A model generated the notes under the pieces. That model worked only from the letters and a program-made list of their open reading frames with translations, was not told the DNA's origin and made no database searches. Shown here piece after piece: positions 1 through 58,930 of a stretch of 58,930 bases of DNA. Where the stretch lies: IMG/VR virus record IMGVR_UViG_3300021389_000024, positions 1 through 58,930 of that record. The stretch is one strand, 5' to 3'. The translations under genes were made by a program, and so were the position numbers. The DNA comes from a virus. Lineage: Duplodnaviria; Caudoviricetes. Within the stretch, counting starts at the first letter, position 1. Each line of letters starts with the position of its first letter.

Positions 1-1099
1 ACTGTACGTAGGACTGGGCCCCTGAACCATTGCTTGCGTTTGACCCAACAACCATACCAGCAGCTGACTTACTACCATTAGACTCAGTTGCAACTTGCAG
101 TACAAACATAGCATTAAGATCGCCTGTATGACTAGCTGTAGTAGTATTTAATGTGCTAATCGAACTGGTGTTGCCATTAACAGTAGAGGTCAAACTAGTC
201 ACAGAAGACGCAGTAGAACTTTGTGCATTTGTAACAGTAACAATGTCTGACTGAGCGGTAGCCATAGCCGCAGTTAAAGTACTGCCAGTAAAACTTGTAC
301 TTCCAAATACATTAACTAACGTTGCATCACGTCCTGCTACCCAAGCATTGTTTGATGTGTTTCTTGTGTATATTTGACCATCGTCTGTATCAAACCAAAT
401 ATCATTGGGTTGTAAAGCATCACCGTTTGTTCTAGTGCTAGGTTCGCTAGAACTTTTAATAATAGTCGCTGCGGTTGTACTAGTGGCTAATAAGTTATAT
501 CCAGGTAAGTCTGCTAATGTTTCGCTAAGGGCGGCCATAGTCGCCCCTATGTTTTCTACGGTTGTAGCACTAGCCATGTTTGACCAAGGCCCTGGAGTAT
601 TAGAAGTGCTTACAAATCTTACCCAATAATAATACGTACTATCATATTCAAGCCCTTTATCTGTGTATATAAAAGCACTAGTAGTACCAACCAATACTGC
701 ACTGCTTAGATCTTCGCTTTGTGATCTCCAGATTTCTGTAAAAGCATGATTTCCATAAGGAGCAGTATTAGTAGACTGATTCCAAGACAAAAGAACATCG
801 GTAAAAAGGCCACTAGCAGTAAGCACCGTAGGAGCTGGTGGTACAACTACATCTCCCGGTTTTTCTCTAAGTGGAGCAAAACCAGTTGCGCCAGTATTTG
901 GGTTGTATGGTTCTTGGGCTAGATCTGTAGCTAAACCGCTGTCTATAAGCTCGCGTAAAGTTACGGCTCTATCTTTAGGATCACCCCGTCTACCAAGCCG
1001 CACTTCAAGCGCTTCTTTTATAGACTCTAAAGCTAGTCCTGTTTCTCTATCTACTTGAGCCGGAATATTTTTAAGGGCTGGAATTTTGGTTTCAGCCAT
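1..1099 (-). CDS. Tail/host-specificity protein, partial (runs off the window start; not in ORF track)
   Basis: ATG at 1099 overlaps the upstream stop (TAATG). Open frame MAETKIPALKNIPAQVDRETGLALESIKEALEVRLGRRGDPKDRAVTLRELID..., an FN3-like segment (LSW...TEIWRS...YYYWVRFVS), then Ser/Thr-rich coiled coil, as in tail tip/fibre proteins. Confidence 0.75.
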   Translation of the reverse strand, partial: MAETKIPALKNIPAQVDRETGLALESIKEALEVRLGRRGDPKDRAVTLRELIDSGLATDLAQEPYNPNTGATGFAPLREKPGDVVVPPAPTVLTASGLFTDVLLSWNQSTNTAPYGNHAFTEIWRSQSEDLSSAVLVGTTSAFIYTDKGLEYDSTYYYWVRFVSTSNTPGPWSNMASATTVENIGATMAALSETLADLPGYNLLATSTTAATIIKSSSEPSTRTNGDALQPNDIWFDTDDGQIYTRNTSNNAWVAGRDATLVNVFGSTSFTGSTLTAAMATAQSDIVTVTNAQSSTASSVTSLTSTVNGNTSSISTLNTTTASHTGDLNAMFVLQVATESNGSKSAAGMVVGSNASNGSGAQSYVQ

Positions 1100-3114
1100 T
1101 AGATTCCTCTTATTTCATCTATTGATTCGGCAATACAAACTTCATTAACTACTTTCGCAGAAGATACTTCTATTGCAAAATCTTTAAAAACTCTAGGGGG
1201 TAGCCTAAGAATGGGTTCGGGTATATTAGTAGAACTTATACTTACAGTACTACCGGCAGCATTAACATAACTGCCTGAGACTGAGTGTTGTGTACCAGAA
1301 AGAGCAATAGTGCCTGTATAGAACAAAGTGCCATCTCCATAAACTTTTACTGTAACAGGAAAGGCTTCAGCATCTACTTTTACAAAACCCATGCTGGTTG
1401 GTTTAGGCGTAACAAAATCTTTAGACTTCCAAGTGTAGGTTTGATCCGTTGTACCACCTTGAAACTTTTTAATTTGGTTTGCAATAATTAAGTATGCATT
1501 GCCATCATCAGGATCTGTAAATGTACCTCTTACAAGCGCACTGGCTGTTAAAGTAGTAAAAACTTTATTTCCCCCTCGAGGATCAAATATAAAACCACCA
1601 AAACCAGAACCCGTGTTGTAAAAGCCCAAGTACCTACCTTTCCACAAAGTAGCATTAATAGTGCTTGGGTAATATTCAGATTGCCACTGGTCGGGAGTAA
1701 TCAAACCCTCTGTAATTGTTTGCACATTATTACCTGCTGCTGCTACCAAACCTTCTGTACCTGCATATAAAACTACTGTGCCTAAATCTACAATAGAAGT
1801 TTTACTCAAACAGGCTTGCGGGGTTTCCATACGAAGTGCGCTCATAGAAGCAGGATCAGTACCAGCTATAAGATAGGGCCTACCTTCAGTAGTTACAATT
1901 AAACCATTTCCTATAGAAGCTATGCCCACTATGGGGTCTTCTAGTGTAAGCCTATAGCTTGTGGGCCAGGCATGAGGTAAAAACTTTTCTGAAAAACATA
2001 AACGCTTGCCTGTAAAGCCCGCCATTACTCCATTTGGCATTGCAGTTAAACCCTTCATTGGCCCATCTGGATATACATTAGTATCATCGTCTGGTGGTGC
2101 AATCCAATAAGTTGAAGGGATTATCTCTGACAACTCATCATTATCAGATGTATCATCATAACTAGTAGTTGCCATTGCAACTTCTGCAACAAACTGAAAA
2201 GCTGTTGTATTAGAGCCCGTATTAGATCTGTATATACGTTTTGTACCAGCACTAGAACCAAAATTATTATTTGATTTAGCACCGGCTGTTGATAAGTTAC
2301 TCACAGTAATTACAGCGTTGTCATCAGTTGTGATCACTGTAGAAGCTGCCGATGGGGGTCCTTCTTCCCCATAGGAACTTACAAATGTATAAACATAAGA
2401 AGTAGAAAAATCTGGCAAAGCATCTGTTGTAGCATTAAAAGTAGCCCCGTCAGTTACACTACTAGATGTACTAGCCCCAGTTGCGTCTACTGAAACTTTG
2501 ATAGTCAGTGTTGTAGCACTAGGTACTGTTAATATGCGATGTTCTTGATTTAAGTTGTCTGCAGGAACAGCATTTTGAGCACTAAATCCTGCAAGCTTAA
2601 CATATTCTCCAACCGAAGCTCCGTGATTACTAGCCGTGGTAACTGTTATTGAAGGAGAGCCAGTGACCGTAGTTAAAGTAGCGTCAATTGATACCGGTGT
2701 TTTAATTGCAACGGCTGGAGTATTTGGAGGGGCTTCAATTCCCAACCTAAAAAAAGCGTTAGGGTATACAGATCCTCCAATAATATTAGTGCTTCTGCCC
2801 ATACGGGGGAAAGATTGACCAGTCCAATAGACTGTATTGTTAGTGTCGCCGGCAATTGGACCAGGTACAACGTCTACGTCTTCATCAAACTGCAGCCATT
2901 GAGTATCAGTGTATTTATATATGCTTTGTCTATTAGAATTAGACAAAGTGGTTACATCTGCTTTTGGGTTTACAACTGTGTCATCAGTTATAGGGGTTAA
3001 ACGCTGACTTTCTAAGTTAACGTTGGAAGCTGTTTGGGCTAGAGTTTCTTCTAGTAATCGAGGTGAGACCTGCGGAGCAATTCCACCAAACTGGATAAGT
3101 TTAAAATACGCCAT
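1099..3114 (-). CDS. Tail nozzle / stabilization (tail tubular B-like) protein with inserted beta-rich domain
   Basis: 671 aa; N-terminal FGGIAPQVSPRLL, YVYTFVSSYGEEGPPS, RLCFSEKFLPHAWP, YTWKSKDF motifs typical of podovirus nozzle proteins; insertion at about 2430-2690. Confidence 0.7.
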   Translation of the reverse strand: MAYFKLIQFGGIAPQVSPRLLEETLAQTASNVNLESQRLTPITDDTVVNPKADVTTLSNSNRQSIYKYTDTQWLQFDEDVDVVPGPIAGDTNNTVYWTGQSFPRMGRSTNIIGGSVYPNAFFRLGIEAPPNTPAVAIKTPVSIDATLTTVTGSPSITVTTASNHGASVGEYVKLAGFSAQNAVPADNLNQEHRILTVPSATTLTIKVSVDATGASTSSSVTDGATFNATTDALPDFSTSYVYTFVSSYGEEGPPSAASTVITTDDNAVITVSNLSTAGAKSNNNFGSSAGTKRIYRSNTGSNTTAFQFVAEVAMATTSYDDTSDNDELSEIIPSTYWIAPPDDDTNVYPDGPMKGLTAMPNGVMAGFTGKRLCFSEKFLPHAWPTSYRLTLEDPIVGIASIGNGLIVTTEGRPYLIAGTDPASMSALRMETPQACLSKTSIVDLGTVVLYAGTEGLVAAAGNNVQTITEGLITPDQWQSEYYPSTINATLWKGRYLGFYNTGSGFGGFIFDPRGGNKVFTTLTASALVRGTFTDPDDGNAYLIIANQIKKFQGGTTDQTYTWKSKDFVTPKPTSMGFVKVDAEAFPVTVKVYGDGTLFYTGTIALSGTQHSVSGSYVNAAGSTVSISSTNIPEPILRLPPRVFKDFAIEVSSAKVVNEVCIAESIDEIRGI

Positions 3115-3115
3115 A

Positions 3116-3403
3116 TCATCTGAAAGTATACATTATTCCGGCCATAACCGCTGAAAAGACAATCCAAAACACACGTTCACCGTTGCTTACGTCTTTTTTA
3201 TTTAGTTTAGCAGTTTGTTCAACAGTTTCGACTCTGTCTTCAAGTCTATCTAAACGCATAATAAACCTTTCGTTTTGTTTCAATACAGTGGTTACCCTTT
3301 CCTCTATACGAGCAATAGTTATGACAGCGTCTGCAAGCCTGTCTATTTTGTTTTCTAATTTATCTAATCTATTTGATACGTCGTCGATCACTTGTAACTC
3401 CAT
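3116..3403 (-). CDS. Coiled-coil protein with C-terminal TM helix (putative holin/lysis accessory)
   Basis: Heptad repeat (RLDKLENKIDRLADAV) plus hydrophobic C-terminus; adjacent to endolysin. Confidence 0.5.
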   Translation of the reverse strand: MELQVIDDVSNRLDKLENKIDRLADAVITIARIEERVTTVLKQNERFIMRLDRLEDRVETVEQTAKLNKKDVSNGERVFWIVFSAVMAGIMYTFR

Positions 3404-3768
3404 ATATGTGGTCGAGGTCTACTTGGTTGTGCATCGAGCGTGTCAAGATGTATGAACCGGCTATCGCCATGCTGTTTTACTCCCAGCCCTGTAATACCAT
3501 GTTTAAGGGCTACTTCAATTAATTTTAAAGCGTCCTTGCCACGTATTAGTATGTCGATTGCTTTACCAGAAGCATGGGCTCCTGGTGTTTTTTTCTTGGC
3601 TTCTATTGGATGAGTTTTATCTCTATAAGCGCTGGTTACTATAAAAGGCACTCCTACCTCTTCTCGTATTATATCTAGTTTATGCATGAAGTCATCATCC
3701 ATTTTGCATAAACCTGTATGTTTACACTTTACTTCGTCTTCAGAAAAATATTTCCAATTAGCCATCAT
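3388..3768 (-). CDS. Endolysin, peptidase M15A family
   Basis: KYFSEDEVKCK, VTSAYR, H-x6-D (HASGKAID) and FIHLD zinc-binding motifs. Confidence 0.85.
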   Translation of the reverse strand: MMANWKYFSEDEVKCKHTGLCKMDDDFMHKLDIIREEVGVPFIVTSAYRDKTHPIEAKKKTPGAHASGKAIDILIRGKDALKLIEVALKHGITGLGVKQHGDSRFIHLDTLDAQPSRPRPHIWSYK

Positions 3769-4003
3769 CTTCCTCTTGTGGGTTAGGTTTAATTTTATCT
3801 TCTTTAATAAAAGCTTTTACCTCTTCAGAGATATGTAGCTGTGCACTTTGTTTAACTTTTAAATCAAACGCAAGTTCTGCTATAGCGCCCTGCAACTTAA
3901 TCAAAAGGTTAAGATGCTCTAAAACCCTAGGGGTAAGATTTTCTATTAAATACTGTTCACCATTGAAATTGACCGAATCAATTTCTTGTTTTTTATCTGA
4001 CAT
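3758..4003 (-). CDS. Hypothetical protein
   Basis: 81-aa ORF with AAGGAG RBS, tightly packed in the operon. Confidence 0.6.
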   Translation of the reverse strand: MSDKKQEIDSVNFNGEQYLIENLTPRVLEHLNLLIKLQGAIAELAFDLKVKQSAQLHISEEVKAFIKEDKIKPNPQEEDDG

Positions 4004-4006
4004 AGG

Positions 4007-4492
4007 TTACTCCTTATTTTTGCCGGATGAGTTGGAAGCTCCAAAGTAAAAAGAAATAACAGCACTAGCTAGGCCTCCTAAATACCCCAAAACCAAGTTA
4101 ATTAAAGCCTCACTATTTTGTTCTGGTGGTTGTAGAGTTACTAAAAATATATAACCCATAAACCCAGAAATAGTAATAAACCCTAAAGTTCTTGTTGTCC
4201 AATCTTTACTAAACTTAACACGTGCGTCTTGTTTATCTTCGGTTTCTAAAGCAAAAATATCAACTTCTAGTTCTTTCATTTGAACTTCAAATTGTTTTTC
4301 AGCTTTTTTAAGTTCAAGCATTTGTTCTGGACTTGCAGTTTGTATTGCCTGACTAATTGCTTTAGGTTCTGGGGCACACCCAAGTACCTGCGCAACGACT
4401 GAAGCCGCTTGCCCACCTAAAGGCCCACCTAAAGCAGATCCTAGTGTTGGTGCAACTGCACCTATTACGTTCTTAATTAAATTAAACTTCAT
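4007..4492 (-). CDS. Putative holin-like membrane protein
   Basis: GAVAPTLGSALGGPLGG N-terminus, coiled coil, DARVK, two C-terminal TM helices ending VISFYFGAS; lies in the lysis cassette. Confidence 0.6.
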   Translation of the reverse strand: MKFNLIKNVIGAVAPTLGSALGGPLGGQAASVVAQVLGCAPEPKAISQAIQTASPEQMLELKKAEKQFEVQMKELEVDIFALETEDKQDARVKFSKDWTTRTLGFITISGFMGYIFLVTLQPPEQNSEALINLVLGYLGGLASAVISFYFGASNSSGKNKE

Positions 4493-4511
4493 GTTTACTC
4501 CTTATTATAAA

Positions 4512-4772
4512 TTAGTTAGCTGCAATATATGCTTTGCCGGTTGTAATTGCCGTTGTATAGCTAGACTTATCTGATGAGTCTCCTACTACGTCAGGTTCTG
4601 TATAAGCCAAGATAAGCTCAAGATGGTCTACATTTCTTTGTATCATCTCGTTAATTTCTTCCTGAGACATGCCTAGAACTACATGAGCAGATGAACTGCC
4701 ATTATCGTTTACATCATTTATCAAATTTACAGAATCTGTTGCTGATGTTAATACTTCTGTTACTGTTTGCAT
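4512..4772 (-). CDS. Hypothetical tail-fibre-associated protein
   Basis: 86-aa ORF directly after a tail fibre gene. Confidence 0.55.
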   Translation of the reverse strand: MQTVTEVLTSATDSVNLINDVNDNGSSSAHVVLGMSQEEINEMIQRNVDHLELILAYTEPDVVGDSSDKSSYTTAITTGKAYIAAN

Positions 4773-4773
4773 A

Positions 4774-6606
4774 TTATCCCTCTAGAGTTTCAATTCTTGC
4801 TGTCAAAGCATCTATCTTATCATCAGCTTCTTGCAATGCTTTTACTAGCATTGGTATGAGTGCAGCTTCTCCTAAACTTTGTAACCCGCCATTATCTGCA
4901 TCCTCTGACCATAGTTCTACTTTTTCGGCAGGAATACTTTCAGCATCTAGCGCAGCTTTTACTTCTTGTGCAATGAATCCGTTCATCCAACCTTGATCGT
5001 AATCTTCTACTTCTTCGTCTTTCCAAGGCGCAGGTAATTCGCTATTTAATTTAAGTTTGTAGTTAACTGGTCTTAATCTATTAATGAAAGATAGACCATA
5101 AGTACAATCTTCTATGTTCTTCTTAATTCTTTCATCAGAACTTGCAGATACTGTAGTACTTCCTGTGAGTAGTCTTACATAAGCTGAACTTCCATTATGT
5201 ACTGACAATGCATAGTCCTGTGTATTTTGTCCGCCCGCATTGTTGTAACCTATAGCAAACCTATGATTTGCATTACTTGGTATGCTTACGCTATAGCCAA
5301 TCGCTACATTTCTATAACCATTTCCTGTGTGATACCCTGAACTGTAACCTATACAAGTATTAGAATGCCCAGAAGAACCGTTATATAAGCTGTGTACGCC
5401 TATAGCAACATTATATCCACCGCCAGTTTGGTTGTAGAGAGCTTGATGTCCTATTGCTACATTTCCATTTACTGCACCTGTACTGCCACTTCCAGCATTG
5501 TCTCCAATCATGACATTTTCATTACCAACACTTATGGCATAACCTGCAGCTTTACCAATACAAACATTACTAGAGCCTGTTGAGTTTGTATACAAAGCTG
5601 TATAACCTACAGCAGTATTACTTGAGCCTGTTGTTGAATTGAATCCTGCATTAGAACCAACCCAAGTGTCATAATCACCAGTTGTATGCAAATAACCTGT
5701 TTGTTTTCCTAGAGCAGTACAATTTGATGCACCATTAGATGTTTGCATTGCCAAGCCACCAATTGCAACATTTGACCCTGAAGTCGCTTCTGTTTTTAAA
5801 GCTTCAGAACCTATTGCAACATTCCAAGAACTATTACTTGCAGATAATGCTTTATAACCAACTGCTACGTTGTTAGCACCTGTAGTGTTTGCTGTTAAAG
5901 CTGTATAACCTACAGCTGTATTGTTACTTGCTGTGGTGTTTGCAAATAAAGATTTAAAACCAACCGCTGTGTTGTTATCTGCACCATTTAAAGTTTGCAA
6001 AGCTCTTGCACCTAAAGCAGTATTATAATTATTACCATCTTCAGTAAATAAAGCTGCATAACCAACCGCAGTGTTTTCACGACCTGTTGTAACATCTGTT
6101 CCTGCTAAGTGTCCAACAAAAGTATTCTGCAATCCAGTAGTAAGTGCATTACCTGCACTTTGTCCAATTGCTGTATTACTATCACCACTGGTTAAAGCTG
6201 CAAAAACATCTACACCAACACCAGTATTATTATCAGCAGCATCTATTGTTCCTGTAGCATCGTCTCCAATCATTATGGAGGATGTACCAAAGGTTTTAAA
6301 TGTAGGACCACCAGCAGGTGCATCTTCCCAAGCAACTCCGCTACCAGTAGATGTTAGAAGTTGTCCATCTGTGCCTTGACCGCCGTTGATCTTAAAATTC
6401 TGTCCGTCAACCAATGGGCTTGTAACTGAGGTAGCAATCGTTACAGCATTTTCTATCTTTGCCCCTGTAACAGCATCATCAACTATAGATGCTGTTACTA
6501 CAGCATTAGATGCTAACTTATCTGCGTTTACCGCATCATCCGCAATCTTAGCCGTAGCAATTGCATCATCTGCTATTAGTTCACTTGGTATTTTTGTGTT
6601 TGCCAT
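4774..6606 (-). CDS. Tail fibre with 14-aa beta-roll repeats and C-terminal intramolecular chaperone (peptidase S74-like)
   Basis: IADDA N-terminal repeats; many NTAVGxxAL repeats; SSDERIKKNI cleavage motif, GFIAQEV, coiled-coil end LQEADDKIDALTARIETLEG. Confidence 0.85.
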   Translation of the reverse strand: MANTKIPSELIADDAIATAKIADDAVNADKLASNAVVTASIVDDAVTGAKIENAVTIATSVTSPLVDGQNFKINGGQGTDGQLLTSTGSGVAWEDAPAGGPTFKTFGTSSIMIGDDATGTIDAADNNTGVGVDVFAALTSGDSNTAIGQSAGNALTTGLQNTFVGHLAGTDVTTGRENTAVGYAALFTEDGNNYNTALGARALQTLNGADNNTAVGFKSLFANTTASNNTAVGYTALTANTTGANNVAVGYKALSASNSSWNVAIGSEALKTEATSGSNVAIGGLAMQTSNGASNCTALGKQTGYLHTTGDYDTWVGSNAGFNSTTGSSNTAVGYTALYTNSTGSSNVCIGKAAGYAISVGNENVMIGDNAGSGSTGAVNGNVAIGHQALYNQTGGGYNVAIGVHSLYNGSSGHSNTCIGYSSGYHTGNGYRNVAIGYSVSIPSNANHRFAIGYNNAGGQNTQDYALSVHNGSSAYVRLLTGSTTVSASSDERIKKNIEDCTYGLSFINRLRPVNYKLKLNSELPAPWKDEEVEDYDQGWMNGFIAQEVKAALDAESIPAEKVELWSEDADNGGLQSLGEAALIPMLVKALQEADDKIDALTARIETLEG

Positions 6607-6607
6607 T

Positions 6608-6925
6608 TTATGTTACCTCGTCCCATGCTTTTGTTGTTTCGTTCCATGTATATATCTCACCATCACTAGGATATGCAACTGGACATTCCCATTGACAAGT
6701 GCTTTCATTCAAAGTCCAAGATGGGTACGGTTGTGGGGCTATAAAAGCATCTTTTGCTGAATCATAAGAAAAACCTATGCCTGCATAATTTTTTCTTATA
6801 GAGCCATCTATTTTAGTTTCTATCCATTGTCCTGGAGTATTATCATAAAAAGTATTAAAGAAACTTTCTTCTGCTGTTATTACATTTACTACTTTTCCAT
6901 CGATTACTTTTGCGTAATGTGCCAT
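6608..6925 (-). CDS. Tail-fibre-associated protein
   Basis: MAHYAKV...RKNYAGIGFSYD...DAFIAPQPYPSWTLNE...W pattern, commonly found next to Gly-rich phage tail proteins. Confidence 0.65.
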   Translation of the reverse strand: MAHYAKVIDGKVVNVITAEESFFNTFYDNTPGQWIETKIDGSIRKNYAGIGFSYDSAKDAFIAPQPYPSWTLNESTCQWECPVAYPSDGEIYTWNETTKAWDEVT

Positions 6926-6934
6926 ATTTTCCTC

Positions 6935-8110
6935 TTATGTTGCGTATCTAAAGATTACTATTCCTGAGCCGCCAGCTTTACCAGCGTAATTCTGTCCGCC
7001 ACCGCCTCCACCGCCTGTGTTAGCTGTGCCAGCTACTCCATTATCAGATCCACCGCCGCCACCGGCACCACCACCGCCAGTACCGCCTGCACCTCCACTA
7101 CCACCATAGCCGGCGCCACCACCGCCGCCTGCGTAGTATGTTCCATTTAACCATTGTTTTCCTGCGCCACCTGCACTACCGTCAGCAGACCCACCAGCCG
7201 AAGCTGCAGCAGATTTGCCTCCACCGCCACCGCCGCCATAAGTTCCACCATTACCACCAAGATTACCTTGACCTGATGTAGCATCCCCAACATTAGCACT
7301 TGTACCACCTGAACCTCTGTAACCAGATGCACCGCCACTTGAGCCACCTGCATTACCTCTACCATCACCACCGTTTGCCCCAGTGTGACCACCGCCACCA
7401 CCACCACCAACTGCTGTTGTTAGAGCTAATCCTGAAACCGAGGAAACGCCTCCATCACTTCCATCTGCTTGGAATCCGCCACCTGCACCGCCTGCACCAA
7501 CTACTACAGTATGAGTTCCACTTAGTGTTTGACCTGTGTATTCAAGCATACCACCAGCACCGCCTCCGCCAGCATAGTATCTACCTCCACCGCCACCACC
7601 TCCGGCAACGATTAGTATATCTACACTACCTTTATCGACTGGTGCAGAAATTGTTCCACTAGATGTAAAAGTGTGGTATGTATACCCACCTGCTGTTGAT
7701 GTTGTACCACCAGTTACAGGAAATGACCCTATCATTGTTGAACCATATCCTATATTTGACCATGCATTAGCATTGCTTGTAGCATCAGTGCAACACCACA
7801 TATTTCCACTATTCTTATTAAGCCACAAAGTACCAACTCCTGTAGATGGGTTTGTGTTTGTTGCAGGATCAGAGGTTGCTACTGTTACATCTGTTAAATC
7901 AGCAAAAGCACTAGCTGCATCTGCAAAAGATAAAGTTCCACTACCATCTGTTTTTAAGAATTGACCATCAGAGCCATCGCTTACATTTAAAGCTGAAATA
8001 CCAACTGCATCGTCTGCAATTAAAGCACTTGTAATAGCATCATCTGCAATCGCAGCAGTGGTTACTGCATCGTCTGCTATTACTCTTGATGTGATCTTAG
8101 TGTTTGCCAT
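6935..8110 (-). CDS. Glycine-rich tail fibre/spike protein
   Basis: IADDA repeats, YTYHTFTSSGT, IVAGGGGGG, YYAGGGGG, GTANTGGGGGG, GGSGIVIFRY. Confidence 0.8.
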   Translation of the reverse strand: MANTKITSRVIADDAVTTAAIADDAITSALIADDAVGISALNVSDGSDGQFLKTDGSGTLSFADAASAFADLTDVTVATSDPATNTNPSTGVGTLWLNKNSGNMWCCTDATSNANAWSNIGYGSTMIGSFPVTGGTTSTAGGYTYHTFTSSGTISAPVDKGSVDILIVAGGGGGGGRYYAGGGGAGGMLEYTGQTLSGTHTVVVGAGGAGGGFQADGSDGGVSSVSGLALTTAVGGGGGGGHTGANGGDGRGNAGGSSGGASGYRGSGGTSANVGDATSGQGNLGGNGGTYGGGGGGGKSAAASAGGSADGSAGGAGKQWLNGTYYAGGGGGAGYGGSGGAGGTGGGGAGGGGGSDNGVAGTANTGGGGGGGQNYAGKAGGSGIVIFRYAT

Positions 8111-10645
8111 TTATCCCTCTAGTGTCTCTATTCTTGATTTTAAATCTTCAATTTCTGTCATAGCTTCTTGTAATGCTTTAATAGCCATAATGTACATTTG
8201 CTGTTCTTTAACACCCTTACGAATTACAGCATCTTGAGCAGCAGTTTTTGTATCACCAACTGAAACGCCTTCTGGTAGATCATCTTCTTCTGTCCATAGA
8301 ACTTCATCCTTTGATTGTACTTTAGTGTGTTCGGTAATTAACTCAGGATTAGTCGTTTCAATTTCCTGTGCTATAACTCCTAATCTTTTATCATCTGAAT
8401 CCTCATCTTCATTATAATGAAACTTTTTAAGTTCCCAAGATTTAACAGAATTCCAAGTGCTTGATAATACTTCTATATTTTTCTTTTCTCTTTCATCACA
8501 AAGATTGGAATTGTTTGATTGATAATTATGTAATCCCCCATTTGATTGTAGAGATGCTTTTTGTCCTGCTGTATCGTTGCAGGTCCAAAATTGAGATTGT
8601 GTATTATTAGGAGCTCCACCATATAGCCAAAAGTTTGCACAGTTTGCATAATAGGTACTACCATTTCTAATAAGTACAGTTGTTAAAGCACCATCATTTG
8701 AATTTATCTCATGATATTTACTTACGCTGTTAAAATACGCTCCACTTGTACTTTTTACTTTCCAAGCACCATGCAAATTAAGACTTGCTCTTTCTGTAGT
8801 TCCATAATAAAACCTCATTGCAGAAGAACCTGCTTGTGCACCTATTCCTATTCCTGCTGTTGCCCCACTTGCTTCAAAATTAATAAGAGGCACATTATCA
8901 GCACCACCTATCTCTAGTTTAGAGCTTGATATTGATGGTGTTCTATTAATTCCAACTCGTCCAGAGCTATCAATTCTCATGCGTTCTGAGCCACCTGTAT
9001 TCAAGGTAACTACATCTCCGCCAATATTCATAGTACGCCATGCAGAGCTTCCTCTGTCATAAGAGTTCATGTTTACAAAACCGCTTGATTCGTTTGGTGT
9101 AACTTCTAAACTTGTTCCATTTGTTCCATCGCCTACAACAAAATTGACTTGAGGAGATAGATTACCAACTCCAATATATCCTGACTCATCTATAACAACT
9201 TTTTCAGTTAATGATGACCTTGCTCCACCGCCTGAAGTAGAAGTGCTGAATGTTAATTTACTTGCACCTACACTTCCTACAGCTATTGATTTAATGCTAG
9301 AAGTAACTCCTGCTGCTGAAGTACCACCATCTTGATCAAAGAAATTAATTGCACCAAATACATCATCAGCAGATACGCTAGACCCTGCTGCATCAAGCAC
9401 TAAGTTAGTTCCGTCAAATCTAAGATTAGCCTCACCCTCTAATGTATTAGCTGTACCACTACCAGTTATGATTCTGTTATCAGCGTTGTTGTTGATGGTA
9501 GTACCACTTACTGTTGAGAACGATAAAGTGCCAGAACCATTTGTAGATAAAACCTGGCCATTAGAACCATCTGCTGCTGGAAGCACCCATATCTTATCTG
9601 CTGATAAGGCAGGAGCTTCAAAGCCTACATAGTTAGACCCCTCATAGAACCTTAGTTCGTTGTTGCTACCACCAACAGATAAGTGACCGCCAGTAGTAAC
9701 ATCACTGGTAAAGGTGACTTTCTCATTAGAGTCAATAGTAATTGCTGTAGCGTCTGCACTTGTGCTAATTGACGTAGCTGATTCTAAAACATCAGACACC
9801 AAAGATTTCTTTAATGCACTATCGGTTGCATCAAAGATCATAAAGTGATCCGCACCTACGGCTGTAACTTGTGTTAAGCCTGACACGAATGATGCTGGTA
9901 GAGTGTTTACATCAGTTTGGGTAAAGGTCATGACCTCTAAGATTGCACCGTTTGCTGGTGCGGTATCCATGGTTAAGGTTGTACCACTTACTGCATAGTC
10001 TGTCTTTTGTTGGTAAACACCATCTAAAAATACTTGTGTATTGTTTTCGTGTATTGGAGAAAGACCAAGCGTAAAAGCTGTAGTGCTTCCATTACAAGTA
10101 AATTGATTGTGAGTTAAATTATTTCCTGAAACTAATGCTGCTACATGATAAACAATAATGTTGCGACTATTAGCAGGTGCAACATCAAATGTAAGTGTGG
10201 TTCCTGAGAGAGTAAAGTCTCCGGGGTTTTGATAAACACCCTCAATAAATACAATTAAGTTATCTTCACTTGCTGGTGCAACGCTTAGTGTAAATGCGGT
10301 TGCACTACCATTACCTGTAAATGTATCAACAGTTAGTGTAGAAGTAACATCGGTCTTAACGTCCTCTAATAAAGCCGCAACTACCCTTAACTCTGCCTTA
10401 TCGCCAGAATTAAAAGCTCGTGCAGTTGTATTATCATGCCCCCGAACCACGGTCAGTGTGTTACCACTTCTTGCTGTTACCTTTACGATCTCCTTGTTGG
10501 TAGTATCATCAAAGGTTACATAGAAGTGATCACTACCTGTTATGGTAGGGAAAACAGAACCATCGGTTACAGCGATGCTCGTGACGCTGCTATTGATTCC
10601 TGCGGCAAGAGTTGTCGCTGCGTTGTTGGTAAACTTAACAGCCAT
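8111..10645 (-). CDS. Tail fibre with C-terminal intramolecular chaperone (peptidase S74-like)
   Basis: MAVKFTNNA...EIVKVTARSGNTLTVVRG attachment domain, two FTGNGSxTAFTL/VFxxGVYQ repeats, ERMRIDSSGRVGI repeats, CDEREKKNI, GVIAQEI, end RIETLEG. Confidence 0.85.
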   Translation of the reverse strand: MAVKFTNNAATTLAAGINSSVTSIAVTDGSVFPTITGSDHFYVTFDDTTNKEIVKVTARSGNTLTVVRGHDNTTARAFNSGDKAELRVVAALLEDVKTDVTSTLTVDTFTGNGSATAFTLSVAPASEDNLIVFIEGVYQNPGDFTLSGTTLTFDVAPANSRNIIVYHVAALVSGNNLTHNQFTCNGSTTAFTLGLSPIHENNTQVFLDGVYQQKTDYAVSGTTLTMDTAPANGAILEVMTFTQTDVNTLPASFVSGLTQVTAVGADHFMIFDATDSALKKSLVSDVLESATSISTSADATAITIDSNEKVTFTSDVTTGGHLSVGGSNNELRFYEGSNYVGFEAPALSADKIWVLPAADGSNGQVLSTNGSGTLSFSTVSGTTINNNADNRIITGSGTANTLEGEANLRFDGTNLVLDAAGSSVSADDVFGAINFFDQDGGTSAAGVTSSIKSIAVGSVGASKLTFSTSTSGGGARSSLTEKVVIDESGYIGVGNLSPQVNFVVGDGTNGTSLEVTPNESSGFVNMNSYDRGSSAWRTMNIGGDVVTLNTGGSERMRIDSSGRVGINRTPSISSSKLEIGGADNVPLINFEASGATAGIGIGAQAGSSAMRFYYGTTERASLNLHGAWKVKSTSGAYFNSVSKYHEINSNDGALTTVLIRNGSTYYANCANFWLYGGAPNNTQSQFWTCNDTAGQKASLQSNGGLHNYQSNNSNLCDEREKKNIEVLSSTWNSVKSWELKKFHYNEDEDSDDKRLGVIAQEIETTNPELITEHTKVQSKDEVLWTEEDDLPEGVSVGDTKTAAQDAVIRKGVKEQQMYIMAIKALQEAMTEIEDLKSRIETLEG

Positions 10646-10663
10646 TAGCTAACTCCTTAAAAA

Positions 10664-11089
10664 TTAACTAACTGTTACAGTCCAAGTAATTGTCATTGAG
10701 TCAGACGCACCCTTATTAACTACTGAAAAAACAGTTCTACAAAGTAAGTCACCGGAAGAAGAGGCATTTAAAATACCCGCTTCAGTCACAGCACCAGTAC
10801 CAGTACCAGCTCCAAAGGTAGCTACGTAAGTCACAACAGCACCCGATACAGTAGTACTTGTTAAAGCAACACGACCTAGTTGATTTCCTAAAGCGGAATC
10901 GCCAGCTGCGGCTGCTGTAGAACCACTACCAATTGCCATGTGAGACATAGCAGTTGCAGTAGCATCTTTCATTCGAGAGGCAACATATTCCTTTCCATCA
11001 GTAACTACAAGGTTATTGACTTCTTGGACTGTTTCTCCGTTAAGGGCAATTTTTAACTTACCTGTAAGTTTTAAACCGTCGTTTAACAT
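10664..11089 (-). CDS. Virion structural protein
   Basis: NLVVTDGK...SHMAIGSG...GTGAVTEAGI...VVNKG...TWTVT pattern seen in phage tail/baseplate proteins. Confidence 0.65.
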   Translation of the reverse strand: MLNDGLKLTGKLKIALNGETVQEVNNLVVTDGKEYVASRMKDATATAMSHMAIGSGSTAAAAGDSALGNQLGRVALTSTTVSGAVVTYVATFGAGTGTGAVTEAGILNASSSGDLLCRTVFSVVNKGASDSMTITWTVTVS

Positions 11090-11102
11090 AATTTCTCCAA
11101 AT

Positions 11103-12563
11103 TTAATTTAATACACTAGTGTTAAATGCAGAGGTGTTAAGTACACTACTTGATCCGGAGACCAATACCACATTTATCGATTCTGTTATTGTAGCACTAT
11201 CTGATAAAGATTTACCAAAAGTATGTGCTAAACTTTCTGAGATAGAAGCACTCTCCGTAAAAATATTTCCAGCGCCAGAAGTAAAAACATCAGCTAAACT
11301 TAGAGTCTCACTAAAAGATGTTGAGAATGAATGAGCAATACTCTCTGTAATTGTAGGGGTGTCTGCAAAACTAGTTGAAAAAGTAAGTACAGGAGCACTG
11401 TCACCCACACCCACAATATTTCCTTTGTTTATACCAAAGTCTGTTTGCAGATCATCAGAAGCACTAGCAGTATCGTCTAATGCATAACTGTCTGAAAAAG
11501 CCCGTGCAAATGTAGCTACACGACTAAATGATTCGGACATAACCACAGATTCAGCAACTTGTACGCTAACTGCACCGCCCATACCACTGTGGTTTGTACA
11601 ATAATAATGTAAAGACGCTGGTGTAGATCCAGTTACTTGTATCTCTACGTAAGCACCAGAAGACCCAGGTGTGCCACTTACAGTCACATTAGTTGTGTAT
11701 GCAGAACCCCCACCGTGTGATCCATTTGCTGTTTCTGAAAATCTAAATGGGTGCCCGCTAACACTAGAGTCCGATAAATCAAACTTATATGTTTTACCTA
11801 CATCTAACGTTAGTGCTGGGCTATTAACGCCATCAATGTGATATTTATTGCCTGATCCATATGAGTTTGTAGCAGAAGCAACGGTTACTGTATAAGTAAC
11901 TGTACCGCTTTCTGGTATTGCTTTACCTACCCCCAACACATTGGACTCAGATATAGTAGCTGTTTCAGAGTGCGGTAAACTAATATCTAAAGCAGGCGTA
12001 TCAGAGATTGACAAGGTATCGCTTTTAGCGGGGTCTATACTCAATACTTCTACATCGCTAAAAGATAAAGTATCACTTTTTGCTGGTTCTATACTTAATG
12101 CAGGAGCATCAGACAGTGTACTACTATCATCAAATGCTGTACTAAAAGCAATTGCAGGGGCATCTGCAAGTGTTGGAGTGTCACTAAATGCTCTAACAAA
12201 ATCTACTACTCTACTAAGAGATTCAGTAATACCAACGGTTTCAGATTTACTGCTAGCAAATGCTGAAGCTAGTTCTTCTGCTATAGAAACAGTTTCTGTT
12301 TTTGTTGTACTAAATGTAAGTGCTGGTGCGTCGGTTAAACCAAAACTTTCAGCATTTGGGTGTCCAGAAAGAAAGTAAAGGTTTTTACTATCTGCATCTA
12401 ATAATACATTTACAGCCGATAAATCTACGTACTGTAATGACGTTTGTAAATTTGTAAACGTAACAAGGGATCTAAGATTTTGAAAAACAGAAACGGGTTG
12501 AATCGAATCTGTGTCAACAGTAACCTTTAGGTTGACATAATCAACTGTAAACTTGATGGCCAT
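11103..12563 (-). CDS. Repetitive tail-associated protein with inserted cupredoxin-like domain
   Basis: ~17-19 aa repeats (SDTLSISDTPAL...); internal domain with GHPF...YYCTNHSGMG. Confidence 0.65.
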   Translation of the reverse strand: MAIKFTVDYVNLKVTVDTDSIQPVSVFQNLRSLVTFTNLQTSLQYVDLSAVNVLLDADSKNLYFLSGHPNAESFGLTDAPALTFSTTKTETVSIAEELASAFASSKSETVGITESLSRVVDFVRAFSDTPTLADAPAIAFSTAFDDSSTLSDAPALSIEPAKSDTLSFSDVEVLSIDPAKSDTLSISDTPALDISLPHSETATISESNVLGVGKAIPESGTVTYTVTVASATNSYGSGNKYHIDGVNSPALTLDVGKTYKFDLSDSSVSGHPFRFSETANGSHGGGSAYTTNVTVSGTPGSSGAYVEIQVTGSTPASLHYYCTNHSGMGGAVSVQVAESVVMSESFSRVATFARAFSDSYALDDTASASDDLQTDFGINKGNIVGVGDSAPVLTFSTSFADTPTITESIAHSFSTSFSETLSLADVFTSGAGNIFTESASISESLAHTFGKSLSDSATITESINVVLVSGSSSVLNTSAFNTSVLN

Positions 12564-12937
12564 TAATCGAAGTCATCACGCACTTTAAATTTTATAAAAT
12601 CTTGTACTGTTTGAATACCAGATCCAGAAGTTGTGTGTTCGATTTCGCCTTCAAAAGTTCCTGCAGTTGTCCACGTTCCTGTAGGGAATGTTAATGCACA
12701 AGTGCCATTAGCAGCGCTTGTTATAGTAGCAGTGATGGTAGAAAGAACCGTTGTTGACCCTACCTCACGAATGCGTAGTTTTACAGTTGCACCAGTTAAG
12801 TTGATTGGTGCCCAAGTAGTTTCGTCTTCTACATCTAACGTAGCCCCAGACGCAGCAGTGTTGCTGTCTTTTAGGGTAAAAGTTAGTTCAGGAAGAGTGT
12901 CTCCTACTACTAATTTAATTGTGTCTGAATATGCCAT
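12563..12937 (-). CDS. BppU N-terminal-like tail adaptor protein
   Basis: VGDTLPELTFTL...INLTGATV...GTFEGEIE...FKVRDD pattern. Confidence 0.6.
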   Translation of the reverse strand: MAYSDTIKLVVGDTLPELTFTLKDSNTAASGATLDVEDETTWAPINLTGATVKLRIREVGSTTVLSTITATITSAANGTCALTFPTGTWTTAGTFEGEIEHTTSGSGIQTVQDFIKFKVRDDFD

Positions 12938-12957
12938 AAATTACCTCTTAGTATAAC

Positions 12958-15900
12958 TTAAAAAATAGACGCCGCAAAAGGTAGGTAGTCTTTAGTGTTG
13001 ATTGTTCTGTCAATGAATATATCATCAAAGCGTTCTGCTGTTGGGCCCAATGCAGGTAAGAACCAAGCATCGCCATAACGTTCAGCTTGTGCCATAGGCA
13101 ACAATAAACCGAATGGCCCATAAATACCAGATCTATCTAGTAGCTCAAACATGTAAGTGCCCCACGGCATTTTATCTGATCTAAAAGCTCTGTCTGCGCC
13201 AGCTTCATCACCTATTGCGCTTCGTCCTAAAAATTTAATAAACTCTCTTAGTTCTAAACCAATAGCAGTTAAAGGTAATAGAAGAGTTGCCATTATTATA
13301 ACGGGCATTATTCTACTGCTTAATTGCCCATCACTTCTATATTTATTTCTGCCCTCTCTAATAGCACCACCAACTATGTTTTTACCGTAAGCATAGAAGA
13401 AAGATTTTAATTGCCATACCAAAGCAAAGTATGGGTTTGAGGCCCACACAGGTCTTTCTGCAGCATTTGGCCTTACAATTGATTCTTCTACAAATCTACC
13501 TAAAGCTTCTTGTACTTTTTTCCCGCCTTCGGTGTCAAACCTTTTTTGGCCGTTTTTATTAGCGCTAGCCCATTCTAATACTTCGTCTGGGGTTAAATTC
13601 TTTTGAAGTTCTCCAAGATGTCTAATTGCAGTTTCATCGCCGTCTTTAGCTTTTTGAGCAAGTCTTATTAAATATTGTTGACCCATACCCGCTGCAAACA
13701 CACGTGTAAACTTAGTGTACTGTTCTAACAAAGTTATTCTAAAAAAGCCTCTTGCGTAACGTTTAGTGTCCTCTGTCATAAACCCAAGCTCTGCAGCGTT
13801 TATGTACATAGTTTCTATTGAGTCATGAGTAACAACTCCTAAATCTCTAGCAAACTGTTCTGCTTCTTTTTTGTTTTTAATTGTGTATTGAAGTTGTTCT
13901 ACAATAGTTCCAAACTTGTCATTCATGTCTTTTGATCTAAGAACTGGTCCTGCTAAATCAGGCAAGGAAGCAATTGCAGCAAAAGTTAAAAGTGTAACCA
14001 TATTACCTAAAAGGGCCCAACTGTTTAATTGACGCATAACTGGGCTCATGTTCATTCCAACTTTACCAAGTTGAGCTTCTATAGCTTTTCTAGCTCCCTC
14101 TCTGCTTGCATCATCTTCTATTCTAGAAAGCAAAATTTCCATAGCTCTCCAACCAGCTACTTCTGTTTCTCCCTCTGCTAACTTTGTTAAAACTTCTGCT
14201 TTGTTTTCACCGTACAACTCTTCTAATTTAGCTTTATCTGCTTCCGTTGGAGCAACAGTAATAGCTTTTTCATACTCTAGTTTTTTAGTAATGCTTTCTA
14301 TGTATGATTTAATTGCAAAATCAGCAGGTGCTAATAAGCCTGCATCTCCTTCTGCATTTATATCACCATTTGCATCTAATCCTCGTCGGGCTGCATGGTT
14401 AGGAATTTTGTCAAAGTATTTCTTTCTTTCTTGAGCCATACCAACAGAAAGTGTAGAAGCATCTTCTTCTGCACTTTGTTTTTCATTTCCTGTTGAATCA
14501 CTATCCTCGTCTGTTATTGCCCACGCTTCAACAAACGCTAACCAACTTTCAAACCCTTTAGGTTTTGCAACTGTAGGGTTGTATTTTGCTAATAGATCAG
14601 CAAGTTTTTGACGTTTTTGTGGGTCATTGACTATTGAAGATAAAAGCCAATGCCTACTAAAGAAATTTTCTTTGTAACGTATATTAGGGTTGTTTGGTGT
14701 TATGTAGGTTTCATAAAAGTCTTGCAAAACTTTTCTCATTGCTTTTGCAGCAACGGGTAAATCATTTGTGTTTACTCTGTCATCTTCTGCTTGTAGTGCA
14801 GCTTCTGCAATAAGCTCAATGTTTAATTCACCATTGCCATCTCTAAAAACAAGATTGCCATTTTCATCCCTAGTATCATACAAAGAGTTTAAATTTTGGT
14901 TTGTTATTAAAGTTCTTGCATTAATAAACCCAAACTTATCTTTAGAAGAAGAACGAGAATATAATTTTTTTGCTATATCTTTTCCGGCTTCACCTAATCC
15001 CCTTAAATACCCATCAGAAGTTTGTAGTAAATATGCAACAGACCAGTAGCCTTTGTCAGTGGTTTGTCCAGGAAGTTTAGCTCGAAGCATTTGTATAACT
15101 TTAGTTTTAATGCTTTCTAATGTTTGTCTACTTACAGATTTACCAGACTCTTTTATTGTTTCTTCGATTACATTTCTAACTTGTACTTCTTGCCCAAAAC
15201 TCATACCTTGCAACGAATCATGTAGGCTTTGATAAGTTCTTCCATTTTCCATAACTTTATTTACATAGGTTTCAAAATCCCCAAAACCAGATGCGGTTTC
15301 TGAAAACCTTTCTCCAAACACAAGATTTCGCATTTTTTTATAAACGTTTTCTATTTTTTTAAATAGCCTAGTAAAGTACCCGCTAACAAAATCGCCGCCT
15401 CGTGCTGTTTCTCCTGTTCTAATTTTCTTTAAAAGTACCGTTGCAAGTTTATCTGCAAACCACTCTTCAAACCCGTACTTAGAATTGTATTGTTCTTTTG
15501 CTTTTGGGTCTGTTGTAGTATCACGTTCTTTTTCAAAAGCATCCATTAAAAACTTTAAACCCCGTTGGTTTTTAAAAAGAAGTTGAAGTTCCGTTCTAAA
15601 CACTGCGTGGCCCATTTCATGTGTTAACGCCAACATTGCAACTGGTAAACTAACGCCATCTAACCTCTGTTGACCTGCTGTAGTTAAATCTGCGTTTTCT
15701 ATTCTGTTTTCTTCAGGAGATATTTCTCCAAACCTATCTGCAAAAAGAATGCCTTCTCTAGGTTGATTATAAAGCCCCGATACCCTACCACTAAACCCTC
15801 TGATTCTTTGTATATCTATTAGAATGACATCTTCATCTGTATCTGGCAGATACACATACTGCGCAAGTTTTTCGTCCTCTTGCATTTTTCTTGCATAAGT

Positions 15901-18900
15901 AAACAAAGTTCTATCTCTAAAAGATTCTTGTGTATCTTCAAGAAACGCATAATGCCCTACTTTTGTTGGCGTCATTTTTGATACTCTTTTAGACATCTGA
16001 GTCTGTTGAATTAATTCTTCTGGAGTTATCATAGTCAGCTTTCTGTTGTATTTAAAAATGCTTTTTGTAACTTCTAAAAGTTTATAAGCAAAATTGTTTT
16101 TAGAATCAGCGCTTTTACTAGGTTTTTTAGTTGGATCTGGGTTGTTGAAATAATCACTTACATTAGGCGAAATTGTTGCGCCTTGTAGCTTTAAAGGTCT
16201 TGTTGTGGTTTTTGGTTGGTTTTTTTGCGCAAATGCTTTTAAAGATTCTGCATGGTTTGGTCTTTGGTTAATATAATATAAAATTGTTTTGCCGGCTAAT
16301 TTACCTTCTGCTATTTGGTCTAAAACCCACTGTCTTCTTTCTTGTTTAAAATCTGTGTGGGCAGTGCCCTCTAGCCATTTTTCATATTGAATTACACTGT
16401 CTTCTAGATTTTTAGTTTTTCTTGCATCTCTAGCATTTGGTAAATGGCTAAAAGGGTTGCCGTAGTGTTTTTCGCCTGGTTTTCGTAAAACACTTATTCC
16501 CTCATTGTTTGCTTCTGCAGTTTTTACAGCTTGTACTCCATTTAAATATTTTATAGTTACTGCTCTAGTTTTGTCAGCATCTTCAGCTATTCTTTGTTGT
16601 AAATTGTTAAACCATGTTTGATTTAATACATCTACTGTATCTTCTTGATCATATTCACGTTCCGCGCCCTCAATTTGCTCTCGTTGTGCAGGCCCTGGGT
16701 CGGCGTAAAGGCTTGGATCGCCTATAGCAAACTCGTTTAAAGTTATATAACCCGCTCTGGGTTCATTTAATTCTGGATAATTTTCAACAAGAAAATCTAA
16801 AATAGCTTCTTGGTCAGTTCTGTCAAAAACAAGAGGAGAAAATGCAGGTCCCCGATCAACAGTATCAACGCCTGGAATTGATTGTTGTGGGTTAACATTT
16901 ACTGGGTCAGTGGGAACAACTTCTCCTGGAAACCTTTTGCTTATTTCATCTCTAAATAACCGATCACTTAAACCTTCTGGTGCTCCTACTTTTTCTATTA
17001 TTTGAGCTATAAACCCCTCTTTTCCAACGGCAGGGCGAGGGGCTCTTATATTCTGCCCACCTGGAAATTCAGCAGAAGGAACCCTTAAACCCTGACGAAT
17101 TGTGTTTTTATTAAATTTAACTCTACTATTTCCATCATCTATTTCTGTTATATTTTTAACCGTGCCACCGGGCCCATACTCTACGTCTATAGGAGCAATA
17201 ACAATTTCTTGTGAAGCGGTGTTTAAATATTCGATAATATTTTTTTGACTTCCCTTTACACCATAATGTAAAGGTCGGCCAATTGCTTCTAAATCAGCTA
17301 TTAAGGTAGGCAAAGCTTGCGCGTATCTAGCTTCTCTTGATATATTTAAATCAATCCCATCTCGGTCAATAATAAAATCAAGTAACTGAATAATACTTAC
17401 ACCATTTGTTCTACCATAAAGTTGATCCGGAGCAGCTGTTTTAGGTCTTAAGTTTTCACTAAACAGATTTGGTTGCGCATATACCCCACCCCTTACTGTA
17501 GGTTCTACAGCATCCATTTTTGTTGCAACAAGAGGGACATTAAAACCTGGTAGTTTATCTAGCCCAGTATCAGACGCATATTTTTTTCTTAAATCATCTC
17601 GAAGGTGTTGAGGATTAGTAGCATTTTGAATAGCCACATTTAGATCTTGATCAAAACTGCTTGATAAAACTCTTGCGTTGTAAGCTAGCTCACCCGCGTC
17701 ATTTTCTTGCACTTCTATACCAACATCTAAAGATGGGTCTCTTTTTTTAGCCTTCATTACCTCTGTAATAAGGTTTAATGGCACGTTATCAAAGTTAACG
17801 GTGCTTACTTGTGGGCCTATTGCATCTAAAAACTCTTGTTTTTCTTGTTCGGAAGGAGTTTCTTTTTGTTTTAAAGTATCACTTTCATATGCGCTAATAG
17901 CCCTTTTGGGGACTGAAAACAACAAAGTCCCCTCTACAAACTTGCCTGTTTGTAAAGTTTCGTCTCCTGCATCTGCAAAAACCCTACCATCATTATCATC
18001 ATCAGTTGCTTCTTCTGTTGGAGTTGTTACTCCTTCTTGGCTATCTCCCTCTGCAAATATATCTTCGGCAGTAGCAGCATTATTAGCCATAGCATCGGCC
18101 AATGCTTCATCTCTATCTTCCCCTAAATCTCTTGTTATTGGGCTAGAGCGTTGGACAAAATCTTGTATTGGGCTAGTAGTTTCTCCTTCGCCTTCTTCTT
18201 CTAACCTACGCGCTTCATACTGTGCTTCAAAAGAATCTTCTTGGTCTGCTAGTGGAGTAGCATTACTATCAACTAAATTAACAATATCATCTACAGTGTA
18301 TGTTTTTTGTCCATCTGGACCCGCGTTATCTTCTCTTAAATAACCTGCGTCTACAGCGGCTTCTATCAGCTGATCAACTCCCATGCCACCAGTTTTTGTA
18401 TAACTAAAAGTGCCCCTATCTAATCTATCTCTTAGTTCAGCAACCCCTACCGCTTTAGGATCAAGTTTGTTGTTTCTAAGAAAAGTTTTAAATGGTACAT
18501 TCTTTTTAACAGGTTTAGCTTTAGCTTTTGGTTTTCGTTTAGCTTTTGGTTTTAATGTACGTTGAAACCTTGAGGGCCTAGACCCCTGTAACTCCGCATC
18601 TGTTTCTTCACCAAAAAACAGTTCTTCTTGTAAAGGTTGAGTACGTTCAAAAAAGTCTGTTTCTGTTTCTGCTACGATTTCTGCATTAGGATTATTAGCT
18701 TGTAGGTTCCTAGAAGCGGCTTCAATAGATGCTTCGTCAGCAGGAACAGCTTCATAATCAATGGTTCTGCCTTTGCTATCAATGGCGCGTATGATAATGT
18801 CACCAGATTCAGGAAGTGCACTTAAGTTAAATAAGCCTTGAAATGTTTCAGGGTTAGTAAAATCATTTTCAAAAGCAGTACCTCTTTTTTCTCTACTAAC

Positions 18901-20427
18901 CTCGCTGTTTTGATCAAATACCAACACCCCACCAGCAGCCTCGTTTATAATCAAATTAGCGTCGGGAAATTTTTCTAAAATACTTGCTACATCAGCCCTA
19001 GTTTTATTTGGCATCCACACTAATGCTCTTTTAGAAGCCGGATCTAACATTGCTTCTATTTGCCCTTCATAATCATCGTCGGTTAATTCAACTTTGGAAG
19101 GATCAATACTACCAGTAAGGTTGTTATTAGTTATTCTAGCCTTGGCTTCATTTTGCAAATCTTGCTGCATTTCGCCGCCAGTAGAAATCATTTTATAAGC
19201 TTCTGCTATAACACCAGAAGGTGCTCCCCTTGCGCCACCAGCCATAGCACCCATAAACAAAGCTTCTATACCCCTAATTTTAGCTTCAGCTTTTGTGTAT
19301 TCTGGGTCTATTGCAAATCTTTGTTGGATAAGTATTTCTTCTTGTGCACGTTCAGTTAAACCCTCTGCTACTGCACTACCTGCAAAACCGACAGCGCCGG
19401 CTTTACCTAAATCTAATAAAAACTCACCTGCAGTAGAATCACCCGCAGCCTTTCTTAAAACTCTAAGATCTTTTTTAGAAAGTTCTCCTGGTTTATCTAA
19501 AATTTGTCTGACCGTGCTATTTTTCACTAAATCGCCTGTAGCTTTTTTAAACAAAGGCGCAAAGAAAGCCGCTTCTCCAACGACGTCTAAAACGGCTTGG
19601 GGAAAACCTAAAGCAACAGCCATTTTGGCTTCTTTTGCAGTTAGTTTATATCCAGCGTCGTCATACTCTTTAAATGATTGAGAAGCACCTACTATCTCGC
19701 CTTGTGTAAGTGCGCCTGTTACTGCACCTATAGTGGGAAGGCGCAGGCTTTCTGCTCTTGCTCTAGCATATTTATTACCCGCAACATCAAACATACCCCC
19801 TTTTCCTACTGGAGCTGACTTAGCATATTTTAAGCCATCAAACGTTGTATCTAAAATTTCTTGTTCTGCTTTAGTCAAACCTGGACCTCGGCCCAAATTA
19901 CCCATAACTTTTTTTCTTTGTATGTCTAAAAGCATTTGTTTGGCGTATGTTTTACCGCCCTGGCTTATAATTTGTTTACCTAAAAACCCAGCTAAAAGAC
20001 CAGTCCCCGCCGAAGCAAAAGAAAACATTGCCTGCGGAGTAGTCATTGTTATAGCTTTGGTACTTTGATCTAAAAAACCAGAAAAAGTAGGTTCATCTAA
20101 AAATTCTTCAAACTGTCCAAACGGCTCTAAAATAGTAGAAAAACTCTGTTCAAGTTCTCTTGAACGTTCCATTTTAGCTTCGGCAGCATCGGTATTGCCC
20201 CTCAAATAATCAACGATAGCACCAGCGGTGATTATGTCAGATTCAACTTGTTGTGCCCCAGCGCGTAAACCCGCAGATACTTGTCCACTAAAGCTAGTTG
20301 GGCCTACTACTGGGCCTTTTTGGTCAGGTTGTCCTACACGAGTTGGGCCTTTAACAGATGATAAAGATTCAACGTCTTGTTTTTGTACTGCAAAAAATTC
20401 AGCTAAAGGGTTAGAATTGTCAGCCAT
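12958..20427 (-). CDS. Large internal virion (DNA ejection) protein, polyvalent-like, with zincin motif
   Basis: 2489 aa; Gly/Ala-rich membrane-active N-terminus (AEGLTERAQE), THEMGH...EEWFAD, C-terminal QLKSFFY block typical of podovirus ejection proteins. Confidence 0.75.
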   Translation of the reverse strand: MADNSNPLAEFFAVQKQDVESLSSVKGPTRVGQPDQKGPVVGPTSFSGQVSAGLRAGAQQVESDIITAGAIVDYLRGNTDAAEAKMERSRELEQSFSTILEPFGQFEEFLDEPTFSGFLDQSTKAITMTTPQAMFSFASAGTGLLAGFLGKQIISQGGKTYAKQMLLDIQRKKVMGNLGRGPGLTKAEQEILDTTFDGLKYAKSAPVGKGGMFDVAGNKYARARAESLRLPTIGAVTGALTQGEIVGASQSFKEYDDAGYKLTAKEAKMAVALGFPQAVLDVVGEAAFFAPLFKKATGDLVKNSTVRQILDKPGELSKKDLRVLRKAAGDSTAGEFLLDLGKAGAVGFAGSAVAEGLTERAQEEILIQQRFAIDPEYTKAEAKIRGIEALFMGAMAGGARGAPSGVIAEAYKMISTGGEMQQDLQNEAKARITNNNLTGSIDPSKVELTDDDYEGQIEAMLDPASKRALVWMPNKTRADVASILEKFPDANLIINEAAGGVLVFDQNSEVSREKRGTAFENDFTNPETFQGLFNLSALPESGDIIIRAIDSKGRTIDYEAVPADEASIEAASRNLQANNPNAEIVAETETDFFERTQPLQEELFFGEETDAELQGSRPSRFQRTLKPKAKRKPKAKAKPVKKNVPFKTFLRNNKLDPKAVGVAELRDRLDRGTFSYTKTGGMGVDQLIEAAVDAGYLREDNAGPDGQKTYTVDDIVNLVDSNATPLADQEDSFEAQYEARRLEEEGEGETTSPIQDFVQRSSPITRDLGEDRDEALADAMANNAATAEDIFAEGDSQEGVTTPTEEATDDDNDGRVFADAGDETLQTGKFVEGTLLFSVPKRAISAYESDTLKQKETPSEQEKQEFLDAIGPQVSTVNFDNVPLNLITEVMKAKKRDPSLDVGIEVQENDAGELAYNARVLSSSFDQDLNVAIQNATNPQHLRDDLRKKYASDTGLDKLPGFNVPLVATKMDAVEPTVRGGVYAQPNLFSENLRPKTAAPDQLYGRTNGVSIIQLLDFIIDRDGIDLNISREARYAQALPTLIADLEAIGRPLHYGVKGSQKNIIEYLNTASQEIVIAPIDVEYGPGGTVKNITEIDDGNSRVKFNKNTIRQGLRVPSAEFPGGQNIRAPRPAVGKEGFIAQIIEKVGAPEGLSDRLFRDEISKRFPGEVVPTDPVNVNPQQSIPGVDTVDRGPAFSPLVFDRTDQEAILDFLVENYPELNEPRAGYITLNEFAIGDPSLYADPGPAQREQIEGAEREYDQEDTVDVLNQTWFNNLQQRIAEDADKTRAVTIKYLNGVQAVKTAEANNEGISVLRKPGEKHYGNPFSHLPNARDARKTKNLEDSVIQYEKWLEGTAHTDFKQERRQWVLDQIAEGKLAGKTILYYINQRPNHAESLKAFAQKNQPKTTTRPLKLQGATISPNVSDYFNNPDPTKKPSKSADSKNNFAYKLLEVTKSIFKYNRKLTMITPEELIQQTQMSKRVSKMTPTKVGHYAFLEDTQESFRDRTLFTYARKMQEDEKLAQYVYLPDTDEDVILIDIQRIRGFSGRVSGLYNQPREGILFADRFGEISPEENRIENADLTTAGQQRLDGVSLPVAMLALTHEMGHAVFRTELQLLFKNQRGLKFLMDAFEKERDTTTDPKAKEQYNSKYGFEEWFADKLATVLLKKIRTGETARGGDFVSGYFTRLFKKIENVYKKMRNLVFGERFSETASGFGDFETYVNKVMENGRTYQSLHDSLQGMSFGQEVQVRNVIEETIKESGKSVSRQTLESIKTKVIQMLRAKLPGQTTDKGYWSVAYLLQTSDGYLRGLGEAGKDIAKKLYSRSSSKDKFGFINARTLITNQNLNSLYDTRDENGNLVFRDGNGELNIELIAEAALQAEDDRVNTNDLPVAAKAMRKVLQDFYETYITPNNPNIRYKENFFSRHWLLSSIVNDPQKRQKLADLLAKYNPTVAKPKGFESWLAFVEAWAITDEDSDSTGNEKQSAEEDASTLSVGMAQERKKYFDKIPNHAARRGLDANGDINAEGDAGLLAPADFAIKSYIESITKKLEYEKAITVAPTEADKAKLEELYGENKAEVLTKLAEGETEVAGWRAMEILLSRIEDDASREGARKAIEAQLGKVGMNMSPVMRQLNSWALLGNMVTLLTFAAIASLPDLAGPVLRSKDMNDKFGTIVEQLQYTIKNKKEAEQFARDLGVVTHDSIETMYINAAELGFMTEDTKRYARGFFRITLLEQYTKFTRVFAAGMGQQYLIRLAQKAKDGDETAIRHLGELQKNLTPDEVLEWASANKNGQKRFDTEGGKKVQEALGRFVEESIVRPNAAERPVWASNPYFALVWQLKSFFYAYGKNIVGGAIREGRNKYRSDGQLSSRIMPVIIMATLLLPLTAIGLELREFIKFLGRSAIGDEAGADRAFRSDKMPWGTYMFELLDRSGIYGPFGLLLPMAQAERYGDAWFLPALGPTAERFDDIFIDRTINTKDYLPFAASIF

Positions 20428-22517
20428 TATTCAGGCTCTTTATTTTCACCAGCCATCGCATTAAGTAGCTCTAGCCCAGCAGGACCAAGCTCTTGACCAG
20501 CCTGGTAAACTGAGATTTTTGCCCCAGTTATAGCCCCGTTTTGATCTAAAAATTCAAAATAAGGCCTACTATCCCCTCTATCAACTAAACGAATATTAGC
20601 TTTAATTGAAAACTTAGCTGCATCTGGCCCACTAGCTTGACCAAAAGATGCAATTTTTCTCCAAAAAGAAACTTTTCCGTTTGCTTGTGCCCATTCTTTT
20701 ATCCATTGGCTAGCTTTAACTTCATAAGCTAACTTTCCAGCTGCATCATTATTTGCAATTGCTTGGGCCCCAAAGCTGGTTAAGTCTGTTAAATCAGTAT
20801 TTAATGCTCCGTCATTATCAAATACTTTAAATTTGTTTATTTCATTCCTAAAGTAATCAGTGCCTTCTCGTTTTGCATTCATTCTGCCAGTTTCGGCAGT
20901 CATTCTGTTAGTTTGAGCTTGGAAATCTAAAACACCAAACTGTGCCATGCTTATAATTGCATCCATATTTCCAGACATTAATTCTGGGTCTGCAGAAATC
21001 ATAGCCATAACAATACCCTCATTGACTTGTTTCTGAAGTCCTACAAGCCTAATGTTATTTTGTGCTTTTTGTAAGTAACTAACTATTTTCTTTTGTAGTT
21101 CGTTAGAAGGAGGTTTTCCTCCAGTTATAGTGTTTATTGCAGCTAAAATAGTTTGTTCATCACCACTAAATATAGCTGTTTTAAAAGCGTCTCTTTGTTT
21201 AGAAGTTAAGGAAAACCCTTCTTTTTTAAGGTCTTTATTTGTAGAGGTAGTCACTTCAGTAGGAAGTTTAGTTCCTAATTCAGCTGTTATACCATCTCTT
21301 TCGTTGGTTTTAGCTTCAATTTGAGCTTCTATGCTTGCCCTATTTCTATCAGAAACATTTCCTTTTAACTGGTTTTGAAGACTTGTAATTTCTTCAGTCA
21401 ACTTGGTTTCTTTTGTGTTTTGTACTTTTACTAAAGCCTCGTAAGAATTTTGTGCACTTTGTTTTATGTTATTAAGGGTGTCCTGTTGAGATGTTAAAAG
21501 CCTGTTTAATCTTCCTTGTTCATTGGCACTTAACTCACCCTTGTTTTGCAATTCTTGTATTGCATTTTGATTAGCTATATACACTGATTTGTATTTTCTT
21601 GATTTAGATAGACCCCCAACTGCGGTACCGCCGCTTGGCCATTCAGCTATTTCTTCTTTTGAATATGCGACGGTTGGATCAAGGCTATTTAGAACATTTA
21701 TTCTAGATTGATTAATAGCCAGTTCAGTTTGGCCTTCTTCTTTTGTTCCTGTTGGTGATGATGTATCAAGACCATCATCAGTAGGTGTTGGTCCAGTGCC
21801 AGCATCAACTTCTTCAAAAAAAGCTGCGATTCCTCCTTCTTCAGAAAATAGAGCATTGTCTAATGTTTTAGAAAAAGTAGGTATGTCTTTTATGTATTCG
21901 CCTGCTACGTTACCGCCGATTGCTCCTGTTATAGCGCCTTTAACTGATTTGTATCCATCATTTAAAAGACTGATAGGAACGAGCTCTACCATATCTTCTT
22001 TTACAGCTTCCTCGCCGCCTGCTGCATTAACATCAACTGCGTCCTTTCTACTTTTCGTTATAGGAGCATTATCATAAGATTCGCCAGTATTGGTATTAGT
22101 AACTTTAACAGGTAGCTTTAAAAAACCCTCGCCGTCTATCTTAGTAAAAGTAGAGTTTTTAAAATCAAACTCTTTCATAACGCCTTCTCCTCCGCCCAAA
22201 AGCGCTTGTGCTGCTAATGTTTCGTTATAGGCTATTTCGGATCCCTTTTCAAACCCATACAAAGTTATAAAATCAGAAAACTCTGGGTTTCTTATGTCTT
22301 TTATAGTATCAAGCTCTTTTATTCTTTCTGGAGACGCATTTTGTCGTTCAGCTATAGCATCGTCACCAAATTGAGCTTCTACGGCTTGAAATTTTTTATT
22401 GGATTCTTCCTTTTTTGCAAGAAGACTAGACCTAGCCATTTCTTCATTGTATTTTCTTTCTGCTAAACTAGGGGCTTTTCTAGGTGCTTGACCAAATATA
22501 TTATCTAAAATTCCCAT
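20427..22517 (-). CDS. Putative internal virion/ejection protein
   Basis: 696 aa, coiled-coil rich, positioned between adaptor genes and the giant ejection protein. Confidence 0.6.
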   Translation of the reverse strand: MGILDNIFGQAPRKAPSLAERKYNEEMARSSLLAKKEESNKKFQAVEAQFGDDAIAERQNASPERIKELDTIKDIRNPEFSDFITLYGFEKGSEIAYNETLAAQALLGGGEGVMKEFDFKNSTFTKIDGEGFLKLPVKVTNTNTGESYDNAPITKSRKDAVDVNAAGGEEAVKEDMVELVPISLLNDGYKSVKGAITGAIGGNVAGEYIKDIPTFSKTLDNALFSEEGGIAAFFEEVDAGTGPTPTDDGLDTSSPTGTKEEGQTELAINQSRINVLNSLDPTVAYSKEEIAEWPSGGTAVGGLSKSRKYKSVYIANQNAIQELQNKGELSANEQGRLNRLLTSQQDTLNNIKQSAQNSYEALVKVQNTKETKLTEEITSLQNQLKGNVSDRNRASIEAQIEAKTNERDGITAELGTKLPTEVTTSTNKDLKKEGFSLTSKQRDAFKTAIFSGDEQTILAAINTITGGKPPSNELQKKIVSYLQKAQNNIRLVGLQKQVNEGIVMAMISADPELMSGNMDAIISMAQFGVLDFQAQTNRMTAETGRMNAKREGTDYFRNEINKFKVFDNDGALNTDLTDLTSFGAQAIANNDAAGKLAYEVKASQWIKEWAQANGKVSFWRKIASFGQASGPDAAKFSIKANIRLVDRGDSRPYFEFLDQNGAITGAKISVYQAGQELGPAGLELLNAMAGENKEPE

Positions 22518-22520
22518 TGT

Positions 22521-23072
22521 TTAACCTCCACCTCCGCCACCAGTTATAACTTTACCAACAGTACCGGCAATATTACCTAAAAATCCGTAGTAACTACGTT
22601 TAGCCCCAGCCCTTGCTTTAGTGTATTGATTCTCTCTAGCCACTCCAATATCTCTAAAAGATTGTAATTGTGCTAAAGCAGATTTAACTCCGCCCTGTAA
22701 AAATTCAGTAATTGCAAGAGTATTTGCTAAATTTATTTCATCGTCAGATCTTCTAGCTAAATTCATAGCCCCCGAAACTGTAGAAGCTTCAGCCAAAGAT
22801 CCTATTTTAGTTAATTCTTTTTGTTCAGCGCCGGTAAGTTGAACTCCGTAACGGCTTCTGTTACGTGCTGCTTCTGCTTGTGCCCTTTCGTTTGCGGCTA
22901 TAGCTTTATTTTGTTGTTTTTCAACAGTATCAATATCTGTCATAAGCGCTTGCTCGGCTTGCCCTAATCTTTGAACATTATCTTTAAGAACAATTCCATT
23001 TTCTGTTTTATATGACTTTTTGATGTCTTCAAGTTCTTCGTTTTTATATTGTAAATTACTTAAGTTAGCCAT
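22521..23072 (-). CDS. Putative small ejection protein
   Basis: Ala/Gln coiled coil with Gly-rich hydrophobic C-terminus; operon position. Confidence 0.55.
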   Translation of the reverse strand: MANLSNLQYKNEELEDIKKSYKTENGIVLKDNVQRLGQAEQALMTDIDTVEKQQNKAIAANERAQAEAARNRSRYGVQLTGAEQKELTKIGSLAEASTVSGAMNLARRSDDEINLANTLAITEFLQGGVKSALAQLQSFRDIGVARENQYTKARAGAKRSYYGFLGNIAGTVGKVITGGGGGG

Positions 23073-23074
23073 TA

Positions 23075-23836
23075 TTACGATCCGGGAGTACGAGTTTTAC
23101 CGTCAACTTCTGAAATTTCAAGCGTTTGACTTGGGTCTAGTCTTGAAAGAGTAGATAAAGGGTTAACAGCACTATAAATAGGGTCTCCTGTATTAAAGCC
23201 AAATGTCTTCTTTTGTTCTTTTTGGTAGTAGGGTTGATTACTAGAAACTCGTTGCTCAAACTGTTCTGATGTTAATGGATTACCATCTTTGTCATAATAT
23301 GTACTTTTGTTGGTATCTACATCAACCCCTGCTTTTTTTGCCTGGCCCGCAACTAAACCACTAATAAAGGACCTTCCAACACCAGATCTAGCTTCTGCTA
23401 TGCTATCTTTTGCAACAGCACTGGTTAAACTTTTACTGGCTTCTTGTTGAGCAGTTTTAACTTGACCACCACTTTGTATTAAATCTGATTCATATTGGCT
23501 TTTTACAAAAGCTAAATTTCTTTGGGCTTTGTCTCTTTCCTCTAGGTTATTTCCCGCGGCTTGAATTTGAGTTTGAATAGTAGCTAAATTTGCGGCTTGA
23601 TCTAAACTTTTAGCAGCATCATACCCCGCAACTTTATTTGCAACTCTTGCATCTAAGTTCATTGCGCCGGCCGCTTGGCCTTCTCTATCAATTTGAGCTT
23701 TTTCACCCAATCGCTGTTGTGATTGGTTAAACTTCTGCTCAAACATAGCATAAGACTTTTCGGTTGTTTCTTTAGCCATGCGCTCTGCAGGCGTCATAGT
23801 TGTAAAGTTTTTCTTTTTTACTTTTCTGCTTCCCAT
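23075..23836 (-). CDS. Putative small ejection protein
   Basis: Ala/Gln-rich helical protein; operon position. Confidence 0.5.
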   Translation of the reverse strand: MGSRKVKKKNFTTMTPAERMAKETTEKSYAMFEQKFNQSQQRLGEKAQIDREGQAAGAMNLDARVANKVAGYDAAKSLDQAANLATIQTQIQAAGNNLEERDKAQRNLAFVKSQYESDLIQSGGQVKTAQQEASKSLTSAVAKDSIAEARSGVGRSFISGLVAGQAKKAGVDVDTNKSTYYDKDGNPLTSEQFEQRVSSNQPYYQKEQKKTFGFNTGDPIYSAVNPLSTLSRLDPSQTLEISEVDGKTRTPGS

Positions 23837-23840
23837 AACT

Positions 23841-24284
23841 CTATAATTCTTTTCTAAATGTGTAACTAATTAAATCAAAGCCCATTGTAGGGGCTTCTTT
23901 TTTCCAACCTTCTCGGCTACTTTCAAATTCAATAGCAACAGCGTTATATTCGCTTGCTAGTTTCTCTAAAAAAGTAAAACCAACATTTCTATAATTATAC
24001 TCCGGTTTTTGGTAAGTTGCCCATATGTGTAGGGTGACCTCACCACTTTTGTTTTTAAGGAACTGCACAATTAAAAAGCCTACGTACACATCCTCTTTGT
24101 AGAACATATACAAAACAGCTTCGCCTTCTCGCAAGGCTACATAAACATCAGAAGTGATCCAGTCAGCTCGCGCTTTTTTTATGACCTTCTTTAGGTGAGG
24201 TTCAATTTTCTCGAAAGAATACTTTACTTCACTCTGAGGAATTTCTTCAATTGAGATCCCATCAATAATCGATCTCTGAACCAT
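23841..24284 (-). CDS. GNAT-fold-like protein preceding the ejection genes
   Basis: YVGFLIV...LHIW...LEKLASEYNAVAIEFESSREGW...MGF pattern; same position as in other podoviruses. Confidence 0.5.
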   Translation of the reverse strand: MVQRSIIDGISIEEIPQSEVKYSFEKIEPHLKKVIKKARADWITSDVYVALREGEAVLYMFYKEDVYVGFLIVQFLKNKSGEVTLHIWATYQKPEYNYRNVGFTFLEKLASEYNAVAIEFESSREGWKKEAPTMGFDLISYTFRKEL

Positions 24285-24945
24285 ATCTCTTGTACCTTTT
24301 ACGAGGGGCTAGTCCTGCGCCTCTATATCTAACTGTTCTTTTAACGCCTAAATCTCCGCCTCTAGCTTTAAGTTCTGCTTGTACAATTTCTTGATTAAAC
24401 AAACCTAAATAGTCTCTTGAAGCATTTATATCAGTCCAGTCTTTAGAAGGTATTCTTAATAGTCTATATAAAGTGCCGTAAACAATACCATCTCTGTAAC
24501 TGTTTGAAAAAGAAGTGTCAATATTACTTGTGGTTCTACTAGGCTTTAAAGCAACTGATACTTGAATCCCATTAGTGACTGCACTACCAGGAACTGGTAT
24601 TAGCCAAAACGTACTTGGGTTTTTTTGCAAATAAACTTGTGGTACTGAGGTTTTATTTCTCCAATCAGAATAATTTAACTCTAAGCTTCTAGGACTGATA
24701 GGATCTAAATCGTGCCCATCATAAGTCATCCATAAAATTGCATGCACATCTGTGCCCGAAGGTTGATCGAACTCATATTCATACACCCCACTAATACTTG
24801 TAATTGGGTCTAAGTCATATACATAAGCTTTAGATCTTTCTGCAAATTCAATACAAGCCGACCTTAAAGTTGATTCAACTAAAGCATCTGGACAATTAGG
24901 TACGTACGGAAGTACATCTTTTACTAAAGAATCAAATGAAGCCAT
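24262..24945 (-). CDS. Head-tail adaptor (tail tubular A-like) protein
   Basis: VLPYVPNCPDALV...ACIEF...LKPS...GTLYRLLRIP.KDW motifs; position after the MCP. Confidence 0.65.
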   Translation of the reverse strand: MASFDSLVKDVLPYVPNCPDALVESTLRSACIEFAERSKAYVYDLDPITSISGVYEYEFDQPSGTDVHAILWMTYDGHDLDPISPRSLELNYSDWRNKTSVPQVYLQKNPSTFWLIPVPGSAVTNGIQVSVALKPSRTTSNIDTSFSNSYRDGIVYGTLYRLLRIPSKDWTDINASRDYLGLFNQEIVQAELKARGGDLGVKRTVRYRGAGLAPRKRYKRYGSEIDY

Positions 24946-25661
24946 TATCTAACCCCCTGTGTTACAGGTTGTGGAGCATTAGTTTTATCAGTGTTTGGAT
25001 CAAGTAAATTTTTAGCTTGTCCTCCACCACTTAAACTAGAAACAAATAATTGATAGTGTGTATTGGCTCTTTGTTGACTGCCTGCAAATTCTGCATCTTT
25101 CATATAACACCTATATAAAACATAATCTACAATAGCATTACCATAAATATCATCGATATAGATAGTGCTACTTGTAGCGCTTAAATCTGTAGGGTTTCTA
25201 GCTGTTACCAATTCTACATAAGCATTTAATCCAGACTTTACACCCGGATATACATAAAATTTTCTAGGGTCATCTGGATCATAAACATAGTGTTTAATAA
25301 CAGAACCGTGAGCTGCATCCCCCGTAACAGTAGGGTCATGCCAGTTTGGTTCTATAGAATTTAAAACTTCACCATCAACAAGCCTAATACTTCTTTTGCC
25401 TGTTGCACTACCACCAGCAGCACTCATGTTGCGTACTACTTTTATTAAAGACAAAGCCACATCTGGTATAGATTGCTCTGTACCAGTAGCTAATTGTACA
25501 TTTGAATGATCAGCTGCAGCTTCTGGTCTAAAGTTTACTACTTCTCTTTGTGCATCATTTATAGAACGAAGCAATTCAGCTTCAGTCCATCGAACGCCAG
25601 TTGTATCCTGCAGGGTGTCCTGGATTCTGGATATTAAATTAGCGCCCGTTAATGTACCCAT
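24945..25661 (-). CDS. Head-tail adaptor protein (DUF6682-like)
   Basis: LQDTTGVRWTEAELLRSINDAQRE, FYVYP, AIVDYVLYRCYMKD. Confidence 0.7.
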   Translation of the reverse strand: MGTLTGANLISRIQDTLQDTTGVRWTEAELLRSINDAQREVVNFRPEAAADHSNVQLATGTEQSIPDVALSLIKVVRNMSAAGGSATGKRSIRLVDGEVLNSIEPNWHDPTVTGDAAHGSVIKHYVYDPDDPRKFYVYPGVKSGLNAYVELVTARNPTDLSATSSTIYIDDIYGNAIVDYVLYRCYMKDAEFAGSQQRANTHYQLFVSSLSGGGQAKNLLDPNTDKTNAPQPVTQGVR

Positions 25662-25978
25662 TATTTTTTAGCAGTTTTCTTTACCGTTTTTTTAGCAGCC
25701 GGCTTTTTCTTAGCGGGTGCTTTACCATCTACATAGGCTTCGTTTATATCAGGTGTAGAGGGATCGTCAGGAATATAATGTCCTTTTTCATCTCTAGCTC
25801 TAATAGGTTCGCTTGGCTTTTTATCTTTAATTGAATGGGGTTTGTGTTCTGTACACCCCTCTTGCAAGCACAATAGGCCTATGTCATGTCCAACTTCTTT
25901 TGGTACGCCAGCTTCCAGTCTGATTGATGCGCCCCAGGTGGTTGAGATATACCTGTCAATATCTGATACTACTATCAT
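25661..25978 (-). CDS. Hypothetical virion-associated protein
   Basis: TAGGAG RBS; RARDEKGHYIPDDPSTPDINEAY motif and basic tail. Confidence 0.6.
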   Translation of the reverse strand: MIVVSDIDRYISTTWGASIRLEAGVPKEVGHDIGLLCLQEGCTEHKPHSIKDKKPSEPIRARDEKGHYIPDDPSTPDINEAYVDGKAPAKKKPAAKKTVKKTAKK

Positions 25979-25989
25979 CTTTTACTCCT

Positions 25990-26019
25990 AAAAAAGGGGT
26001 GGCTCAAAATGAACCACCC
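25990..26019 (-). terminator. Rho-independent terminator after the MCP
   Basis: Minus strand GGGTGGTTCA-TTT-TGAGCCACCC followed by a T-tract. Confidence 0.8.
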
Positions 26020-26031
26020 ACAAAAACATAC

Positions 26032-27177
26032 TTAGTATGCAACGTCCAATCTAATGACACCAAAGTCTTCAACGCCACCATTGTAGTCGCTGTTAAACTT
26101 AGGCTTCTTAAGACCGAAGATTTTACCAATGGAGATACCATTTTGGTTACCATAGTCGAAAGTATCTTCAACTATTTGTGGTAGACCAATATCTGCCATA
26201 GCAAGAGCTTGAGCTCCACAGAATAAACAAGCAGAACCGTTGACATCAGCGTCAGCGCCCCATTTGTATCCAGCAGAACCGGCATTTGAAGATGTTCCAG
26301 TAGTTGCATTAGCAGTGTTAAACACATGTCTAAACTCATGGACCATAATACCGTCAACCATTAGACTTGAAGAACCAGCGAACAAGCTGTTGCTTGGTCC
26401 TCTGACTCCAGCATTTCTGACGTTAGCCAAGAAATCTGAATCAAGTTTAAGGTCAGCCATTACTTGAGGTGATACAAATAAATGATACATCTCATCTCCA
26501 CCTGCGCCTCTTACTCCACGGATGTAGTTGTCTTTAGCATAAGCTTTAAGAGCAACTAAACACTCGTAAGTAATGGTGTCAGCAGCTGCAACTGCAGTTA
26601 CGTCACCAGCAACAAGTTTACTAGTAGCATCCCATCTTCTATGTCTGTTAGAAGTTGGAGCTGTTACATCTGAACCAAAAGTCATGTCGCCAAGATTTTG
26701 TCCTGAAGTCAGAACAGGTCTCAAAGCACCACTGTTTTTGATTGTGTAAGAAATACCAGAAAGCGTTAAGAACGCTAATTGGTCAATACGATCTGCCATT
26801 GCATAAGCAAGTGCATCACGTGAGTTCTCACGGAAATTAACAACTGATTTTTGATCAGCTAATCTACCAGAAAGTCTATTAGCAAATCTCAATTGATCGA
26901 GTTGTACAACAATGTCGTAGGCTCTTAAGGTCTCTTCATTACCTTCTAAGGTGTTGTCTCCAACGATACCGTCACCAGTCATGTCAGCTAAAAGTGTTAA
27001 TACAGCTCTAGCTCCTTTTTCTGATTGAGTAAGTTCAGATATTCTCTGAACCATAGCATTAGATCCGCTACCTGCGAATTGGTTAATGAAGGACATATTC
27101 CTAGCGACACGCCAAAAATCACGTGACCAGATAGTTAATTGTTCGCTGGTCAACGCGCTAAAGTTTGTGTTAGCCAT
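26032..27177 (-). CDS. Major capsid protein (N4-gp56/DUF4043-like)
   Basis: GGAGG RBS before ATG at 27177 (MANTNF); GDNTLEGNEE, LDQLRFA, FDYGNQNGISIGKIFGLKK, EDFGVI; follows scaffold and is followed by a terminator. Confidence 0.9.
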   Translation of the reverse strand: MANTNFSALTSEQLTIWSRDFWRVARNMSFINQFAGSGSNAMVQRISELTQSEKGARAVLTLLADMTGDGIVGDNTLEGNEETLRAYDIVVQLDQLRFANRLSGRLADQKSVVNFRENSRDALAYAMADRIDQLAFLTLSGISYTIKNSGALRPVLTSGQNLGDMTFGSDVTAPTSNRHRRWDATSKLVAGDVTAVAAADTITYECLVALKAYAKDNYIRGVRGAGGDEMYHLFVSPQVMADLKLDSDFLANVRNAGVRGPSNSLFAGSSSLMVDGIMVHEFRHVFNTANATTGTSSNAGSAGYKWGADADVNGSACLFCGAQALAMADIGLPQIVEDTFDYGNQNGISIGKIFGLKKPKFNSDYNGGVEDFGVIRLDVAY

Positions 27178-27205
27178 TGGGCTATCCTCCAAAAAAAATA
27201 ATACC

Positions 27206-27364
27206 TAGCCAACTTATTGGAGCGGCTATTTACCCGTATACCCTTTTTCGTTGGGGAGACGCTTTCATAGTTTTACGAACATGACCTCGATCAGTTTTAC
27301 GCCGTGACAGGCGAAAACGTTTTTTAGTGGAACGACCCACACTAATTATCGTATTAGTACCGAA
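27206..27364 (-). ncRNA. Structured 5' leader of the MCP gene (tandem mini-pseudoknots)
   Basis: Repeated CG-stem-CG-(T/A)AAAA-stem units with complementary arms; see findings. Confidence 0.55.
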
Positions 27365-27373
27365 TTCTTATAT

Positions 27374-27382
27374 CTTATACCA
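27374..27382 (-). promoter_or_regulatory. Putative extended -10 promoter for the MCP
   Basis: Minus strand TGGTATAAG (TGnTATAAT-like) directly upstream of the structured leader. Confidence 0.4.
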
Positions 27383-27386
27383 AGCC

Positions 27387-28454
27387 TTAACCAAAGTCAC
27401 CACGCATTCTGCGCAATGTTTCGGCTGGAAGAGCATCAAACTCTTCACTTGATAACAGCGATAAATCTATTTTCTTTTCTGTTTTGCTCTCACCTTTCAT
27501 TGCAGGTGGTTGAGCATCAGCAGCTTTTAATTTTTTAGTTACATTAGCCACTTGTTGTTTTTCTTGGGCCGTTGTATCTACTTTTTTAGTTGGGTTTTCA
27601 ACTGCCGGATTTAGTAATTCTGGTTTTTGAGCTGCAATTGTGTATTGAGTAGCTTTTCCTAATGCATCTGCAGGTGAATAACCTTGAGACATAAAAGCAT
27701 CTCGCAATTCAACTACCTCTGCTTGCAAATTAGCATCAAAAGAAGGGTCATTTTCACTTAACATAGGGTAAGTAGCCTCAATTTCAGCTGCTTTTGCTTG
27801 TAATTCAGTCATTTCTTGACTTTGTTGCACTGTTTGACCCATTTTTGCTTGTACTTCAAACATAAATTGGTCTTTTTCAGCTTGTCTTATCTGATTTCTT
27901 AACTCTACGGCCTTTTCAGTCTCTCCATTAAGCACTAAATCCTGATATTCAACTTCTTTTGCATCAAAATCATACTCTGGAGCGTTTTCTGCGGCAGCTT
28001 TTTCAGCTGCAGTAGCTTCTTCTAGCTTTTTTTGCATAGCTTTGTTTTTTGCTAACACTTCATCAAGCCTAGACTTAGGCACCATAGGCGCTTTTACTTT
28101 TTCTTGCTCGTCAAGGCTTTGCTCGCTTCCTTCAACTGCTGGAATATCTGGTTGTGGAGTTGACTCGCTGTCTTCAACCACTCCTTCTTCGCTAATATCT
28201 TCTGGTTCAACTGCTTCTTCTTCTTTAGCTTCTGGTTCTGGTTCTTCCGCAACAGCCTCTTCTTCTGGAGCGGCGTCAACTTCCTGTTCGACTTCTTCAT
28301 TTTCTGCTTCCTCCTCTGGAGCATCTTCTTCAAAATTCAAATCTACTTCAAATGGTTTTGCGTCTTCTTCCGAAACTGCATCTGCCCCCGGCATTACATC
28401 CATAACTAGATCGTCTTTTGCTTCCGTATTATCTTGTTTTTTACTTTTAGCCAT
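27387..28454 (-). CDS. Capsid scaffolding protein
   Basis: Acidic disordered N-terminus, MVPKSRLDEV, coiled coil, C-terminal LSSEEFDALPAETLRRMRGD; between portal and MCP. Confidence 0.8.
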   Translation of the reverse strand: MAKSKKQDNTEAKDDLVMDVMPGADAVSEEDAKPFEVDLNFEEDAPEEEAENEEVEQEVDAAPEEEAVAEEPEPEAKEEEAVEPEDISEEGVVEDSESTPQPDIPAVEGSEQSLDEQEKVKAPMVPKSRLDEVLAKNKAMQKKLEEATAAEKAAAENAPEYDFDAKEVEYQDLVLNGETEKAVELRNQIRQAEKDQFMFEVQAKMGQTVQQSQEMTELQAKAAEIEATYPMLSENDPSFDANLQAEVVELRDAFMSQGYSPADALGKATQYTIAAQKPELLNPAVENPTKKVDTTAQEKQQVANVTKKLKAADAQPPAMKGESKTEKKIDLSLLSSEEFDALPAETLRRMRGDFG

Positions 28455-28455
28455 T

Positions 28456-30567
28456 TTATTTACCTCCTGTAGGTTTCATGGCGGCGGTTGCAATTTTTGC
28501 AGCCGCTGCTGTTTGTGTTTGCTCGCTTCTTATCTGATTAGTCATCCCTGACAACCTTTCACGTAAGTCGAGTTCTTCCTTCTTCATTTGAAGTTTGCTT
28601 TGTAAATCCGCAACTCTAATTTGTGGATCACTTGAAGTGGATTGAGTTTTAGCCATATTTAGCTGTGCCTCAGAATTTAATCTTTGTACTTCTGCTTCTA
28701 ACTTAGCAATTTCAAGTTGTGTTGCTCTAATTGCAGCTTCTTGCTGGAATTGTTGTATCTGCATTTCAGCTTCAGTTGGAGGGTTCATACCCTCTGCTAT
28801 TCTAATTCTTTCTGCAATTTCACCTTTACGTGCTAAGTGTGAGTATTCAACAATTAAGTCATTTGGAATTGGCACTCCAACTTTTCTAAGTTCTATAGAC
28901 TCAGCAAATTGTGTTTCTTCAAAAGTATCTCTTGAAGGAGCATCTCCTATAACTACATCATATTCACCTAGAGTCAAATTATTAATAATCTGACCTTCTG
29001 GTGTTACTTGATTTACAACCATAGGTTGTTTTGGTTTCATTGGATTATTTTCATCAGTAATTTGTATAACCCTTTCTTCTGTGTAATAAGATTGTACTAA
29101 GTTTAAAATTCTTTCTGCTAAATACTGACGAGTCTTTCGTAAGTTATCTAATGGCACCTGTATCATTAACGCGCCACGAGTTTGTTTTTGTTGAATAGCA
29201 ATTCCAGATACTTCCGCCCCATCTGTACCTAACATTGCATCACTTATGCCGCTTATTTGTTTTATGTTAGCGGAAGCTTTTTGTGCAATTCTATCTAGAC
29301 CGGTGGGAATCTGGTTTGGCGGTATTTTACCAGGGGGAGTACTACCGCGATTAAACTCGAGTACTAAACCAGTTTCCGCACCGTGTTCTTCTAAATCATC
29401 TGCATTCATTCCAGTTAAAGAACCTGACTCTACAATCCAACCACTATTAGCAGTTGTATTAACTATATGTAGTTCTTGAGATGAAATTTTGTTTAGTTGT
29501 TCTTGGGGTGAAATTAAATTTCTAACCATTCCAAAAGGTTTACCCCTTCTAAAATACGGAAAGTAAGGTACTAAAGTAAAATGGTCATAGGGAGACCAAT
29601 CATCGTGCAATACAACAGTGTCAGCAGTTACTGTCCAACGGACTTTTTTAACCATTTTTTCTGTTATATATAAACCGTAGTCATCTGCAAATTTTTTCTT
29701 TTTGCGTTCCCCCCAATTATAAGGTACGGGCCTTTTATCGCCTGTTACTGGGTCAACATAAAACATACATTTCTTTAATTTATAATGTTGTCTTTCTATA
29801 ACTCTAATTGACCGTAAAGCTCTAGCTTCGTCTGGATTATTTGGATAATGATTTGTAGAGCCTTCATAGTCCCCTTTTGTATCCCCGTAAGTTTCATCTT
29901 CAAACTCCATAGAATCTGCACCAAGTGTAGAACCTACTTCAGCAATCATACGCAACTTATCTGCTTTGTCTTGCCCATAAGTCTCTTCTATTTCTTCTAG
30001 GCTCATCCACTTGCTTTCAAAAATTTCATTCCAAGTTTTTGGATCATATTCTTTAGCATCTGGGTCAATTAAAATATCTAGGGGATCTTTTTGTGTAATT
30101 CTAACTTCACCTTTTACATGATCAGAAAAATCTATACGGACATCAAACCAACCCCGGTCTTGAATTAAGCCGTCAGCAAAAACCTGGCCCTCTACCCATT
30201 CTAATTTATTATTATCAGAAATTTGCATGTACAGTTTTGTTAAGGTATCGGAAATTTCCTGGACACCAGAACCACGAGGTTTAAATTGTACATCTGCTCT
30301 TCGCGTACTTTGTTCGCCAAGAACTGTGTTAACTGTAGGTAAAATTGTGTTGATTGTTAATGCTGGTCGACCCTGATCGTCAAGCGCTGCTATGTCAGCT
30401 TCGTCCCATTGTTCCCCTCTATAAAAGGCATCGCATTTTTTTGCTGTATCAATATATTCTTCATGGCCGCTGTCGCGTGCTCGTGTGTAACACTCCCATT
30501 GACGTTTTGCAAGGGTTAAGGATTCAGCTTCACTTAGCTTCTTTTTTTTATTTTTGTACTCTGCCAT
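28456..30567 (-). CDS. Portal protein (P22-like)
   Basis: 703 aa; FYRGEQW, GRPALTINTI, DPLDILIDPDA, GMVRNLISPQEQLNK, SGIAI, C-terminal coiled coil. Confidence 0.9.
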   Translation of the reverse strand: MAEYKNKKKKLSEAESLTLAKRQWECYTRARDSGHEEYIDTAKKCDAFYRGEQWDEADIAALDDQGRPALTINTILPTVNTVLGEQSTRRADVQFKPRGSGVQEISDTLTKLYMQISDNNKLEWVEGQVFADGLIQDRGWFDVRIDFSDHVKGEVRITQKDPLDILIDPDAKEYDPKTWNEIFESKWMSLEEIEETYGQDKADKLRMIAEVGSTLGADSMEFEDETYGDTKGDYEGSTNHYPNNPDEARALRSIRVIERQHYKLKKCMFYVDPVTGDKRPVPYNWGERKKKKFADDYGLYITEKMVKKVRWTVTADTVVLHDDWSPYDHFTLVPYFPYFRRGKPFGMVRNLISPQEQLNKISSQELHIVNTTANSGWIVESGSLTGMNADDLEEHGAETGLVLEFNRGSTPPGKIPPNQIPTGLDRIAQKASANIKQISGISDAMLGTDGAEVSGIAIQQKQTRGALMIQVPLDNLRKTRQYLAERILNLVQSYYTEERVIQITDENNPMKPKQPMVVNQVTPEGQIINNLTLGEYDVVIGDAPSRDTFEETQFAESIELRKVGVPIPNDLIVEYSHLARKGEIAERIRIAEGMNPPTEAEMQIQQFQQEAAIRATQLEIAKLEAEVQRLNSEAQLNMAKTQSTSSDPQIRVADLQSKLQMKKEELDLRERLSGMTNQIRSEQTQTAAAAKIATAAMKPTGGK

Positions 30568-32213
30568 TAAGCGCTCATTGATGATTTACGTTTTCCATCT
30601 TTTACTAAATGTTTTAATCCATCTCTCCACGACGGAACATGCTCAGGTCTTTCAAAAAATGTAGCAAATTCTGTCATCATTAAACCGATCCACGCCAAGG
30701 CATCCACCTGGTCGTCATGTGTACCATTTGGAAAACGTAATAGCTCTGCAACCATTGGTCCAGTCCAAACAGCATCTTGTGGAAAGTATACCATACCTTG
30801 TTGCATTCTACCCTGGATTGCTCGTGCACGTAACTCCTTATCTCGCCTACCAACTTTTAAGTCTTTAAAGTAAGCTTCAGATAGGCCCCGCTCTCTTGTT
30901 CTTTTTTCTAGAAACGGCCCCAGGGCCATCTCAATATGACCTCTTTCTATTCCCACTATACCCGGACGCCATAGTTCGTACAAGTCTAAAATTTGTTCTA
31001 CTAATTCAAAGCCATCGTACTTACCGCGAACGACGTCAACAACAAATAAATTATCGTATTCATCGACACCGACAACAATACCAACTGAGTAATCGTTCCG
31101 GTCACGCTGTCCGATCGCAAGATCCCACGCGCAGTAGTAACGAAGTTTTGAAGTATCGATTTCATCGAAGTCATAATATGCGATCATGTCGCGGTTAAAG
31201 TAATCGCCTTCGTCAGATACTGGATTCTGTTGGTATAGAGCAGACCAATCGCGCGGGCCGATGGCTTTCCTTATCTGCTCGAGAGCGTCCACATTATATC
31301 TCTCTGGGTGTAAACTTTCACCTGTTTTCCTAAAATTTTCGTCTTCTTCTGCAATGGCTGGGTAGCGAATGACTTCCCATTCATCTGCGCCTTCTTCTGC
31401 TTGGGTCAACAAGCGACCGGCCAGGTCGTCGTCGTGCCAACGCGTAAGAATTACAAGTATGCCTCCACCTGGGGATAACCTTGTATAAGCTGTGGATGTA
31501 TACCAATCCCAGGTCGCATCTCTGTTATTATCAGATTCTGCATCTTCTCTGTTTTTTACTGGATCATCTATCACCATTACGTGCGCACCTTTACCAGTAA
31601 TACCACCACCAACACCCGCTGCTACATAACCGCCGCCTTGAGTCGTTTGCCATGATTCTACTGACTGAGAATCTTTATCTAGTCTAGATTTTTCAAACAC
31701 ATTTTTGTATACTGGTTCTCTAAGCAGTTGACGTACTTTTCGTGAAAAGTTCATAGCCAAAGAGCCTGAATAAGAACAACTTATAAACTCATGCTCGGGA
31801 TGCCGGCCCAAGTGCCAGGCAGGGAAAGCAATACTAGCTAACGTAGATTTACCATGTCGAGGTGGCATAAAGAGCATCAGTCTTGGTGATTCTTTATTCG
31901 CAACCTGTTCGCTAAATTTCTCTAGTCGTTGACAAATATCTTTGTGTACCCAACCTGCTTGATAGTCTGTATTAAATCGTTCAACAAATGGGAGTAATCT
32001 TTTACGTGCTAAGACTCTTTTCGCTAATTCTTGTTCTGCTTTTGCTTGAGCAGAAAGTTCTGCTTTTTTTGACTTCTGATCAGTCAGTTTTTGGGGCTCG
32101 GGTATTGCTTCAACTTCGTCAGCTCGACAGTATACGCAAATTTCGTCAATAAGAACTAAGTTCTCCGGATAGAGCCCGCGACATCTTTTACATTCAGTCT
32201 TCGTTACTTCCAT
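30567..32213 (-). CDS. terL: Terminase large subunit
   Basis: Walker A MPPRHGKS, Walker B VIDDP, TRWHDDDL, LYQQNP, nuclease AWDLA and HDDQVDA; probable start ATG at 32213. Confidence 0.95.
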   Translation of the reverse strand: MEVTKTECKRCRGLYPENLVLIDEICVYCRADEVEAIPEPQKLTDQKSKKAELSAQAKAEQELAKRVLARKRLLPFVERFNTDYQAGWVHKDICQRLEKFSEQVANKESPRLMLFMPPRHGKSTLASIAFPAWHLGRHPEHEFISCSYSGSLAMNFSRKVRQLLREPVYKNVFEKSRLDKDSQSVESWQTTQGGGYVAAGVGGGITGKGAHVMVIDDPVKNREDAESDNNRDATWDWYTSTAYTRLSPGGGILVILTRWHDDDLAGRLLTQAEEGADEWEVIRYPAIAEEDENFRKTGESLHPERYNVDALEQIRKAIGPRDWSALYQQNPVSDEGDYFNRDMIAYYDFDEIDTSKLRYYCAWDLAIGQRDRNDYSVGIVVGVDEYDNLFVVDVVRGKYDGFELVEQILDLYELWRPGIVGIERGHIEMALGPFLEKRTRERGLSEAYFKDLKVGRRDKELRARAIQGRMQQGMVYFPQDAVWTGPMVAELLRFPNGTHDDQVDALAWIGLMMTEFATFFERPEHVPSWRDGLKHLVKDGKRKSSMSA

Positions 32214-32715
32214 CTGGCTCCAAGTAGTTCGTATCGTTACCGGCAAGTTTCAAAAGTTGCGCATCAGTTAATTTTTCTAACTGTTCTACTTTCTCTACAT
32301 TTATATTAATCATGGTTGCTTGTTCAGGAATGTGTAGACCGTGGAGCTTGCACAACGAATCAACAACGTTCTTTTCTTCCGTCGAGTTGGCTGCTTTTGA
32401 ATGAGCTTCTAAGTACATGCCAGTTGCTGTGTTCTTATCGAACTTTACCTCTTCGCGCATTTCATTACGTAGATAGGTTAGAGCTTTTTGCATTTTAGGA
32501 GTTTTGAATATTTGGTAAACACGGTCCATGTCCTTGTACCCCGCAGCACGTCCGGCGGCTGCTTTGCTCATTCCCCTTAGATGAAACAAAACCAGCCGCT
32601 CTTCCTGAACCGAAAGCTCGTTAAGTTGTAAACCGGCATAAGGCAGGTGAGATTGTAACTCAGTTCTATCTTGTTCGGTCATATCTGTGGGTCTATCTTC
32701 GTCTAGTAATCGCAT
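32194..32715 (-). CDS. terS: Terminase small subunit
   Basis: GMSKAAAGRAAGY HTH-like segment, LCKLHGL, LTDAQLLKLA; immediately upstream of terL. Confidence 0.75.
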   Translation of the reverse strand: MRLLDEDRPTDMTEQDRTELQSHLPYAGLQLNELSVQEERLVLFHLRGMSKAAAGRAAGYKDMDRVYQIFKTPKMQKALTYLRNEMREEVKFDKNTATGMYLEAHSKAANSTEEKNVVDSLCKLHGLHIPEQATMININVEKVEQLEKLTDAQLLKLAGNDTNYLEPDGSNED

Positions 32716-32729
32716 GCTGAAAGATTATA

Positions 32730-33185
32730 TTAAAAATTTTCCTTGTGTGTAACTATATTTTTACACCACCAATATAATTCATCTTCTGTCATTGTATGCT
32801 TAATTAAGTTAACACGCCAACAAACGAGTTGAATGTTAGTTATCATGTATTCGATGTTGGGGTCAATTCTGTCAATTGAAACATTAGTATTGCGTTTTTC
32901 TCCACCCTTGTGCCACGTCATGATGATCCCGGACAACGCACAACGTCCGTCTTGTTTGTCCCATAAATCATTAAGTTGTTCTGGAGTTATTTCAAATAAC
33001 ATGCCCTCTTCCTTTTCTCTTGAGTACTTAAGTTGGTTCCATAAATTTTTTAAATATTTATATGGGCTTGAACTTTTGGCAATATTAGTAAGTGACAAAG
33101 CACAAGCTCTACACACCCTTCGATGATTCTCAAAGTCTTTTTTAGGTAGACTTTTTTCACACCTATCACATATTTTATCTGCCAT
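32730..33185 (-). CDS. HNH-like/His-Me endonuclease with N-terminal Zn finger
   Basis: CxxC...CxxC; QDGRCALSG, SIDRID, NIQLVCWRVN. Confidence 0.7.
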   Translation of the reverse strand: MADKICDRCEKSLPKKDFENHRRVCRACALSLTNIAKSSSPYKYLKNLWNQLKYSREKEEGMLFEITPEQLNDLWDKQDGRCALSGIIMTWHKGGEKRNTNVSIDRIDPNIEYMITNIQLVCWRVNLIKHTMTEDELYWWCKNIVTHKENF

Positions 33186-33357
33186 AATTTTTCTGTGAAA
33201 ATTTTTTAGTAAAAAAACTATACCATATCACGTTCTCCTCTTCTCCTCGTTGTGCATTCAAAGAGGTTATCCCCCGATCCCGATTTCTACATCCAGCGTT
33301 TAACTTTTAGAGCTTTGGAACCTTGTCCCAGAAAATTCAGCTCCTCGAGGCTCGGAC

Positions 33358-33379
33358 CTGATCTCTATCTCTTTATGAT
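33358..33379 (+). promoter_or_regulatory. 22-bp conserved element, copy 1 (putative early promoter)
   Basis: CTGATCTCTATCTCTTTATGAT, identical to 34878-34899, ending in a TATGAT -10-like hexamer upstream of the first early gene. Confidence 0.5.
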
Positions 33380-33437
33380 TTATATAGATTAGAAACTTAA
33401 TTCTTCTCTATCTTTAGCTCATCGAGCGGGAGACATT

Positions 33438-33812
33438 ATGTCTGAATCAAAACAAGGTCGACGCCCTGACCTAAAACTGGGCCTTAAGCAACATACTCTT
33501 AACGGCTGGCAACCAGCTCCTGAGTATCTTAGCGTTAGCATCTACTTCAACGATGATGACCCAGCGTTCTTCGCTAAACTATCATCATTGGTAGAGACTG
33601 GCGGTATATCGCTAAGCGGGGACATCCATCCTCAAGTGAAACTCGTTGAATATTCTCAAGAGTATACAAACTGCTTTAACGGCAAAACTCAAAAGAATGA
33701 CGCAACGCGTAGAGCCTTTGCACCCAACGAATTAGTTGGCTATGTCAAAGTTCCTGAGAAAAAGGAATCTTCAGCACCTGCTGACGAGCAGAAAGAGTTG
33801 AGCTTCAAATGA
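33438..33812 (+). CDS. Hypothetical early protein
   Basis: GGGAG RBS; first gene of the plus-strand arm. Confidence 0.65.
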   Translation: MSESKQGRRPDLKLGLKQHTLNGWQPAPEYLSVSIYFNDDDPAFFAKLSSLVETGGISLSGDIHPQVKLVEYSQEYTNCFNGKTQKNDATRRAFAPNELVGYVKVPEKKESSAPADEQKELSFK

Positions 33813-34024
33813 GCCAGCTAGATAAACCTACATTCCTCAGAATCGTTCGCGATCTGGGGAGTTTAACTGCTAAAACAGCTAGCCTTACTATCATCGGTAC
33901 TGGCAAACTGCTTGGCGGTGCTCATACAGCTGTTGATAAATTAACTGCTTTAACCAAAGAAGGTTATAGATCACAGCGTTCGTTACCTGCAGAGTCTAGA
34001 TCGCAAGATATTGACAATGCTTGA
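33809..34024 (+). CDS. Hypothetical early protein
   Basis: ATGA overlap with the previous gene. Confidence 0.55.
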   Translation: MSQLDKPTFLRIVRDLGSLTAKTASLTIIGTGKLLGGAHTAVDKLTALTKEGYRSQRSLPAESRSQDIDNA

Positions 34025-34238
34025 ATATAAACCTTGGGGGGCTTCGGTCCCCCACGCTATTGGGGATACTACTATCACCTATATGTATGATGTATATTCA
34101 TATAGCTACTACTGCGGAAGACAGCGAGTTGTCGCTAGCTACCGAACCTTAGAACTAGCCTTAGATAAAATCAATAGGCTTAAGCAACAGGGGAGACATC
34201 CCCATTACAAACGGAGAATATTATGCTCTACACCTTAG
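34011..34238 (+). CDS. Hypothetical protein (start uncertain, possibly 34083)
   Basis: ORF in the early cluster; its 5' part overlaps a GGGGGC-TTCG-GTCCCC hairpin. Confidence 0.4.
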   Translation: MTMLEYKPWGASVPHAIGDTTITYMYDVYSYSYYCGRQRVVASYRTLELALDKINRLKQQGRHPHYKRRILCSTP

Positions 34239-34327
34239 CATGTATCGCCTTATCCATGATGATCATTTCATGGACAGTTTCAGTTATCGCCCTGATAGCT
34301 GGCGTCTATTTTTTCACCAAAGCTTAA
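34223..34327 (+). CDS. Small membrane peptide (34 aa; not in ORF track)
   Basis: GGAG RBS; MLYTLACIALSMMIISWTVSVIALIAGVYFFTKA. Confidence 0.55.
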   Translation: MLYTLACIALSMMIISWTVSVIALIAGVYFFTKA

Positions 34328-34381
34328 TCAAGCATTCACATCGTATGGGGGGAATCCCCCCATACCCCCCTTAAAGCAAAT

Positions 34382-34407
34382 GTCGACGCAAGGCGTCGGC
34401 TTTTTTT
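34382..34407 (+). terminator. Rho-independent terminator
   Basis: GTCGACGC-AAG-GCGTCGGC followed by T7. Confidence 0.75.
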
Positions 34408-34419
34408 ATTGAATGCTTC

Positions 34420-34790
34420 GTTCAACGTGTGCCCTACTACTATCATCACGTAGTGATGTGGACGGTGCTTGCACCACGGTGAGAAAATGTTCCACATGTT
34501 CCACGCAAAAATCACCTTGTGGAACAAGTATGTGGAACACAACTTTAGTTGCAACCACGGGTGTTCAACGTGTGCTAGCACCGAAATGTTCCAATGTTCC
34601 ATCAAAAACAGAACTTGCGTAAGACTGACCGTCGACCGTTGTTATTTGTTCTTTAATTTTGTTAACCAAAAAGTACTGGAACACATGGAACATTTCCCAT
34701 TTATCCAGTAACCAAGCACCTTTCGCGTGTTCCACGAGGCCCATTTTACGTGGAACATTGTGGAACACGTGGAACATTTGTTTCAAAACA
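34420..34790. repeat. Array of TGTTCCA/TGGAACA heptamers (putative replication origin)
   Basis: 12 copies in three converging inverted groups within a region lacking credible ORFs. Confidence 0.7.
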
Positions 34791-34877
34791 GAAACCACTG
34801 GGCTTCGGTCTGGCTTCTTGGTTCTTTTAGCTCTGTTAAATAACCAGCTTTCTCTTAAACCCAAGCTTGGGTGGTTT

Positions 34878-34899
34878 CTGATCTCTATCTCTTTATGAT
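34878..34899 (+). promoter_or_regulatory. 22-bp conserved element, copy 2 (putative early promoter)
   Basis: Identical to 33358-33379; upstream of the RBS of the gene at 34925. Confidence 0.5.
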
Positions 34900-34924
34900 C
34901 TTAATTTTTTATCCAGGAGAATAT

Positions 34925-35206
34925 ATGACTAATTATTACAACAAACTTAGCTTACACGACAAAATGGCTGTTTTTCGTAGTCCAATGGAACAAAGCGAAC
35001 ACTGTCCAATATGCGACAAACATGTTCCTGATGTTCGATACAAAGGCACAGTGCATGAGTTAAAGCAAGTAAATGACGATGCATGGATTTTGGCTGATGG
35101 CTCAATCGCATGTGAAGATGGCCACGGCGGATTGATGGTCGAGTTATGCGTAGACTGTATTCAAGCCGGCAAACAACTTATCGAAAGATCAATAACCAAG
35201 ATTTAG
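34925..35206 (+). CDS. Hypothetical Zn-finger protein
   Basis: AGGAG RBS before ATG 34925; CPIC and CVDC motifs. Confidence 0.6.
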   Translation: MTNYYNKLSLHDKMAVFRSPMEQSEHCPICDKHVPDVRYKGTVHELKQVNDDAWILADGSIACEDGHGGLMVELCVDCIQAGKQLIERSITKI

Positions 35207-35215
35207 GAGTTTGTC

Positions 35216-35431
35216 ATGAATAAACAAACAGTTGCAAAAGATATTGTTTTTGATGTACGAACAAAAGCTTATGAGTTGTTACAAAAACAAGAGAATCTTT
35301 TATGGGATTCTATGTATCTTAGCTCAAATGAAATAAAACAAGCTAAAGCATTAGTGCATAAATTAAGAACAGCACTTCAAGCTTATGACCATAAAACTCT
35401 AAAAGCTCTAACTAACTATTGGGCTTTTTAA
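35216..35431 (+). CDS. Hypothetical protein
   Basis: TAGGAG RBS; 71 aa. Confidence 0.6.
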   Translation: MNKQTVAKDIVFDVRTKAYELLQKQENLLWDSMYLSSNEIKQAKALVHKLRTALQAYDHKTLKALTNYWAF

Positions 35432-35567
35432 CTCTTTTGATTTAAGGCTTTATTAAGTATTTGTTACTACCTAGTTTCAAATTAGCTTTAAATCATTTAA
35501 CCGCATAAGCTCCACTACTTGGGGCTTGTGCATTTTACTAACCATTCTAATAAATATAGGAGTTTAT

Positions 35568-35741
35568 ATGAATGAAATAACCATTGATGAATCTATTCGT
35601 CAACAAGCTAATAACTACAGCTTTATACCTGAGACTATCTCAAGTTTAAAACTACTAGTTATTAATCGTAATCCTACTAGTAAATCAAACCTAGTAGATA
35701 ATATTAATTACTCTCACGCCACAGGAGGTAAACATGAGTAA
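35568..35741 (+). CDS. Hypothetical protein
   Basis: TAGGAG RBS before ATG 35568. Confidence 0.5.
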   Translation: MNEITIDESIRQQANNYSFIPETISSLKLLVINRNPTSKSNLVDNINYSHATGGKHE

Positions 35742-36495
35742 AAGAACTAATCAAACTTTCGTCGATCCAGACGATATCGGTGAGGCTTCACCAATGGAGT
35801 ACAAAACGGAGTCTACTTTAGACGACGCTTCTCCTGATACCAATGGTGATCCAGTAGGTTCTGAAGAAAGAGCCAAACAGGATCCAGTTAAAATGCCTTT
35901 ATGGTATTTTGACAAGTATGATCTTGATGGCAATGGTAAGCCTATCCCAAGCGTTGCACATGTAAATGCTATTATGGATATGCTTCCTCAAAAGATTGAT
36001 ACCGAACCATTCTTTGGTAATGATAAAACAGCAAGTGCAAAGCTTGCTAAGCAATATGACGCTGATGTCAAAGCATTAGTTGATGCGTATCGACCATTGC
36101 TTGCGTATGAGGCTGGTGACACTGGCTTCAACTTCATGATGTTTGCAAATGCTACTTGGGGTAAGTATCTTACTGCTCTTGTAGAATTTGGTAACGATGT
36201 ATCTAGATTCAGTGATCAGGAAATGCCTGACTGGTTAGTTACGCGTGAAGACAATGCATTTGGCATGGGTCGTAAAGCTAGGCTAGTCAGAGATGTCCTT
36301 GCGATTCTTTCTGATGAATTCAAGCTTAAAAATGCTGTCATTACACCAGCCAATGTTAGATCTGCAGTGCAACGCCATTTGCAAGGTTTAGCTACTTGGA
36401 CTTTCAACAAGCATGCTGATTCTAGCGCTAGAGTATCTGGCAAGCTAAATGAGGCTAATGCAGAGTATGTCCAAGGTACATTGGCTTCTATGTAA
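35734..36495 (+). CDS. Hypothetical early protein
   Basis: AGGAGG RBS; 253 aa. Confidence 0.7.
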   Translation: MSKRTNQTFVDPDDIGEASPMEYKTESTLDDASPDTNGDPVGSEERAKQDPVKMPLWYFDKYDLDGNGKPIPSVAHVNAIMDMLPQKIDTEPFFGNDKTASAKLAKQYDADVKALVDAYRPLLAYEAGDTGFNFMMFANATWGKYLTALVEFGNDVSRFSDQEMPDWLVTREDNAFGMGRKARLVRDVLAILSDEFKLKNAVITPANVRSAVQRHLQGLATWTFNKHADSSARVSGKLNEANAEYVQGTLASM

Positions 36496-36499
36496 TAAT

Positions 36500-36723
36500 A
36501 TAGTGGTGGTTGAACGAATCAGAAAGTTCTGCACCACTATTAATGGGATATAAAGGGCTAGGCCAGAACCGATGACCCCTTTATGTCGCCCGTTGTCCGT
36601 GAACCGTTAACCACGTGAAGGTTGCTGACCTAACAGCCATGTAGGGATGAAAAGCCCTACACTTTCTACCCTAGTTAACAACGCTCCCCTGTGCTAGGCA
36701 AGAAATAAAAATAACAGGGGAGC
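36500..36723 (+). ncRNA. Structured intergenic RNA candidate (hairpin cluster)
   Basis: Four long stems; two loops share GCTAGGCMAGAA. Confidence 0.45.
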
Positions 36724-36747
36724 ATTTAATTTCTATAGGAGGAAATT

Positions 36748-37257
36748 ATGGACATTACGTCAAGATACTACTCAGTCAAAGACAGAGTCAGGAGCGCATT
36801 TATATCTAAAACTAATGCTTTATCTAAAAAAATAGAGTATGTAAACGAACGCTTTAGCGTGGTTTTACGCAGTAATAGAAGACTAAAAGAAGATTTAGAT
36901 TACGAAGTTAATCGAGTTGATATTTTAGTTCATGAGTTGTCTCATTTAAAAGATAACTTTCAGCGTCTAATTGGTGAAAACAATTTGCGTCAAACCAATC
37001 AAATTAATGAGGCTGAAATACCCCGCTCTAATTTGCACGACGCTCATGCAATTATTAAGCGTCTAAAAGGAGATATTGATACTGAGTTTTATAACTATTA
37101 CGACAGCATGACTACTCCAGAAGAGCGTAGGTTGTATCATGCTATGCTTTCAGGTGTTAAATCTGCTTGTAATAATCTAGACACTGAAATCAGTGAAATA
37201 AAAAGTGGCAGACAAGATCAACTTGATGACGCTTGGTATGAATCAAGAGACGCTTAA
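36748..37257 (+). CDS. Hypothetical coiled-coil protein
   Basis: AGGAGG RBS; 169 aa. Confidence 0.65.
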   Translation: MDITSRYYSVKDRVRSAFISKTNALSKKIEYVNERFSVVLRSNRRLKEDLDYEVNRVDILVHELSHLKDNFQRLIGENNLRQTNQINEAEIPRSNLHDAHAIIKRLKGDIDTEFYNYYDSMTTPEERRLYHAMLSGVKSACNNLDTEISEIKSGRQDQLDDAWYESRDA

Positions 37258-37335
37258 TTTCTTCTCCCTGGAGAAAACGGTTGGTAGTTATCCGCAAAAC
37301 TACCATATTTTTTTGCAAATAAATAGGAGTTGTGC

Positions 37336-37737
37336 ATGAATGAAGTTAAATATTGTTTTGTTATTGATCCCCAAAAAGAGGAAATCAGAGTTGTAGATCT
37401 GCCTGGCGACAAGCTAGAGCTAGCTACTATTTATGATTTATTGGAGTGTGCTACTTTTGATGTGCACCCATTAACTGCAGATACTGATTTGTTTATTGAT
37501 GATGAAGGATTGCTTGTTGAAGAACAACGATTCTTTAGTATTGACAACAAGGTATTTGCCGGCAACGGTTTAATCGTTGGCGCTGTTAACGAAGAGGGAC
37601 ATTCAACCACCCCTACCTACCCCGATGATTTCTTACCTGTAACTTTTATGCCTAAAAGCTATCAAATGGAAATAACCGCGGATGATTTAAACATTGAAAT
37701 CAGGAGGTCAGATGACACAACATACCAAGAAGCTTGA
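37336..37737 (+). CDS. DUF3846-like protein
   Basis: VIDP...IYDLLEC...DLFIDDEGLL...FAGNGLIVG...EG.S pattern; TAGGAG RBS. Confidence 0.7.
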   Translation: MNEVKYCFVIDPQKEEIRVVDLPGDKLELATIYDLLECATFDVHPLTADTDLFIDDEGLLVEEQRFFSIDNKVFAGNGLIVGAVNEEGHSTTPTYPDDFLPVTFMPKSYQMEITADDLNIEIRRSDDTTYQEA

Positions 37738-37882
37738 ACAACGAAGGAAGGAAATCGAACAAGAAAAAGCTAACAACACAATTGTTCAATGGGAATACCA
37801 AAAGGGTGGGGGGTTACATTTTAGAAAGGTAACTTACGCCAGCGGTAGAGTTGAGACTATTGAGTTTGGAAAAGAAAAGTAA
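37712..37882 (+). CDS. Hypothetical protein
   Basis: AGGAGG RBS before ATG 37712. Confidence 0.6.
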   Translation: MTQHTKKLEQRRKEIEQEKANNTIVQWEYQKGGGLHFRKVTYASGRVETIEFGKEK

Positions 37883-37883
37883 T

Positions 37884-38330
37884 TGACCGGGCGGTCGCAA
37901 GAGCTCACAAACTAGAACAGACATTGCAGCGATTCTATATTAAGCCCCCGATATTACTTTTTTAGGCAAAGGGTTTATTTTATTCCCCTTCATAATATCT
38001 TTGAAGTGCAGGTATTGCCAAAAGCACTTCACTTACAACATGGGTTTTGATTGGTAGTATACAACAAGCAGTCACTGAGTAGCCAACTGCACAAAACCCT
38101 CCTTTTTCGATGCAAGACTGGCAAGGTTAAGCAGTATTCGCCTAGTGATACTGGAAAAAGATAATGAAGCGCCAGCTCTTGTGCTCTTGTAAAGCTTCAT
38201 TATTGCACTAGGCACTATACAAAATTCCTCGCGGGATAGGGGGTTACACCAAAATAGAAATGACTAGCGTGTGTAATCAAATAGTCTAGGCAGGTAGCTC
38301 CTGCAATGTCCATTGTTCCCCCGCTTTTTA
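37884..38330 (+). ncRNA. Array of pseudoknotted RNA modules (ncRNA candidate)
   Basis: ~450 nt without credible ORF; five adjacent modules with closing stems and crossing complementarities. Strand assumed from flanking genes. Confidence 0.6.
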
Positions 38331-38349
38331 ACACACAGGAGGTGTGCTC

Positions 38350-38670
38350 ATGGAAATAGCCAATATTCATATACAAGTATCTGTTGATCCAGAAGAAGTT
38401 GTATGCAGAGAAAATGACTTTACAACTTTAAGTCAAGTTACTAAATATTGTTTAGCTTGGAAAAGTGATGTGCTTGAAGAACAAGATCTTGAAGCTCAAC
38501 TTGTGCATGTTATACGTACTTACAGAGAACACAATCAATTATCTAATAATGTTCCACTACTAGTAGGGGTGTGGTTTGAAACCCCATTTCCAGAACCCCA
38601 AATTGAGTGGGAACCATTATTAAACACACAACCTGATTTACGAGTCATACAAGGAGGTAAAAATGACTAA
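38350..38670 (+). CDS. Hypothetical protein
   Basis: AGGAGG RBS within a hairpin; C-terminal LRVIQGGK motif. Confidence 0.65.
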   Translation: MEIANIHIQVSVDPEEVVCRENDFTTLSQVTKYCLAWKSDVLEEQDLEAQLVHVIRTYREHNQLSNNVPLLVGVWFETPFPEPQIEWEPLLNTQPDLRVIQGGKND

Positions 38671-38851
38671 ACAAATTAAATGGCGTGCTACTTTAAACTA
38701 CAAAAACCAACAAATAACTGTAGAGTTTCAAGCACCGCCTTATGACAAAAACATAAACTACTCACACTTAGCGCGAGTAGAATTTGTACGCATGCTTAGA
38801 AATTATGCATCGCCTTTAAAAATAACCAATGTTGAGCCTGTTGAAAGATAG
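38663..38851 (+). CDS. Hypothetical protein
   Basis: AAGGAGG RBS. Confidence 0.6.
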   Translation: MTKQIKWRATLNYKNQQITVEFQAPPYDKNINYSHLARVEFVRMLRNYASPLKITNVEPVER

Positions 38852-38877
38852 GCTTACTCAAATCTATAGGAGGATTT

Positions 38878-39900
38878 ATGAACAACATTAACCCAAACGA
38901 TCTTAAACAAGAGATCAAAGATAACATCCGTACAGGACTTAACACCATGATATGGGGTGGGCCAGGTATTGGTAAGTCAGATATACCACAACAGGTAGCT
39001 GATGAACTAGATATACCTTTGCTTGACTTTCGTGCCAACTTATTCGACCCAGTCGATGTGCGTGGCATACCTCACATTATGCAAGAACAAGAAACAGGGA
39101 AGCGTTTTACACGTTGGGCAGTGCCTGATGTGTTTCCTATTGCATCACGTGATGGCGAAACGGGAATTCTCTTCATCGACGAATTGCCAACTGCACCACC
39201 AGCTACGCAGAACGCTTTCCTGCAACTCTTGTTAACTCGACAAATTGGCGATTATGAAATGCCAGTTGGCTGGTCAATTGTTGCCGCAGGTAACAGACTG
39301 ACTGACTCAGCTGCTGTATTCCAAATGCCAACACCAGTACGTAATCGTCTATTGCATTACGAACTCGAAGCAAGCATTGATGACTGGGTTGAATGGGCTT
39401 TCAAAAATGGTATTAACTCAGAAGTTATTGGCTTCTTACGTTACAGACCTGGTTTACTTAACAGTTTCAAAGCTGACGAATATGCATTCCCAACACCACG
39501 TTCGTGGGCATTTGTTGACAAAAAGCTAGCCAATCGACCGTCGACCGCCAACGACGATACATTGTTCTTTGGTGTCGCAGCGACAGTCGGCGACGGCCCA
39601 GCTGGCGAGTTTGTTGCTTACAAACAAATAGCTGACAAGCTACAAGATGTCGACGAACTTATCAAAGATCCTGGTAAATACAAGAAAGATGACAACCCAG
39701 CTGTCTTGTATGCACTTTCAACATCTATCGCCACCCGAGCGAGTGATGACACTCTCGAAAATATTATCAAAGTATGCAACAAACTCCCATCAGAGTTCCA
39801 AGTAATACTAATGAAAGGTATTTTTGCAATCAACAAAGACTTTATCAAGAATCAATTTTGTACTAAATGGATTCAAGATAATCACGGCTTATTATCATAG
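38878..39900 (+). CDS. AAA+ ATPase (MoxR/dynein-related type)
   Basis: Walker A GGPGIGKS, Walker B LFIDE, AAGN, PVRNR, FPTPRSW. Confidence 0.9.
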   Translation: MNNINPNDLKQEIKDNIRTGLNTMIWGGPGIGKSDIPQQVADELDIPLLDFRANLFDPVDVRGIPHIMQEQETGKRFTRWAVPDVFPIASRDGETGILFIDELPTAPPATQNAFLQLLLTRQIGDYEMPVGWSIVAAGNRLTDSAAVFQMPTPVRNRLLHYELEASIDDWVEWAFKNGINSEVIGFLRYRPGLLNSFKADEYAFPTPRSWAFVDKKLANRPSTANDDTLFFGVAATVGDGPAGEFVAYKQIADKLQDVDELIKDPGKYKKDDNPAVLYALSTSIATRASDDTLENIIKVCNKLPSEFQVILMKGIFAINKDFIKNQFCTKWIQDNHGLLS

Positions 39901-39909
39901 GAGGTAAAC

Positions 39910-40668
39910 ATGAGCACAGTAAGAATGTCAGATCAACTACAGCGTGATATTGCAAGAGAAGCAATAAACACTTACGACAAAGCAAACCCAGAACGAGAAA
40001 TTCCTTCTGATATGGGTAACAAAATGTATGACAAATATCTAAAACAAAAGCATGAAAACATGCAAACGTTTTTACTTTCTAAAGAAAATGTATCAGTTAT
40101 AGATCCTGCTTATGCAAAAATTAAATCTATATCTTCATTGCGTTTACGAATTGCGTACAGCGATATTGAAGAACAAACTGATTATGATGGCAACGCTACA
40201 ATGGAAATTGTTGACCAACATATGGATTTTAATTTAGATGTATCTAACAGAGAAGTTATGACTTTGTTATCTAAAAACCCTGATGGTTACAATGACCATG
40301 TAACAGTTGCACTTAAAATAGATATTACTGGTAACAACGAAGATGAAAATCCATGTAGAGAACATGTTGATCTTAGTTGTCCTTTAGTTGCTGAATTAGT
40401 TTCTATTCGAGAATACAACGATAAAGTTTATACAGGCGGTAGGCAGTACAAAGAAAAAGTACGAGAAACCATTGCAGCTTTTACAACTTTAAACCAAGCA
40501 CTCAAAGCTTGGCCTGCGCTTAAAGATTTTGTATCTCAATCTAAATTAGACAAAGTTTACGAGAAAGTAGAACGCAAGGCTAAACAACAGCAACAGCGAG
40601 AAGCTATTGAGATACAAGAACAAGAACTTAACTCAGTTATCTTAACTGCATCATTACTAGGAGACTAA
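39910..40668 (+). CDS. Nmad5-like hypothetical protein (paralogue 1)
   Basis: MSTVRMS N-terminus and TTLNQALKAWP motif; paralogue at 42726. Confidence 0.55.
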   Translation: MSTVRMSDQLQRDIAREAINTYDKANPEREIPSDMGNKMYDKYLKQKHENMQTFLLSKENVSVIDPAYAKIKSISSLRLRIAYSDIEEQTDYDGNATMEIVDQHMDFNLDVSNREVMTLLSKNPDGYNDHVTVALKIDITGNNEDENPCREHVDLSCPLVAELVSIREYNDKVYTGGRQYKEKVRETIAAFTTLNQALKAWPALKDFVSQSKLDKVYEKVERKAKQQQQREAIEIQEQELNSVILTASLLGD

Positions 40669-40670
40669 TT

Positions 40671-41045
40671 ATGTTAGAAATAGGCCCACCTAAATACAAC
40701 CAAGGCGACTATGTGCGCATAGACTTTGGCTCTGGTCATTGCAAAGCTATGATCAACAAAGTCAAGCGTAATCGTAGACATGACAAAGATATGCGCGAAG
40801 GACGCGTACATCAATGGCATGCAAGACATAACCCAAACGGTTGGTTTTACGAAGTAGCTAAACATTATGGTACTGGTATAGAAGATGTACCTGATCTACG
40901 TAACGCTCACTGGTCTAGAAACTTAAAACTAGTTATTAGTGAAGCTGAAATTTTTAAACTTATACCTGCTACTAAAGATTTTAAACTTGAACATCTTAGT
41001 GAAGGTATGACTGCAGATACTGAAGTATTAGTAATAAGTAATTAG
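40671..41045 (+). CDS. Hypothetical protein (SH3-like PKYNQGDYV start)
   Basis: TAGGAG RBS; 124 aa. Confidence 0.6.
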   Translation: MLEIGPPKYNQGDYVRIDFGSGHCKAMINKVKRNRRHDKDMREGRVHQWHARHNPNGWFYEVAKHYGTGIEDVPDLRNAHWSRNLKLVISEAEIFKLIPATKDFKLEHLSEGMTADTEVLVISN

Positions 41046-41054
41046 GAGTAACTT

Positions 41055-42152
41055 ATGAGTCAGAATTTTACAAATGCACGCACACAACTTGTGCTCAACC
41101 AGCCATTCTTTGGCACCCTTTGTCTTCGCCTCAAACCCGTTGAACGTGATGACATGGATACGGGTGCCACAGATGGTGTGCATCTTTTCTATAATCCCAA
41201 ATGGTTTGACAAATTGCAACCATTAGAACGTATTGGTTTTCTTGCGCACGAAGTTATGCATGTTGTGCTTATGCACATATTTCGTAGAGAAGAACGTCAA
41301 CCACAAAAGTGGAATGTTGCATGCGACTATGCAGAAAATTATTTACTCAAAGAAGCTAACTTTATATTACCTAAAGGTGCTTTGCTTGATTTGCAATACG
41401 ACAACATGAATGCTGAAGAAATATACAACTTACTTCCTGAGCCCGAAGGTGGCTGGGAATCGTTGGCCGCTGACTTTGGTAATTGTGGCGCTGTGCTTGA
41501 TCATCCTGGCACTGACGACGGTAGCATTGGTAAAGCTAAAGCAGAACTTACTGTTGCAATCAATCAAGCAGCAGAAAGTGCACGCAAAGCTGGCAAGCTA
41601 CCTGGCTCACTAGAATCTATACTTGATGAAATTAAAGAACCCAAAGTATGTTGGAAACAAGTGCTTGCTAGATTCTTGCGTTCTAACAACACAGACGACT
41701 TTAGTTGGCAAAAACCTAATCGCCGTTTTATTGGCCAAGGTTTGTATCTACCTTCTATGTACAATCCATCAGTCGATGAGATTGCAGTTGTGTCTGACAC
41801 ATCAGGTTCTAGAACTGACGAAGAACTAAATCAAGACCTTGCAGAAATTTCTTCTATTATTCTTGATGCCAATCCTACTAAAGTTCACTTTCTAGAAGTT
41901 GATACTGAAGTACAAAATTACACTGAGTACACACGCGAGTCTCTTCCTCTTAAAACTACTATGGTAGGCAGAGGTGGAACTTGTTTCTCACCTGGTATTG
42001 AATACATAAACGAAAATTATCCAAATGTTAGTGCTTTGATCTATCTTACAGATCTTGAATCTAACGACTTTGGAGAACAACCAAATTATCCGGTTTTGTG
42101 GATAACAACTCATGAAGGAGAAGCCCCTTATGGCGAAATCATCAAAATTTGA
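41055..42152 (+). CDS. HExxH metallopeptidase-like + vWA domain protein (DUF2201-like)
   Basis: TGATDG, LAHEVMH, WNVACD, MIDAS DTSGS, GRGGTCF, YLTD; known partner of the upstream AAA+ ATPase. Confidence 0.9.
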   Translation: MSQNFTNARTQLVLNQPFFGTLCLRLKPVERDDMDTGATDGVHLFYNPKWFDKLQPLERIGFLAHEVMHVVLMHIFRREERQPQKWNVACDYAENYLLKEANFILPKGALLDLQYDNMNAEEIYNLLPEPEGGWESLAADFGNCGAVLDHPGTDDGSIGKAKAELTVAINQAAESARKAGKLPGSLESILDEIKEPKVCWKQVLARFLRSNNTDDFSWQKPNRRFIGQGLYLPSMYNPSVDEIAVVSDTSGSRTDEELNQDLAEISSIILDANPTKVHFLEVDTEVQNYTEYTRESLPLKTTMVGRGGTCFSPGIEYINENYPNVSALIYLTDLESNDFGEQPNYPVLWITTHEGEAPYGEIIKI

Positions 42153-42309
42153 ACAGAACTTTAAAGATTATGGAATTTCTGTTCTAACTGGCGGTGTTGT
42201 GCTGCTTGCTTTACTAGCTATTGCAAGTACTACTCACTATTTTATTACTCTAACTTCTATTGCATTTTTGCTTGGAGTTAGTATTTACACTATTTGGAGA
42301 AACATATGA
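42130..42309 (+). CDS. Small membrane protein (2 TM)
   Basis: AAGGAG RBS; two hydrophobic segments. Confidence 0.55.
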   Translation: MAKSSKFEQNFKDYGISVLTGGVVLLALLAIASTTHYFITLTSIAFLLGVSIYTIWRNI

Positions 42310-42455
42310 ATAGTCTTGTAACAAGCGTAACCACAGCTTTGTGGATACTTATCGAAATCATTCAATTTGCCTATATGGCATATATGACATGGAGGTCTAG
42401 AAATGCTAACAATAGGCATAGTCAGCGCGTTAGGGCTGCTTTTACTTACGCTTAA
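42306..42455 (+). CDS. Small membrane protein (49 aa; not in ORF track)
   Basis: GGAG RBS, ATGA overlap; MNSLVTSVTTALWILIEIIQFAYMAYMTWRSR... Confidence 0.45.
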   Translation: MNSLVTSVTTALWILIEIIQFAYMAYMTWRSRNANNRHSQRVRAAFTYA

Positions 42456-42723
42456 AGCGGGCGGACGTAAAACAATAGGTAATGACATTTTTGTCGACGT
42501 ACTAATTACCCTCACTTTAATGGTGTGTTTTTACGGTACATTTAGTGGCATGGCTGCTGCTATGGTAGGTGGTTTGACAGCATCTGTTGTGTTATTTGTT
42601 ATGAAAAAAACAATGGTGCACGAAAAATTAACATTTGTTAAACAACCACGTAAATTTTATAAATTGGATTTTTCTACTCCTAAACCCACATGGGTAGAAG
42701 TCCAGCCAGATTGGAGGAAATAA
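42403..42723 (+). CDS. Membrane protein (3 TM)
   Basis: GGAGG RBS; hydrophobic segments, GTFSGMAAAMVGGL. Confidence 0.65.
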   Translation: MLTIGIVSALGLLLLTLKAGGRKTIGNDIFVDVLITLTLMVCFYGTFSGMAAAMVGGLTASVVLFVMKKTMVHEKLTFVKQPRKFYKLDFSTPKPTWVEVQPDWRK

Positions 42724-42725
42724 TT

Positions 42726-43568
42726 ATGGCAAGTGTAAGAATGAGTGGTGAACTGCGAGATAAAATTTTTAAGAATTTTGAACAGCAACTTTATAAAGTG
42801 TATGAAAACAATAGTGGTCTGCAAGACTATCTTAAATCTATTCTAGAATCTTTTTATTCAGTTGAAGAACGTCAACTAATGAAAGATTATTTAGATGTGC
42901 ATGAGCGTTTGTTTAGAATGAAATACCCTAAAAAAAATCACGAAGAGTTTTCTCCTAAAAAGTATTTTGGTACTGTTTATGGTAATCGAAATTCAGATTT
43001 TAATTGGGTAAGAGAAGTGCATTTTATTATTAATCCAAATCGTCCAGCTGAAGAATCATTAACTTTTATGGTAGGCGACGATTGGCATGAAGAATATACT
43101 AATTCGTATAATGATAAATTAACACCACCAAGTAAGAATTATGTAACTGGTGATTATTGTTTGACATTAAAGTTAGAAGAACCTATTCAACTTGTACAAC
43201 AACATAATTCTTCTCAAATATGGGCCGCTGAAGGCAGAGTAAGTTCTTTTACAAACCCTATAATTATTTCATCTGATGTAGATGTAGATAATATAGAAAA
43301 GTTTGCTGAAGGCACTATAAAAATTAACGAATCTAAAACTCAAATAAAACATTTATTAGAAAGCTGTACAACACTTAAACGTTTTTTAGATACGTGGCCT
43401 GCAGGTAAAGATTCTGTACCACAAGAATATCTAGATAAAATGTTTGAAACAGCTACACCAGCTACGCCTTCTACTTTACCTAAGTTTGATCCAAATGCTA
43501 TCTTACCTGATGAGGTTAAAGAACAAATGAACAGTACTGTGTTAACTAGTAAATTAATGGAGGGTTAA
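42726..43568 (+). CDS. Nmad5-like hypothetical protein (paralogue 2)
   Basis: GGAGG RBS before ATG 42726; MASVRMS and TTLKRFLDTWP. Confidence 0.55.
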   Translation: MASVRMSGELRDKIFKNFEQQLYKVYENNSGLQDYLKSILESFYSVEERQLMKDYLDVHERLFRMKYPKKNHEEFSPKKYFGTVYGNRNSDFNWVREVHFIINPNRPAEESLTFMVGDDWHEEYTNSYNDKLTPPSKNYVTGDYCLTLKLEEPIQLVQQHNSSQIWAAEGRVSSFTNPIIISSDVDVDNIEKFAEGTIKINESKTQIKHLLESCTTLKRFLDTWPAGKDSVPQEYLDKMFETATPATPSTLPKFDPNAILPDEVKEQMNSTVLTSKLMEG

Positions 43569-43570
43569 TT

Positions 43571-43792
43571 ATGGGAGCTATGAAACGTTGGATGCATGAC
43601 GTGCATGACGATTGTCTATCTATGGGTGTTCGTAACACTGCTAAAAAGTATGACATTTCTGCTGACGATGTTAAAACTGCAACCATGAACCATGTTCAAT
43701 GGAAAAAAACTTGGTCTGAGTTTGTTATTGAAAATGATATAAAACAAACAATGGCTAATGCAAACGAAGCAGCAAAAAAAAGGGGCCTATAA
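43571..43792 (+). CDS. Hypothetical protein
   Basis: GGAGG RBS; 73 aa. Confidence 0.6.
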   Translation: MGAMKRWMHDVHDDCLSMGVRNTAKKYDISADDVKTATMNHVQWKKTWSEFVIENDIKQTMANANEAAKKRGL

Positions 43793-43800
43793 AGACCCCT
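43774..43800 (-). terminator. Rho-independent terminator for the inverted structural gene
   Basis: Minus strand AGGGGTC-TTTATA-GGCCCCT then T-tract. Confidence 0.7.
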
Positions 43801-43816
43801 TCAAGATTTGCTTAAT

Positions 43817-44227
43817 TTACGATACGTAAATCCACATTTCTAATGTGCCAGTTGCAACATCGCCTGCAGGTGCTACTTGACAAGTAATGTCAATAGTATC
43901 ATCTGAAGAATAAACGATAGGTGCAAGGTTTGCATCTTCATGGTCAATACCACCGGCTTGGCCGATTGTAGAACCATCAATAAATCTATCTGAATCTGAA
44001 CCATCACCGACGTCAAGTACTAAACCTGAGCCTGTGTCTAAATCAGAAGATTTAATTTTGATGTCATGTAAAGTTTCACCAGCAAAGATATCTACCATTT
44101 GGTATACATCAGCAGCATTTGGTGCAGCAGTTACATTAAACTTAGCGTATCTTACGCCAATCGCACCACTAGGAAATGGTTTGAATGACTGGTTACCTGA
44201 AACAGGATCACTTGTAAAAGTTGCCAT
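43817..44227 (-). CDS. Putative capsid cement/decoration protein
   Basis: Probable start ATG 44227 (MATFTS; AAGGTG RBS); acidic beta-rich sequence with DLDTG..LVLDVGD...DRF, DDTIDI, ATGTL. Confidence 0.6.
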   Translation of the reverse strand: MATFTSDPVSGNQSFKPFPSGAIGVRYAKFNVTAAPNAADVYQMVDIFAGETLHDIKIKSSDLDTGSGLVLDVGDGSDSDRFIDGSTIGQAGGIDHEDANLAPIVYSSDDTIDITCQVAPAGDVATGTLEMWIYVS

Positions 44228-44240
44228 ATTTTCACCTTTA

Positions 44241-44303
44241 TTGTTATATAACACTTAATTGTGTCATACTTAAAAAACATAAAGCATTCAGGATGAATGT
44301 CAA
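44241..44303. promoter_or_regulatory. Overlapping divergent sigma70-like promoters plus CAGGATG hairpin
   Basis: Minus: TTGACA(44303-44298)-16-TATGTT. Plus: TTGTTA(44241)-18-CATACT with TG extension. Hairpin GCATTC-AGGAT-GAATGT at 44284-44300. Confidence 0.45.
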
Positions 44304-44312
44304 CTGTAAATT

Positions 44313-44525
44313 ATGGATAATCGAGTCTACGTAAAACGTAATCCCTTAGCCTATTATCGGTACAACACTCCTGAACATCTTCCCTATATACAGTGGAGAT
44401 TGGTCAGCAAAGGTGTTGCCTACAATATGGTCCACAGTAAACAAGTTGGATGGGAGCGTGCAAAGAAGGGGGAGTATGAGGACTGGTGTGTTCGCATGGA
44501 AAAATTAAGAAAGGAAAACTTATGA
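44313..44525 (+). CDS. Hypothetical protein
   Basis: 70 aa; ATGA overlap with polA. Confidence 0.55.
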   Translation: MDNRVYVKRNPLAYYRYNTPEHLPYIQWRLVSKGVAYNMVHSKQVGWERAKKGEYEDWCVRMEKLRKENL

Positions 44526-46321
44526 ATTTATTATACTTAGACTTTGAAACTTATTACGACGTACAATTGTCCCTGACTAAAATGACAACTGTACAATACG
44601 TTAACCACCCTGATTTTAAAATATGGGGAGTAGGTTTAAAATTTAATGAGGGAAATACAGAGTGGTTTGGAGAAGACCAATACCAAGATGCTCTTGAACA
44701 AATACCCTGGGAAGAAACCGCAGTTGTATGTCACAACACTTTGTTTGATGCTTACATACTTACACAGTACCTGGGCTTTTACCCAGCGTACTACTACGAC
44801 ACCGCCTCCCTGAGTCGGGGCGTGTACCCAAATCAATCTGCACGACTAAAAGATGTAGCTGTCCGTTGTTTTCCAAACGATGAAAGCTTACGTAAAGGAG
44901 AAGAACTTGTTAATGCCAAAGGCATACGTGATTTAGATCCTGACCTCGATGCACAAATTGGTGGCTATTGTATACAAGATGTAGATATAACTTATCAGAT
45001 ATATCACAAAATGATGGAAGGTTATCCACAAACTGAGTTAGATATTATCGATATGACTGTGCGTATGTTTGTAGAACCCAAGCTTATCTTAGATAAAGAA
45101 ATGCTTATTGCACACAAAGAAAAAATTAAACAAGAAACAGCACAGGCAATTGAAGATTCTGGTACAACCCGCGAAATTATGGCTTCGCAACAAAAGTTTG
45201 CACAGTATTTAGAAGAACTTGGCATTACCGTACCAACGAAAAAAAGTCCTACAACAGGCCAACAAATTCCTGCGTTTAGTAAAACTGACTCTGCATATAT
45301 ACAAATGCAAAACATGTATCCTCAATACAAACACCTTTGGGACGGTAGAGAAGCAGTAAAATCACGTATTGAAGAAACTCGCGCACAAAGATTTTTAGAA
45401 AGCACTAACCCTGATGGCACTTTTTCTGTACCGTTACGTTATTACGCAGCACACACTGGCCGTTTTGGTGGTACAGAAAGTATTAATTTACAAAACTTAC
45501 CCAGAGGATCTGCATTACGTACAGCAGTTATGGCTCCTGAAGGACAACAACTATATGTTGTAGATTTATCAAACATCGAAGCTCGCATGCTTGCGTGGTT
45601 AGCTAAAGAAGCTGACTTACTTGATGCATTTGCAGCTGGGCGTGACGTATACAGTGAGTTTGCATCTCAAATATATGGTAGACCTGTAACAAAAGCTGAC
45701 AAATTAGAACGTTACGTAGGTAAGACCGCTATTTTAGGTTTAGGTTATGGCATGGGCCCTGATAAATTTAGAGACACTCTTAAAAATGGGTCACCATCTG
45801 TTGATGTAGGAGAAAGTACAGCTATATCAATTGTTGCCCAGTACCGTGCTATGTACCCAAATATCCCCAGGCTTTGGAATGCATGCAAACAAGCACTATT
45901 TACAATGCGCCACACAGGTAACCCAGAAGGGCGACCGTATGGACCCCTGATTATTAAACCAGGTTGCATACAACTACCTAATGATATGTTCTTAAAATAT
46001 CCAGAACTAGATTTTATTGATGGTAATTTTATGTACAACTCAGGTAAAACAATGGTAAAAACGTATGGTGCAAGACTAACAGAAAACATTGTACAAGCTC
46101 TGGCCCGTATAGTTATTGTAGAACAAATGTTAGAAGTACAAGCTATGCCTGAAGTTCAAGTTGTTTTGCAAGTACACGATGAAATTATATCAATTGGATC
46201 TAATGTAGATTGTGACAAGACACTAGATAAAATACTAGCTATAATGAAAACACCTCCTTTTTGGTGTTCAGATTTACCACTAGATGCTGAAGGGGGATAC
46301 AGCCAACGATATGACAAATGA
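44522..46321 (+). CDS. polA: DNA polymerase family A with 3'-5' exonuclease
   Basis: Exo I DFETY, HNTLFD, YCIQD; TGRFGG, NLQNLP, motif A DLSNIEAR, motif B RYVGKTAILGLGYG, motif C VHDE. Confidence 0.95.
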   Translation: MNLLYLDFETYYDVQLSLTKMTTVQYVNHPDFKIWGVGLKFNEGNTEWFGEDQYQDALEQIPWEETAVVCHNTLFDAYILTQYLGFYPAYYYDTASLSRGVYPNQSARLKDVAVRCFPNDESLRKGEELVNAKGIRDLDPDLDAQIGGYCIQDVDITYQIYHKMMEGYPQTELDIIDMTVRMFVEPKLILDKEMLIAHKEKIKQETAQAIEDSGTTREIMASQQKFAQYLEELGITVPTKKSPTTGQQIPAFSKTDSAYIQMQNMYPQYKHLWDGREAVKSRIEETRAQRFLESTNPDGTFSVPLRYYAAHTGRFGGTESINLQNLPRGSALRTAVMAPEGQQLYVVDLSNIEARMLAWLAKEADLLDAFAAGRDVYSEFASQIYGRPVTKADKLERYVGKTAILGLGYGMGPDKFRDTLKNGSPSVDVGESTAISIVAQYRAMYPNIPRLWNACKQALFTMRHTGNPEGRPYGPLIIKPGCIQLPNDMFLKYPELDFIDGNFMYNSGKTMVKTYGARLTENIVQALARIVIVEQMLEVQAMPEVQVVLQVHDEIISIGSNVDCDKTLDKILAIMKTPPFWCSDLPLDAEGGYSQRYDK

Positions 46322-46503
46322 GCAATCTAGTATTAACAAGACGGAAACATGACTCAATAGTTTTACACCAGGATGGTGAAGAACTATGTGTTATTACCGT
46401 TACTGCATTAGGACCTAAGCAAACTAAGCTAGCTTTTAATGCAAAAGAGTCTGTTAAAATAGATAGACACGAAGTATACGAAGCTAAACAAGCTAACAAT
46501 TAA
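46318..46503 (+). CDS. csrA: CsrA/RsmA-family RNA-binding translational regulator
   Basis: 61 aa; LVLTRR...SIVL...ITV...QTKLAFNA.ESVKIDRHEVY aligns with CsrA LILTRR...[20 protein letters not shown], including the Arg44 equivalent. Confidence 0.8.
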   Translation: MSNLVLTRRKHDSIVLHQDGEELCVITVTALGPKQTKLAFNAKESVKIDRHEVYEAKQANN

Positions 46504-46515
46504 TCGGAGAATTAT

Positions 46516-48972
46516 ATGGAATTAGTTTTCTTAAAAGCAAAGCAACGCCTTGCAAAAGAAATATCAAACAAAGGTACTACACCTTACCCACTTACTAAAA
46601 ACTTTACATCTGAACATGTACAAGTATCTAAAACTAAAAAAGGTTTACACACTTTATTAAAAACTTTACAAACCCAAGCAGCATCTGGTGCTTGTTTGCA
46701 TAAAGGTTTGTTAAAACGCCCACTTGAAAACGAATCACGAGCTATGATGGCTGACCGTGTAGCGTCAACAGAGTTATTAGTTCTTGATATAGATGGTATA
46801 CAAATGCCAGGCAGCCTGACAGATGTACGCACAGTAGCAGAAAAAATAATTGCACAACTACCAGAGTGTTTTCAAGATGTAAGTTATATAGCCCAAGCAA
46901 GTGCATCTTTAGGATTTAAAAAAGATAAAGTATCTATGCACTTTTTCTTTTTATTAGATCAACCCACCCAACCTAAAATACTAAAAGAATGGTTTAAATT
47001 ATTAAATTACGAAACAGACATCTTGTCATCTCAACTGTCTTTGTCTGCAAACGGACAAAGCTTATCTTACAAATTAGACCCCAGTGTTGCTGAAAATTCT
47101 AAAATAATTTATATAGCACCACCTACTTTTAAAGATAACATACAAGATCCCATCTCATCAGATAGGTTTGTACTAGTCGAACGTGGTTCGGTAACCATAG
47201 ATCCTAGACCCTTGTTAGTTCATGTTAACCCAGAACGCGTACATAACTTAGGCGTTCAGGTTAAAGATGGACTGCGTAAAAAACTTAATTTACCTAAAAA
47301 AACAAGCAAACTAAGCACTGTAAGCATTGGGGGAGAAGCACAAGAAGTGTTACAAAACCCAGACAAAATGACTATTGAAATATCAAGAGTTAATGAACCC
47401 TATGTTAACTGTAATGTTAACGGAGGCGACAGCAACGGCTACTACTTTGTATTAACTAACCCCCATTACATGTACAACTTTAAAGGCGAACCTGTATGGG
47501 AGATACAAAAAGCCGACCCAGATTTTTATCGAAACATATTTGAAATTTTTGCAGATAAAATTGATAAAGATAAAAAAATAAAACCAGTCGCATTACGTGA
47601 CTTTTACACTGACACTTACTATAACGGAATATACGATGAAACAACCCAACAATTTACCAACGACTACCCCCTCACGCCCACCAATAAGCAGTCTATTGAT
47701 GACTTTATGCGCTCTCATAATCGCCCTTCCTTGGATTACATTCCTGATGCTAGGGTCGTATTTGATCCAAGCAATAACAAAGGTATTGAGTTAGACGAAG
47801 CTCCTTACTACGTAAACTTGTATAGAAAAACTGAGTACATGTTAAAACAAGAAGAACATGTATCGGAGTTAACTTACGGGGGAGCTGAAAAATTACACAC
47901 AATAACACCACACATAGCACAGCTTTTGATGCATGTATTGGGTAATGGTAAAACTGAGTTTGAACACTTTATTAATTGGTTAGCTTATATTTATCAAAAC
48001 AAAAACAAAGCTATGACTGCTTGGATATTTACAGGCGTACCTGGAACTGGCAAGGGCTTATTTGTACACAAAGTACTTAAACCTTTATTTGGTGAACAAC
48101 AAACACCAATGCGAGCTTTAGAAAACATTGAAGAACAATTCAACTTGTACATGAGAACAGCACTCTTTTTAGTAGTAGATGAATTTAGAATGGGAGACGC
48201 AGGTAGCATAGGTAAAATGGCTGACAAACTTAAACACCAAATTACTGAACCCAACCTAACTATTCGTGCAATGCGTTCTAATCAAATAGAACTACCTAGC
48301 TTTTGTAACTTTTTGTTTTTAACTAATAGAGCAGACGCAGTCAAAATAGAGGAAGGCGATCGGCGTTACAACGTAGCCCCACGCCAAGAAGTAAAGCTAG
48401 AAAATGCTAACGCAGATCTTATTAACAATATGGATAAACTTGAACAAGAACTTTATATATTTGCTGGTGTGTTAAACAAGTTCCAAGTAGATCAGCGTAT
48501 GGCTCATACAGCTTTAGAAAATGAAGCTAAAATACAAATGAAAAACATTTCAATGTCTGTACTTGAAGAATTTGCAGCTGCAGTACGACAACGCAACCTT
48601 GAATATTTTACAGAAGTATTAGATATACCTCTTACAAATACTTTTGATGCTGGAGGTATTAGTACAGCACAAAGATACCTTAAGTATTGGATAGCAGAAG
48701 TAGGTAATGAAATAATTATACCTATGTCTCAGTTTAAATTAGTGTATGACATACTTACTGACAGTCGTAACAAATTATCTACAAGAGACTTTACAAAAGC
48801 TATGTCTAGGTTAAATATTAAAACTTCTAGAAAACGTGTAAGTGCAGATAAAAATGCCTCTATACCTAGAGGGGTTGTATTAACTTGGAAATTAGACGAC
48901 AATATTCGTAATTCTTTAATTAAAGAACATTTTGAAGATAGAGATAATTTACTATTACAAAAAACTAGCTAG
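46516..48972 (+). CDS. Primase-helicase (prim-pol-like N-terminus, SF3/DUF5906-like helicase C-terminus)
   Basis: LVLDIDG and SMHFFF; Walker A GVPGTGKG, VVDE, FLTN, DRRY. Confidence 0.8.
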   Translation: MELVFLKAKQRLAKEISNKGTTPYPLTKNFTSEHVQVSKTKKGLHTLLKTLQTQAASGACLHKGLLKRPLENESRAMMADRVASTELLVLDIDGIQMPGSLTDVRTVAEKIIAQLPECFQDVSYIAQASASLGFKKDKVSMHFFFLLDQPTQPKILKEWFKLLNYETDILSSQLSLSANGQSLSYKLDPSVAENSKIIYIAPPTFKDNIQDPISSDRFVLVERGSVTIDPRPLLVHVNPERVHNLGVQVKDGLRKKLNLPKKTSKLSTVSIGGEAQEVLQNPDKMTIEISRVNEPYVNCNVNGGDSNGYYFVLTNPHYMYNFKGEPVWEIQKADPDFYRNIFEIFADKIDKDKKIKPVALRDFYTDTYYNGIYDETTQQFTNDYPLTPTNKQSIDDFMRSHNRPSLDYIPDARVVFDPSNNKGIELDEAPYYVNLYRKTEYMLKQEEHVSELTYGGAEKLHTITPHIAQLLMHVLGNGKTEFEHFINWLAYIYQNKNKAMTAWIFTGVPGTGKGLFVHKVLKPLFGEQQTPMRALENIEEQFNLYMRTALFLVVDEFRMGDAGSIGKMADKLKHQITEPNLTIRAMRSNQIELPSFCNFLFLTNRADAVKIEEGDRRYNVAPRQEVKLENANADLINNMDKLEQELYIFAGVLNKFQVDQRMAHTALENEAKIQMKNISMSVLEEFAAAVRQRNLEYFTEVLDIPLTNTFDAGGISTAQRYLKYWIAEVGNEIIIPMSQFKLVYDILTDSRNKLSTRDFTKAMSRLNIKTSRKRVSADKNASIPRGVVLTWKLDDNIRNSLIKEHFEDRDNLLLQKTS

Positions 48973-48988
48973 GAAGGCTATATAACAA

Positions 48989-49744
48989 ATGACCGAGCTT
49001 GTACAAAACAAGCGCCCAGATCTCATAAATGTAATAGAGACTGAGGCCCCAAAAGAGTTGGGATTAATCCCAGCCTGGTCCTACTCCGCTTTAAAAACCT
49101 ACGAAACTTGCGCTTATCGCTCTTATATAAGTAAGGTAAAACGCATACAAGAAGACTTCGGCCCGGCCGCTGCACGCGGTACTGACATTCACCAGCAAGC
49201 TGAAGACTACGTACGTGGAGATTTAAAAGAATTACCTGATACACTTAAAAAATTTCAAACACAATTTGAAGAAATGCGTGAAGGTTTTATAAACGCCACA
49301 GTAGAACTAGAGGGCGAGTGGGGTTTTACAATCGATTGGGAACCCTGTGGTTGGATGGAAAAAGGTGTATGGGCAAGAGTAAAACTAGATGCTTATGTAG
49401 AAGAAACAGAAACATCAGCACGAGTAATAGATTATAAAACAGGCAGACAATACGGTAATGAAATAGCTCATTCACAACAAGCACTTACATATGCCATTGG
49501 TAGCTTTTTACGCTACCCAGATTTAGAAATAGCTAAAACAGAAATGTGGTATTTAGATCATGGAACTACTATGGAAAAAACATACACTAGAGATCAAGCT
49601 CTTATGTTCTTACCAAAACTACAAGAGCGAGCAATTGCTATGACAACAGCAACTAAGTTTCCACCTAATCCTTCTAAAAACAGTTGCAGGTGGTGTTCAT
49701 TTGGTAAAGGAGAAAACCCCTATTGCGAATGGGCTATAAACTAG
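48989..49744 (+). CDS. Cas4-like PD-(D/E)XK exonuclease
   Basis: WSYSALKTYETC, RGTDIH, KLD, IDYKTG, QALTY, C-terminal CRWC...C (1+3 Cys pattern). Confidence 0.85.
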   Translation: MTELVQNKRPDLINVIETEAPKELGLIPAWSYSALKTYETCAYRSYISKVKRIQEDFGPAAARGTDIHQQAEDYVRGDLKELPDTLKKFQTQFEEMREGFINATVELEGEWGFTIDWEPCGWMEKGVWARVKLDAYVEETETSARVIDYKTGRQYGNEIAHSQQALTYAIGSFLRYPDLEIAKTEMWYLDHGTTMEKTYTRDQALMFLPKLQERAIAMTTATKFPPNPSKNSCRWCSFGKGENPYCEWAIN

Positions 49745-49750
49745 TATAAT
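49723..49750 (+). promoter_or_regulatory. Putative sigma70 promoter for the helicase operon
   Basis: TTGCGA-16-TATAAT. Confidence 0.4.
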
Positions 49751-49808
49751 AACTAAACTTAACATCCATCCAACTAACACCGGATGTTACAACAGAGGAA
49801 AACGAACA

Positions 49809-51167
49809 ATGACTGACGAACAATCTATACCCCTACCCTATGAGCATCAAGCTAATACCACTAACTTTATTCTTAACCACCCCAGATGTCTTATTACATC
49901 AGATCCTGGTACAGGTAAAACACGTGCTGTTCTTGACGCCCACGTTAACCTATCAGGTAAAACGCTTGTTCTTGCCCCTCTGTCAATACTAGAAGCAGCA
50001 TGGGCAGAAGACGTACGTAAGTTCCAACCTGATATTAATTTCGGAGTTGCATATGCTAAAAACCGCAAAAAAATATTTGAAGACGATTCATTTGACATGG
50101 TCATCACTAACTTTGAGGCTGTCAATTTTTTACAAAAAAATCCACATTATGTTAAAAAGTTTTCTACAATCGTTATTGATGAGTTTACTGCTTTTAAAAA
50201 CCAATCAGCACAACGCAGTAAAAATATTAGATCGCTTATCTCACATTTTACTAATAGGATTGCCATGTCTGGTACTCCTAATAGTAATACTATTCTAGAC
50301 CTGTGGCACCCAGTACTTCTTGTAGATGACGGAGAACATCTAGGAGACCGGTACTGGGCCTTTCGTAACCAGGTTTGTACACCCCGTTTTAATGGTTTTG
50401 CTAACGAATGGATTGACAAACCTGGTATCGAAGAAGCAGTCGCTGCTAAACTAAGCGACATTACTATTCGCTATGCATTAGAAGATTGCATAGACCTCCC
50501 AGAAAATATAGTCCGAACCGTACGTACAAAGTTATCCACAAAGGTACAAGCTATGTACGACATTTTTGTTAAAGAATCTGTTTTATATACCAAATCTGGC
50601 ACTATTAATGCTGTACATGCAGGGGCCCGGGTTAAAAAGTTACTACAACTAGTATCAGGTGGCGTATACGATGAAGACGGCAATGTTCAATATTTACACC
50701 AAGAACGTTACGACATTGTTATGGAACTTGTAGCGGCACGTAAACATTCTATTGTTGCTTTTAATTGGAAACACGAACGTGATGCTCTTATAGAAATAGC
50801 AGAAAAACAAAATATTACATACGAGCTTATAGATGGATCAGTACCTGCACACAAACGCAAAGATATTGTAGAACGCTTTCAAGCCGGTCACATACAAGTA
50901 CTTTTTTGCCATCCACAATCAGCGGGTCATGGACTTACACTTACAAAAGCTACCACAGCTATATGGTGTTCACCTACTTACAATGCTGAACATTTTCAAC
51001 AATTTAACAAACGTATACATAGATCTGGCCAGCAAAACAAAACAGAGACTATTCTTATTGCTGCACATAAAACCTGGGAAGAAGATGTATACAAAAAACT
51101 AGACAGCAAATTAGGCAAAATGGAAAACTTATTACACATACTAACGGCACTAAACAATGACAACTAA
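49809..51167 (+). CDS. SNF2-like SF2 helicase
   Basis: DPGTGKT, IDEF, MSGTP, SAGHGLTL, QFNKRIHRSGQ. Confidence 0.9.
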   Translation: MTDEQSIPLPYEHQANTTNFILNHPRCLITSDPGTGKTRAVLDAHVNLSGKTLVLAPLSILEAAWAEDVRKFQPDINFGVAYAKNRKKIFEDDSFDMVITNFEAVNFLQKNPHYVKKFSTIVIDEFTAFKNQSAQRSKNIRSLISHFTNRIAMSGTPNSNTILDLWHPVLLVDDGEHLGDRYWAFRNQVCTPRFNGFANEWIDKPGIEEAVAAKLSDITIRYALEDCIDLPENIVRTVRTKLSTKVQAMYDIFVKESVLYTKSGTINAVHAGARVKKLLQLVSGGVYDEDGNVQYLHQERYDIVMELVAARKHSIVAFNWKHERDALIEIAEKQNITYELIDGSVPAHKRKDIVERFQAGHIQVLFCHPQSAGHGLTLTKATTAIWCSPTYNAEHFQQFNKRIHRSGQQNKTETILIAAHKTWEEDVYKKLDSKLGKMENLLHILTALNNDN

Positions 51168-51426
51168 AAACAACGACATACCGTTTGAAAGATTACAAGA
51201 ACTTATGAAAGACGCAATTCTTGATATTTTAAAACGACCACCTGAAGCAGTTGCTATTGCATTAGTATTTGCAGTAACTGAATTAGTACACACCCGTGCT
51301 ACTAAAGAAGAAGAATTACCAGACACTATGGAAGAACTTATTTCACAGGCCGGCAAGGAGGCTTTAATGTTAACTGATGAGGTATACCTTGCAAAACCAC
51401 CCTCAGAAACGGAGACCATACACTAA
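51157..51426 (+). CDS. Hypothetical protein
   Basis: 89 aa; overlaps both neighbours in the operon. Confidence 0.55.
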   Translation: MTTKNNDIPFERLQELMKDAILDILKRPPEAVAIALVFAVTELVHTRATKEEELPDTMEELISQAGKEALMLTDEVYLAKPPSETETIH

Positions 51427-51791
51427 TGAATATGGATGAAATGCTAAATGAATTAGCCACAACCCGACAATCTATTGTCGATTTACATGAACAAGAGAAA
51501 GTCCTTAAAGCAAAAAAGGATGATCTAGAAACACAGATTGTTATCAGCTTAAAAGATCAAGGAATTGATCGAGTTGGTAATGATGCGTGTACTGTTTCCA
51601 TTAAACAGGAAATAGTCCCTACAGTACGTAACTGGGACGCAGTGCATGAACACGTACTTGCCACTGGGCAGTTCGAGTTAATGCAAAAACGCATGTCAGC
51701 AACAGCCTATAGGGAGCTAATACAAATGGGACATGAAGTCCCAGGCGTAGAAGCAACTGAACTGACCCGAATGAATTTCAGGTCGAAATAA
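51426..51791 (+). CDS. Conserved phage replication-module protein
   Basis: Coiled coil, then VRNWD...LMQKRMS...VPGV, typical of the gene next to SSB in polA-type modules. Confidence 0.65.
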   Translation: MNMDEMLNELATTRQSIVDLHEQEKVLKAKKDDLETQIVISLKDQGIDRVGNDACTVSIKQEIVPTVRNWDAVHEHVLATGQFELMQKRMSATAYRELIQMGHEVPGVEATELTRMNFRSK

Positions 51792-51820
51792 TAATATCAA
51801 CGAAAAACGGAGAAATAACG

Positions 51821-52480
51821 ATGACTGATATTACACTAGTAAGCGATAAAGTGCCGGCGCATGTACAAAAAGGCAGCGGGTTGGGTAATGAAAACATTAC
51901 TGCAGCTCATTTACAAACTCCCAGAGTTAAGCAATTACAACAGCTTAGCAATGAGGTTGACGAGCAACACAGTGAGTACATTGAGGGGGCCAAAGTTGGC
52001 GACTTCATTAATACTGTAACGCGAGAAAACTATGGACAGTCAATCTATGTGTTAAACATACGGTTTACTGAAGAGTTTGTAGCGTGGAAGAAGCGTGAAA
52101 AGGGTGGAGGACTAGCAGGTAGCTTTGCAAGCAAAGAAGATGCTATTGAATCTCTTAAAGCTCAAAATCTTAATCCAGAAGATTATGATATTACTGAGAC
52201 CCATTCACACTTGTTACTTAGAAAAGATGCGGAATCAGGAAGCCTGGACGTACCTTTCCTATTTGACTGTGCGTCTTCTAAGTTGCGAGTATCCAGAGAA
52301 TGGAATACTCAAATCGCAGGTCTAAGTGGAGATCGTTTTTCAGCATTATGGAAAATGTCTTCTGTTAGAACAGAAAATAGAACAGGTCAAAAGTTCTATA
52401 ACATCCAAGTTGAAAAGGTTGGATGGGCAACTGACGACGATTACAACAATGCAAAAACAGTGTTTGAAAGCATTAAGTAA
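51821..52480 (+). CDS. Putative single-stranded DNA-binding/annealing protein
   Basis: GLGNENI...PRVKQLQQLS.EV...GDF...SSKLRVSREWN; GGAG RBS; replication module. Confidence 0.55.
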   Translation: MTDITLVSDKVPAHVQKGSGLGNENITAAHLQTPRVKQLQQLSNEVDEQHSEYIEGAKVGDFINTVTRENYGQSIYVLNIRFTEEFVAWKKREKGGGLAGSFASKEDAIESLKAQNLNPEDYDITETHSHLLLRKDAESGSLDVPFLFDCASSKLRVSREWNTQIAGLSGDRFSALWKMSSVRTENRTGQKFYNIQVEKVGWATDDDYNNAKTVFESIK

Positions 52481-52490
52481 TCACTTTACG

Positions 52491-52527
52491 TACATGGTGC
52501 GACATATACTGTCGCATCATGTATACT
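52491..52527. promoter_or_regulatory. 14-bp inverted repeat overlapping a putative promoter
   Basis: TACATGGTGCGACA-TATAC-TGTCGCATCATGTA; GCGACA-17-TATACT. Confidence 0.4.
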
Positions 52528-52533
52528 AATTAA

Positions 52534-52683
52534 ATGCCTGATACAAAACAAAAAGGTTGGTTCTGGGATGACGTAAACAGACGCATGTATCGTTGGCATG
52601 ATCTACAACTCCTCATGAGAGAGCGAGTATTAAAAGTTGAAAGAAAAGGACTTCATAAACAAAATCCACAAAAAACTTCCTAA
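52534..52683 (+). CDS. Small hypothetical protein (49 aa; not in ORF track)
   Basis: MPDTKQKGWFWDDVNRRMYRWHDLQLLMRER... Confidence 0.45.
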   Translation: MPDTKQKGWFWDDVNRRMYRWHDLQLLMRERVLKVERKGLHKQNPQKTS

Positions 52684-53035
52684 AGAAATTTATAAGTGGA
52701 AAATCAACGACCCATATCATGGGGGTGTTCCTGACGCATTCTACTCCGGCCCTGGCGGCTTTTGTTTTGTAGAATATAAATATGTGCAATCCTTACCTGA
52801 CCGTGGTACGTCGAAAGTACCCATCAATCTTTCTCAACAACAACGCCTCTGGATCCAGCGGGCGCACACACATAAATTACCCGCGTACATAGTCCTGGGA
52901 TATCCAGACGGTGTTTGTATAACAGACAACCCACTAGCAGAATTTTTTTATTTAGATTGCTTTTTAAGGTGTGCCGTGACTTTTGAAGCATATATCGATA
53001 GAATAAGCAACATATGTTTAACTATTAAGGAGTAA
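52637..53035 (+). CDS. VRR-NUC-like / Holliday junction resolvase nuclease
   Basis: EKDF, GGVPD, FVEYK, LSQQQRLW. Confidence 0.8.
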   Translation: MKEKDFINKIHKKLPKEIYKWKINDPYHGGVPDAFYSGPGGFCFVEYKYVQSLPDRGTSKVPINLSQQQRLWIQRAHTHKLPAYIVLGYPDGVCITDNPLAEFFYLDCFLRCAVTFEAYIDRISNICLTIKE

Positions 53036-53038
53036 TAG

Positions 53039-53251
53039 ATGGATATGGTAAATCAACCACCTCATTATAATCAAGGTGGTATTGAGTGCATTGACGGAAT
53101 AGAAGCAAGCATGAGCAAGGAAGCGTTTGCTGGTTACTGTAAAGGCAATGTTATAAAGTATTTGTGGCGTTACGAGTATAAGAACAAAGTTGAGGACTTA
53201 AAAAAAGCTCAATGGTACTTAGACAGACTCGTTAAGTCGCAGGAGGAGTAA
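53039..53251 (+). CDS. DUF3310 (SaV-like) protein
   Basis: DMVNQPPHY..GGIECID...GNVIKYLWR...EDLKKAQWYL. Confidence 0.9.
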   Translation: MDMVNQPPHYNQGGIECIDGIEASMSKEAFAGYCKGNVIKYLWRYEYKNKVEDLKKAQWYLDRLVKSQEE

Positions 53252-53527
53252 ATGAAAGAGGTAGGAATTTTTACCAATCTTTCAAAAACACTAGGACGTT
53301 GTACAAGTATTGCAGATTGTCCTTGTGTCGGTATTTGTAGTTGCACCCAATGGGGTGATGACCGTTGTAGAGGTTGCGGACGAACCGCGACCGAGGTTCG
53401 AGATTGGAATACTTTCTCTAAAATAGAGAAAAAAATCATAAATCTACGAAATGCGGCAGAAAACTATGGTATTAGGCAGCTACAAAGGGGACCCCGCGTA
53501 GAAGGGCCTGAGAAGGCCGCTAGTTAA
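53252..53527 (+). CDS. DUF1289-family Cys-rich protein
   Basis: PCVGICS...GDDRCRGCGRT..EV.DW. Confidence 0.8.
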   Translation: MKEVGIFTNLSKTLGRCTSIADCPCVGICSCTQWGDDRCRGCGRTATEVRDWNTFSKIEKKIINLRNAAENYGIRQLQRGPRVEGPEKAAS

Positions 53528-53621
53528 TTATTGGCCTAACGATACCAATTGCATTGACCTACTGGTGATATGCGCACCTGTGGCATCCTGAGCCCACGTT
53601 TTTCTAAAAAGCCCTTAAAAT

Positions 53622-53960
53622 TTACCCAGATAGAGGGTTTTTGTTATTTTCTGCTATTTTTTGCTCTAAAGAAGAAATTTCAGCTTTAATTGTAGCTATA
53701 TCAGTTTTAATTTCAGTGACATCTGGAATTTCTACCCCATCAATTTCTTTTTCTAAAAACTGTACAGACGTTTCTATAGATGCAAAACGTTCTTCAATAG
53801 CTTTTTGTGCTTGTTTTGTATCGCCTATACCACCAATTTTAGCTTCTAAGTTTGTTATACGGTTTACATAGGTAGCTCCTGTGTAACCAAACCCCGCAAG
53901 AGTAGAAACAATTCCTACTAAAGCAATTACCTGTGTTGTTTTACTTTGTAACCAATCCAT
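53622..53960 (-). CDS. Membrane-anchored coiled-coil protein
   Basis: N-terminal TM, heptad repeats, C-terminal NPL. Confidence 0.7.
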   Translation of the reverse strand: MDWLQSKTTQVIALVGIVSTLAGFGYTGATYVNRITNLEAKIGGIGDTKQAQKAIEERFASIETSVQFLEKEIDGVEIPDVTEIKTDIATIKAEISSLEQKIAENNKNPLSG

Positions 53961-53969
53961 ATAGATCTC

Positions 53970-56030
53970 CTAAAATGTTGGCTGCATTTCTTTTAGTTTA
54001 GTAAGGGTATTAATATTAGTACCCGCTAATTGATAAAACGCAGCTGTGTTATCTTGAATAGTATTAGTAGTATAAATGCTTTTAGGTTCATACCAAACTT
54101 CTTTTTCTGGCAAACTAACTAACCTATAATTATTAAATCCAGGAACAAAACCCATAACAGCTATAATAGCATTTTCAGATCCATACTCTCCCGTCTCTTC
54201 TTGTTGTGCTTGTACTTCTTCTTGTGCATTTTGTAAGTTTTCTGCAATTATATTTTCTACTGTTGTGTCTGTATCAGAATCAGTGCTAACAGAATTAACT
54301 GATATGTTTAAACTGTCTTGGCTAGATACAGTTGATACCGTTGCAACAGTAACTTCAGTAGTAGTAGTTTCTGTTTCAACTGTGCTTGTGCTTATAGAAG
54401 TATCAGCTACAGCAGTACTACTCATATCAAGAACTTGATTAGTTTGGGCTGTAGAGGATGCAAACTGATCTGACATACTAGGAGAACTGCTAGTACTAAT
54501 ACCAGAGTTAGAAGAAGAACTTACTGCGTTACCAGCTGCAGCGCTATTACCCGTAGCATGAACAGATGTGCCTGCAGTTGTACCACTAACACTGGCTTGT
54601 GCGGTAGCTAAAGTAGATGAAACAACATTTAAGGCCATTTCTTTACTTATAGAACTTTTTCCCTCAGAAGCTATAAGTTCTTCTTCTATAACTTCTTCTA
54701 TAACTTCTTCTTCAACAATCTCTTCAATAGGTTCTTCCGCCGGCTCTTCTGCATGCGCAAGTTCTTCCTCCATTGCTGTCTCTTCCTCAAACCACTCCTC
54801 CAATTCCTCAATGGTTTCTAATTCAATAAATGTTTCGGGCTCTCTAAAATCTTCTACAAGAAAAGTTTCTTGAAAAATAAACTCTTCAATCATTATATCT
54901 TCTATTGGTAAAAAAACTTCTTCTTCATGCATTGGTAAATCGTGCATAACTTCAAGTGGTTCATAATATTCTTCTTGCGAAAACAGCTGTTCAAATATTA
55001 TTTCTTCTTCAAAAATAAATATGGGTTCTTCAAAGTATTGTTCTTCAAACTCAAAAACAAAATCTTCAAACAATGGTTCTTCTTCATACCCAAAGTCTTC
55101 TTCTTCATACCCATAATCAAAATATTCTTCTTCTTGAAAGTAAGCGATAGAGTCTTCTTGCCTGTAGCCTTGACAAAAGGGCCCATATTGAGGATCAAGA
55201 TCACATTGCCAATCATCATAAGCATCCCAATAATAAGGGCACGACTCTGAATACAGTTGATCTATATTACATTGTTGAGTTTGATAAGCATCAGCATAAC
55301 CTGCACAACTTGTATTATTTAAAGGGTTGCTACAATCTATGTTATTACCACTACCAGAACCATATAAAGAACCACCATTTTCTAAATTTGTATTTTTATC
55401 TGAGCTATTCCAATCAGTATTCACACAAGTGCTAGAGTTGGTTGAGCCTGTATTACATTCATCATGGTAATAATAGGTATATGAGTTATCTTTGTTAGCC
55501 CCTACCTCACCTATAAGAACATCGTGATTAATTATATCTAATTCACGATAACGTAAATCAAAAGAATTATTGTTCCAAAGTATTATTTCAAAGCTATTAT
55601 CTGATGCCCGGTTGTACTCTCTAAGGTTATACCAACCAAAGATCATTTTGTCAGAGTCTCCGTATGATTTCATACGCGAGCCCGAGTCTCTAATTAAATC
55701 AGTCCAAAAGGCGTATATGGTATAAGTATGCTGTCCATTGATAGGGTCAGGAGTATAGTCATTACAATAGCTACCACTAGAACCAAAATGGAGACATCCA
55801 TTAGTTGCCATTCTCGCTTGGCTAAATGTAGACCCATAAAAAGAAAAATCAAAAGAAAGGTCAATTGCAGGAGAAATTCCATCGTCAGATACTGAGTAAG
55901 CTAACTCACCCTCAAAGTTGTTGGCATTAGCATTAAGGTCGTAAAGGTCTTGGTTATTTTCATAAACATATTGAGCTGATAAATTACTTGTGAGTAATAA
56001 ACAACATATTATTTTAAAGCAGCGATACAT
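53970..56030 (-). CDS. Exported protein with nidogen(NIDO)-like domain, Cys-rich repeats and long acidic linker
   Basis: Signal peptide (LLLTSNLSA-Q); DDGIS.AIDL.FDFSFYG...MATNG...IYAFWTDL...NSFEIIL; CxxDxxYxxxC repeats. Confidence 0.7.
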   Translation of the reverse strand: MYRCFKIICCLLLTSNLSAQYVYENNQDLYDLNANANNFEGELAYSVSDDGISPAIDLSFDFSFYGSTFSQARMATNGCLHFGSSGSYCNDYTPDPINGQHTYTIYAFWTDLIRDSGSRMKSYGDSDKMIFGWYNLREYNRASDNSFEIILWNNNSFDLRYRELDIINHDVLIGEVGANKDNSYTYYYHDECNTGSTNSSTCVNTDWNSSDKNTNLENGGSLYGSGSGNNIDCSNPLNNTSCAGYADAYQTQQCNIDQLYSESCPYYWDAYDDWQCDLDPQYGPFCQGYRQEDSIAYFQEEEYFDYGYEEEDFGYEEEPLFEDFVFEFEEQYFEEPIFIFEEEIIFEQLFSQEEYYEPLEVMHDLPMHEEEVFLPIEDIMIEEFIFQETFLVEDFREPETFIELETIEELEEWFEEETAMEEELAHAEEPAEEPIEEIVEEEVIEEVIEEELIASEGKSSISKEMALNVVSSTLATAQASVSGTTAGTSVHATGNSAAAGNAVSSSSNSGISTSSSPSMSDQFASSTAQTNQVLDMSSTAVADTSISTSTVETETTTTEVTVATVSTVSSQDSLNISVNSVSTDSDTDTTVENIIAENLQNAQEEVQAQQEETGEYGSENAIIAVMGFVPGFNNYRLVSLPEKEVWYEPKSIYTTNTIQDNTAAFYQLAGTNINTLTKLKEMQPTF

Positions 56031-57001
56031 TCTCTTTTCTTTTGAGTAGAAGAGTGCCAGACTTGCTTACATCTTTGTACCTTTTCTTTATACCAAACTT
56101 TATAGTCTGGTCTGTCTTGTTTGTTTTCTTCCCAAGCAACTGTAGCTTCTTTACCTATTTTACCTTGATAAGGACACGGTGTGCCGGCCATTTCCATAGC
56201 AGTAAAAACCCTTTCATCAGCACAAAGTAAACTAATAGAAGCCACTTTCATACCCATATCGTAAAGGTATTTAGATAGTTTTAATCTTTCGCAGTTTTGA
56301 TCTCTTACGGTTTTACCACCAGAAAAGCCAAACACTTGGCCTTGGAACGCGCCCGATCTACCTACAGTACATAAGTCTTGTGAATAAGACATTATAGATG
56401 GAGCAATAGCAGATGCAGGTGGTGCTTCTGATTTTACGTTTTGGTTGATTGTTTGAGTTGAATTCGACTCATTAATGTTTCTGTTCGTGTTGTCAGATTT
56501 TGAGTTGTTCTCATTAACATTCTTATTGTTAGTTGTAACATTTGAATCAGACGTCGATTGATTGATATTCGTATTGTTGTTAGTGTTAGTGTTAGTGTTG
56601 TTAGAAGTGCTCGTATTGTTGACATTTTGATTTACCGTAGAATTAACAGTTGAGTTAGAAGTCGAAGTATTAACATTGTTGTTTGTATTGGTGTTATTAG
56701 AAGTCGACGTATTTGTATTGGTGTTATTGTTGGTATTTGTTGCCGTATTAATGTTTGTGTTTTGATTAGTACTAACATTTGTGTTTGTATTTACATTAGT
56801 ATTTGTATTTACGTTGGTATTACTATTGGTATTGTTGTTGGTGTTAGTATTAGTATTGGTGTTATTTGTGGTGGTATTGTTAGTAGTATCCAAACTATTT
56901 TGCTCGCAATACTGAGAGCCAGCAGTACAGTTACCTGTCTGATCCCCATAAGAATTAAAAGAGAATACCAATCCTAAAGTTAGAAGTGCACGTTTGTTCA
57001 T
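56009..57001 (-). CDS. Exported protein with Asn/Thr repeat and Cys-containing C-terminal domain
   Basis: Signal peptide; about 150 aa of NTNTN repeats; PPASAIAP...DLC...DQNCERLKLSKYL..MGMKVA...GTPCP. Confidence 0.75.
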   Translation of the reverse strand: MNKRALLTLGLVFSFNSYGDQTGNCTAGSQYCEQNSLDTTNNTTTNNTNTNTNTNNNTNSNTNVNTNTNVNTNTNVSTNQNTNINTATNTNNNTNTNTSTSNNTNTNNNVNTSTSNSTVNSTVNQNVNNTSTSNNTNTNTNNNTNINQSTSDSNVTTNNKNVNENNSKSDNTNRNINESNSTQTINQNVKSEAPPASAIAPSIMSYSQDLCTVGRSGAFQGQVFGFSGGKTVRDQNCERLKLSKYLYDMGMKVASISLLCADERVFTAMEMAGTPCPYQGKIGKEATVAWEENKQDRPDYKVWYKEKVQRCKQVWHSSTQKKRECIAALK

Positions 57002-57010
57002 AAGTTTTTA

Positions 57011-57307
57011 TTAACATTTCCAACGTCTTCTAGCCTGCCTTAGCCTTGAGTTAGGGTTTTTTGCAGCTTTGGGGAATTTTTTCATCTGCCCTGCAGATCT
57101 AGCGCAAAAAGACTTACGTCTTTTAGCAGCTTTACTTCCCTTTTTAACTTTTCCTGTTACTGCGGTTTTTAATTTAGATCCTGGGTTTGCTCTACGATAA
57201 GCGGCTACGCCTTTCTTAGTCATGCCAGCACCCGACTTGGTTTTTCGGTAGTTGGCGCCCTTACCTCTTGTTGTTTTTCGTATTGGGTTTTCTTTTTTGC
57301 GGGGCAC
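57011..57307 (-). CDS. Small highly basic protein (DUF6321-like)
   Basis: GAGMTKKGVAAYRRANPGSKL...RRKSFCARS...RWKC; GTG start. Confidence 0.7.
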   Translation of the reverse strand: MPRKKENPIRKTTRGKGANYRKTKSGAGMTKKGVAAYRRANPGSKLKTAVTGKVKKGSKAAKRRKSFCARSAGQMKKFPKAAKNPNSRLRQARRRWKC

Positions 57308-57404
57308 GTTTCTTCCTTACTGGTTGTTTTAAATTCTTCTTAAACAGCTTTGCATAGGCTTTTTTTACCTTATCCAAAAACTTTTCAATATATTCTATAT
57401 ACAT
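57261..57404 (-). CDS. Small basic hypothetical protein (not in ORF track)
   Basis: MYIEYIEKFLDKVKKAYAKLFKKNLKQPVRKKR... Confidence 0.4.
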   Translation of the reverse strand: MYIEYIEKFLDKVKKAYAKLFKKNLKQPVRKKRAPQKRKPNTKNNKR

Positions 57405-57454
57405 AATTATACTCATTAATAAAAGAGCTAAGACAATAGTATAGCAAATTACAG

Positions 57455-57745
57455 TTATTTTCGTCTCCTAGTAGTCTTTTTTTTAGCCATTGTTCTGACT
57501 CTTGTAGGTTTACCGCCTACACCTTGAGCTTTAGCGCGTTTGCGTTTAACCGCACTTCGTTTTTGTGCAGCTGTCATGCTAGCCGCTTTAGACTTAGGGA
57601 CACATTTAGGATAACCTTTTTTCTTAGTAGAAGCTTTTTTTCTACCACAGGGTGCATGTCCACCACCTTTTTTCTTTCTTCCTATATCAACCCATTCTTC
57701 TTTAAACCATTTTGTTAAGCCACCTTTGGGTTTAGCACTAGCCAT
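57455..57745 (-). CDS. Small basic protein (DUF5872-like)
   Basis: GGLTKWFKEEWVDI...PCGR...YPKCVP...KR. Confidence 0.7.
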   Translation of the reverse strand: MASAKPKGGLTKWFKEEWVDIGRKKKGGGHAPCGRKKASTKKKGYPKCVPKSKAASMTAAQKRSAVKRKRAKAQGVGGKPTRVRTMAKKKTTRRRK

Positions 57746-57882
57746 TACTTGTACTTCCCGCCCCTAGCTTTATAGGTTTTAGTTAACCAACCAGACGCAT
57801 AAGCGGACGGCCAAACTTTGTATTTTCTTTTAGCCTCTGCTTTTACTCTTGCATACAGTTTTTTATTTGTAGGTGTCGCCAT
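57745..57882 (-). CDS. Small basic protein (45 aa; not in ORF track)
   Basis: MATPTNKKLYARVKAEAKRKYKVWPSAYASGWLTKTYKARGGKYK; TAATG overlaps at both ends. Confidence 0.7.
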   Translation of the reverse strand: MATPTNKKLYARVKAEAKRKYKVWPSAYASGWLTKTYKARGGKYK

Positions 57883-58130
57883 TATGCTCTCCTTGCTGTT
57901 CGCGTTCTTTTAAAAGAACGATTTGATTTCTTCTTTTCCATTCTAATATTTTTAGGGTTATTGTTCAAAGGGTTGTTGTCTTTGTGTGCAACATCTTTAC
58001 CGTCACCTTTTTGAGCTTTACCCTTACGAATCATTAAACGGCGTGCTTTATTACGCCCCGCTCTTCGCCTTTTTTGCGCAGCTGTACCTTGATATCTGTC
58101 GTATTCTTTACGGTAGTTTCTTCTGGCCAT
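57882..58130 (-). CDS. Small basic HNH-like protein
   Basis: RNYRKEY...RAGRNKARR...GDGKDVAHKDNNP.NN...NI.....SNRS. Confidence 0.7.
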   Translation of the reverse strand: MARRNYRKEYDRYQGTAAQKRRRAGRNKARRLMIRKGKAQKGDGKDVAHKDNNPLNNNPKNIRMEKKKSNRSFKRTRTARRA

Positions 58131-58321
58131 TACTTGCCAGTTTTATTCATAGCCTTTTTGTGTGCTTGTCTCATGGTATCACCCATAAGCATACGCCTCT
58201 TCATAAAAGCCATGTGCTTTGCACTATGATGTTTGCTGTGTCTTTTTAGGGATGCCTCTTGGCGTTTAGAAATGCTTTTTTTTCTAATTTTTTGAGAAGG
58301 TCTTTTGCGTGTTCTAGGCAT
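58130..58321 (-). CDS. Small basic protein
   Basis: RHSKHHSAKHMAFMKRRMLMGDTMRQAHKKAM; TAATG coupling. Confidence 0.65.
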   Translation of the reverse strand: MPRTRKRPSQKIRKKSISKRQEASLKRHSKHHSAKHMAFMKRRMLMGDTMRQAHKKAMNKTGK

Positions 58322-58509
58322 TATTTTTTAGGTTTTTTAGGTTTATAAACAATGTTGTCTAGCTTTTCTGATACTTCAGCCTCACTCATTAAAGTATAAC
58401 CATCAGTAGAAAGTTCTTGGTTAGGCACATTAGGTTTCATTTTAGTTTCTTCAACCTTCATATCTCCCACTTTACCGGGTTTTTTTGGTCCTGGTGTTCT
58501 AGACGCCAT
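58321..58509 (-). CDS. Small hypothetical protein
   Basis: AGGAG RBS before ATG 58509 (MASRTPGPKK). Confidence 0.55.
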   Translation of the reverse strand: MASRTPGPKKPGKVGDMKVEETKMKPNVPNQELSTDGYTLMSEAEVSEKLDNIVYKPKKPKK

Positions 58510-58723
58510 CTGGTTTCTCCTGTGCAATTAAAAAATCAACTAACTTTATTTTATCATTAATCTCAACTAATTTACCAACCAGCTGATCTAAGTACTCTGT
58601 AAAGTTAGTGTGCTCTGGTATTGAAGTAGCGTTTGAAGTAAGAACTTCTAGGTCTAAACTGACCTGGGCCCGTTGTCCTTCAAGCGATGCTTTATAAGTT
58701 GTATAGATAGATCCTTTATCCAT
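58499..58723 (-). CDS. Hypothetical helical protein
   Basis: AAGGAG RBS; 74 aa. Confidence 0.6.
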   Translation of the reverse strand: MDKGSIYTTYKASLEGQRAQVSLDLEVLTSNATSIPEHTNFTEYLDQLVGKLVEINDKIKLVDFLIAQEKPDGV

Positions 58724-58765
58724 TTATCTCTCCTTAGAAGTGTTCTATTACTTCATCTTCCACGG

Positions 58766-58855
58766 CTAGTAACCGTATGAAGATTTCTTTTTACCTTTTT
58801 TAACTGGCTTTTTCTTTTTAGCAGGCTTCTTTTTGTACATTCCTTTCATACCCAT
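58766..58855 (-). CDS. Very small Lys-rich peptide (not in ORF track)
   Basis: GGAGG RBS; MGMKGMYKKKPAKKKKPVKKGKKKSSYGY (alternative start 58879). Confidence 0.5.
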   Translation of the reverse strand: MGMKGMYKKKPAKKKKPVKKGKKKSSYGY

Positions 58856-58930
58856 TTGATTTATACCTCCGCATTTCATAGTTTACATTATTACCCATAG
58901 GGGTTGGCTAAGTCAATATCATCTTCTGTT

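Follow-up and report, generated by a model that had tools for sequence, protein, structure and literature searches.

Evidence for six consecutive H-type pseudoknots in the leader of a phage major capsid protein gene, and their possible role as a barrier to RNase E

The leader RNA upstream of the major capsid protein (MCP) gene of a marine tailed virus (IMG/VR record IMGVR_UViG_3300021389_000024) is strongly supported by comparative sequence analysis as a series of six consecutive H-type pseudoknots, denoted PK-A to PK-F and located at positions 27363-27206 of the minus strand. Here, "the window" denotes the whole stretch of DNA that was analysed, all 58,930 nucleotides of a complete viral record (58.9 kb, ~39% G+C). 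An earlier note on this DNA had proposed that the MCP leader contains H-type pseudoknots arranged in tandem, consisting of three units plus extra stems. The tandem array is upheld, with covariation both within this phage and between phages, and the number of knots rises to six. We judged the six-knot leader to represent a new RNA family. The reading that we favor, with a probability of roughly one half, is that the leader acts in cis, with coaxially stacked knots blocking 5'-end-dependent scanning by RNase E and keeping the ribosome-binding site open.

Genomic context of the leader

The leader occupies the gap between a scaffold-like open reading frame (ORF) and the MCP gene, within the following arrangement:

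30567-32246, minus strand: large terminase gene, identified by a PHROGs match
28456-30567, minus strand: portal gene, identified by a PHROGs match
27387-28454, minus strand: 355-aa scaffold-like ORF from the ORF list, labelled for its position between the portal and MCP genes
27178-27386, minus strand: scaffold-MCP intergenic gap, 209 nt
26032-27177, minus strand: MCP gene, 381 aa, ATG at 27177, matching phrog_334, major head protein (E = 9e-80)

The 355-aa scaffold-like ORF has no family match in PHROGs. Among named phages, the closest MCPs are those of Pseudomonas phages KPP25 and phiR18 (54% identity to the window MCP), followed by those of Aeromonas phage phiA008 (45%) and Acidovorax phage AP1 (44%). 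A Megablast search against phage records returned no match. Seven further large ORFs were scanned and yielded DNA polymerase, primase, helicase and virion proteins, with RNA polymerase absent among these seven, and neither tRNA genes nor a tRNA-like gene were found in the window. Assignment of a host to the marine clade through MAG bins that contain relatives was rejected, given that the bin taxa are inconsistent. The presence of RNase E in the host is therefore assumed from the proteobacterial hosts of the named relatives.

Architecture of the pseudoknot array

The array comprises the following units, where position p in leader numbering corresponds to window position 27387-p:

27341-27363, minus strand: PK-A, 4 + 6 pairs in stems 1 and 2, third loop of 2 nt
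27318-27340, minus strand: PK-B, 4 + 4 pairs, A-rich third loop
27290-27313, minus strand: PK-C, 4 + 4 pairs, A-rich third loop
27265-27289, minus strand: PK-D, 4 + 5 pairs, A-rich third loop
27241-27261, minus strand: PK-E, 3 + 3 pairs, the most conserved unit
27236-27240, minus strand: unpaired linker UAYAC between PK-E and PK-F, nearly invariant (invariant alignment columns)
27206-27235, minus strand: PK-F, stem 1 of 3 pairs (GGG with UCC), stem 2 of 6 pairs

In total, these units contain 12 helices and 50 base pairs, and the helices cross in six pairs, which is the defining property of H-type pseudoknots. The sequences quoted in the earlier note lie on the minus strand at the coordinates it gave, and its five units are confirmed. 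Across the knots, first loops are 1-4 nt long, second loops 0-1 nt and third loops 2-7 nt. The second loops thus have the length required for stacking of stem 1 on stem 2, and the third loop of PK-A, 2 nt over 3-4 pairs, is sterically tight. PK-A and PK-B abut with no spacer, as do PK-C and PK-D, so that coaxial rods of ~17-18 pairs are possible; spacers of 4, 3 and 5 nt precede PK-C, PK-E and PK-F, respectively. When abutting knots are joined, the runs of pairs are 18, 17, 6 and 9, and we infer from this geometry that abutting knots would stack coaxially. In the window, stem 1 of PK-A contains one mismatch (G27 with A35 in leader numbering), at a position that is mostly paired in relatives, as U-A, C-G or G-C.

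Two compositional features of the leader that had been pointed out previously are borne out. The loops that cross stem 1 are 51-77% A, compared with 30% A across the leaders overall. CG dinucleotides, previously put at about 13, come to 13 over the 159 nt of the array, where base composition predicts 7.5, and the genome-wide CpG observed/expected ratio is 0.69; most of them amount to one CG step within one stem per knot.

The six knots are not sequence repeats. Tandem Repeats Finder detected no tandem repeat in the array, and the only direct repeat, 9 nt in two copies, is found in the third loops of PK-C and PK-D. One relative (L193) lacks precisely the segment between these two 9-nt copies. 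The repeat content bears on the possibility that the array is processed into a trans-acting RNA, for example a ToxI-like decoy for a host defence nuclease, or a structural RNA. Phages mimic ToxI repeats, and tandem knots with A-rich loops in a phage would fit such a decoy. However, ToxI-like type III antitoxins consist of near-identical direct repeats, which this array lacks, and adjoin an endoribonuclease toxin gene, whereas the neighbors here are the scaffold-like ORF and the capsid gene. In addition, no Rfam family matches, and the array keeps a constant distance from the MCP ribosome site. We consider a trans-acting RNA highly unlikely.

The sequence of the leader was also scored by itself, using a scanner for H-type knots that accepts perfect helices only, keeps loop lengths within fixed bounds and chains knots. 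The leader attained a chain score of 119 with six knots, which none of 300 dinucleotide shuffles reached (mean 36, sd 19, max 98). It ranks first among the 11,754 167-nt windows on both strands of the window; unrelated windows score up to 110 and 107, so that the scanner result taken alone is unconvincing. The nested minimum free energy (MFE) fold of the leader is not significant (z = -0.87; 40 of 200 shuffles equally good), as expected given that nested folding cannot model crossing pairs.

Covariation of the leader among close relatives

An MCP search of viral contigs retrieved 80 loci with capsid proteins 83-99% identical. The upstream ORF could be traced to its end in 74 of them, and in every one the gap to the MCP gene is 208-242 nt long. 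The window and 74 relatives provided a first set of 54 distinct leaders. Pairs were counted on a MAFFT alignment blind to structure, which, if anything, lowers the pair counts, and two controls were applied, namely sliding of the 3' partners by 1-3 columns and 500 column shuffles. In this set, 94.6% of the 2681 pair cells are paired, compared with 29.6-42.6% in the slid controls. Changes on both sides were detected in 28 of the 50 pairs (5-9 when slid), with 319 compensatory cells (13-54 when slid), and the covariation score of 0.372 (at most 0.081 when slid) was not reached in any of the 500 shuffles.

The leaders share an invariant 18-nt core, which is matched by at least 120 further viral-contig stretches. 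The exact core is present in 195 of 199 related loci and the other four carry a one-base variant; 184 of the 195 have the full context of 170 nt upstream and an MCP-type start within 120 nt, and the core is always located 5' of an MCP-type start. The element is abundant and has been conserved across hundreds of related phages. The second set comprised 101 distinct leaders, with the window row realigned by one column in PK-A before counting. Here, 94.8% of 4929 cells are paired, compared with 28.7-43.3% in the slid controls; many of these leaders are closely related, so that cell counts overstate the number of independent events, and the slid controls, which are equally related, stay at 29-43%. 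Compensatory changes occur in 30 of the 50 pairs (5-14 when slid), amounting to 524 compensatory cells (27-100 when slid). The covariation score is 0.328 (at most 0.080 when slid), and none of the 500 shuffles attained it. These counts agree with the earlier proposal that the stems vary while pairing is kept.

At least one pair has changed on both sides in 11 of the 12 helices, a pattern that is expected alike for knots that form simultaneously and for hairpins that alternate; comparison of homologous leaders had been put forward as a check on the proposed structure, and this is its outcome. In the 101 leaders, all six stem-2 pairs of PK-A have changed on both sides, and its fourth stem-1 pair is U-A, C-G or G-C. 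PK-B shows changes on both sides at all four stem-1 pairs and a U-A to C-G change in stem 2. In PK-C, one stem-1 pair is C-G in 55 leaders and U-A in 46, and three of the four stem-2 pairs have changed on both sides, as have three pairs in each stem of PK-D. In PK-F, five of the six stem-2 pairs have changed on both sides, and the third stem-1 pair is G-C in 79 sequences, A-U in 13 and G-U in 8. The TAGCC/GGCTA stem near the ribosome-binding site, which the earlier note had described, is indeed present, not as a lone stem but as stem 2 of this sixth knot, whose stem 1 covaries as just given. Some of the mispairs in the alignment represent register shifts in subgroups (stem 2 of PK-C and stem 2 of PK-F), with an H-type knot still formed.

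Stem 1 of PK-E (CGU with ACG) is invariant in all 101 leaders, and this helix accordingly yields no covariation evidence either way; stem 2 of the same knot (CCC with GGG) covaries in 4 of the 101 sequences. Within helices, G·U or U·G combinations number 211, against 8 cases of A·C or C·A. Because this ratio would be reversed on the other strand, the structure belongs to the MCP-sense RNA, the strand to which it had originally been assigned.

Pseudoknots in distant clades

In marine relatives recovered from genome bins, with MCPs 76-82% identical, all six knots recur in unchanged order, built from stems that are for the most part different. For four of these relatives, none of 100 shuffles scored as high as the leader itself, and for the fifth, 4 of 100 did. 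In these relatives, stem 2 of PK-E is replaced by other complementary 4-5-mers and stem 1 is retained.

A profile search centered on AP1 yielded 80 loci, whose capsid proteins are 49-87% identical to that of AP1, and the MCPs of this clade are ~44-46% identical to that of the window. AP1-clade leaders contain three to four pseudoknots in the same position as in the marine clade, with different stems. Among the 33 alignable leaders, the scanner detected knot X in 33, knot Y in 30 and knot Z in 32, at homologous places; for X, Y and Z, respectively, 13, 12 and 8 different sequences occur in stem 1 and 23, 15 and 13 in stem 2. Knot X resembles PK-C of the marine clade in having a CG-containing stem 1 and an A-rich third loop. 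In a wider set of 72 distinct leaders, the chain score relative to each leader's own shuffles has a mean z of 1.82, and z exceeds 1.64 in 56% of them. In two AP1-clade leaders, a further knot lies between X and Y as an insertion. The marine clade has six knots and the AP1 clade three to four, and insertions and deletions of single units are observed, so that knots may be gained or lost as modules.

A GC-rich hairpin located right behind the scaffold stop codon of AP1-clade phages seems to pair, as a further knot W, with the sequence just before X. The 3' arm of this candidate ends 0-2 nt before X in 16 of the 33 leaders, and this positional pattern is the one suggestive feature; a loose scan for knots with long loops was dropped as evidence, given that 276 of 330 shuffles also score. 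The first knot directly follows the scaffold stop codon in this clade, leaving little room for a promoter, so that the array would be internal to a polycistronic RNA.

Pseudoknot scans of the whole gaps of KPP25, phiA008 and AP1 gave scores matched by 31, 29 and 25 of 300 shuffles, respectively, and a scan of a Pasteurella testudinis contig was not significant (11 of 100 shuffles equally good). As these single-sequence scans are not significant, we do not extend the array to KPP25, phiA008 or Pasteurella. When the phiA008 MCP served as the only query protein, one identical contig was retrieved and no others.

The constant stem 1 of PK-E and the nearly invariant UAYAC next to it suggest that this sequence is recognized specifically, and a purely steric barrier would have no need of such recognition. 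The array might thus serve as the operator of a phage protein, be it free MCP, scaffold or another late protein, which would couple MCP translation to the state of assembly by feedback; binding of scaffold or capsid protein had been among the suggestions of the earlier note. A sequence-specific contact would leave such a conserved patch, the location between the scaffold and MCP genes fits, and the gene 32 protein of phage T4 autoregulates its translation through a leader pseudoknot, as summarized in PMC10690425. Against this, the other five knots vary freely in sequence with pairing kept, a sign that shape or bulk, not a specific sequence, is what counts; the AP1 clade has different stems and linkers; and the scaffold-like ORF lacks a family match. 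We regard an operator as rather improbable.

Flanking elements and transcription

Three elements flank the array or the MCP gene:

27367-27383, minus strand: AT-rich 17-nt block with a TAnnnT -10-like hexamer, a possible promoter for the MCP transcript, conserved in relatives
27186-27205, minus strand: U/A-rich single-stranded spacer (~15 nt) followed by the Shine-Dalgarno (SD) sequence GGAGG (27186-27190), from sequence
25990-26019, minus strand: intrinsic terminator with a 10-pair stem and a T-run, right after the MCP stop codon

The TAnnnT hexamer ends 5-13 nt (mode 8) before the first PK-A pair in 50 of the 51 testable leaders and farther away in the exception; three leaders, too short as trimmed, were left out of this count. 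Its position would fit a -10 element with a transcript start at the foot of PK-A. A promoter consensus scan at the leader found no sigma-70 site with both hexamers and no good -35 hexamer. The only other match to the AT-rich block in the window (11784-11800, three mismatches) lies inside an ORF and was dismissed as a chance match. At the other end of the MCP gene, a terminator-like hairpin with a T-run follows the stop codon within 90 nt in 46 of the 55 distinct regions of relatives, with differing stem sequences. With the -10-like hexamer on the 5' side and the terminator on the 3' side, the MCP gene resembles a bracketed unit.

The presence of the terminator raises the possibility that the array is a cis-acting antitermination RNA, similar to put of phage HK022, that allows RNA polymerase to read through the post-MCP terminator into the 26 kb of structural genes. 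The put RNAs modify RNA polymerase and are paired stem-loops, not pseudoknots. The array is at or near the start of a transcription unit, and the conserved terminator is followed by more genes on the same strand, as would be expected of an antiterminator. However, the stem-loop structure of put RNAs is a different one, no Rfam family matches, and a leaky terminator by itself would set the MCP-to-tail ratio, so antitermination seems a very remote explanation.

Contigs of marine metatranscriptomes from four studies cover the region, and some of them link the leader to the MCP coding sequence; these are assembled contigs and may include DNA. They are at most compatible with co-transcription of leader and MCP gene. 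Two RNA contigs bridge the leader and the 3' end of the scaffold gene, indicating read-through transcripts or DNA carry-over. Contig depth was rejected as a means to locate the transcript start: three of the four runs show a drop upstream of ~27450 and one does not, and the contigs end at differing positions.

In relatives, the spacer between the array and the ribosome site is variable yet AT-rich, and an SD-like GGAG is retained. Pairing of the 3' arm of PK-F stem 1 with the SD as a switch is possible in the window and was discarded, as by eye it is not conserved in relatives. The layout at this end might suit a standby or docking platform, in which the array would bind ribosomal protein S1 or the 30S subunit and pass it to the ribosome site, increasing MCP translation. 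In Escherichia coli, according to the account in PMC7708055, binding of S1 and 30S and standby translation both depend on a 5'-proximal knot of the tisB mRNA, and the authors state that S1 is tightly bound by many pseudoknots. The array ends ~15 nt before the SD, across the U/A-rich spacer, and MCP is the protein needed in the greatest quantity. Yet the MCP ribosome site is not sequestered, so that the need for standby is not obvious, and six different knots exceed what one docking site requires. We find this reading unlikely as the sole function of the array; S1/30S standby could be compatible with stabilization of the message, the two acting jointly.

A potential barrier to RNase E

In the reading that we favor, in which the array blocks RNase E, the intergenic region would be transcribed together with the MCP gene and fold into six compact knots, constituting a constitutive leader. 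The coaxial knots would be a large and persistent obstacle to RNase E arriving from a 5' end, be it the transcript's own end or the product of an upstream cut. Any such upstream end would be separated by 50 pairs from the ribosome site, the one long U/A-rich stretch of the leader that is single-stranded, so that this exposed site and the coding region would be guarded; the knots, being locally closed, would also prevent the leader from pairing with the ribosome site. The barrier would be effective with a start at the -10-like element or with upstream cleavage, and the portal and scaffold segments would decay before the MCP segment. At the opposite end, the message would be guarded by the hairpin of the terminator, resulting in a long-lived, heavily translated capsid message. 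In this scheme, we infer the transcript start, the effect on decay and the effect on translation.

The precedent for such a barrier comes from Richards and Belasco, who, as described in PMC9943677, found in E. coli that RNase E scans from a monophosphorylated 5' end and that H-type knots in the 5' UTR impede it, with protection rising with the number of coaxial pairs (8, 11 and 15). Replacement of a knot with tandem stem-loops reduced the protection ratio from 31 to 2 in the same report (PMC9943677). That tandem hairpins protect little would explain why knots rather than hairpins have been selected before the capsid gene, the late gene with the heaviest expression. Judged from sequence, the structural prerequisite of a natural RNase E barrier, coaxial pairs in the path of the enzyme, appears to be present. 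The location of the array, its flanking elements and this published work on RNase E favor a role in stability or translation, which the earlier note had also put forward.

Several observations count against a barrier. In the experiments reported in PMC9943677, single small knots of 6-9 pairs were only modest obstacles; RNA contigs, from read-through or DNA carry-over, connect the scaffold gene to the leader; and in the AP1 clade the array leaves little room for a promoter.

If RNase E is indeed blocked by the array, the latter would be the first example from nature, shaped by evolution, of pseudoknots that obstruct RNase E scanning, an effect so far known from engineered reporters only. The array could be of use as a compact, modular 5' UTR part that stabilizes and insulates bacterial messages, and also as a marker for capsid-gene annotation in viromes. 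As cultured relatives exist (Acidovorax phage AP1, in whose clade the design recurs, and Pseudomonas phage KPP25), a clean test system is at hand. We also entertain, as a speculative extension with a low probability, that the stalk of knots is a self-contained module that combines an IRES-like or S1/30S docking platform with a wall against RNase E, making capsid synthesis independent of the transcript start and of host mRNA turnover.

Relation to known structured RNAs

A search of the whole window against Rfam 15 produced no matches at the gathering threshold, and at 26900-27700 only three chance-level hits (E 4-9) were obtained; this was another check proposed at the outset, and it supports no known family. 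Full-text literature searches and Rfam yielded no account of a leader with six serial knots, be it in the mRNA of a bacterium or in a DNA phage, although the locus may be present, unnamed, in the tables of PMC10690425, which reports 10,006 unnamed candidate structured RNAs from IMG/VR, five of them upstream of a T7-type capsid family. Single leader pseudoknots are already known in T4 and tisB; the serial six-knot design in a DNA phage appears to be new.

The phage knots resemble the preQ1-I and luteovirus-type compact frameshift knots in size class (~21-30 nt) and in an A-rich third loop that may lie in the minor groove of stem 1. They differ from these in the absence of Rfam hits and of conserved ligand-contact nucleotides and in being outside a coding overlap. 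The order stem-loop-stem and the A-rich third loop, shared by PK-B to PK-E with preQ1-I, could nevertheless suggest a set of small-pseudoknot riboswitch aptamers. The Rfam matches at 26900-27700 include no such riboswitch at E <=10, the second-loop base of PK-C is C, U or A, no conserved expression platform competes with the ribosome site, and the downstream gene encodes the major head (capsid) protein, whereas preQ1-I riboswitches lie upstream of queuosine-related genes. A riboswitch is therefore extremely improbable.

Returning to the array as a leader that would obstruct RNase E, its close counterparts include the engineered obstacles of PMC9943677, where H-type knots in a 5' UTR likewise separate downstream sites from the 5' end; those knots, as presented there, come from eukaryotic viruses and telomerase and were put in reporters, whereas the phage array would be natural and evolved. 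The tisB +42 mRNA, a bacterial message, likewise carries a knot close to its 5' end and ahead of the ribosome site, as outlined in PMC7708055. Unlike the phage leader, it has only one knot, its ribosome site is sequestered and lies 100 nt away, and it is part of a toxin-antitoxin system. In T4 gene 32, too, a knot in a phage mRNA leader lies upstream of the regulated gene (PMC10690425), but there, by that account, one knot nucleates binding of the gene's own ssDNA-binding product, in contrast to six knots, an open spacer of only ~15 nt and a capsid product in the present case. Autoregulatory leaders of this type have, after their single 5' knot, a long unstructured A/U-rich tract to which the gene's own product binds.

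Tandem pseudoknot domains are a textbook feature of plant RNA viruses, and RNAs of eukaryotic viruses provide two further comparisons. The dicistrovirus IGR IRES is likewise a knot-built RNA of ~190 nt in an intergenic position just upstream of a capsid ORF; it is described as three interlocked knots in one ribosome-mimicking fold of a eukaryotic RNA virus, whereas the phage knots are independent and serial, are followed by an ordinary SD and AUG, and have no Rfam match. The upstream pseudoknot domain (UPD) of the tobacco mosaic virus (TMV) 3' UTR consists of consecutive small H-type knots in the UTR of a viral mRNA that abut and can form a stalk, and it is important for translation and RNA accumulation, according to PMC4683447. 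Spacer-free consecutive knots are found in the phage array as well. The UPD belongs, however, to a plant plus-strand RNA virus, lies in the 3' UTR beside a tRNA-like end and works with eukaryotic factors; the phage array, with six units and no sequence relation to the UPD, is located 5' of the MCP start, in the 5' or intercistronic leader of a DNA phage mRNA. The array as such matches none of the families compared, and the tobamovirus domain is the closest in architecture.

Possible gain and loss of pseudoknot units

The homologous leaders of the major capsid protein (MCP) gene differ in the number of H-type pseudoknots they carry. In the AP1-clade leaders L223 and L238, knots X and Y flank an insert of about 25 nt, which itself folds into an additional H-type pseudoknot; this suggests that the arrays grow and shrink by whole pseudoknot modules. 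The leader of the IMG/VR contig L193 lacks exactly the segment that separates two copies of a 9-nt repeat, one in the third loop of PK-C and the other in that of PK-D, and most of one knot is removed with it. This deletion looks like the product of slippage or recombination between the repeat copies, or else an assembly artefact.

Among the 101 distinct leaders compared, stem 1 of PK-E and the following unpaired linker are invariant or nearly so, and this sequence conservation is accounted for by no explanation so far.

27236-27240, minus strand: UAYAC, the unpaired linker of 5 nt that joins PK-E to PK-F

Leaders in named phages, genome bins and a cultured bacterium

Hairpins 3' of the scaffold-like gene were located in two named relatives, Pseudomonas phage KPP25 (L201) and Aeromonas phage phiA008 (L202).

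L201, 2293-2340: hairpin 3' of the scaffold-like gene of KPP25
L202, 1804-1835: hairpin 3' of the scaffold-like gene of phiA008

The KPP25 hairpin looks like a true terminator because it carries a clear T-run. In both phages, a leader of approximately 140-165 nt lies between the respective hairpin and the MCP gene; therefore, the long structured gap is a trait common to the lineage.

Genome contigs of this phage group (L286-L291) were found in marine MAG bins labeled Gammaproteobacteria, Dehalococcoidales, Neomarinimicrobiota, Poseidoniales archaeon, Verrucomicrobiales and Proteobacteria. These placements are most likely binning artefacts and thus indicate no host. A relative of the capsid gene (MCP 52% identical), presumably part of a prophage, is present in a contig of the cultured bacterium Pasteurella testudinis DSM 23072 (L292). 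There, a terminator-like hairpin lies 3' of the gene upstream of the capsid gene, which is itself preceded by one or more knots of the type with a CG stem and an A-rich loop; the pseudoknot scan of L292 alone is not significant (11/100 shuffles).

Other features of the window

Two segments rank next after the leader in the single-sequence pseudoknot scan, and both may be due to chance. The first lies near the strand-switch region, surrounded by small ORFs and several terminator-like hairpins.

34711-34877, plus strand: score 110, six knots
10784-10950, minus strand: score 107, six knots

A large ORF matches families of virion structural proteins, with no family match detected outside its last ~380 residues.

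12958-20427, minus strand: 2489-aa ORF

The MCP gene is itself followed by a strong terminator, immediately downstream of which are the SD and the ATG (25978) of the next gene.

25990-26019, minus strand: intrinsic terminator directly 3' of the MCP stop codon

This terminator is retained in 46 of the 55 distinct relatives, and its stems covary.

Follow-up and report, generated by a model that had tools for sequence, protein, structure and literature searches.

GGA-loop hairpins at ribosome-binding sites in a marine phage family that encodes its own CsrA

The canonical loop of a CsrA target is the hexaloop ANGGAN, with GGA at loop positions 3-5, and well-studied targets usually offer two or more sites. 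The family has two conserved RNA-binding stretches, L-x-L-T-R-R, N-terminal, and V-x-I/V-x-R-x-E-I/V-Y, C-terminal, in which mutagenesis work has identified critical residues. It is established that CsrA/RsmE recognises a GGA displayed in a hairpin loop at the Shine-Dalgarno site and so prevents initiation (see PMC4894983). CsrA/RsmA homologues are also borne by phages and plasmids (PMC8450108, PMC7366521, PMC11879866), and knock-down of one of them, gp28 of phage PTXU04, leads to smaller plaques (PMC11879866). Campa et al. 2021 (PMC8450108), Sobrero and Valverde 2020 (PMC7366521) and the PTXU04 paper (PMC11879866) propose action on the host, and the available text of the three names no phage targets; according to Campa et al., copies borne by phages closely resemble the bacterial proteins. 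Phage T4 offers a different precedent, in which a phage factor, RegB or RegA, ends translation of early messages at GGAG; RegB, assisted by S1, cuts single-stranded sites of 11 nt, GGAGRAYARAA, and structure protects a site against it (PMC1702504). Other start-site hairpins act in cis, RNA thermometers among them, by a weak AU-rich stem that covers the spacer and some of the Shine-Dalgarno site. Thermometers of the fourU and ROSE types go further and pair the Shine-Dalgarno bases.

We analysed a 58,930-nt Caudoviricetes record, IMGVR_UViG_3300021389_000024, positions 1-58,930 (the window), which likewise encodes a small CsrA-family protein, as the original prediction had held. The product scores 39.3 bits against Pfam model PF02599 (cut-off 27), with its residues 4-58 covering positions 2-52 of the 53 in the profile; a genome search gives 37.8 bits, and the protein belongs to PHROG 9500, 'CsrA-like regulator'. 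It aligns over its full length with the solved CsrA/RsmE chains 5DMB, 2BTI, 5Z38, 1Y00 and 2JPP; its LVLTRR and V-K-I-D-R-H-E-V-Y align with the solved proteins, and there is a four-residue insertion in an early turn. Both RNA-binding stretches are kept in 31/31 distinct family CsrA sequences, with R/K permitted at one position. These come from the related loci spanning the csrA position, 36/36 of which have the gene; no csrA-less relative was found. That csrA is a real gene, conserved as a core gene of the family, is established. The start codon of csrA shares bases with the stop of the DNA polymerase gene, as ATGA, and no separate Shine-Dalgarno site precedes it; this coupling places CsrA production in the replication operon. 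Unlike the copies of Campa et al. as described in PMC8450108, the CsrA of the window's clade matched only its own marine relatives (66/66 matches in a search of 5.8 billion proteins), and the phage collection gave no match at E <= 0.001. A scan of 59 proteins against Pfam recognised no other RNA-binding regulator. The features discussed below are these:

10644-10672, minus strand: late-gene hairpin, 10 bp stem, 9 nt loop ending AAGGA, at the ribosome-binding site (RBS) of a tail-fibre-like gene (8111-10645); dG -5.7
35550-35567, plus strand: hairpin, 6 bp stem, AUAGGA hexaloop, U.G closing pair, RBS of a small ORF (35568-35741); dG -0.2 at 37 C and -3.0 at 15 C, stem probability 0.71
36727-36748, plus strand: hairpin, 8 bp stem, AUAGGA hexaloop, RBS of an ORF (36748-37257); dG -4.2, stem probability 0.79
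37323-37329, plus strand: ATAGGAG RBS of a DUF3846 gene (37336-37737)
38332-38346, plus strand: hairpin, 5 bp stem CACAC/GUGUG, AGGAG pentaloop, RBS of an ORF (38350-38670); dG -4.3 for the isolated element
38860-38877, plus strand: hairpin, 6 bp stem, AUAGGA hexaloop, RBS of a MoxR-like AAA ATPase gene (38878-39900); dG -2.0, stem probability 0.75
39892-39907, plus strand: hairpin, 5 bp stem, AUAGGA hexaloop, RBS of an Nmad5-like gene (39910-40668); dG -0.7 to -0.8, stem probability 0.86
43552-43570, plus strand: hairpin, 7 bp stem, GGAGG loop, RBS of an ORF (43571-43792); dG -1.4, stem probability in context only 0.21
44522-46321, plus strand: Family A DNA polymerase gene
46318-46503, plus strand: csrA homologue, 61 aa, PF02599 match, translationally coupled to the DNA polymerase gene
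48966-48980, plus strand: hairpin, 5 bp stem, AGGAA loop, RBS of a PD-(D/E)XK nuclease gene (48989-49744), 3' of csrA; dG -3.2, stem probability 0.15 in context
53022-53038, plus strand: hairpin, 6 bp stem, AGGAG loop, RBS of a DUF3310 gene (53039-53251); dG -1.3, stem probability 0.74

The hairpins claimed from the letters of the window at 35550, 36727, 38332, 38860 and 39892 are all present and pair as described. None of the four weaker cases named with them (35718, 37315, 38643 and 41035) scored as a hairpin, and two fold with the start codon in a stem; the hairpins at 43552, 48966 and 53022 were absent from that list. None of the five stems is strong (-0.2 to -4.3 kcal/mol at 37 C), and the stems are 3-4 kcal/mol more stable at 15 C, which is a plausible sea temperature. 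In a context of 30 nt upstream and 25 nt downstream at 37 C, the four AUAGGA stems have mean pair probabilities of 0.71-0.86. Loop and 3' arm together span AGGAGG and the entire spacer, and the stems stop 0-3 nt 5' of the ATG. As in bacterial CsrA/RsmA/RsmE sites and sponge RNAs, GGA lies in a short apical loop, by predicted folds and covariation, and the hairpin overlaps the Shine-Dalgarno site; a look for sponge-like clustering of such loops in the window gave nothing. The register departs from the canonical one, as had been predicted: four loops are AUAGGA, closed by U.G, with GGA at positions 4-6 rather than 3-5, and the fifth is the pentaloop AGGAG.

Conservation differs from site to site. 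Four pairs of the 35550 stem are altered in relatives, on both sides each time. The 36727 hairpin, whose last paired base doubles as the A of the start codon, is unchanged in loci with protein identity of just 33-34%. All 18 nt at 38860 are invariant across 14 distinct upstream contexts of the clade, and the nine bases immediately 5' are variable. The loop at 39892 contains the TAG stop codon of the ATPase gene (39898-39900). At 37323 the window has no stable hairpin (+2.9 kcal/mol), and relatives have the same loop with a 6 bp stem at the RBS of the DUF3846 gene. The 38332 stem has a mean pair probability of only 0.02 in a longer context, where an upstream C-run competes and a rival fold wins; its cassette is kept in 24 of the 32 distinct upstream contexts listed, distant clades included, with one both-sided change and, in one clade, the canonical loop AAGGAG. 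The 43552 hairpin is missing from some close relatives.

ATAGGAG precedes 5/11 gene starts in 35.5-41.1 kb (35568, 36748, 37336, 38878 and 39910) and 0/63 elsewhere (Fisher p 3e-5). Hairpins occur at 5/11 sites of this region, which was picked post hoc, where flank shuffles lead one to expect 1.9-2.0 (P values of 0.014 and 0.025). A stronger test uses all distinct ATAGGA-bearing RBSs of the window's clade, paired or unpaired alike (n=25). At least four pairs flank the hexaloop in 18 of these, versus 1.0 expected, and nine distinct stems surround the one loop, which bears out the claim that stems differ yet pair around a kept loop. Counted over all 25 sites, 75.3% of cells are paired, versus 53.4 +/- 3.1% after shuffling and 35-57% in slid-partner controls, and the covariation score is 0.561 versus 0.210; 0/500 shuffles reached either value. 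Both-sided changes occur at five of the six pairs of the stem, where CG, UA, AU and UG are all seen. U.G closes the loop in 18/25 sites; on the opposite strand it would read A.C, and the fold therefore belongs to the sense RNA. The hairpins are real RNA structure under selection, and we regard their existence, that selection and the strand specificity as established.

Across the family, GGA-loop hairpins occur at Shine-Dalgarno sites at about 1.6-2 times the shuffle frequency. At dG <= -1, there are 74/429 sites with a hairpin versus 45.2 expected in 22 representative loci, and 50/243 versus 25.9 in five complete relatives; these counts are not phylogenetically independent. Six phages checked for the absence of csrA show no enrichment at the same threshold (41/396 versus 55.7 expected), four of the six standing at or below expectation, and the AT-rich control phages show no excess. 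An independent MFE measure places the Shine-Dalgarno GGA in a hairpin loop at 33.6% of family sites versus 25.1% shuffled; for csrA-less VBP47, pYD6-A, 1.026.O and XC38 the figures are 15.4% versus 21.2%. The family excess falls in the registers that CsrA prefers, the hexaloop ANGGAN (20 versus 7.1 expected) and the pentaloop NGGAN (40 versus 20.3), and NNGGA, GGANNN and NGGANN show none across the family; in the six csrA-less phages, ANGGAN is seen 2 times versus 2.7 expected and NGGAN 9 versus 8.9. The same registers would be enriched if a hairpin merely displayed AGGAG, and the bias cannot separate CsrA binding from a role purely in cis.

The original prediction was a regulon that shuts off early genes, with a logic like that of T4 RegB/RegA. 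Its statement that most late RBSs lack the hairpin is true of the window, where minus-strand genes have 4/39 versus 3.2 expected, but fails in the five complete relatives, where the late strand has 22/116 and the early strand 28/127 (Fisher p 0.63). The comparison of early and late RBSs with shuffles yields an excess in the family and no early/late difference in the relatives. An early-only switch is not supported: late genes of the relatives carry hairpins as often as early ones, and a general property of the mRNAs accounts for this no worse than a regulon does.

The explanation we prefer is that the hairpins are putative sites at which the phage's own CsrA binds. In each short mRNA hairpin the Shine-Dalgarno GGA core lies in a 5-6 nt loop, and the last G or Gs of the Shine-Dalgarno site and the entire spacer pair with a complementary upstream arm. 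CsrA, produced from the replication operon through coupling to the DNA polymerase gene, would bind the loop as a dimer, stabilise the stem and exclude the 30S subunit, so that translation of the marked genes would fall as the protein built up. In the window's clade the AUAGGA version labels early and nucleotide-metabolism genes that lie together at 35.5-40 kb; in the family, penta- and hexaloop versions are carried by some 20% of genes, with late genes among them, which suggests a general translational governor and not a clean early-to-middle switch. We consider CsrA control of the hairpin-bearing messages plausible, if somewhat short of probable; binding, the direction of the effect and its timing are what we infer. 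More tentatively, in this widespread family of marine podophages a core CsrA may govern translation of its own messages through a single GGA-loop RBS site on about one gene in five, the window's clade possibly having a private AUAGGA code on the early and nucleotide-metabolism block, turned down by CsrA made with the DNA polymerase. Regulator and targets would then both be viral, unlike in bacterial CsrA systems, and a viral regulon would for the first time be shown for a CsrA encoded by a phage, with a shifted loop register.

The structure may instead work in cis and be read by no protein. Each hairpin would display the Shine-Dalgarno core and shield it from neighbouring sequence, the weak spacer stem might tune translation, possibly by temperature, and CsrA would be used otherwise, for example on host mRNAs. 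This is possible, though we lean against it. Its favour comes from the excess on early- and late-strand genes alike in the five relatives, from enriched loops that are the exact Shine-Dalgarno core, AGGAG or NAGGAG, and from the gain in stability at 15 C. The sites are also single, unlike well-studied CsrA targets: near 110 hairpin sites there is no excess of a further GGA or A(N)GGA over 521 other sites at -70..-31 or +4..+40 (0.45 versus 0.45 and 0.32 versus 0.35). Host manipulation is what the authors of PMC8450108 propose for phage CsrA, and PTXU04, an unrelated phage with csrA, has no hairpin excess (6/54 versus 7.8 expected), unlike the window's family. The six other phages, however, imply that the usual pressure runs against structure at start sites, and that some factor particular to this family must favour the hairpins; the sole family with an excess also has a core csrA. 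An invariant AUAGGA loop within varying stems resembles a recognition element rather than a display device. Like RNA thermometers, the window's hairpins lay a weak AU-rich stem over the spacer and part of the Shine-Dalgarno site, but GGA stays unpaired in their loops, unlike the Shine-Dalgarno bases of fourU and ROSE thermometers.

Less likely, in our judgement, is that another trans-acting factor reads the hairpins, whether the CsrA of the host, an early phage protein that escaped recognition, or an endoribonuclease aimed at the Shine-Dalgarno site or blocked there. The window's early proteins are for the most part assigned to no family, and RegB shut-off of T4 early mRNA at GGAG is a precedent (PMC1702504), but neither RegB nor RegA homologues were found among the 59 proteins scanned. 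We rejected a target of the T4 RegB type, as the 3' flank is paired here and the RegB site described in PMC1702504 is single-stranded.

Still more doubtful is the view that RBS cassettes are conserved and spread by recombination at gene boundaries, the complementarity of the flanks being incidental to AT-rich sequence. Cassettes do lie at mosaic junctions, the same 18-22 nt preceding genes with unrelated upstream flanks, and in metatranscriptome contigs of relatives 36673-37336 is missing and the junction falls precisely on an RBS cassette. In other clades TATAGGAGG is common at two genes without hexaloop pairing (7/105 versus 4.1 expected), and in one case TAG is the stop codon of the upstream gene. 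This view is already weakened, because pairing beats the shuffle and slid controls; nine stems pairing around the same loop, changes on both sides of most pairs, and AT-rich control phages that lack an excess also speak against it.

That the motif represents the initiation region of a promoter used by a single-subunit RNA polymerase of phage type is highly improbable, and we rejected it: its one attraction is that the relatives' cassette ACACTATAGGAG resembles T7/SP6-type promoters from -7 to +5, but a T7-type promoter requires a conserved -17 to -5 region and the nine columns 5' of the loop vary between sites in the clade alignment, the scan of 59 proteins turned up no RNA polymerase family, the 685-aa protein without assigned function matches viral hypothetical clusters only, and the covariation of the flanks would be left unexplained.

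The window's hairpin set takes in the AAA ATPase gene, the Nmad5-like gene and the nuclease gene 3' of csrA. The genes starting at 36748 and 38350 begin with AUGGA.

The window, a complete virus record of 58,930 bases from an uncultured marine podophage, has no close cultured relative, and searching the phage collection for near-identical DNA gave no match; for the portal, the nearest proteins are those of Pseudomonas phage KPP25 and related phages, at about 40% identity. Neither an Rfam nor a tRNA scan of the window returned a match. A search of sequencing runs hit marine DNA runs as well as two metatranscriptome runs with about 30% of the window's words; these are contigs only and carry no transcript ends, strand or level.

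Gene layout of the window
1 to 33.2 kb, minus strand: late genes (terminase, P22-like portal, capsid, 2,489-aa virion protein, tail-fibre genes)
33.4 to 53.5 kb, plus strand: small early ORFs, then the replication block
Replication block: DUF3846 gene; MoxR-like AAA ATPase (38878-39900); Nmad5-like gene; DUF2201/VWA gene; family A DNA polymerase (44522-46321); csrA (46318-46503); primase-helicase; PD-(D/E)XK nuclease; SNF2 helicase

The 2,489-aa virion protein (12958-20427, minus strand) has PHROG matches at its C-terminus only. A 685-aa protein (53970-56030, minus strand) belongs to no Pfam or PHROG family, and an Atlas search with it found viral hypothetical clusters only.

The original prediction placed short hairpins with GGA in the loop at the Shine-Dalgarno sites at 35550, 36727, 38332, 38860 and 39892. 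All five are found there and pair as described; none of four weaker cases that it added qualified as a hairpin of the kind counted here. Energies of the isolated hairpins at 37 C are -0.2, -4.2, -2.0, -0.7/-0.8 and -4.3 kcal/mol, and at 15 C run from -3.0 to -8.3. The four stems that share an AUAGGA hexaloop (all but 38332) dominate the fold of their local context, with mean pair probabilities of 0.71-0.86. The CACAC/GUGUG stem at 38332 has a probability of 0.02 in context, where an upstream C-run fold over the Shine-Dalgarno site wins, but relatives keep this small hairpin and not the upstream part of the competing fold. At 38309-38356 the C-run and a UCCAU, both upstream of ORF 38350, can give an alternative fold in which the Shine-Dalgarno site and AUGGA are paired with them and hidden. 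The anatomy is alike across sites: (N)AGGA(G) stands in the loop, and the stem's 3' arm consists of the end of the Shine-Dalgarno sequence and the entire spacer as far as the ATG. The ATPase gene stops at 39898-39900 with the motif's own TAG.

The plus strand has seven copies of ATAGGAG, and five of them, all at 35.5-40 kb, are start sites, serving five of the 11 genes in that region as against none of 63 elsewhere (p 3e-5). With a null in which each GGA was retained and its flanks shuffled, the early region has hairpins (dG <= 0) at 5 of 11 sites where 1.9-2.0 are expected (P 0.014 and 0.025), the region having been chosen post hoc. Across 74 hand-called genes there are 13 hairpins against 6.9 expected (P 0.015); the excess lies on the plus strand (9/35, 4.0 expected) and not on the minus strand (4/39, 3.2 expected). 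An automatic start-site caller applied to the window alone found no significant surplus (10/50, 7.0-7.3 expected), with only the plus strand leaning upward (5/26, 2.3 expected, P 0.05). Sites absent from the original prediction also carry hairpins.

Further start-site hairpins in the window
43552
48966
53022
one before the late gene ending at 10645

An AGGAU loop on a 6 bp stem (44284-44300) lies about 13 nt ahead of ORF 44313 and holds its sole Shine-Dalgarno site; one clade retains the stem with the loop AAGAA.

Relatives were collected by their ATPase protein (61-99% identity) as 163 loci from viral and metagenome collections. For the subgroup to which the window belongs, hereafter its clade, we took every distinct start-site core with ATAGGA 3-12 nt before an ATG, pairing or not. 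Eighteen of the 25 cores have at least four contiguous pairs flanking exactly the ATAGGA hexaloop, where 1.0 is expected, and they do so with nine different stems; the same count in other clades gives 7/105 against 4.1 expected. The 25 rows align gap-free, with 75.3% of cells paired (53.4 +/- 3.1% when shuffled) and a covariation score of 0.561 (0.210 when shuffled). None of 500 shuffles reaches the observed pairing or covariation value, and slid controls give 35-57%; the rows include close orthologues and are hence non-independent, so that it is safer to count the nine distinct stems. In 24 of 25 rows the pair adjoining the closing one forms, with four pair types. U.G closes the loop in 18 of 25 rows, and the fold is therefore specific to the sense strand, a feature of RNA and no DNA palindrome. 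Between the 35550 site and its orthologue four pairs differ, both sides having changed each time, and the 38332 site shows one such both-sided change among relatives. Fourteen contexts with differing adjacent bases share the 18 nt preceding the ATPase gene without a change, and the 22 nt preceding ORF 36748 are constant where protein identity is 33-34%. The hexaloop motif is an RNA structure under selection.

For the wider family, that is the window phage and its marine relatives with a core csrA, and for control phages, a single automatic caller was used, each flank was shuffled separately, and hairpins were counted at dG <= -1, over 50 kb of each control genome.

Start-site hairpins, observed and expected
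22 representative loci (four of 26 cluster representatives, under 9 kb, left out; each 22-nt core counted once): 74/429 (17.2%), 45.2 expected
Five complete relatives (each read as three unjoined pieces, with ORFs cut at piece ends lost; genomes G004 and G005 lack their last 1.2 kb and 0.45 kb): 50/243, 25.9 expected
Four csrA-less N4-like phages (GC 38-44%): 16/232, 20.6 expected
KPP25, csrA-less, the nearest cultured relative by portal: 15/73, 13.5 expected
Acidovorax phage AP1, csrA-less: 10/91, 21.6 expected

The family differs from the csrA-less phages with Fisher p of 1e-4 and 4e-4. Unconstrained minimum free energy folds, restricted to sites whose GGA lies 3 nt or more ahead of the start (595/632, 214/232 and 50/54 kept), place the Shine-Dalgarno GGA in a hairpin loop at 33.6% of family sites against 25.1% when shuffled, at 15.4% against 21.2% in the four csrA-less phages, and at 12% against 20.3% in PTXU04, an E. 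coli phage whose csrA we confirmed and in which the stem count likewise shows no excess (6/54, 7.8 expected). The family excess lies in loops of 5-6 nt (56, 22.9 expected) and in the registers ANGGAN (20, 7.1 expected), NNGGAN (35, 20.1 expected) and NGGAN (40, 20.3 expected); NNGGA, GGANNN and NGGANN show no excess in the family, and the six csrA-less phages show none. An excess of start-site hairpins is a family-wide trait, absent from the other phages compared. PTXU04 likewise encodes a protein of unknown role (2,198 aa).

The csrA gene lies between polymerase and primase in all 36 loci (of 163) whose matches cover the stretch from the end of the polymerase to the start of the primase, and no csrA-less member was found among the relatives. 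In the window its ATG overlaps the DNA polymerase stop (ATGA, 46315-46321) with no separate Shine-Dalgarno site. The overlap is common to most clades, other clades having GGAGG within the 3' end of the polymerase gene instead, and most of the family's 31 distinct csrA sequences are coupled to the polymerase stop. Solved CsrA/RsmE structures can be aligned with the entire protein, both RNA-binding stretches included. By tblastn it matched nothing in the phage collection at E <= 0.001, and three chance-level hits appeared at E <= 10. Judged by sequence, the family's CsrA is a private clade: all 66 matches in a search of 5.8 billion proteins are short proteins on marine contigs. It is the sole recognisable RNA-binding regulator among the 59 proteins scanned against Pfam, core to the family and made with the polymerase. 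Within the csrA coding sequence lies a small hairpin with an AGGAU loop (46366-46378, dG -3.4), which is probably not conserved since the protein differs there in other clades.

Because the 3' arm runs from the end of the Shine-Dalgarno sequence to the ATG, the 30S subunit would have to melt the stem to initiate, and a loop-binding protein that clamped the stem would repress translation. That CsrA controls these start sites is a plausible reading that we hold tentatively. A role in cis with no protein reader is somewhat unlikely. The enriched registers are also expected of a hairpin that merely displays AGGAG, and no surplus of extra GGA was found near hairpin sites; both results, like the lack of an excess in PTXU04, speak against the model of the original prediction. 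A different reader acting in trans is decidedly unlikely. That a RegB-type nuclease targets these sites is unlikely: as described in PMC1702504, T4 RegB needs single-stranded GGAGRAYARAA, and no homologue is present among the 59 proteins scanned. Incidental pairing is less credible again; spread of cassettes by recombination does occur, as cassettes at mosaic junctions attest, but pure cassette spread cannot yield nine complementary stems around one loop. A DNA operator is also unlikely, the arms differing among sites and the U.G pairs being strand-specific. The relatives' ACACTATAGGAG resembles the T7/SP6 start region, but a promoter of T7 type is very unlikely, as the upstream region is unconserved, no RNA polymerase was found among the proteins scanned and the covariation would go unexplained.

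The original prediction cast CsrA as an early-to-middle translational switch that shuts off early genes through these hairpins. The contrast between early and late sites that it expected stands in the window, by strand among the hand-called genes, and for the ATAGGA version in its clade, but fails in the five complete relatives, where hairpins are as frequent on the portal (late) strand (22/116) as on the other (28/127; p 0.63). Should CsrA prove to be the reader, the results point to a broad governor of translation, with an early set specific to the clade, more than to a simple early-to-middle switch. GGA-loop hairpins at dG <= -2 are scattered across the window (38 plus strand, 35 minus strand), with no sponge-like cluster in its long intergenic stretches.

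CsrA homologues of phages have been catalogued and are proposed, in PMC8450108 and PMC7366521, to act on the host; the gene lists in the supplements of both may include this family. Knock-down of csrA in PTXU04 (2025) gave small plaques, and the publication describes the role of such homologues in the phage cycle as untested until then (PMC11879866). It too names host targets only. Literature searches at the level of abstracts and selected passages turned up no phage CsrA described as controlling its own phage's genes through structured start sites. Here an abundant marine phage family combines a core csrA with selected start-site RNA structure that fits CsrA's known preference, and the hairpins form a concrete set of candidate viral CsrA targets, testable with short RNAs and reporters and with no need of the uncultured host. 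If the link to CsrA is true, CsrA would join the small list of phage translational timers (T4 RegA, RegB) and would offer an example of a loop register shifted for private recognition. If it is false, the hairpins are still unusual start sites selected for structure, of which other phages show none.

GC-rich stem-loops on the plus strand, three of them with T-runs, lie at 35503-35531, 36687-36725, 37282-37305 and 34382-34400, preceding the structured start sites 35550, 36727 and 37323 by 20-35 nt. Because stem-loops precede structured start sites, the early region looks like a string of cassettes, each a stem-loop, a start-site hairpin and a small gene. Terminator-like sites number 24 at 33.0-41.2 kb (5.8 expected), and a sigma-70 promoter scan of the same interval is not enriched (19 matches, 22.2 expected). 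At 34343-34365 a perfect 23-nt palindrome with G/C-rich arms of 8 bp (dG -12.1 for both strands) overlaps the last part of a doubtful 44-aa ORF and probably serves as a bidirectional terminator. A 467-nt stretch at 37883-38349 holds no ORF on the coding strand; folding of 37883-38360 is no better than that of shuffles (z -1.09), and relatives' contigs skip or replace parts of the stretch (joints at 38029-38213 and 38215-38327). It seems that gene cassettes are swapped at such start sites. In the relatives' loci L001, L004, L012 and others, a cassette of T-run, ACAC-type arm, AGGAGG, GTGTGCT and ATG precedes the DUF3846 and 38350 orthologues, the same element standing ahead of different genes and behind unrelated upstream sequence, and metatranscriptome contigs rejoin 36673 to 37336 through a start-site cassette of the ACAC type.

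Follow-up and report, generated by a model that had tools for sequence, protein, structure and literature searches.

Why would the early region of a tailed phage genome keep 467 bases of non-coding DNA between two small genes? The question is raised by a complete viral record of 58,930 bp, the whole stretch of DNA analysed here (hereafter, the window), in which the - strand carries the structural genes and the + strand carries early and replication genes. The window encodes a P22-like portal, a family A DNA polymerase and a primase-helicase with 30-32% identity to the counterparts of Aeromonas phage phiA008 and Pseudomonas phages KPP25/phiR18. The gap (37883-38349) lies between early genes for proteins of 56 and 106 aa. 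The original prediction described it as an undescribed cassette of five structured RNAs (modules A to E; Table 1) in a host-takeover region; the complementary words that it named are all present at their given positions, and the regional label is one that we infer from the position among small early genes without assigned function. Other features of the same genome include a 2489-aa open reading frame within the structural module (12958-20427, - strand), a dense array of about a dozen direct and inverted TGGAACA/TGTTCCA copies at 34480-34780, which is devoid of a convincing gene and looks like origin iterons or a regulator-binding array, and a 21-nt word, TGATCTCTATCTCTTTATGAT, found at 33357-33379 and 34877-34899, 5' of two genes (the first on the + strand and the one that starts at 34925), which may be a phage-specific promoter or operator.

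Each + frame of the gap is interrupted by 8-10 stops. ARAGORN identified no tRNA or tmRNA genes in the whole window, and Rfam 15 yielded no match at gathering score anywhere in it; at E<=10, the interval 37700-38500 returned just four snoRNA/lncRNA noise rows of 13-20 bits versus thresholds of 40-80, in agreement with the original prediction, which could recognize no known ribozyme, riboswitch or tRNA consensus. None of 50,697 phage records matched 37600-38700 in a DNA search. A scan for sigma-70-like promoters detected no promoter-like site on the + strand of 37883-38349, and a terminator scan found none on either strand, so that the array would be read through together with the neighbouring genes. 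Four marine RNA-seq libraries from a single study supply contigs that span all of 37400-38900, as expected of the transcribed region originally predicted, bearing in mind that such libraries can contain DNA. Being contigs, these data carry no RNA-end information; the contig ends at 37929 and 38004 were rejected as RNA ends because they fall on a polymorphic base and a repeated word. The word TTGAC is found 0-3 bases past the stop codon of the upstream gene in the window (37883-37888) and in relatives L010, L021, L125 and L191, where it opens arrays whose first modules (A, A', A'' or X) are unrelated; its interpretation as a -35 box was rejected, since no -10 box lies at 16-18 nt in any lineage inspected by eye.

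Table 1. Coordinates of the modules, their pairings and the surrounding features of the window.
Feature	Position	Strand	Pairings and remarks
Upstream gene, 56 aa	37712-37882	+	Without family match; homologues in 11 related loci
Module A	37884-37950	+	Closing helix 37889-37892 / 37944-37947; register two bases off fits equally
Module A, inner helix and crossing pair		+	Inner helix 37895-37898 / 37929-37932; crossing pair 37913-37917 / 37933-37937; no variation
Module B	37962-38032	+	P1 37965-37968 / 38016-38019; Pb 37970-37973 / 37986-37989; S1 37995-38000 / 38010-38015; S2 38002-38009 / 38024-38031
Module C	38042-38099	+	Closing helix 38042-38049 / 38092-38099; encloses conserved 25-nt 3' half (AAGCAGUCACUGAGUAGCCAACUGC)
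Module D	38102-38213	+	PK1 38112-38122 / 38171-38182; H2 38132-38137 / 38148-38153; H2 loop 38140-38147 pairs with 38206-38213 (PK2); H3 38161-38170 / 38194-38203
Module D, outer helix CUUUUUC/GAAAAAG	38102-38108 / 38154-38160	+	Weak, 70% paired
Module E	38222-38327	+	P0 38226-38228 / 38234-38236; P1 38239-38243 / 38318-38322; P2 38245-38249 / 38269-38273; pseudoknot 38262-38266 / 38282-38286; P4 38278-38280 / 38313-38315; P3 38290-38294 / 38300-38304
Leader hairpin CACAC-AGGAG-GTGTG	38332-38346	+	Contains Shine-Dalgarno of the 106-aa gene
Downstream gene, 106 aa	38350-38670	+	Without family match
Plain terminator-like hairpin and U run	37282-37305	+	5' of the DUF3846 gene

Thermodynamics alone gives no support for five units. 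Minimum free energy z-scores relative to dinucleotide shuffles were -0.82 (+ strand) and -1.37 (- strand) for the whole gap, and -0.19, -1.90, -0.87, -1.40 and -1.11 for modules A to E, respectively, on the + strand, so that the anticipated folding better than dinucleotide shuffles did not materialize. Perfect Watson-Crick complementary words separated by at most 130 nt are in excess, with 13 words of 7 nt versus 3.9 +/- 2.5 expected (13 is reached by 5 of 1000 dinucleotide shuffles) and six of 8 nt versus 1.0 expected (six is reached by 9 of 1000). Since nested-only energy models are blind to crossing pairs, comparison with relatives is the real test, and the comparison with marine phage contigs was decisive. 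The control for covariation consisted in sliding helix partners by 1-3 columns; the alignments are small, with 7-15 sequences from few lineages.

The gap has a mosaic make-up. Thirteen related loci were found via the neighbouring ATPase and, with the loci from pattern scans added, both flanking genes are present in 25 loci on 17 different contigs; the interval that these genes enclose ranges from ~21 bases (L003) to ~670 across related loci. The 17 contigs display 10 module layouts: no module, only a 21-nt ribosome-binding leader (L003, one contig); A'-B (one); A-B-E (three); A-B-D (two); A'-B-D (one); A'-B-E (two); A-B-D-E (two); A-B-C-D-E (the window, which alone has all five); A-B-B with an extra gene (one); and A'-B-E with the extra gene of the A-B-B layout (three). 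Furthermore, RNA-library contigs join 38029 to 38213, 38215 to 38327 and 38032 to 38329, thereby removing C+D, E and C+D+E, respectively, as exact units. The modules are dispensable and coexist as variants in nature and, given that they are gained and lost one by one in relatives, the five units drawn in the original prediction are real. Other phages carry unrelated first modules (A' or A'') in the place of A, and further structured-looking modules (X, F, G and others) are seen in the 300-600 nt arrays of relatives (L125:3829-4190, the array regions of L134 and L072, L191:4007-4500 and L002:3430-3545). Judged by appearance, the cassette library exceeds the five of the window, with ten or more putative motifs across related loci. 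The leader hairpin is repeated on either side of the extra 117-aa gene (L004:4097-4440 and L010:4112-4459) and seems to be a recombination point for gene cassettes.

The units also travel to other places in the genome. In related phages with which the window has the ATPase, the polymerase and other core genes in common, E and C are found at a different intergenic site; in L125, this site lies 3' of the final gene of an operon and holds module X, E and C in this order, with a bidirectional terminator hairpin and then a convergent gene behind them, whereas the corresponding site of the window contains only 24 bases and the terminator. Elsewhere, C is located directly 3' of X, E or another module, F. 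The site 5' of the DUF3846 gene is occupied by a plain hairpin and U run in the window and in L007/L008, by the structured module G in L003 and L013, and by G together with B in L002 and L010. Hence, the units are exchangeable between intergenic sites and between phages. The genes that follow E vary by phage group, including the 106-aa family (two groups), the inserted 117-aa gene and those for 83-aa, 82-aa and 116-aa proteins, whereas no co-directional gene lies close behind E in L058, L125 and L134. Because the downstream genes differ and E occupies a second site, E is not the leader of one gene family, and a riboswitch or leader of that kind was rejected, its position relative to the kind of gene not being constant. 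No protein partner common to the E-bearing phages was found beyond core replication genes.

Covariation, which the original prediction called for, was found, and it is strong in B and E. A degenerate pattern for E retrieved 108 stretches, which reduced to 15 distinct E sequences after L087, L120 and L137, devoid of the 3' half, were dropped. In the plain MAFFT alignment of these 15 sequences, 94.5% of the cells are paired versus 36-52% in slid controls, and 13 of 26 pairs are altered on both sides versus 1-3. The 5' hairpin P0 is supported, P3 (GCAGG/CCUGC) is a freely varying hairpin, and the 3-bp P4 switches from CAA/UUG to UAU/AUA. Two helices of E had been drawn incorrectly, namely, the closing helix P1, which is GGGGG/CCCCC (GAGGG/CCCUC in other phages) rather than GCGGG/CCCGC, and P2, for which the register is UACAC/GUGUG. 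The pseudoknot GACUA/UAGUC displays no variation in any copy; as with several other module pseudoknots, this invariance leaves it a candidate pairing. UUU follows two bases past P1 in 13 of the 15 copies, and a covariance model of E, run over 1.3 Mb, detects a single copy per contig and no further matches.

The pattern for B yielded 23 distinct sequences, eight of which lacked the upstream helices and were dropped (L016, L017, L030, L031, L035, L039, L041 and L043); the copy in L042, truncated by the contig end, was excluded from the alignment. In the remaining 14 sequences, 95.1% of the cells are paired versus 30-42% when slid, with double changes in four pairs of S1, four of Pb and one of P1 (GGCA/UGCC to GACA/UGUC). 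S2 was fixed by the search pattern, and an additional copy of B detected by the covariance model in L021 carries S2 as GAAGUGU/ACACUUC, a compensated pair. The pairings GGCA/UGCC and GAAGUGC/GCACUUC proposed originally are accordingly kept, whereas GATATTA/TAATATC is not and gives way in relatives to ATATCT/AGGTAT. The loop of S1 is the 5' arm of S2, and the succession of S1, a 1-2 nt loop, S2 and an A-rich third loop of 8 nt is the textbook layout of an H-type pseudoknot, with P1 extending S1 on the 3' strand. From the geometry of the model, P1+S1 and S2 may be mutually exclusive, in which case B may have two states. At least four U occur within 8 nt after S2 in 8 of 15 copies, most of them just 5' of a ribosome-binding site or of another copy, whereas the U run is lost in the window. 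One or two copies of B are present per locus or contig examined; those of L004 and L021 are doubled, with spacers of differing sequence. A short word that B may have in common with the ToxI repeat carries no weight in the analysis.

The remaining modules display less variation. For A, with seven close copies only, 96.9% of the cells are paired versus 33-53% when slid, and 2 of 4 pairs of the closing helix are altered on both sides (GC, AU, GU). This is a little covariation, which upholds the closing helix, while the inner core TCGC/GCGA and the crossing pair UAGAA/UUCUA (TAGAA/TTCTA) are invariant and stand as predicted pairings. In C, compensatory changes between lineages affect the closing helix, for which 12 distinct copies present the versions GGGUUUUG/CAAAACCC and UGGUUG/CAACCA and a third, ambiguous one; this helix of the original prediction is kept, while the predicted inner pairs are invariant save one G-U. 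Over 64 nt, the copies of C in the window and in L125 share 97% identity. Four of the 16 stretches of viral contigs matching an 18-mer of C (L212, L215, L218 and L219) are unrelated and were rejected. In the version of C from L209/L220, the 5' arm of the closing helix is also pairable internally (UUGGUU with AACCAA or AAUCAA), making an alternative fold possible there.

Compensatory changes between lineages were likewise found in D, for which a second lineage (L190, L191, L229 and L230) and six near-identical metagenome variants were available. MAFFT misaligned the 5' parts of C and of PK1 of D between lineages, and those pairs were counted by script. The 11-nt crossing pair PK1 retains 10-11 of 11 pairs despite four positions differing on both sides, and the 10-bp hairpin H3 shows one AU to GC change and two G-U changes, so that both pairings of the original prediction stand; its outer helix CTTTTTC/GAAAAAG, in contrast, is weak and missing from the second lineage. 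H2 (CAGUAU/AUACUG) and the 8-bp pair PK2 (GCCTAGTG/CACTAGGC, in RNA letters GCCUAGUG/CACUAGGC) show no variation and stand as predicted pairings. A search pattern for the D hairpin gave two matches, both unrelated, and one for the crossing pair gave 61 stretches, among which just L190 and L191 represent D. The sole tandem repeat in the gap, an 8-nt unit present twice, is inside D; in the hairpin loop 38175-38190, GCTCTTGT is doubled, and the 5' arm of the crossing pair thereby has a choice of two partners.

The supported helices of B and E frequently contain G-U pairs, which are also present in A and D. Given that a G-U pair would be A-C on the opposite strand, the folded RNA is that of the + strand, which is the gene strand. 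These results bear on the two readings under which the modules would not be functional RNAs. One is that they are chance stems within decayed coding sequence, for which the unremarkable folding energies and a - frame that is uninterrupted in 10 of 15 copies of E (and, in D, in a single lineage) might be invoked. However, covariation of B and E far exceeds that of the slid controls, complementary words are in excess, the units are kept in unrelated flanks, copies differ by indels of 1-12 nt, and C, D and E have no + frame that stays open from copy to copy, B having one in just 5 of 14 copies. Conserved small ORFs, the other explanation considered at the outset, were not found, and the chance-stem reading is very unlikely already. 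Alternatively, the modules could be selfish or neutral small mobile DNA elements, their closing helices corresponding to terminal inverted repeats and their spread to recombination at short shared words. The exact insertion and deletion of units conforms to this reading, as do the 7-nt GAACATG on both sides of C in L058/L125, GCACTT...TTTTT at the B insertion 5' of the DUF3846 gene, and GCACTTCAC and GCACTAGGCAC at the C+D junction. But covariation extends to internal helices and crossing pairs, its G-U intermediates being confined to one strand, which argues for selection on RNA rather than on DNA ends; in addition, E occurs once per phage, B is limited to one or two copies per locus or contig examined, and no transposase is nearby. 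We regard mobile DNA as a distinctly improbable explanation. The gap thus holds what was originally proposed, an undescribed cassette of structured RNAs: five separately conserved units with + strand covariation and without an Rfam 15 match, present or absent as units.

What such cassettes do can be approached from their positions. The mode that we tentatively put first, with somewhat restrained confidence, is cis-acting punctuation of the transcript, that is, termination or pausing, processing of linkers and protection of ends. Five self-contained cassettes would form part of the early polycistronic + strand transcript, each folding alone, with a closing helix around a pseudoknot or loop-to-tail pairing, each separated from the next by a short A/U-rich linker, and each open to gain, loss or relocation as a whole. 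Located at gene borders, the folded blocks would pause or stop RNA polymerase and, after cleavage in the linkers, shield the ends of the neighbouring messages, and pausing and shielding together would set the amounts of the flanking early proteins. In the case of B, S2 with a U run could be the stop signal, which the alternative three-way junction P1-Pb-S1 could switch. Whereas the units, their strand, most pairings, their mobility and their dispensability are observed, termination, processing and protection are suggested by positional equivalence with plain terminator hairpins, by the U runs and A/U-rich linkers, and by the 3' end location in L125, in which X-E-C, 5' of the terminator, takes the place of a 3' end element.

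Several observations do not sit well with punctuation. The array of the window has no terminator-scan match and its B lacks the U run; P1+S1 and S2 of B are perhaps, on geometric reasoning, unable to co-form; loop and junction sequences are conserved across unrelated flanks beyond the needs of a stop signal or end cap; and a succession of five intricate, differing folds is more than punctuation calls for. The conserved loops and junctions and the variety of folds fit specific binding or catalysis better, which gives weight to two other functional readings. The cassettes might act in trans: once released from the early transcript, each would bind a small molecule or a protein of host or phage, serving as decoy, sponge or inhibitor; with a target such as an RNA-recognising defence protein, the array would be a strain-variable accessory RNA toolkit similar to anti-defence gene islands. 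The accessory and strain-variable nature of the cassettes, their location among small early genes without assigned function, the conserved loops and junctions in otherwise unrelated flanks and the occurrence of the same units at two intergenic sites are in line with this, and the accessible text on pseudo-ToxI of phage TE, an intergenic antitoxin-mimic RNA, supplies a precedent (PMC3475682). Conversely, Rfam gave no match, including to CRISPR repeat and antitoxin models as far as Rfam holds them; the gap contains no tandem repeats of a unit, type III antitoxin-type repeats of ~34-40 nt included, and no promoter of its own was found in it; and the 18-mer of C gave two chance matches only, both within unrelated sequence, in 185,579 prokaryote species genomes, so that no host original for mimicry was found. 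On balance, a role in trans appears rather unlikely. Less probable still is that one or more modules are new self-cleaving ribozymes cutting the early transcript between genes, which would resemble the hammerhead, twister, pistol and hatchet clusters near phage genes. The size of 58-112 nt, the pseudoknots, the covarying stems with conserved junctions, the side-by-side arrangement of several motifs in phage DNA and the pistol strand order of the E core are all compatible with that reading, as is the association of known classes with phage genes and other ribozyme genes in the accessible text of PMC4604425, but no Rfam ribozyme family matched at E<=10. It is conceivable, if doubtful, that the array is an RNA counterpart of a phage anti-defence island, in which every cassette, as a folded RNA of its own kind, disables or diverts another host protein, or that it contains a new ribozyme class, with E the best candidate; phages would trade the cassettes between intergenic sites like accessory genes.

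Orphan structured RNAs in phages are already known as a kind. What stands out here is that unrelated pseudoknotted motifs behave as interchangeable cassettes, strung in one gap and moved between intergenic sites, and that none of the five in this combinatorial array has a counterpart in Rfam 15. Should punctuation prove true, the array would be a new, elaborate form of gene-boundary element; should the cassettes act in trans or self-cleave, they would be new functional RNA classes for which natural knock-outs exist in the form of close relatives with single units or all of the array missing. We found no description of such arrays in the literature; a 2023 catalogue, according to its accessible text, predicts more than ten thousand candidate structured RNAs in viruses, and its supplements may list some of the motifs (PMC10690425).

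Among known RNAs, the pistol ribozyme bears the closest comparison with E, as P2, P4, P3 and the pair 38262-38266 / 38282-38286 match the pistol strand order, the first three covarying and the pseudoknot being invariant. As in pistol, the hairpin loop pseudoknots with the stretch between the 5' arm of the closing helix and the second hairpin, the size is ~50-100 nt, and the RNA occurs in phage-related DNA. However, the pistol junction that holds the cleavage site is, in the accessible text, strictly 2 nt (PMC4604425), whereas E has eight conserved bases there (AAUGUCCA, 38305-38312, of similar length in 15 of 15 copies), in addition to an extra outer helix P1 and a 5' hairpin P0. With neither a 2-nt junction nor a match to the Rfam pistol model, E is not a pistol. 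The neighbourhoods in which several different self-cleaving ribozymes are found near phage genes (Weinberg et al., 2015, as represented in the accessible text of PMC4604425) similarly place unrelated small pseudoknotted motifs side by side in phage intergenic DNA, but no known class is present here, and the units abut in one gap and are swapped between close relatives.

Parallels also exist with other intergenic elements of phages. As far as the accessible texts describe them, the PeSL cassettes of T4-type phages (PMC2839356, PMC4122927) are short conserved intergenic motifs that border variable gene cassettes and are subject to modular shuffling, much as the leader hairpin described here flanks an extra gene in L004 and L010; PeSL, however, consists of a promoter and a simple stem-loop, whereas no promoter consensus was found on the + strand of the gap, and the array comprises five or more unrelated kinds of pseudoknotted fold, 58-112 nt in size. 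In the accessible account, pseudo-ToxI of Pectobacterium phage TE is likewise an intergenic phage RNA that works as RNA and varies between isolates (PMC3475682), but is a tandem repeat of a 36-nt unit mimicking a known host antitoxin, and neither such repeats nor a host original were found for the array. B resembles H-type operators, such as that of T4 gene 32 in the accessible text of PMC10690425, in its layout and in its location 8-15 nt 5' of a ribosome-binding site at several loci; it differs in not being bound to one gene family, in the extra covarying P1 and hairpin Pb, and in the U run that often follows. Pistol, the ribozyme neighbourhoods and pseudo-ToxI all fail to fit the array in their defining features, and PeSL probably does too; whichever mode applies, the alignments already supply testable structures for five motifs.
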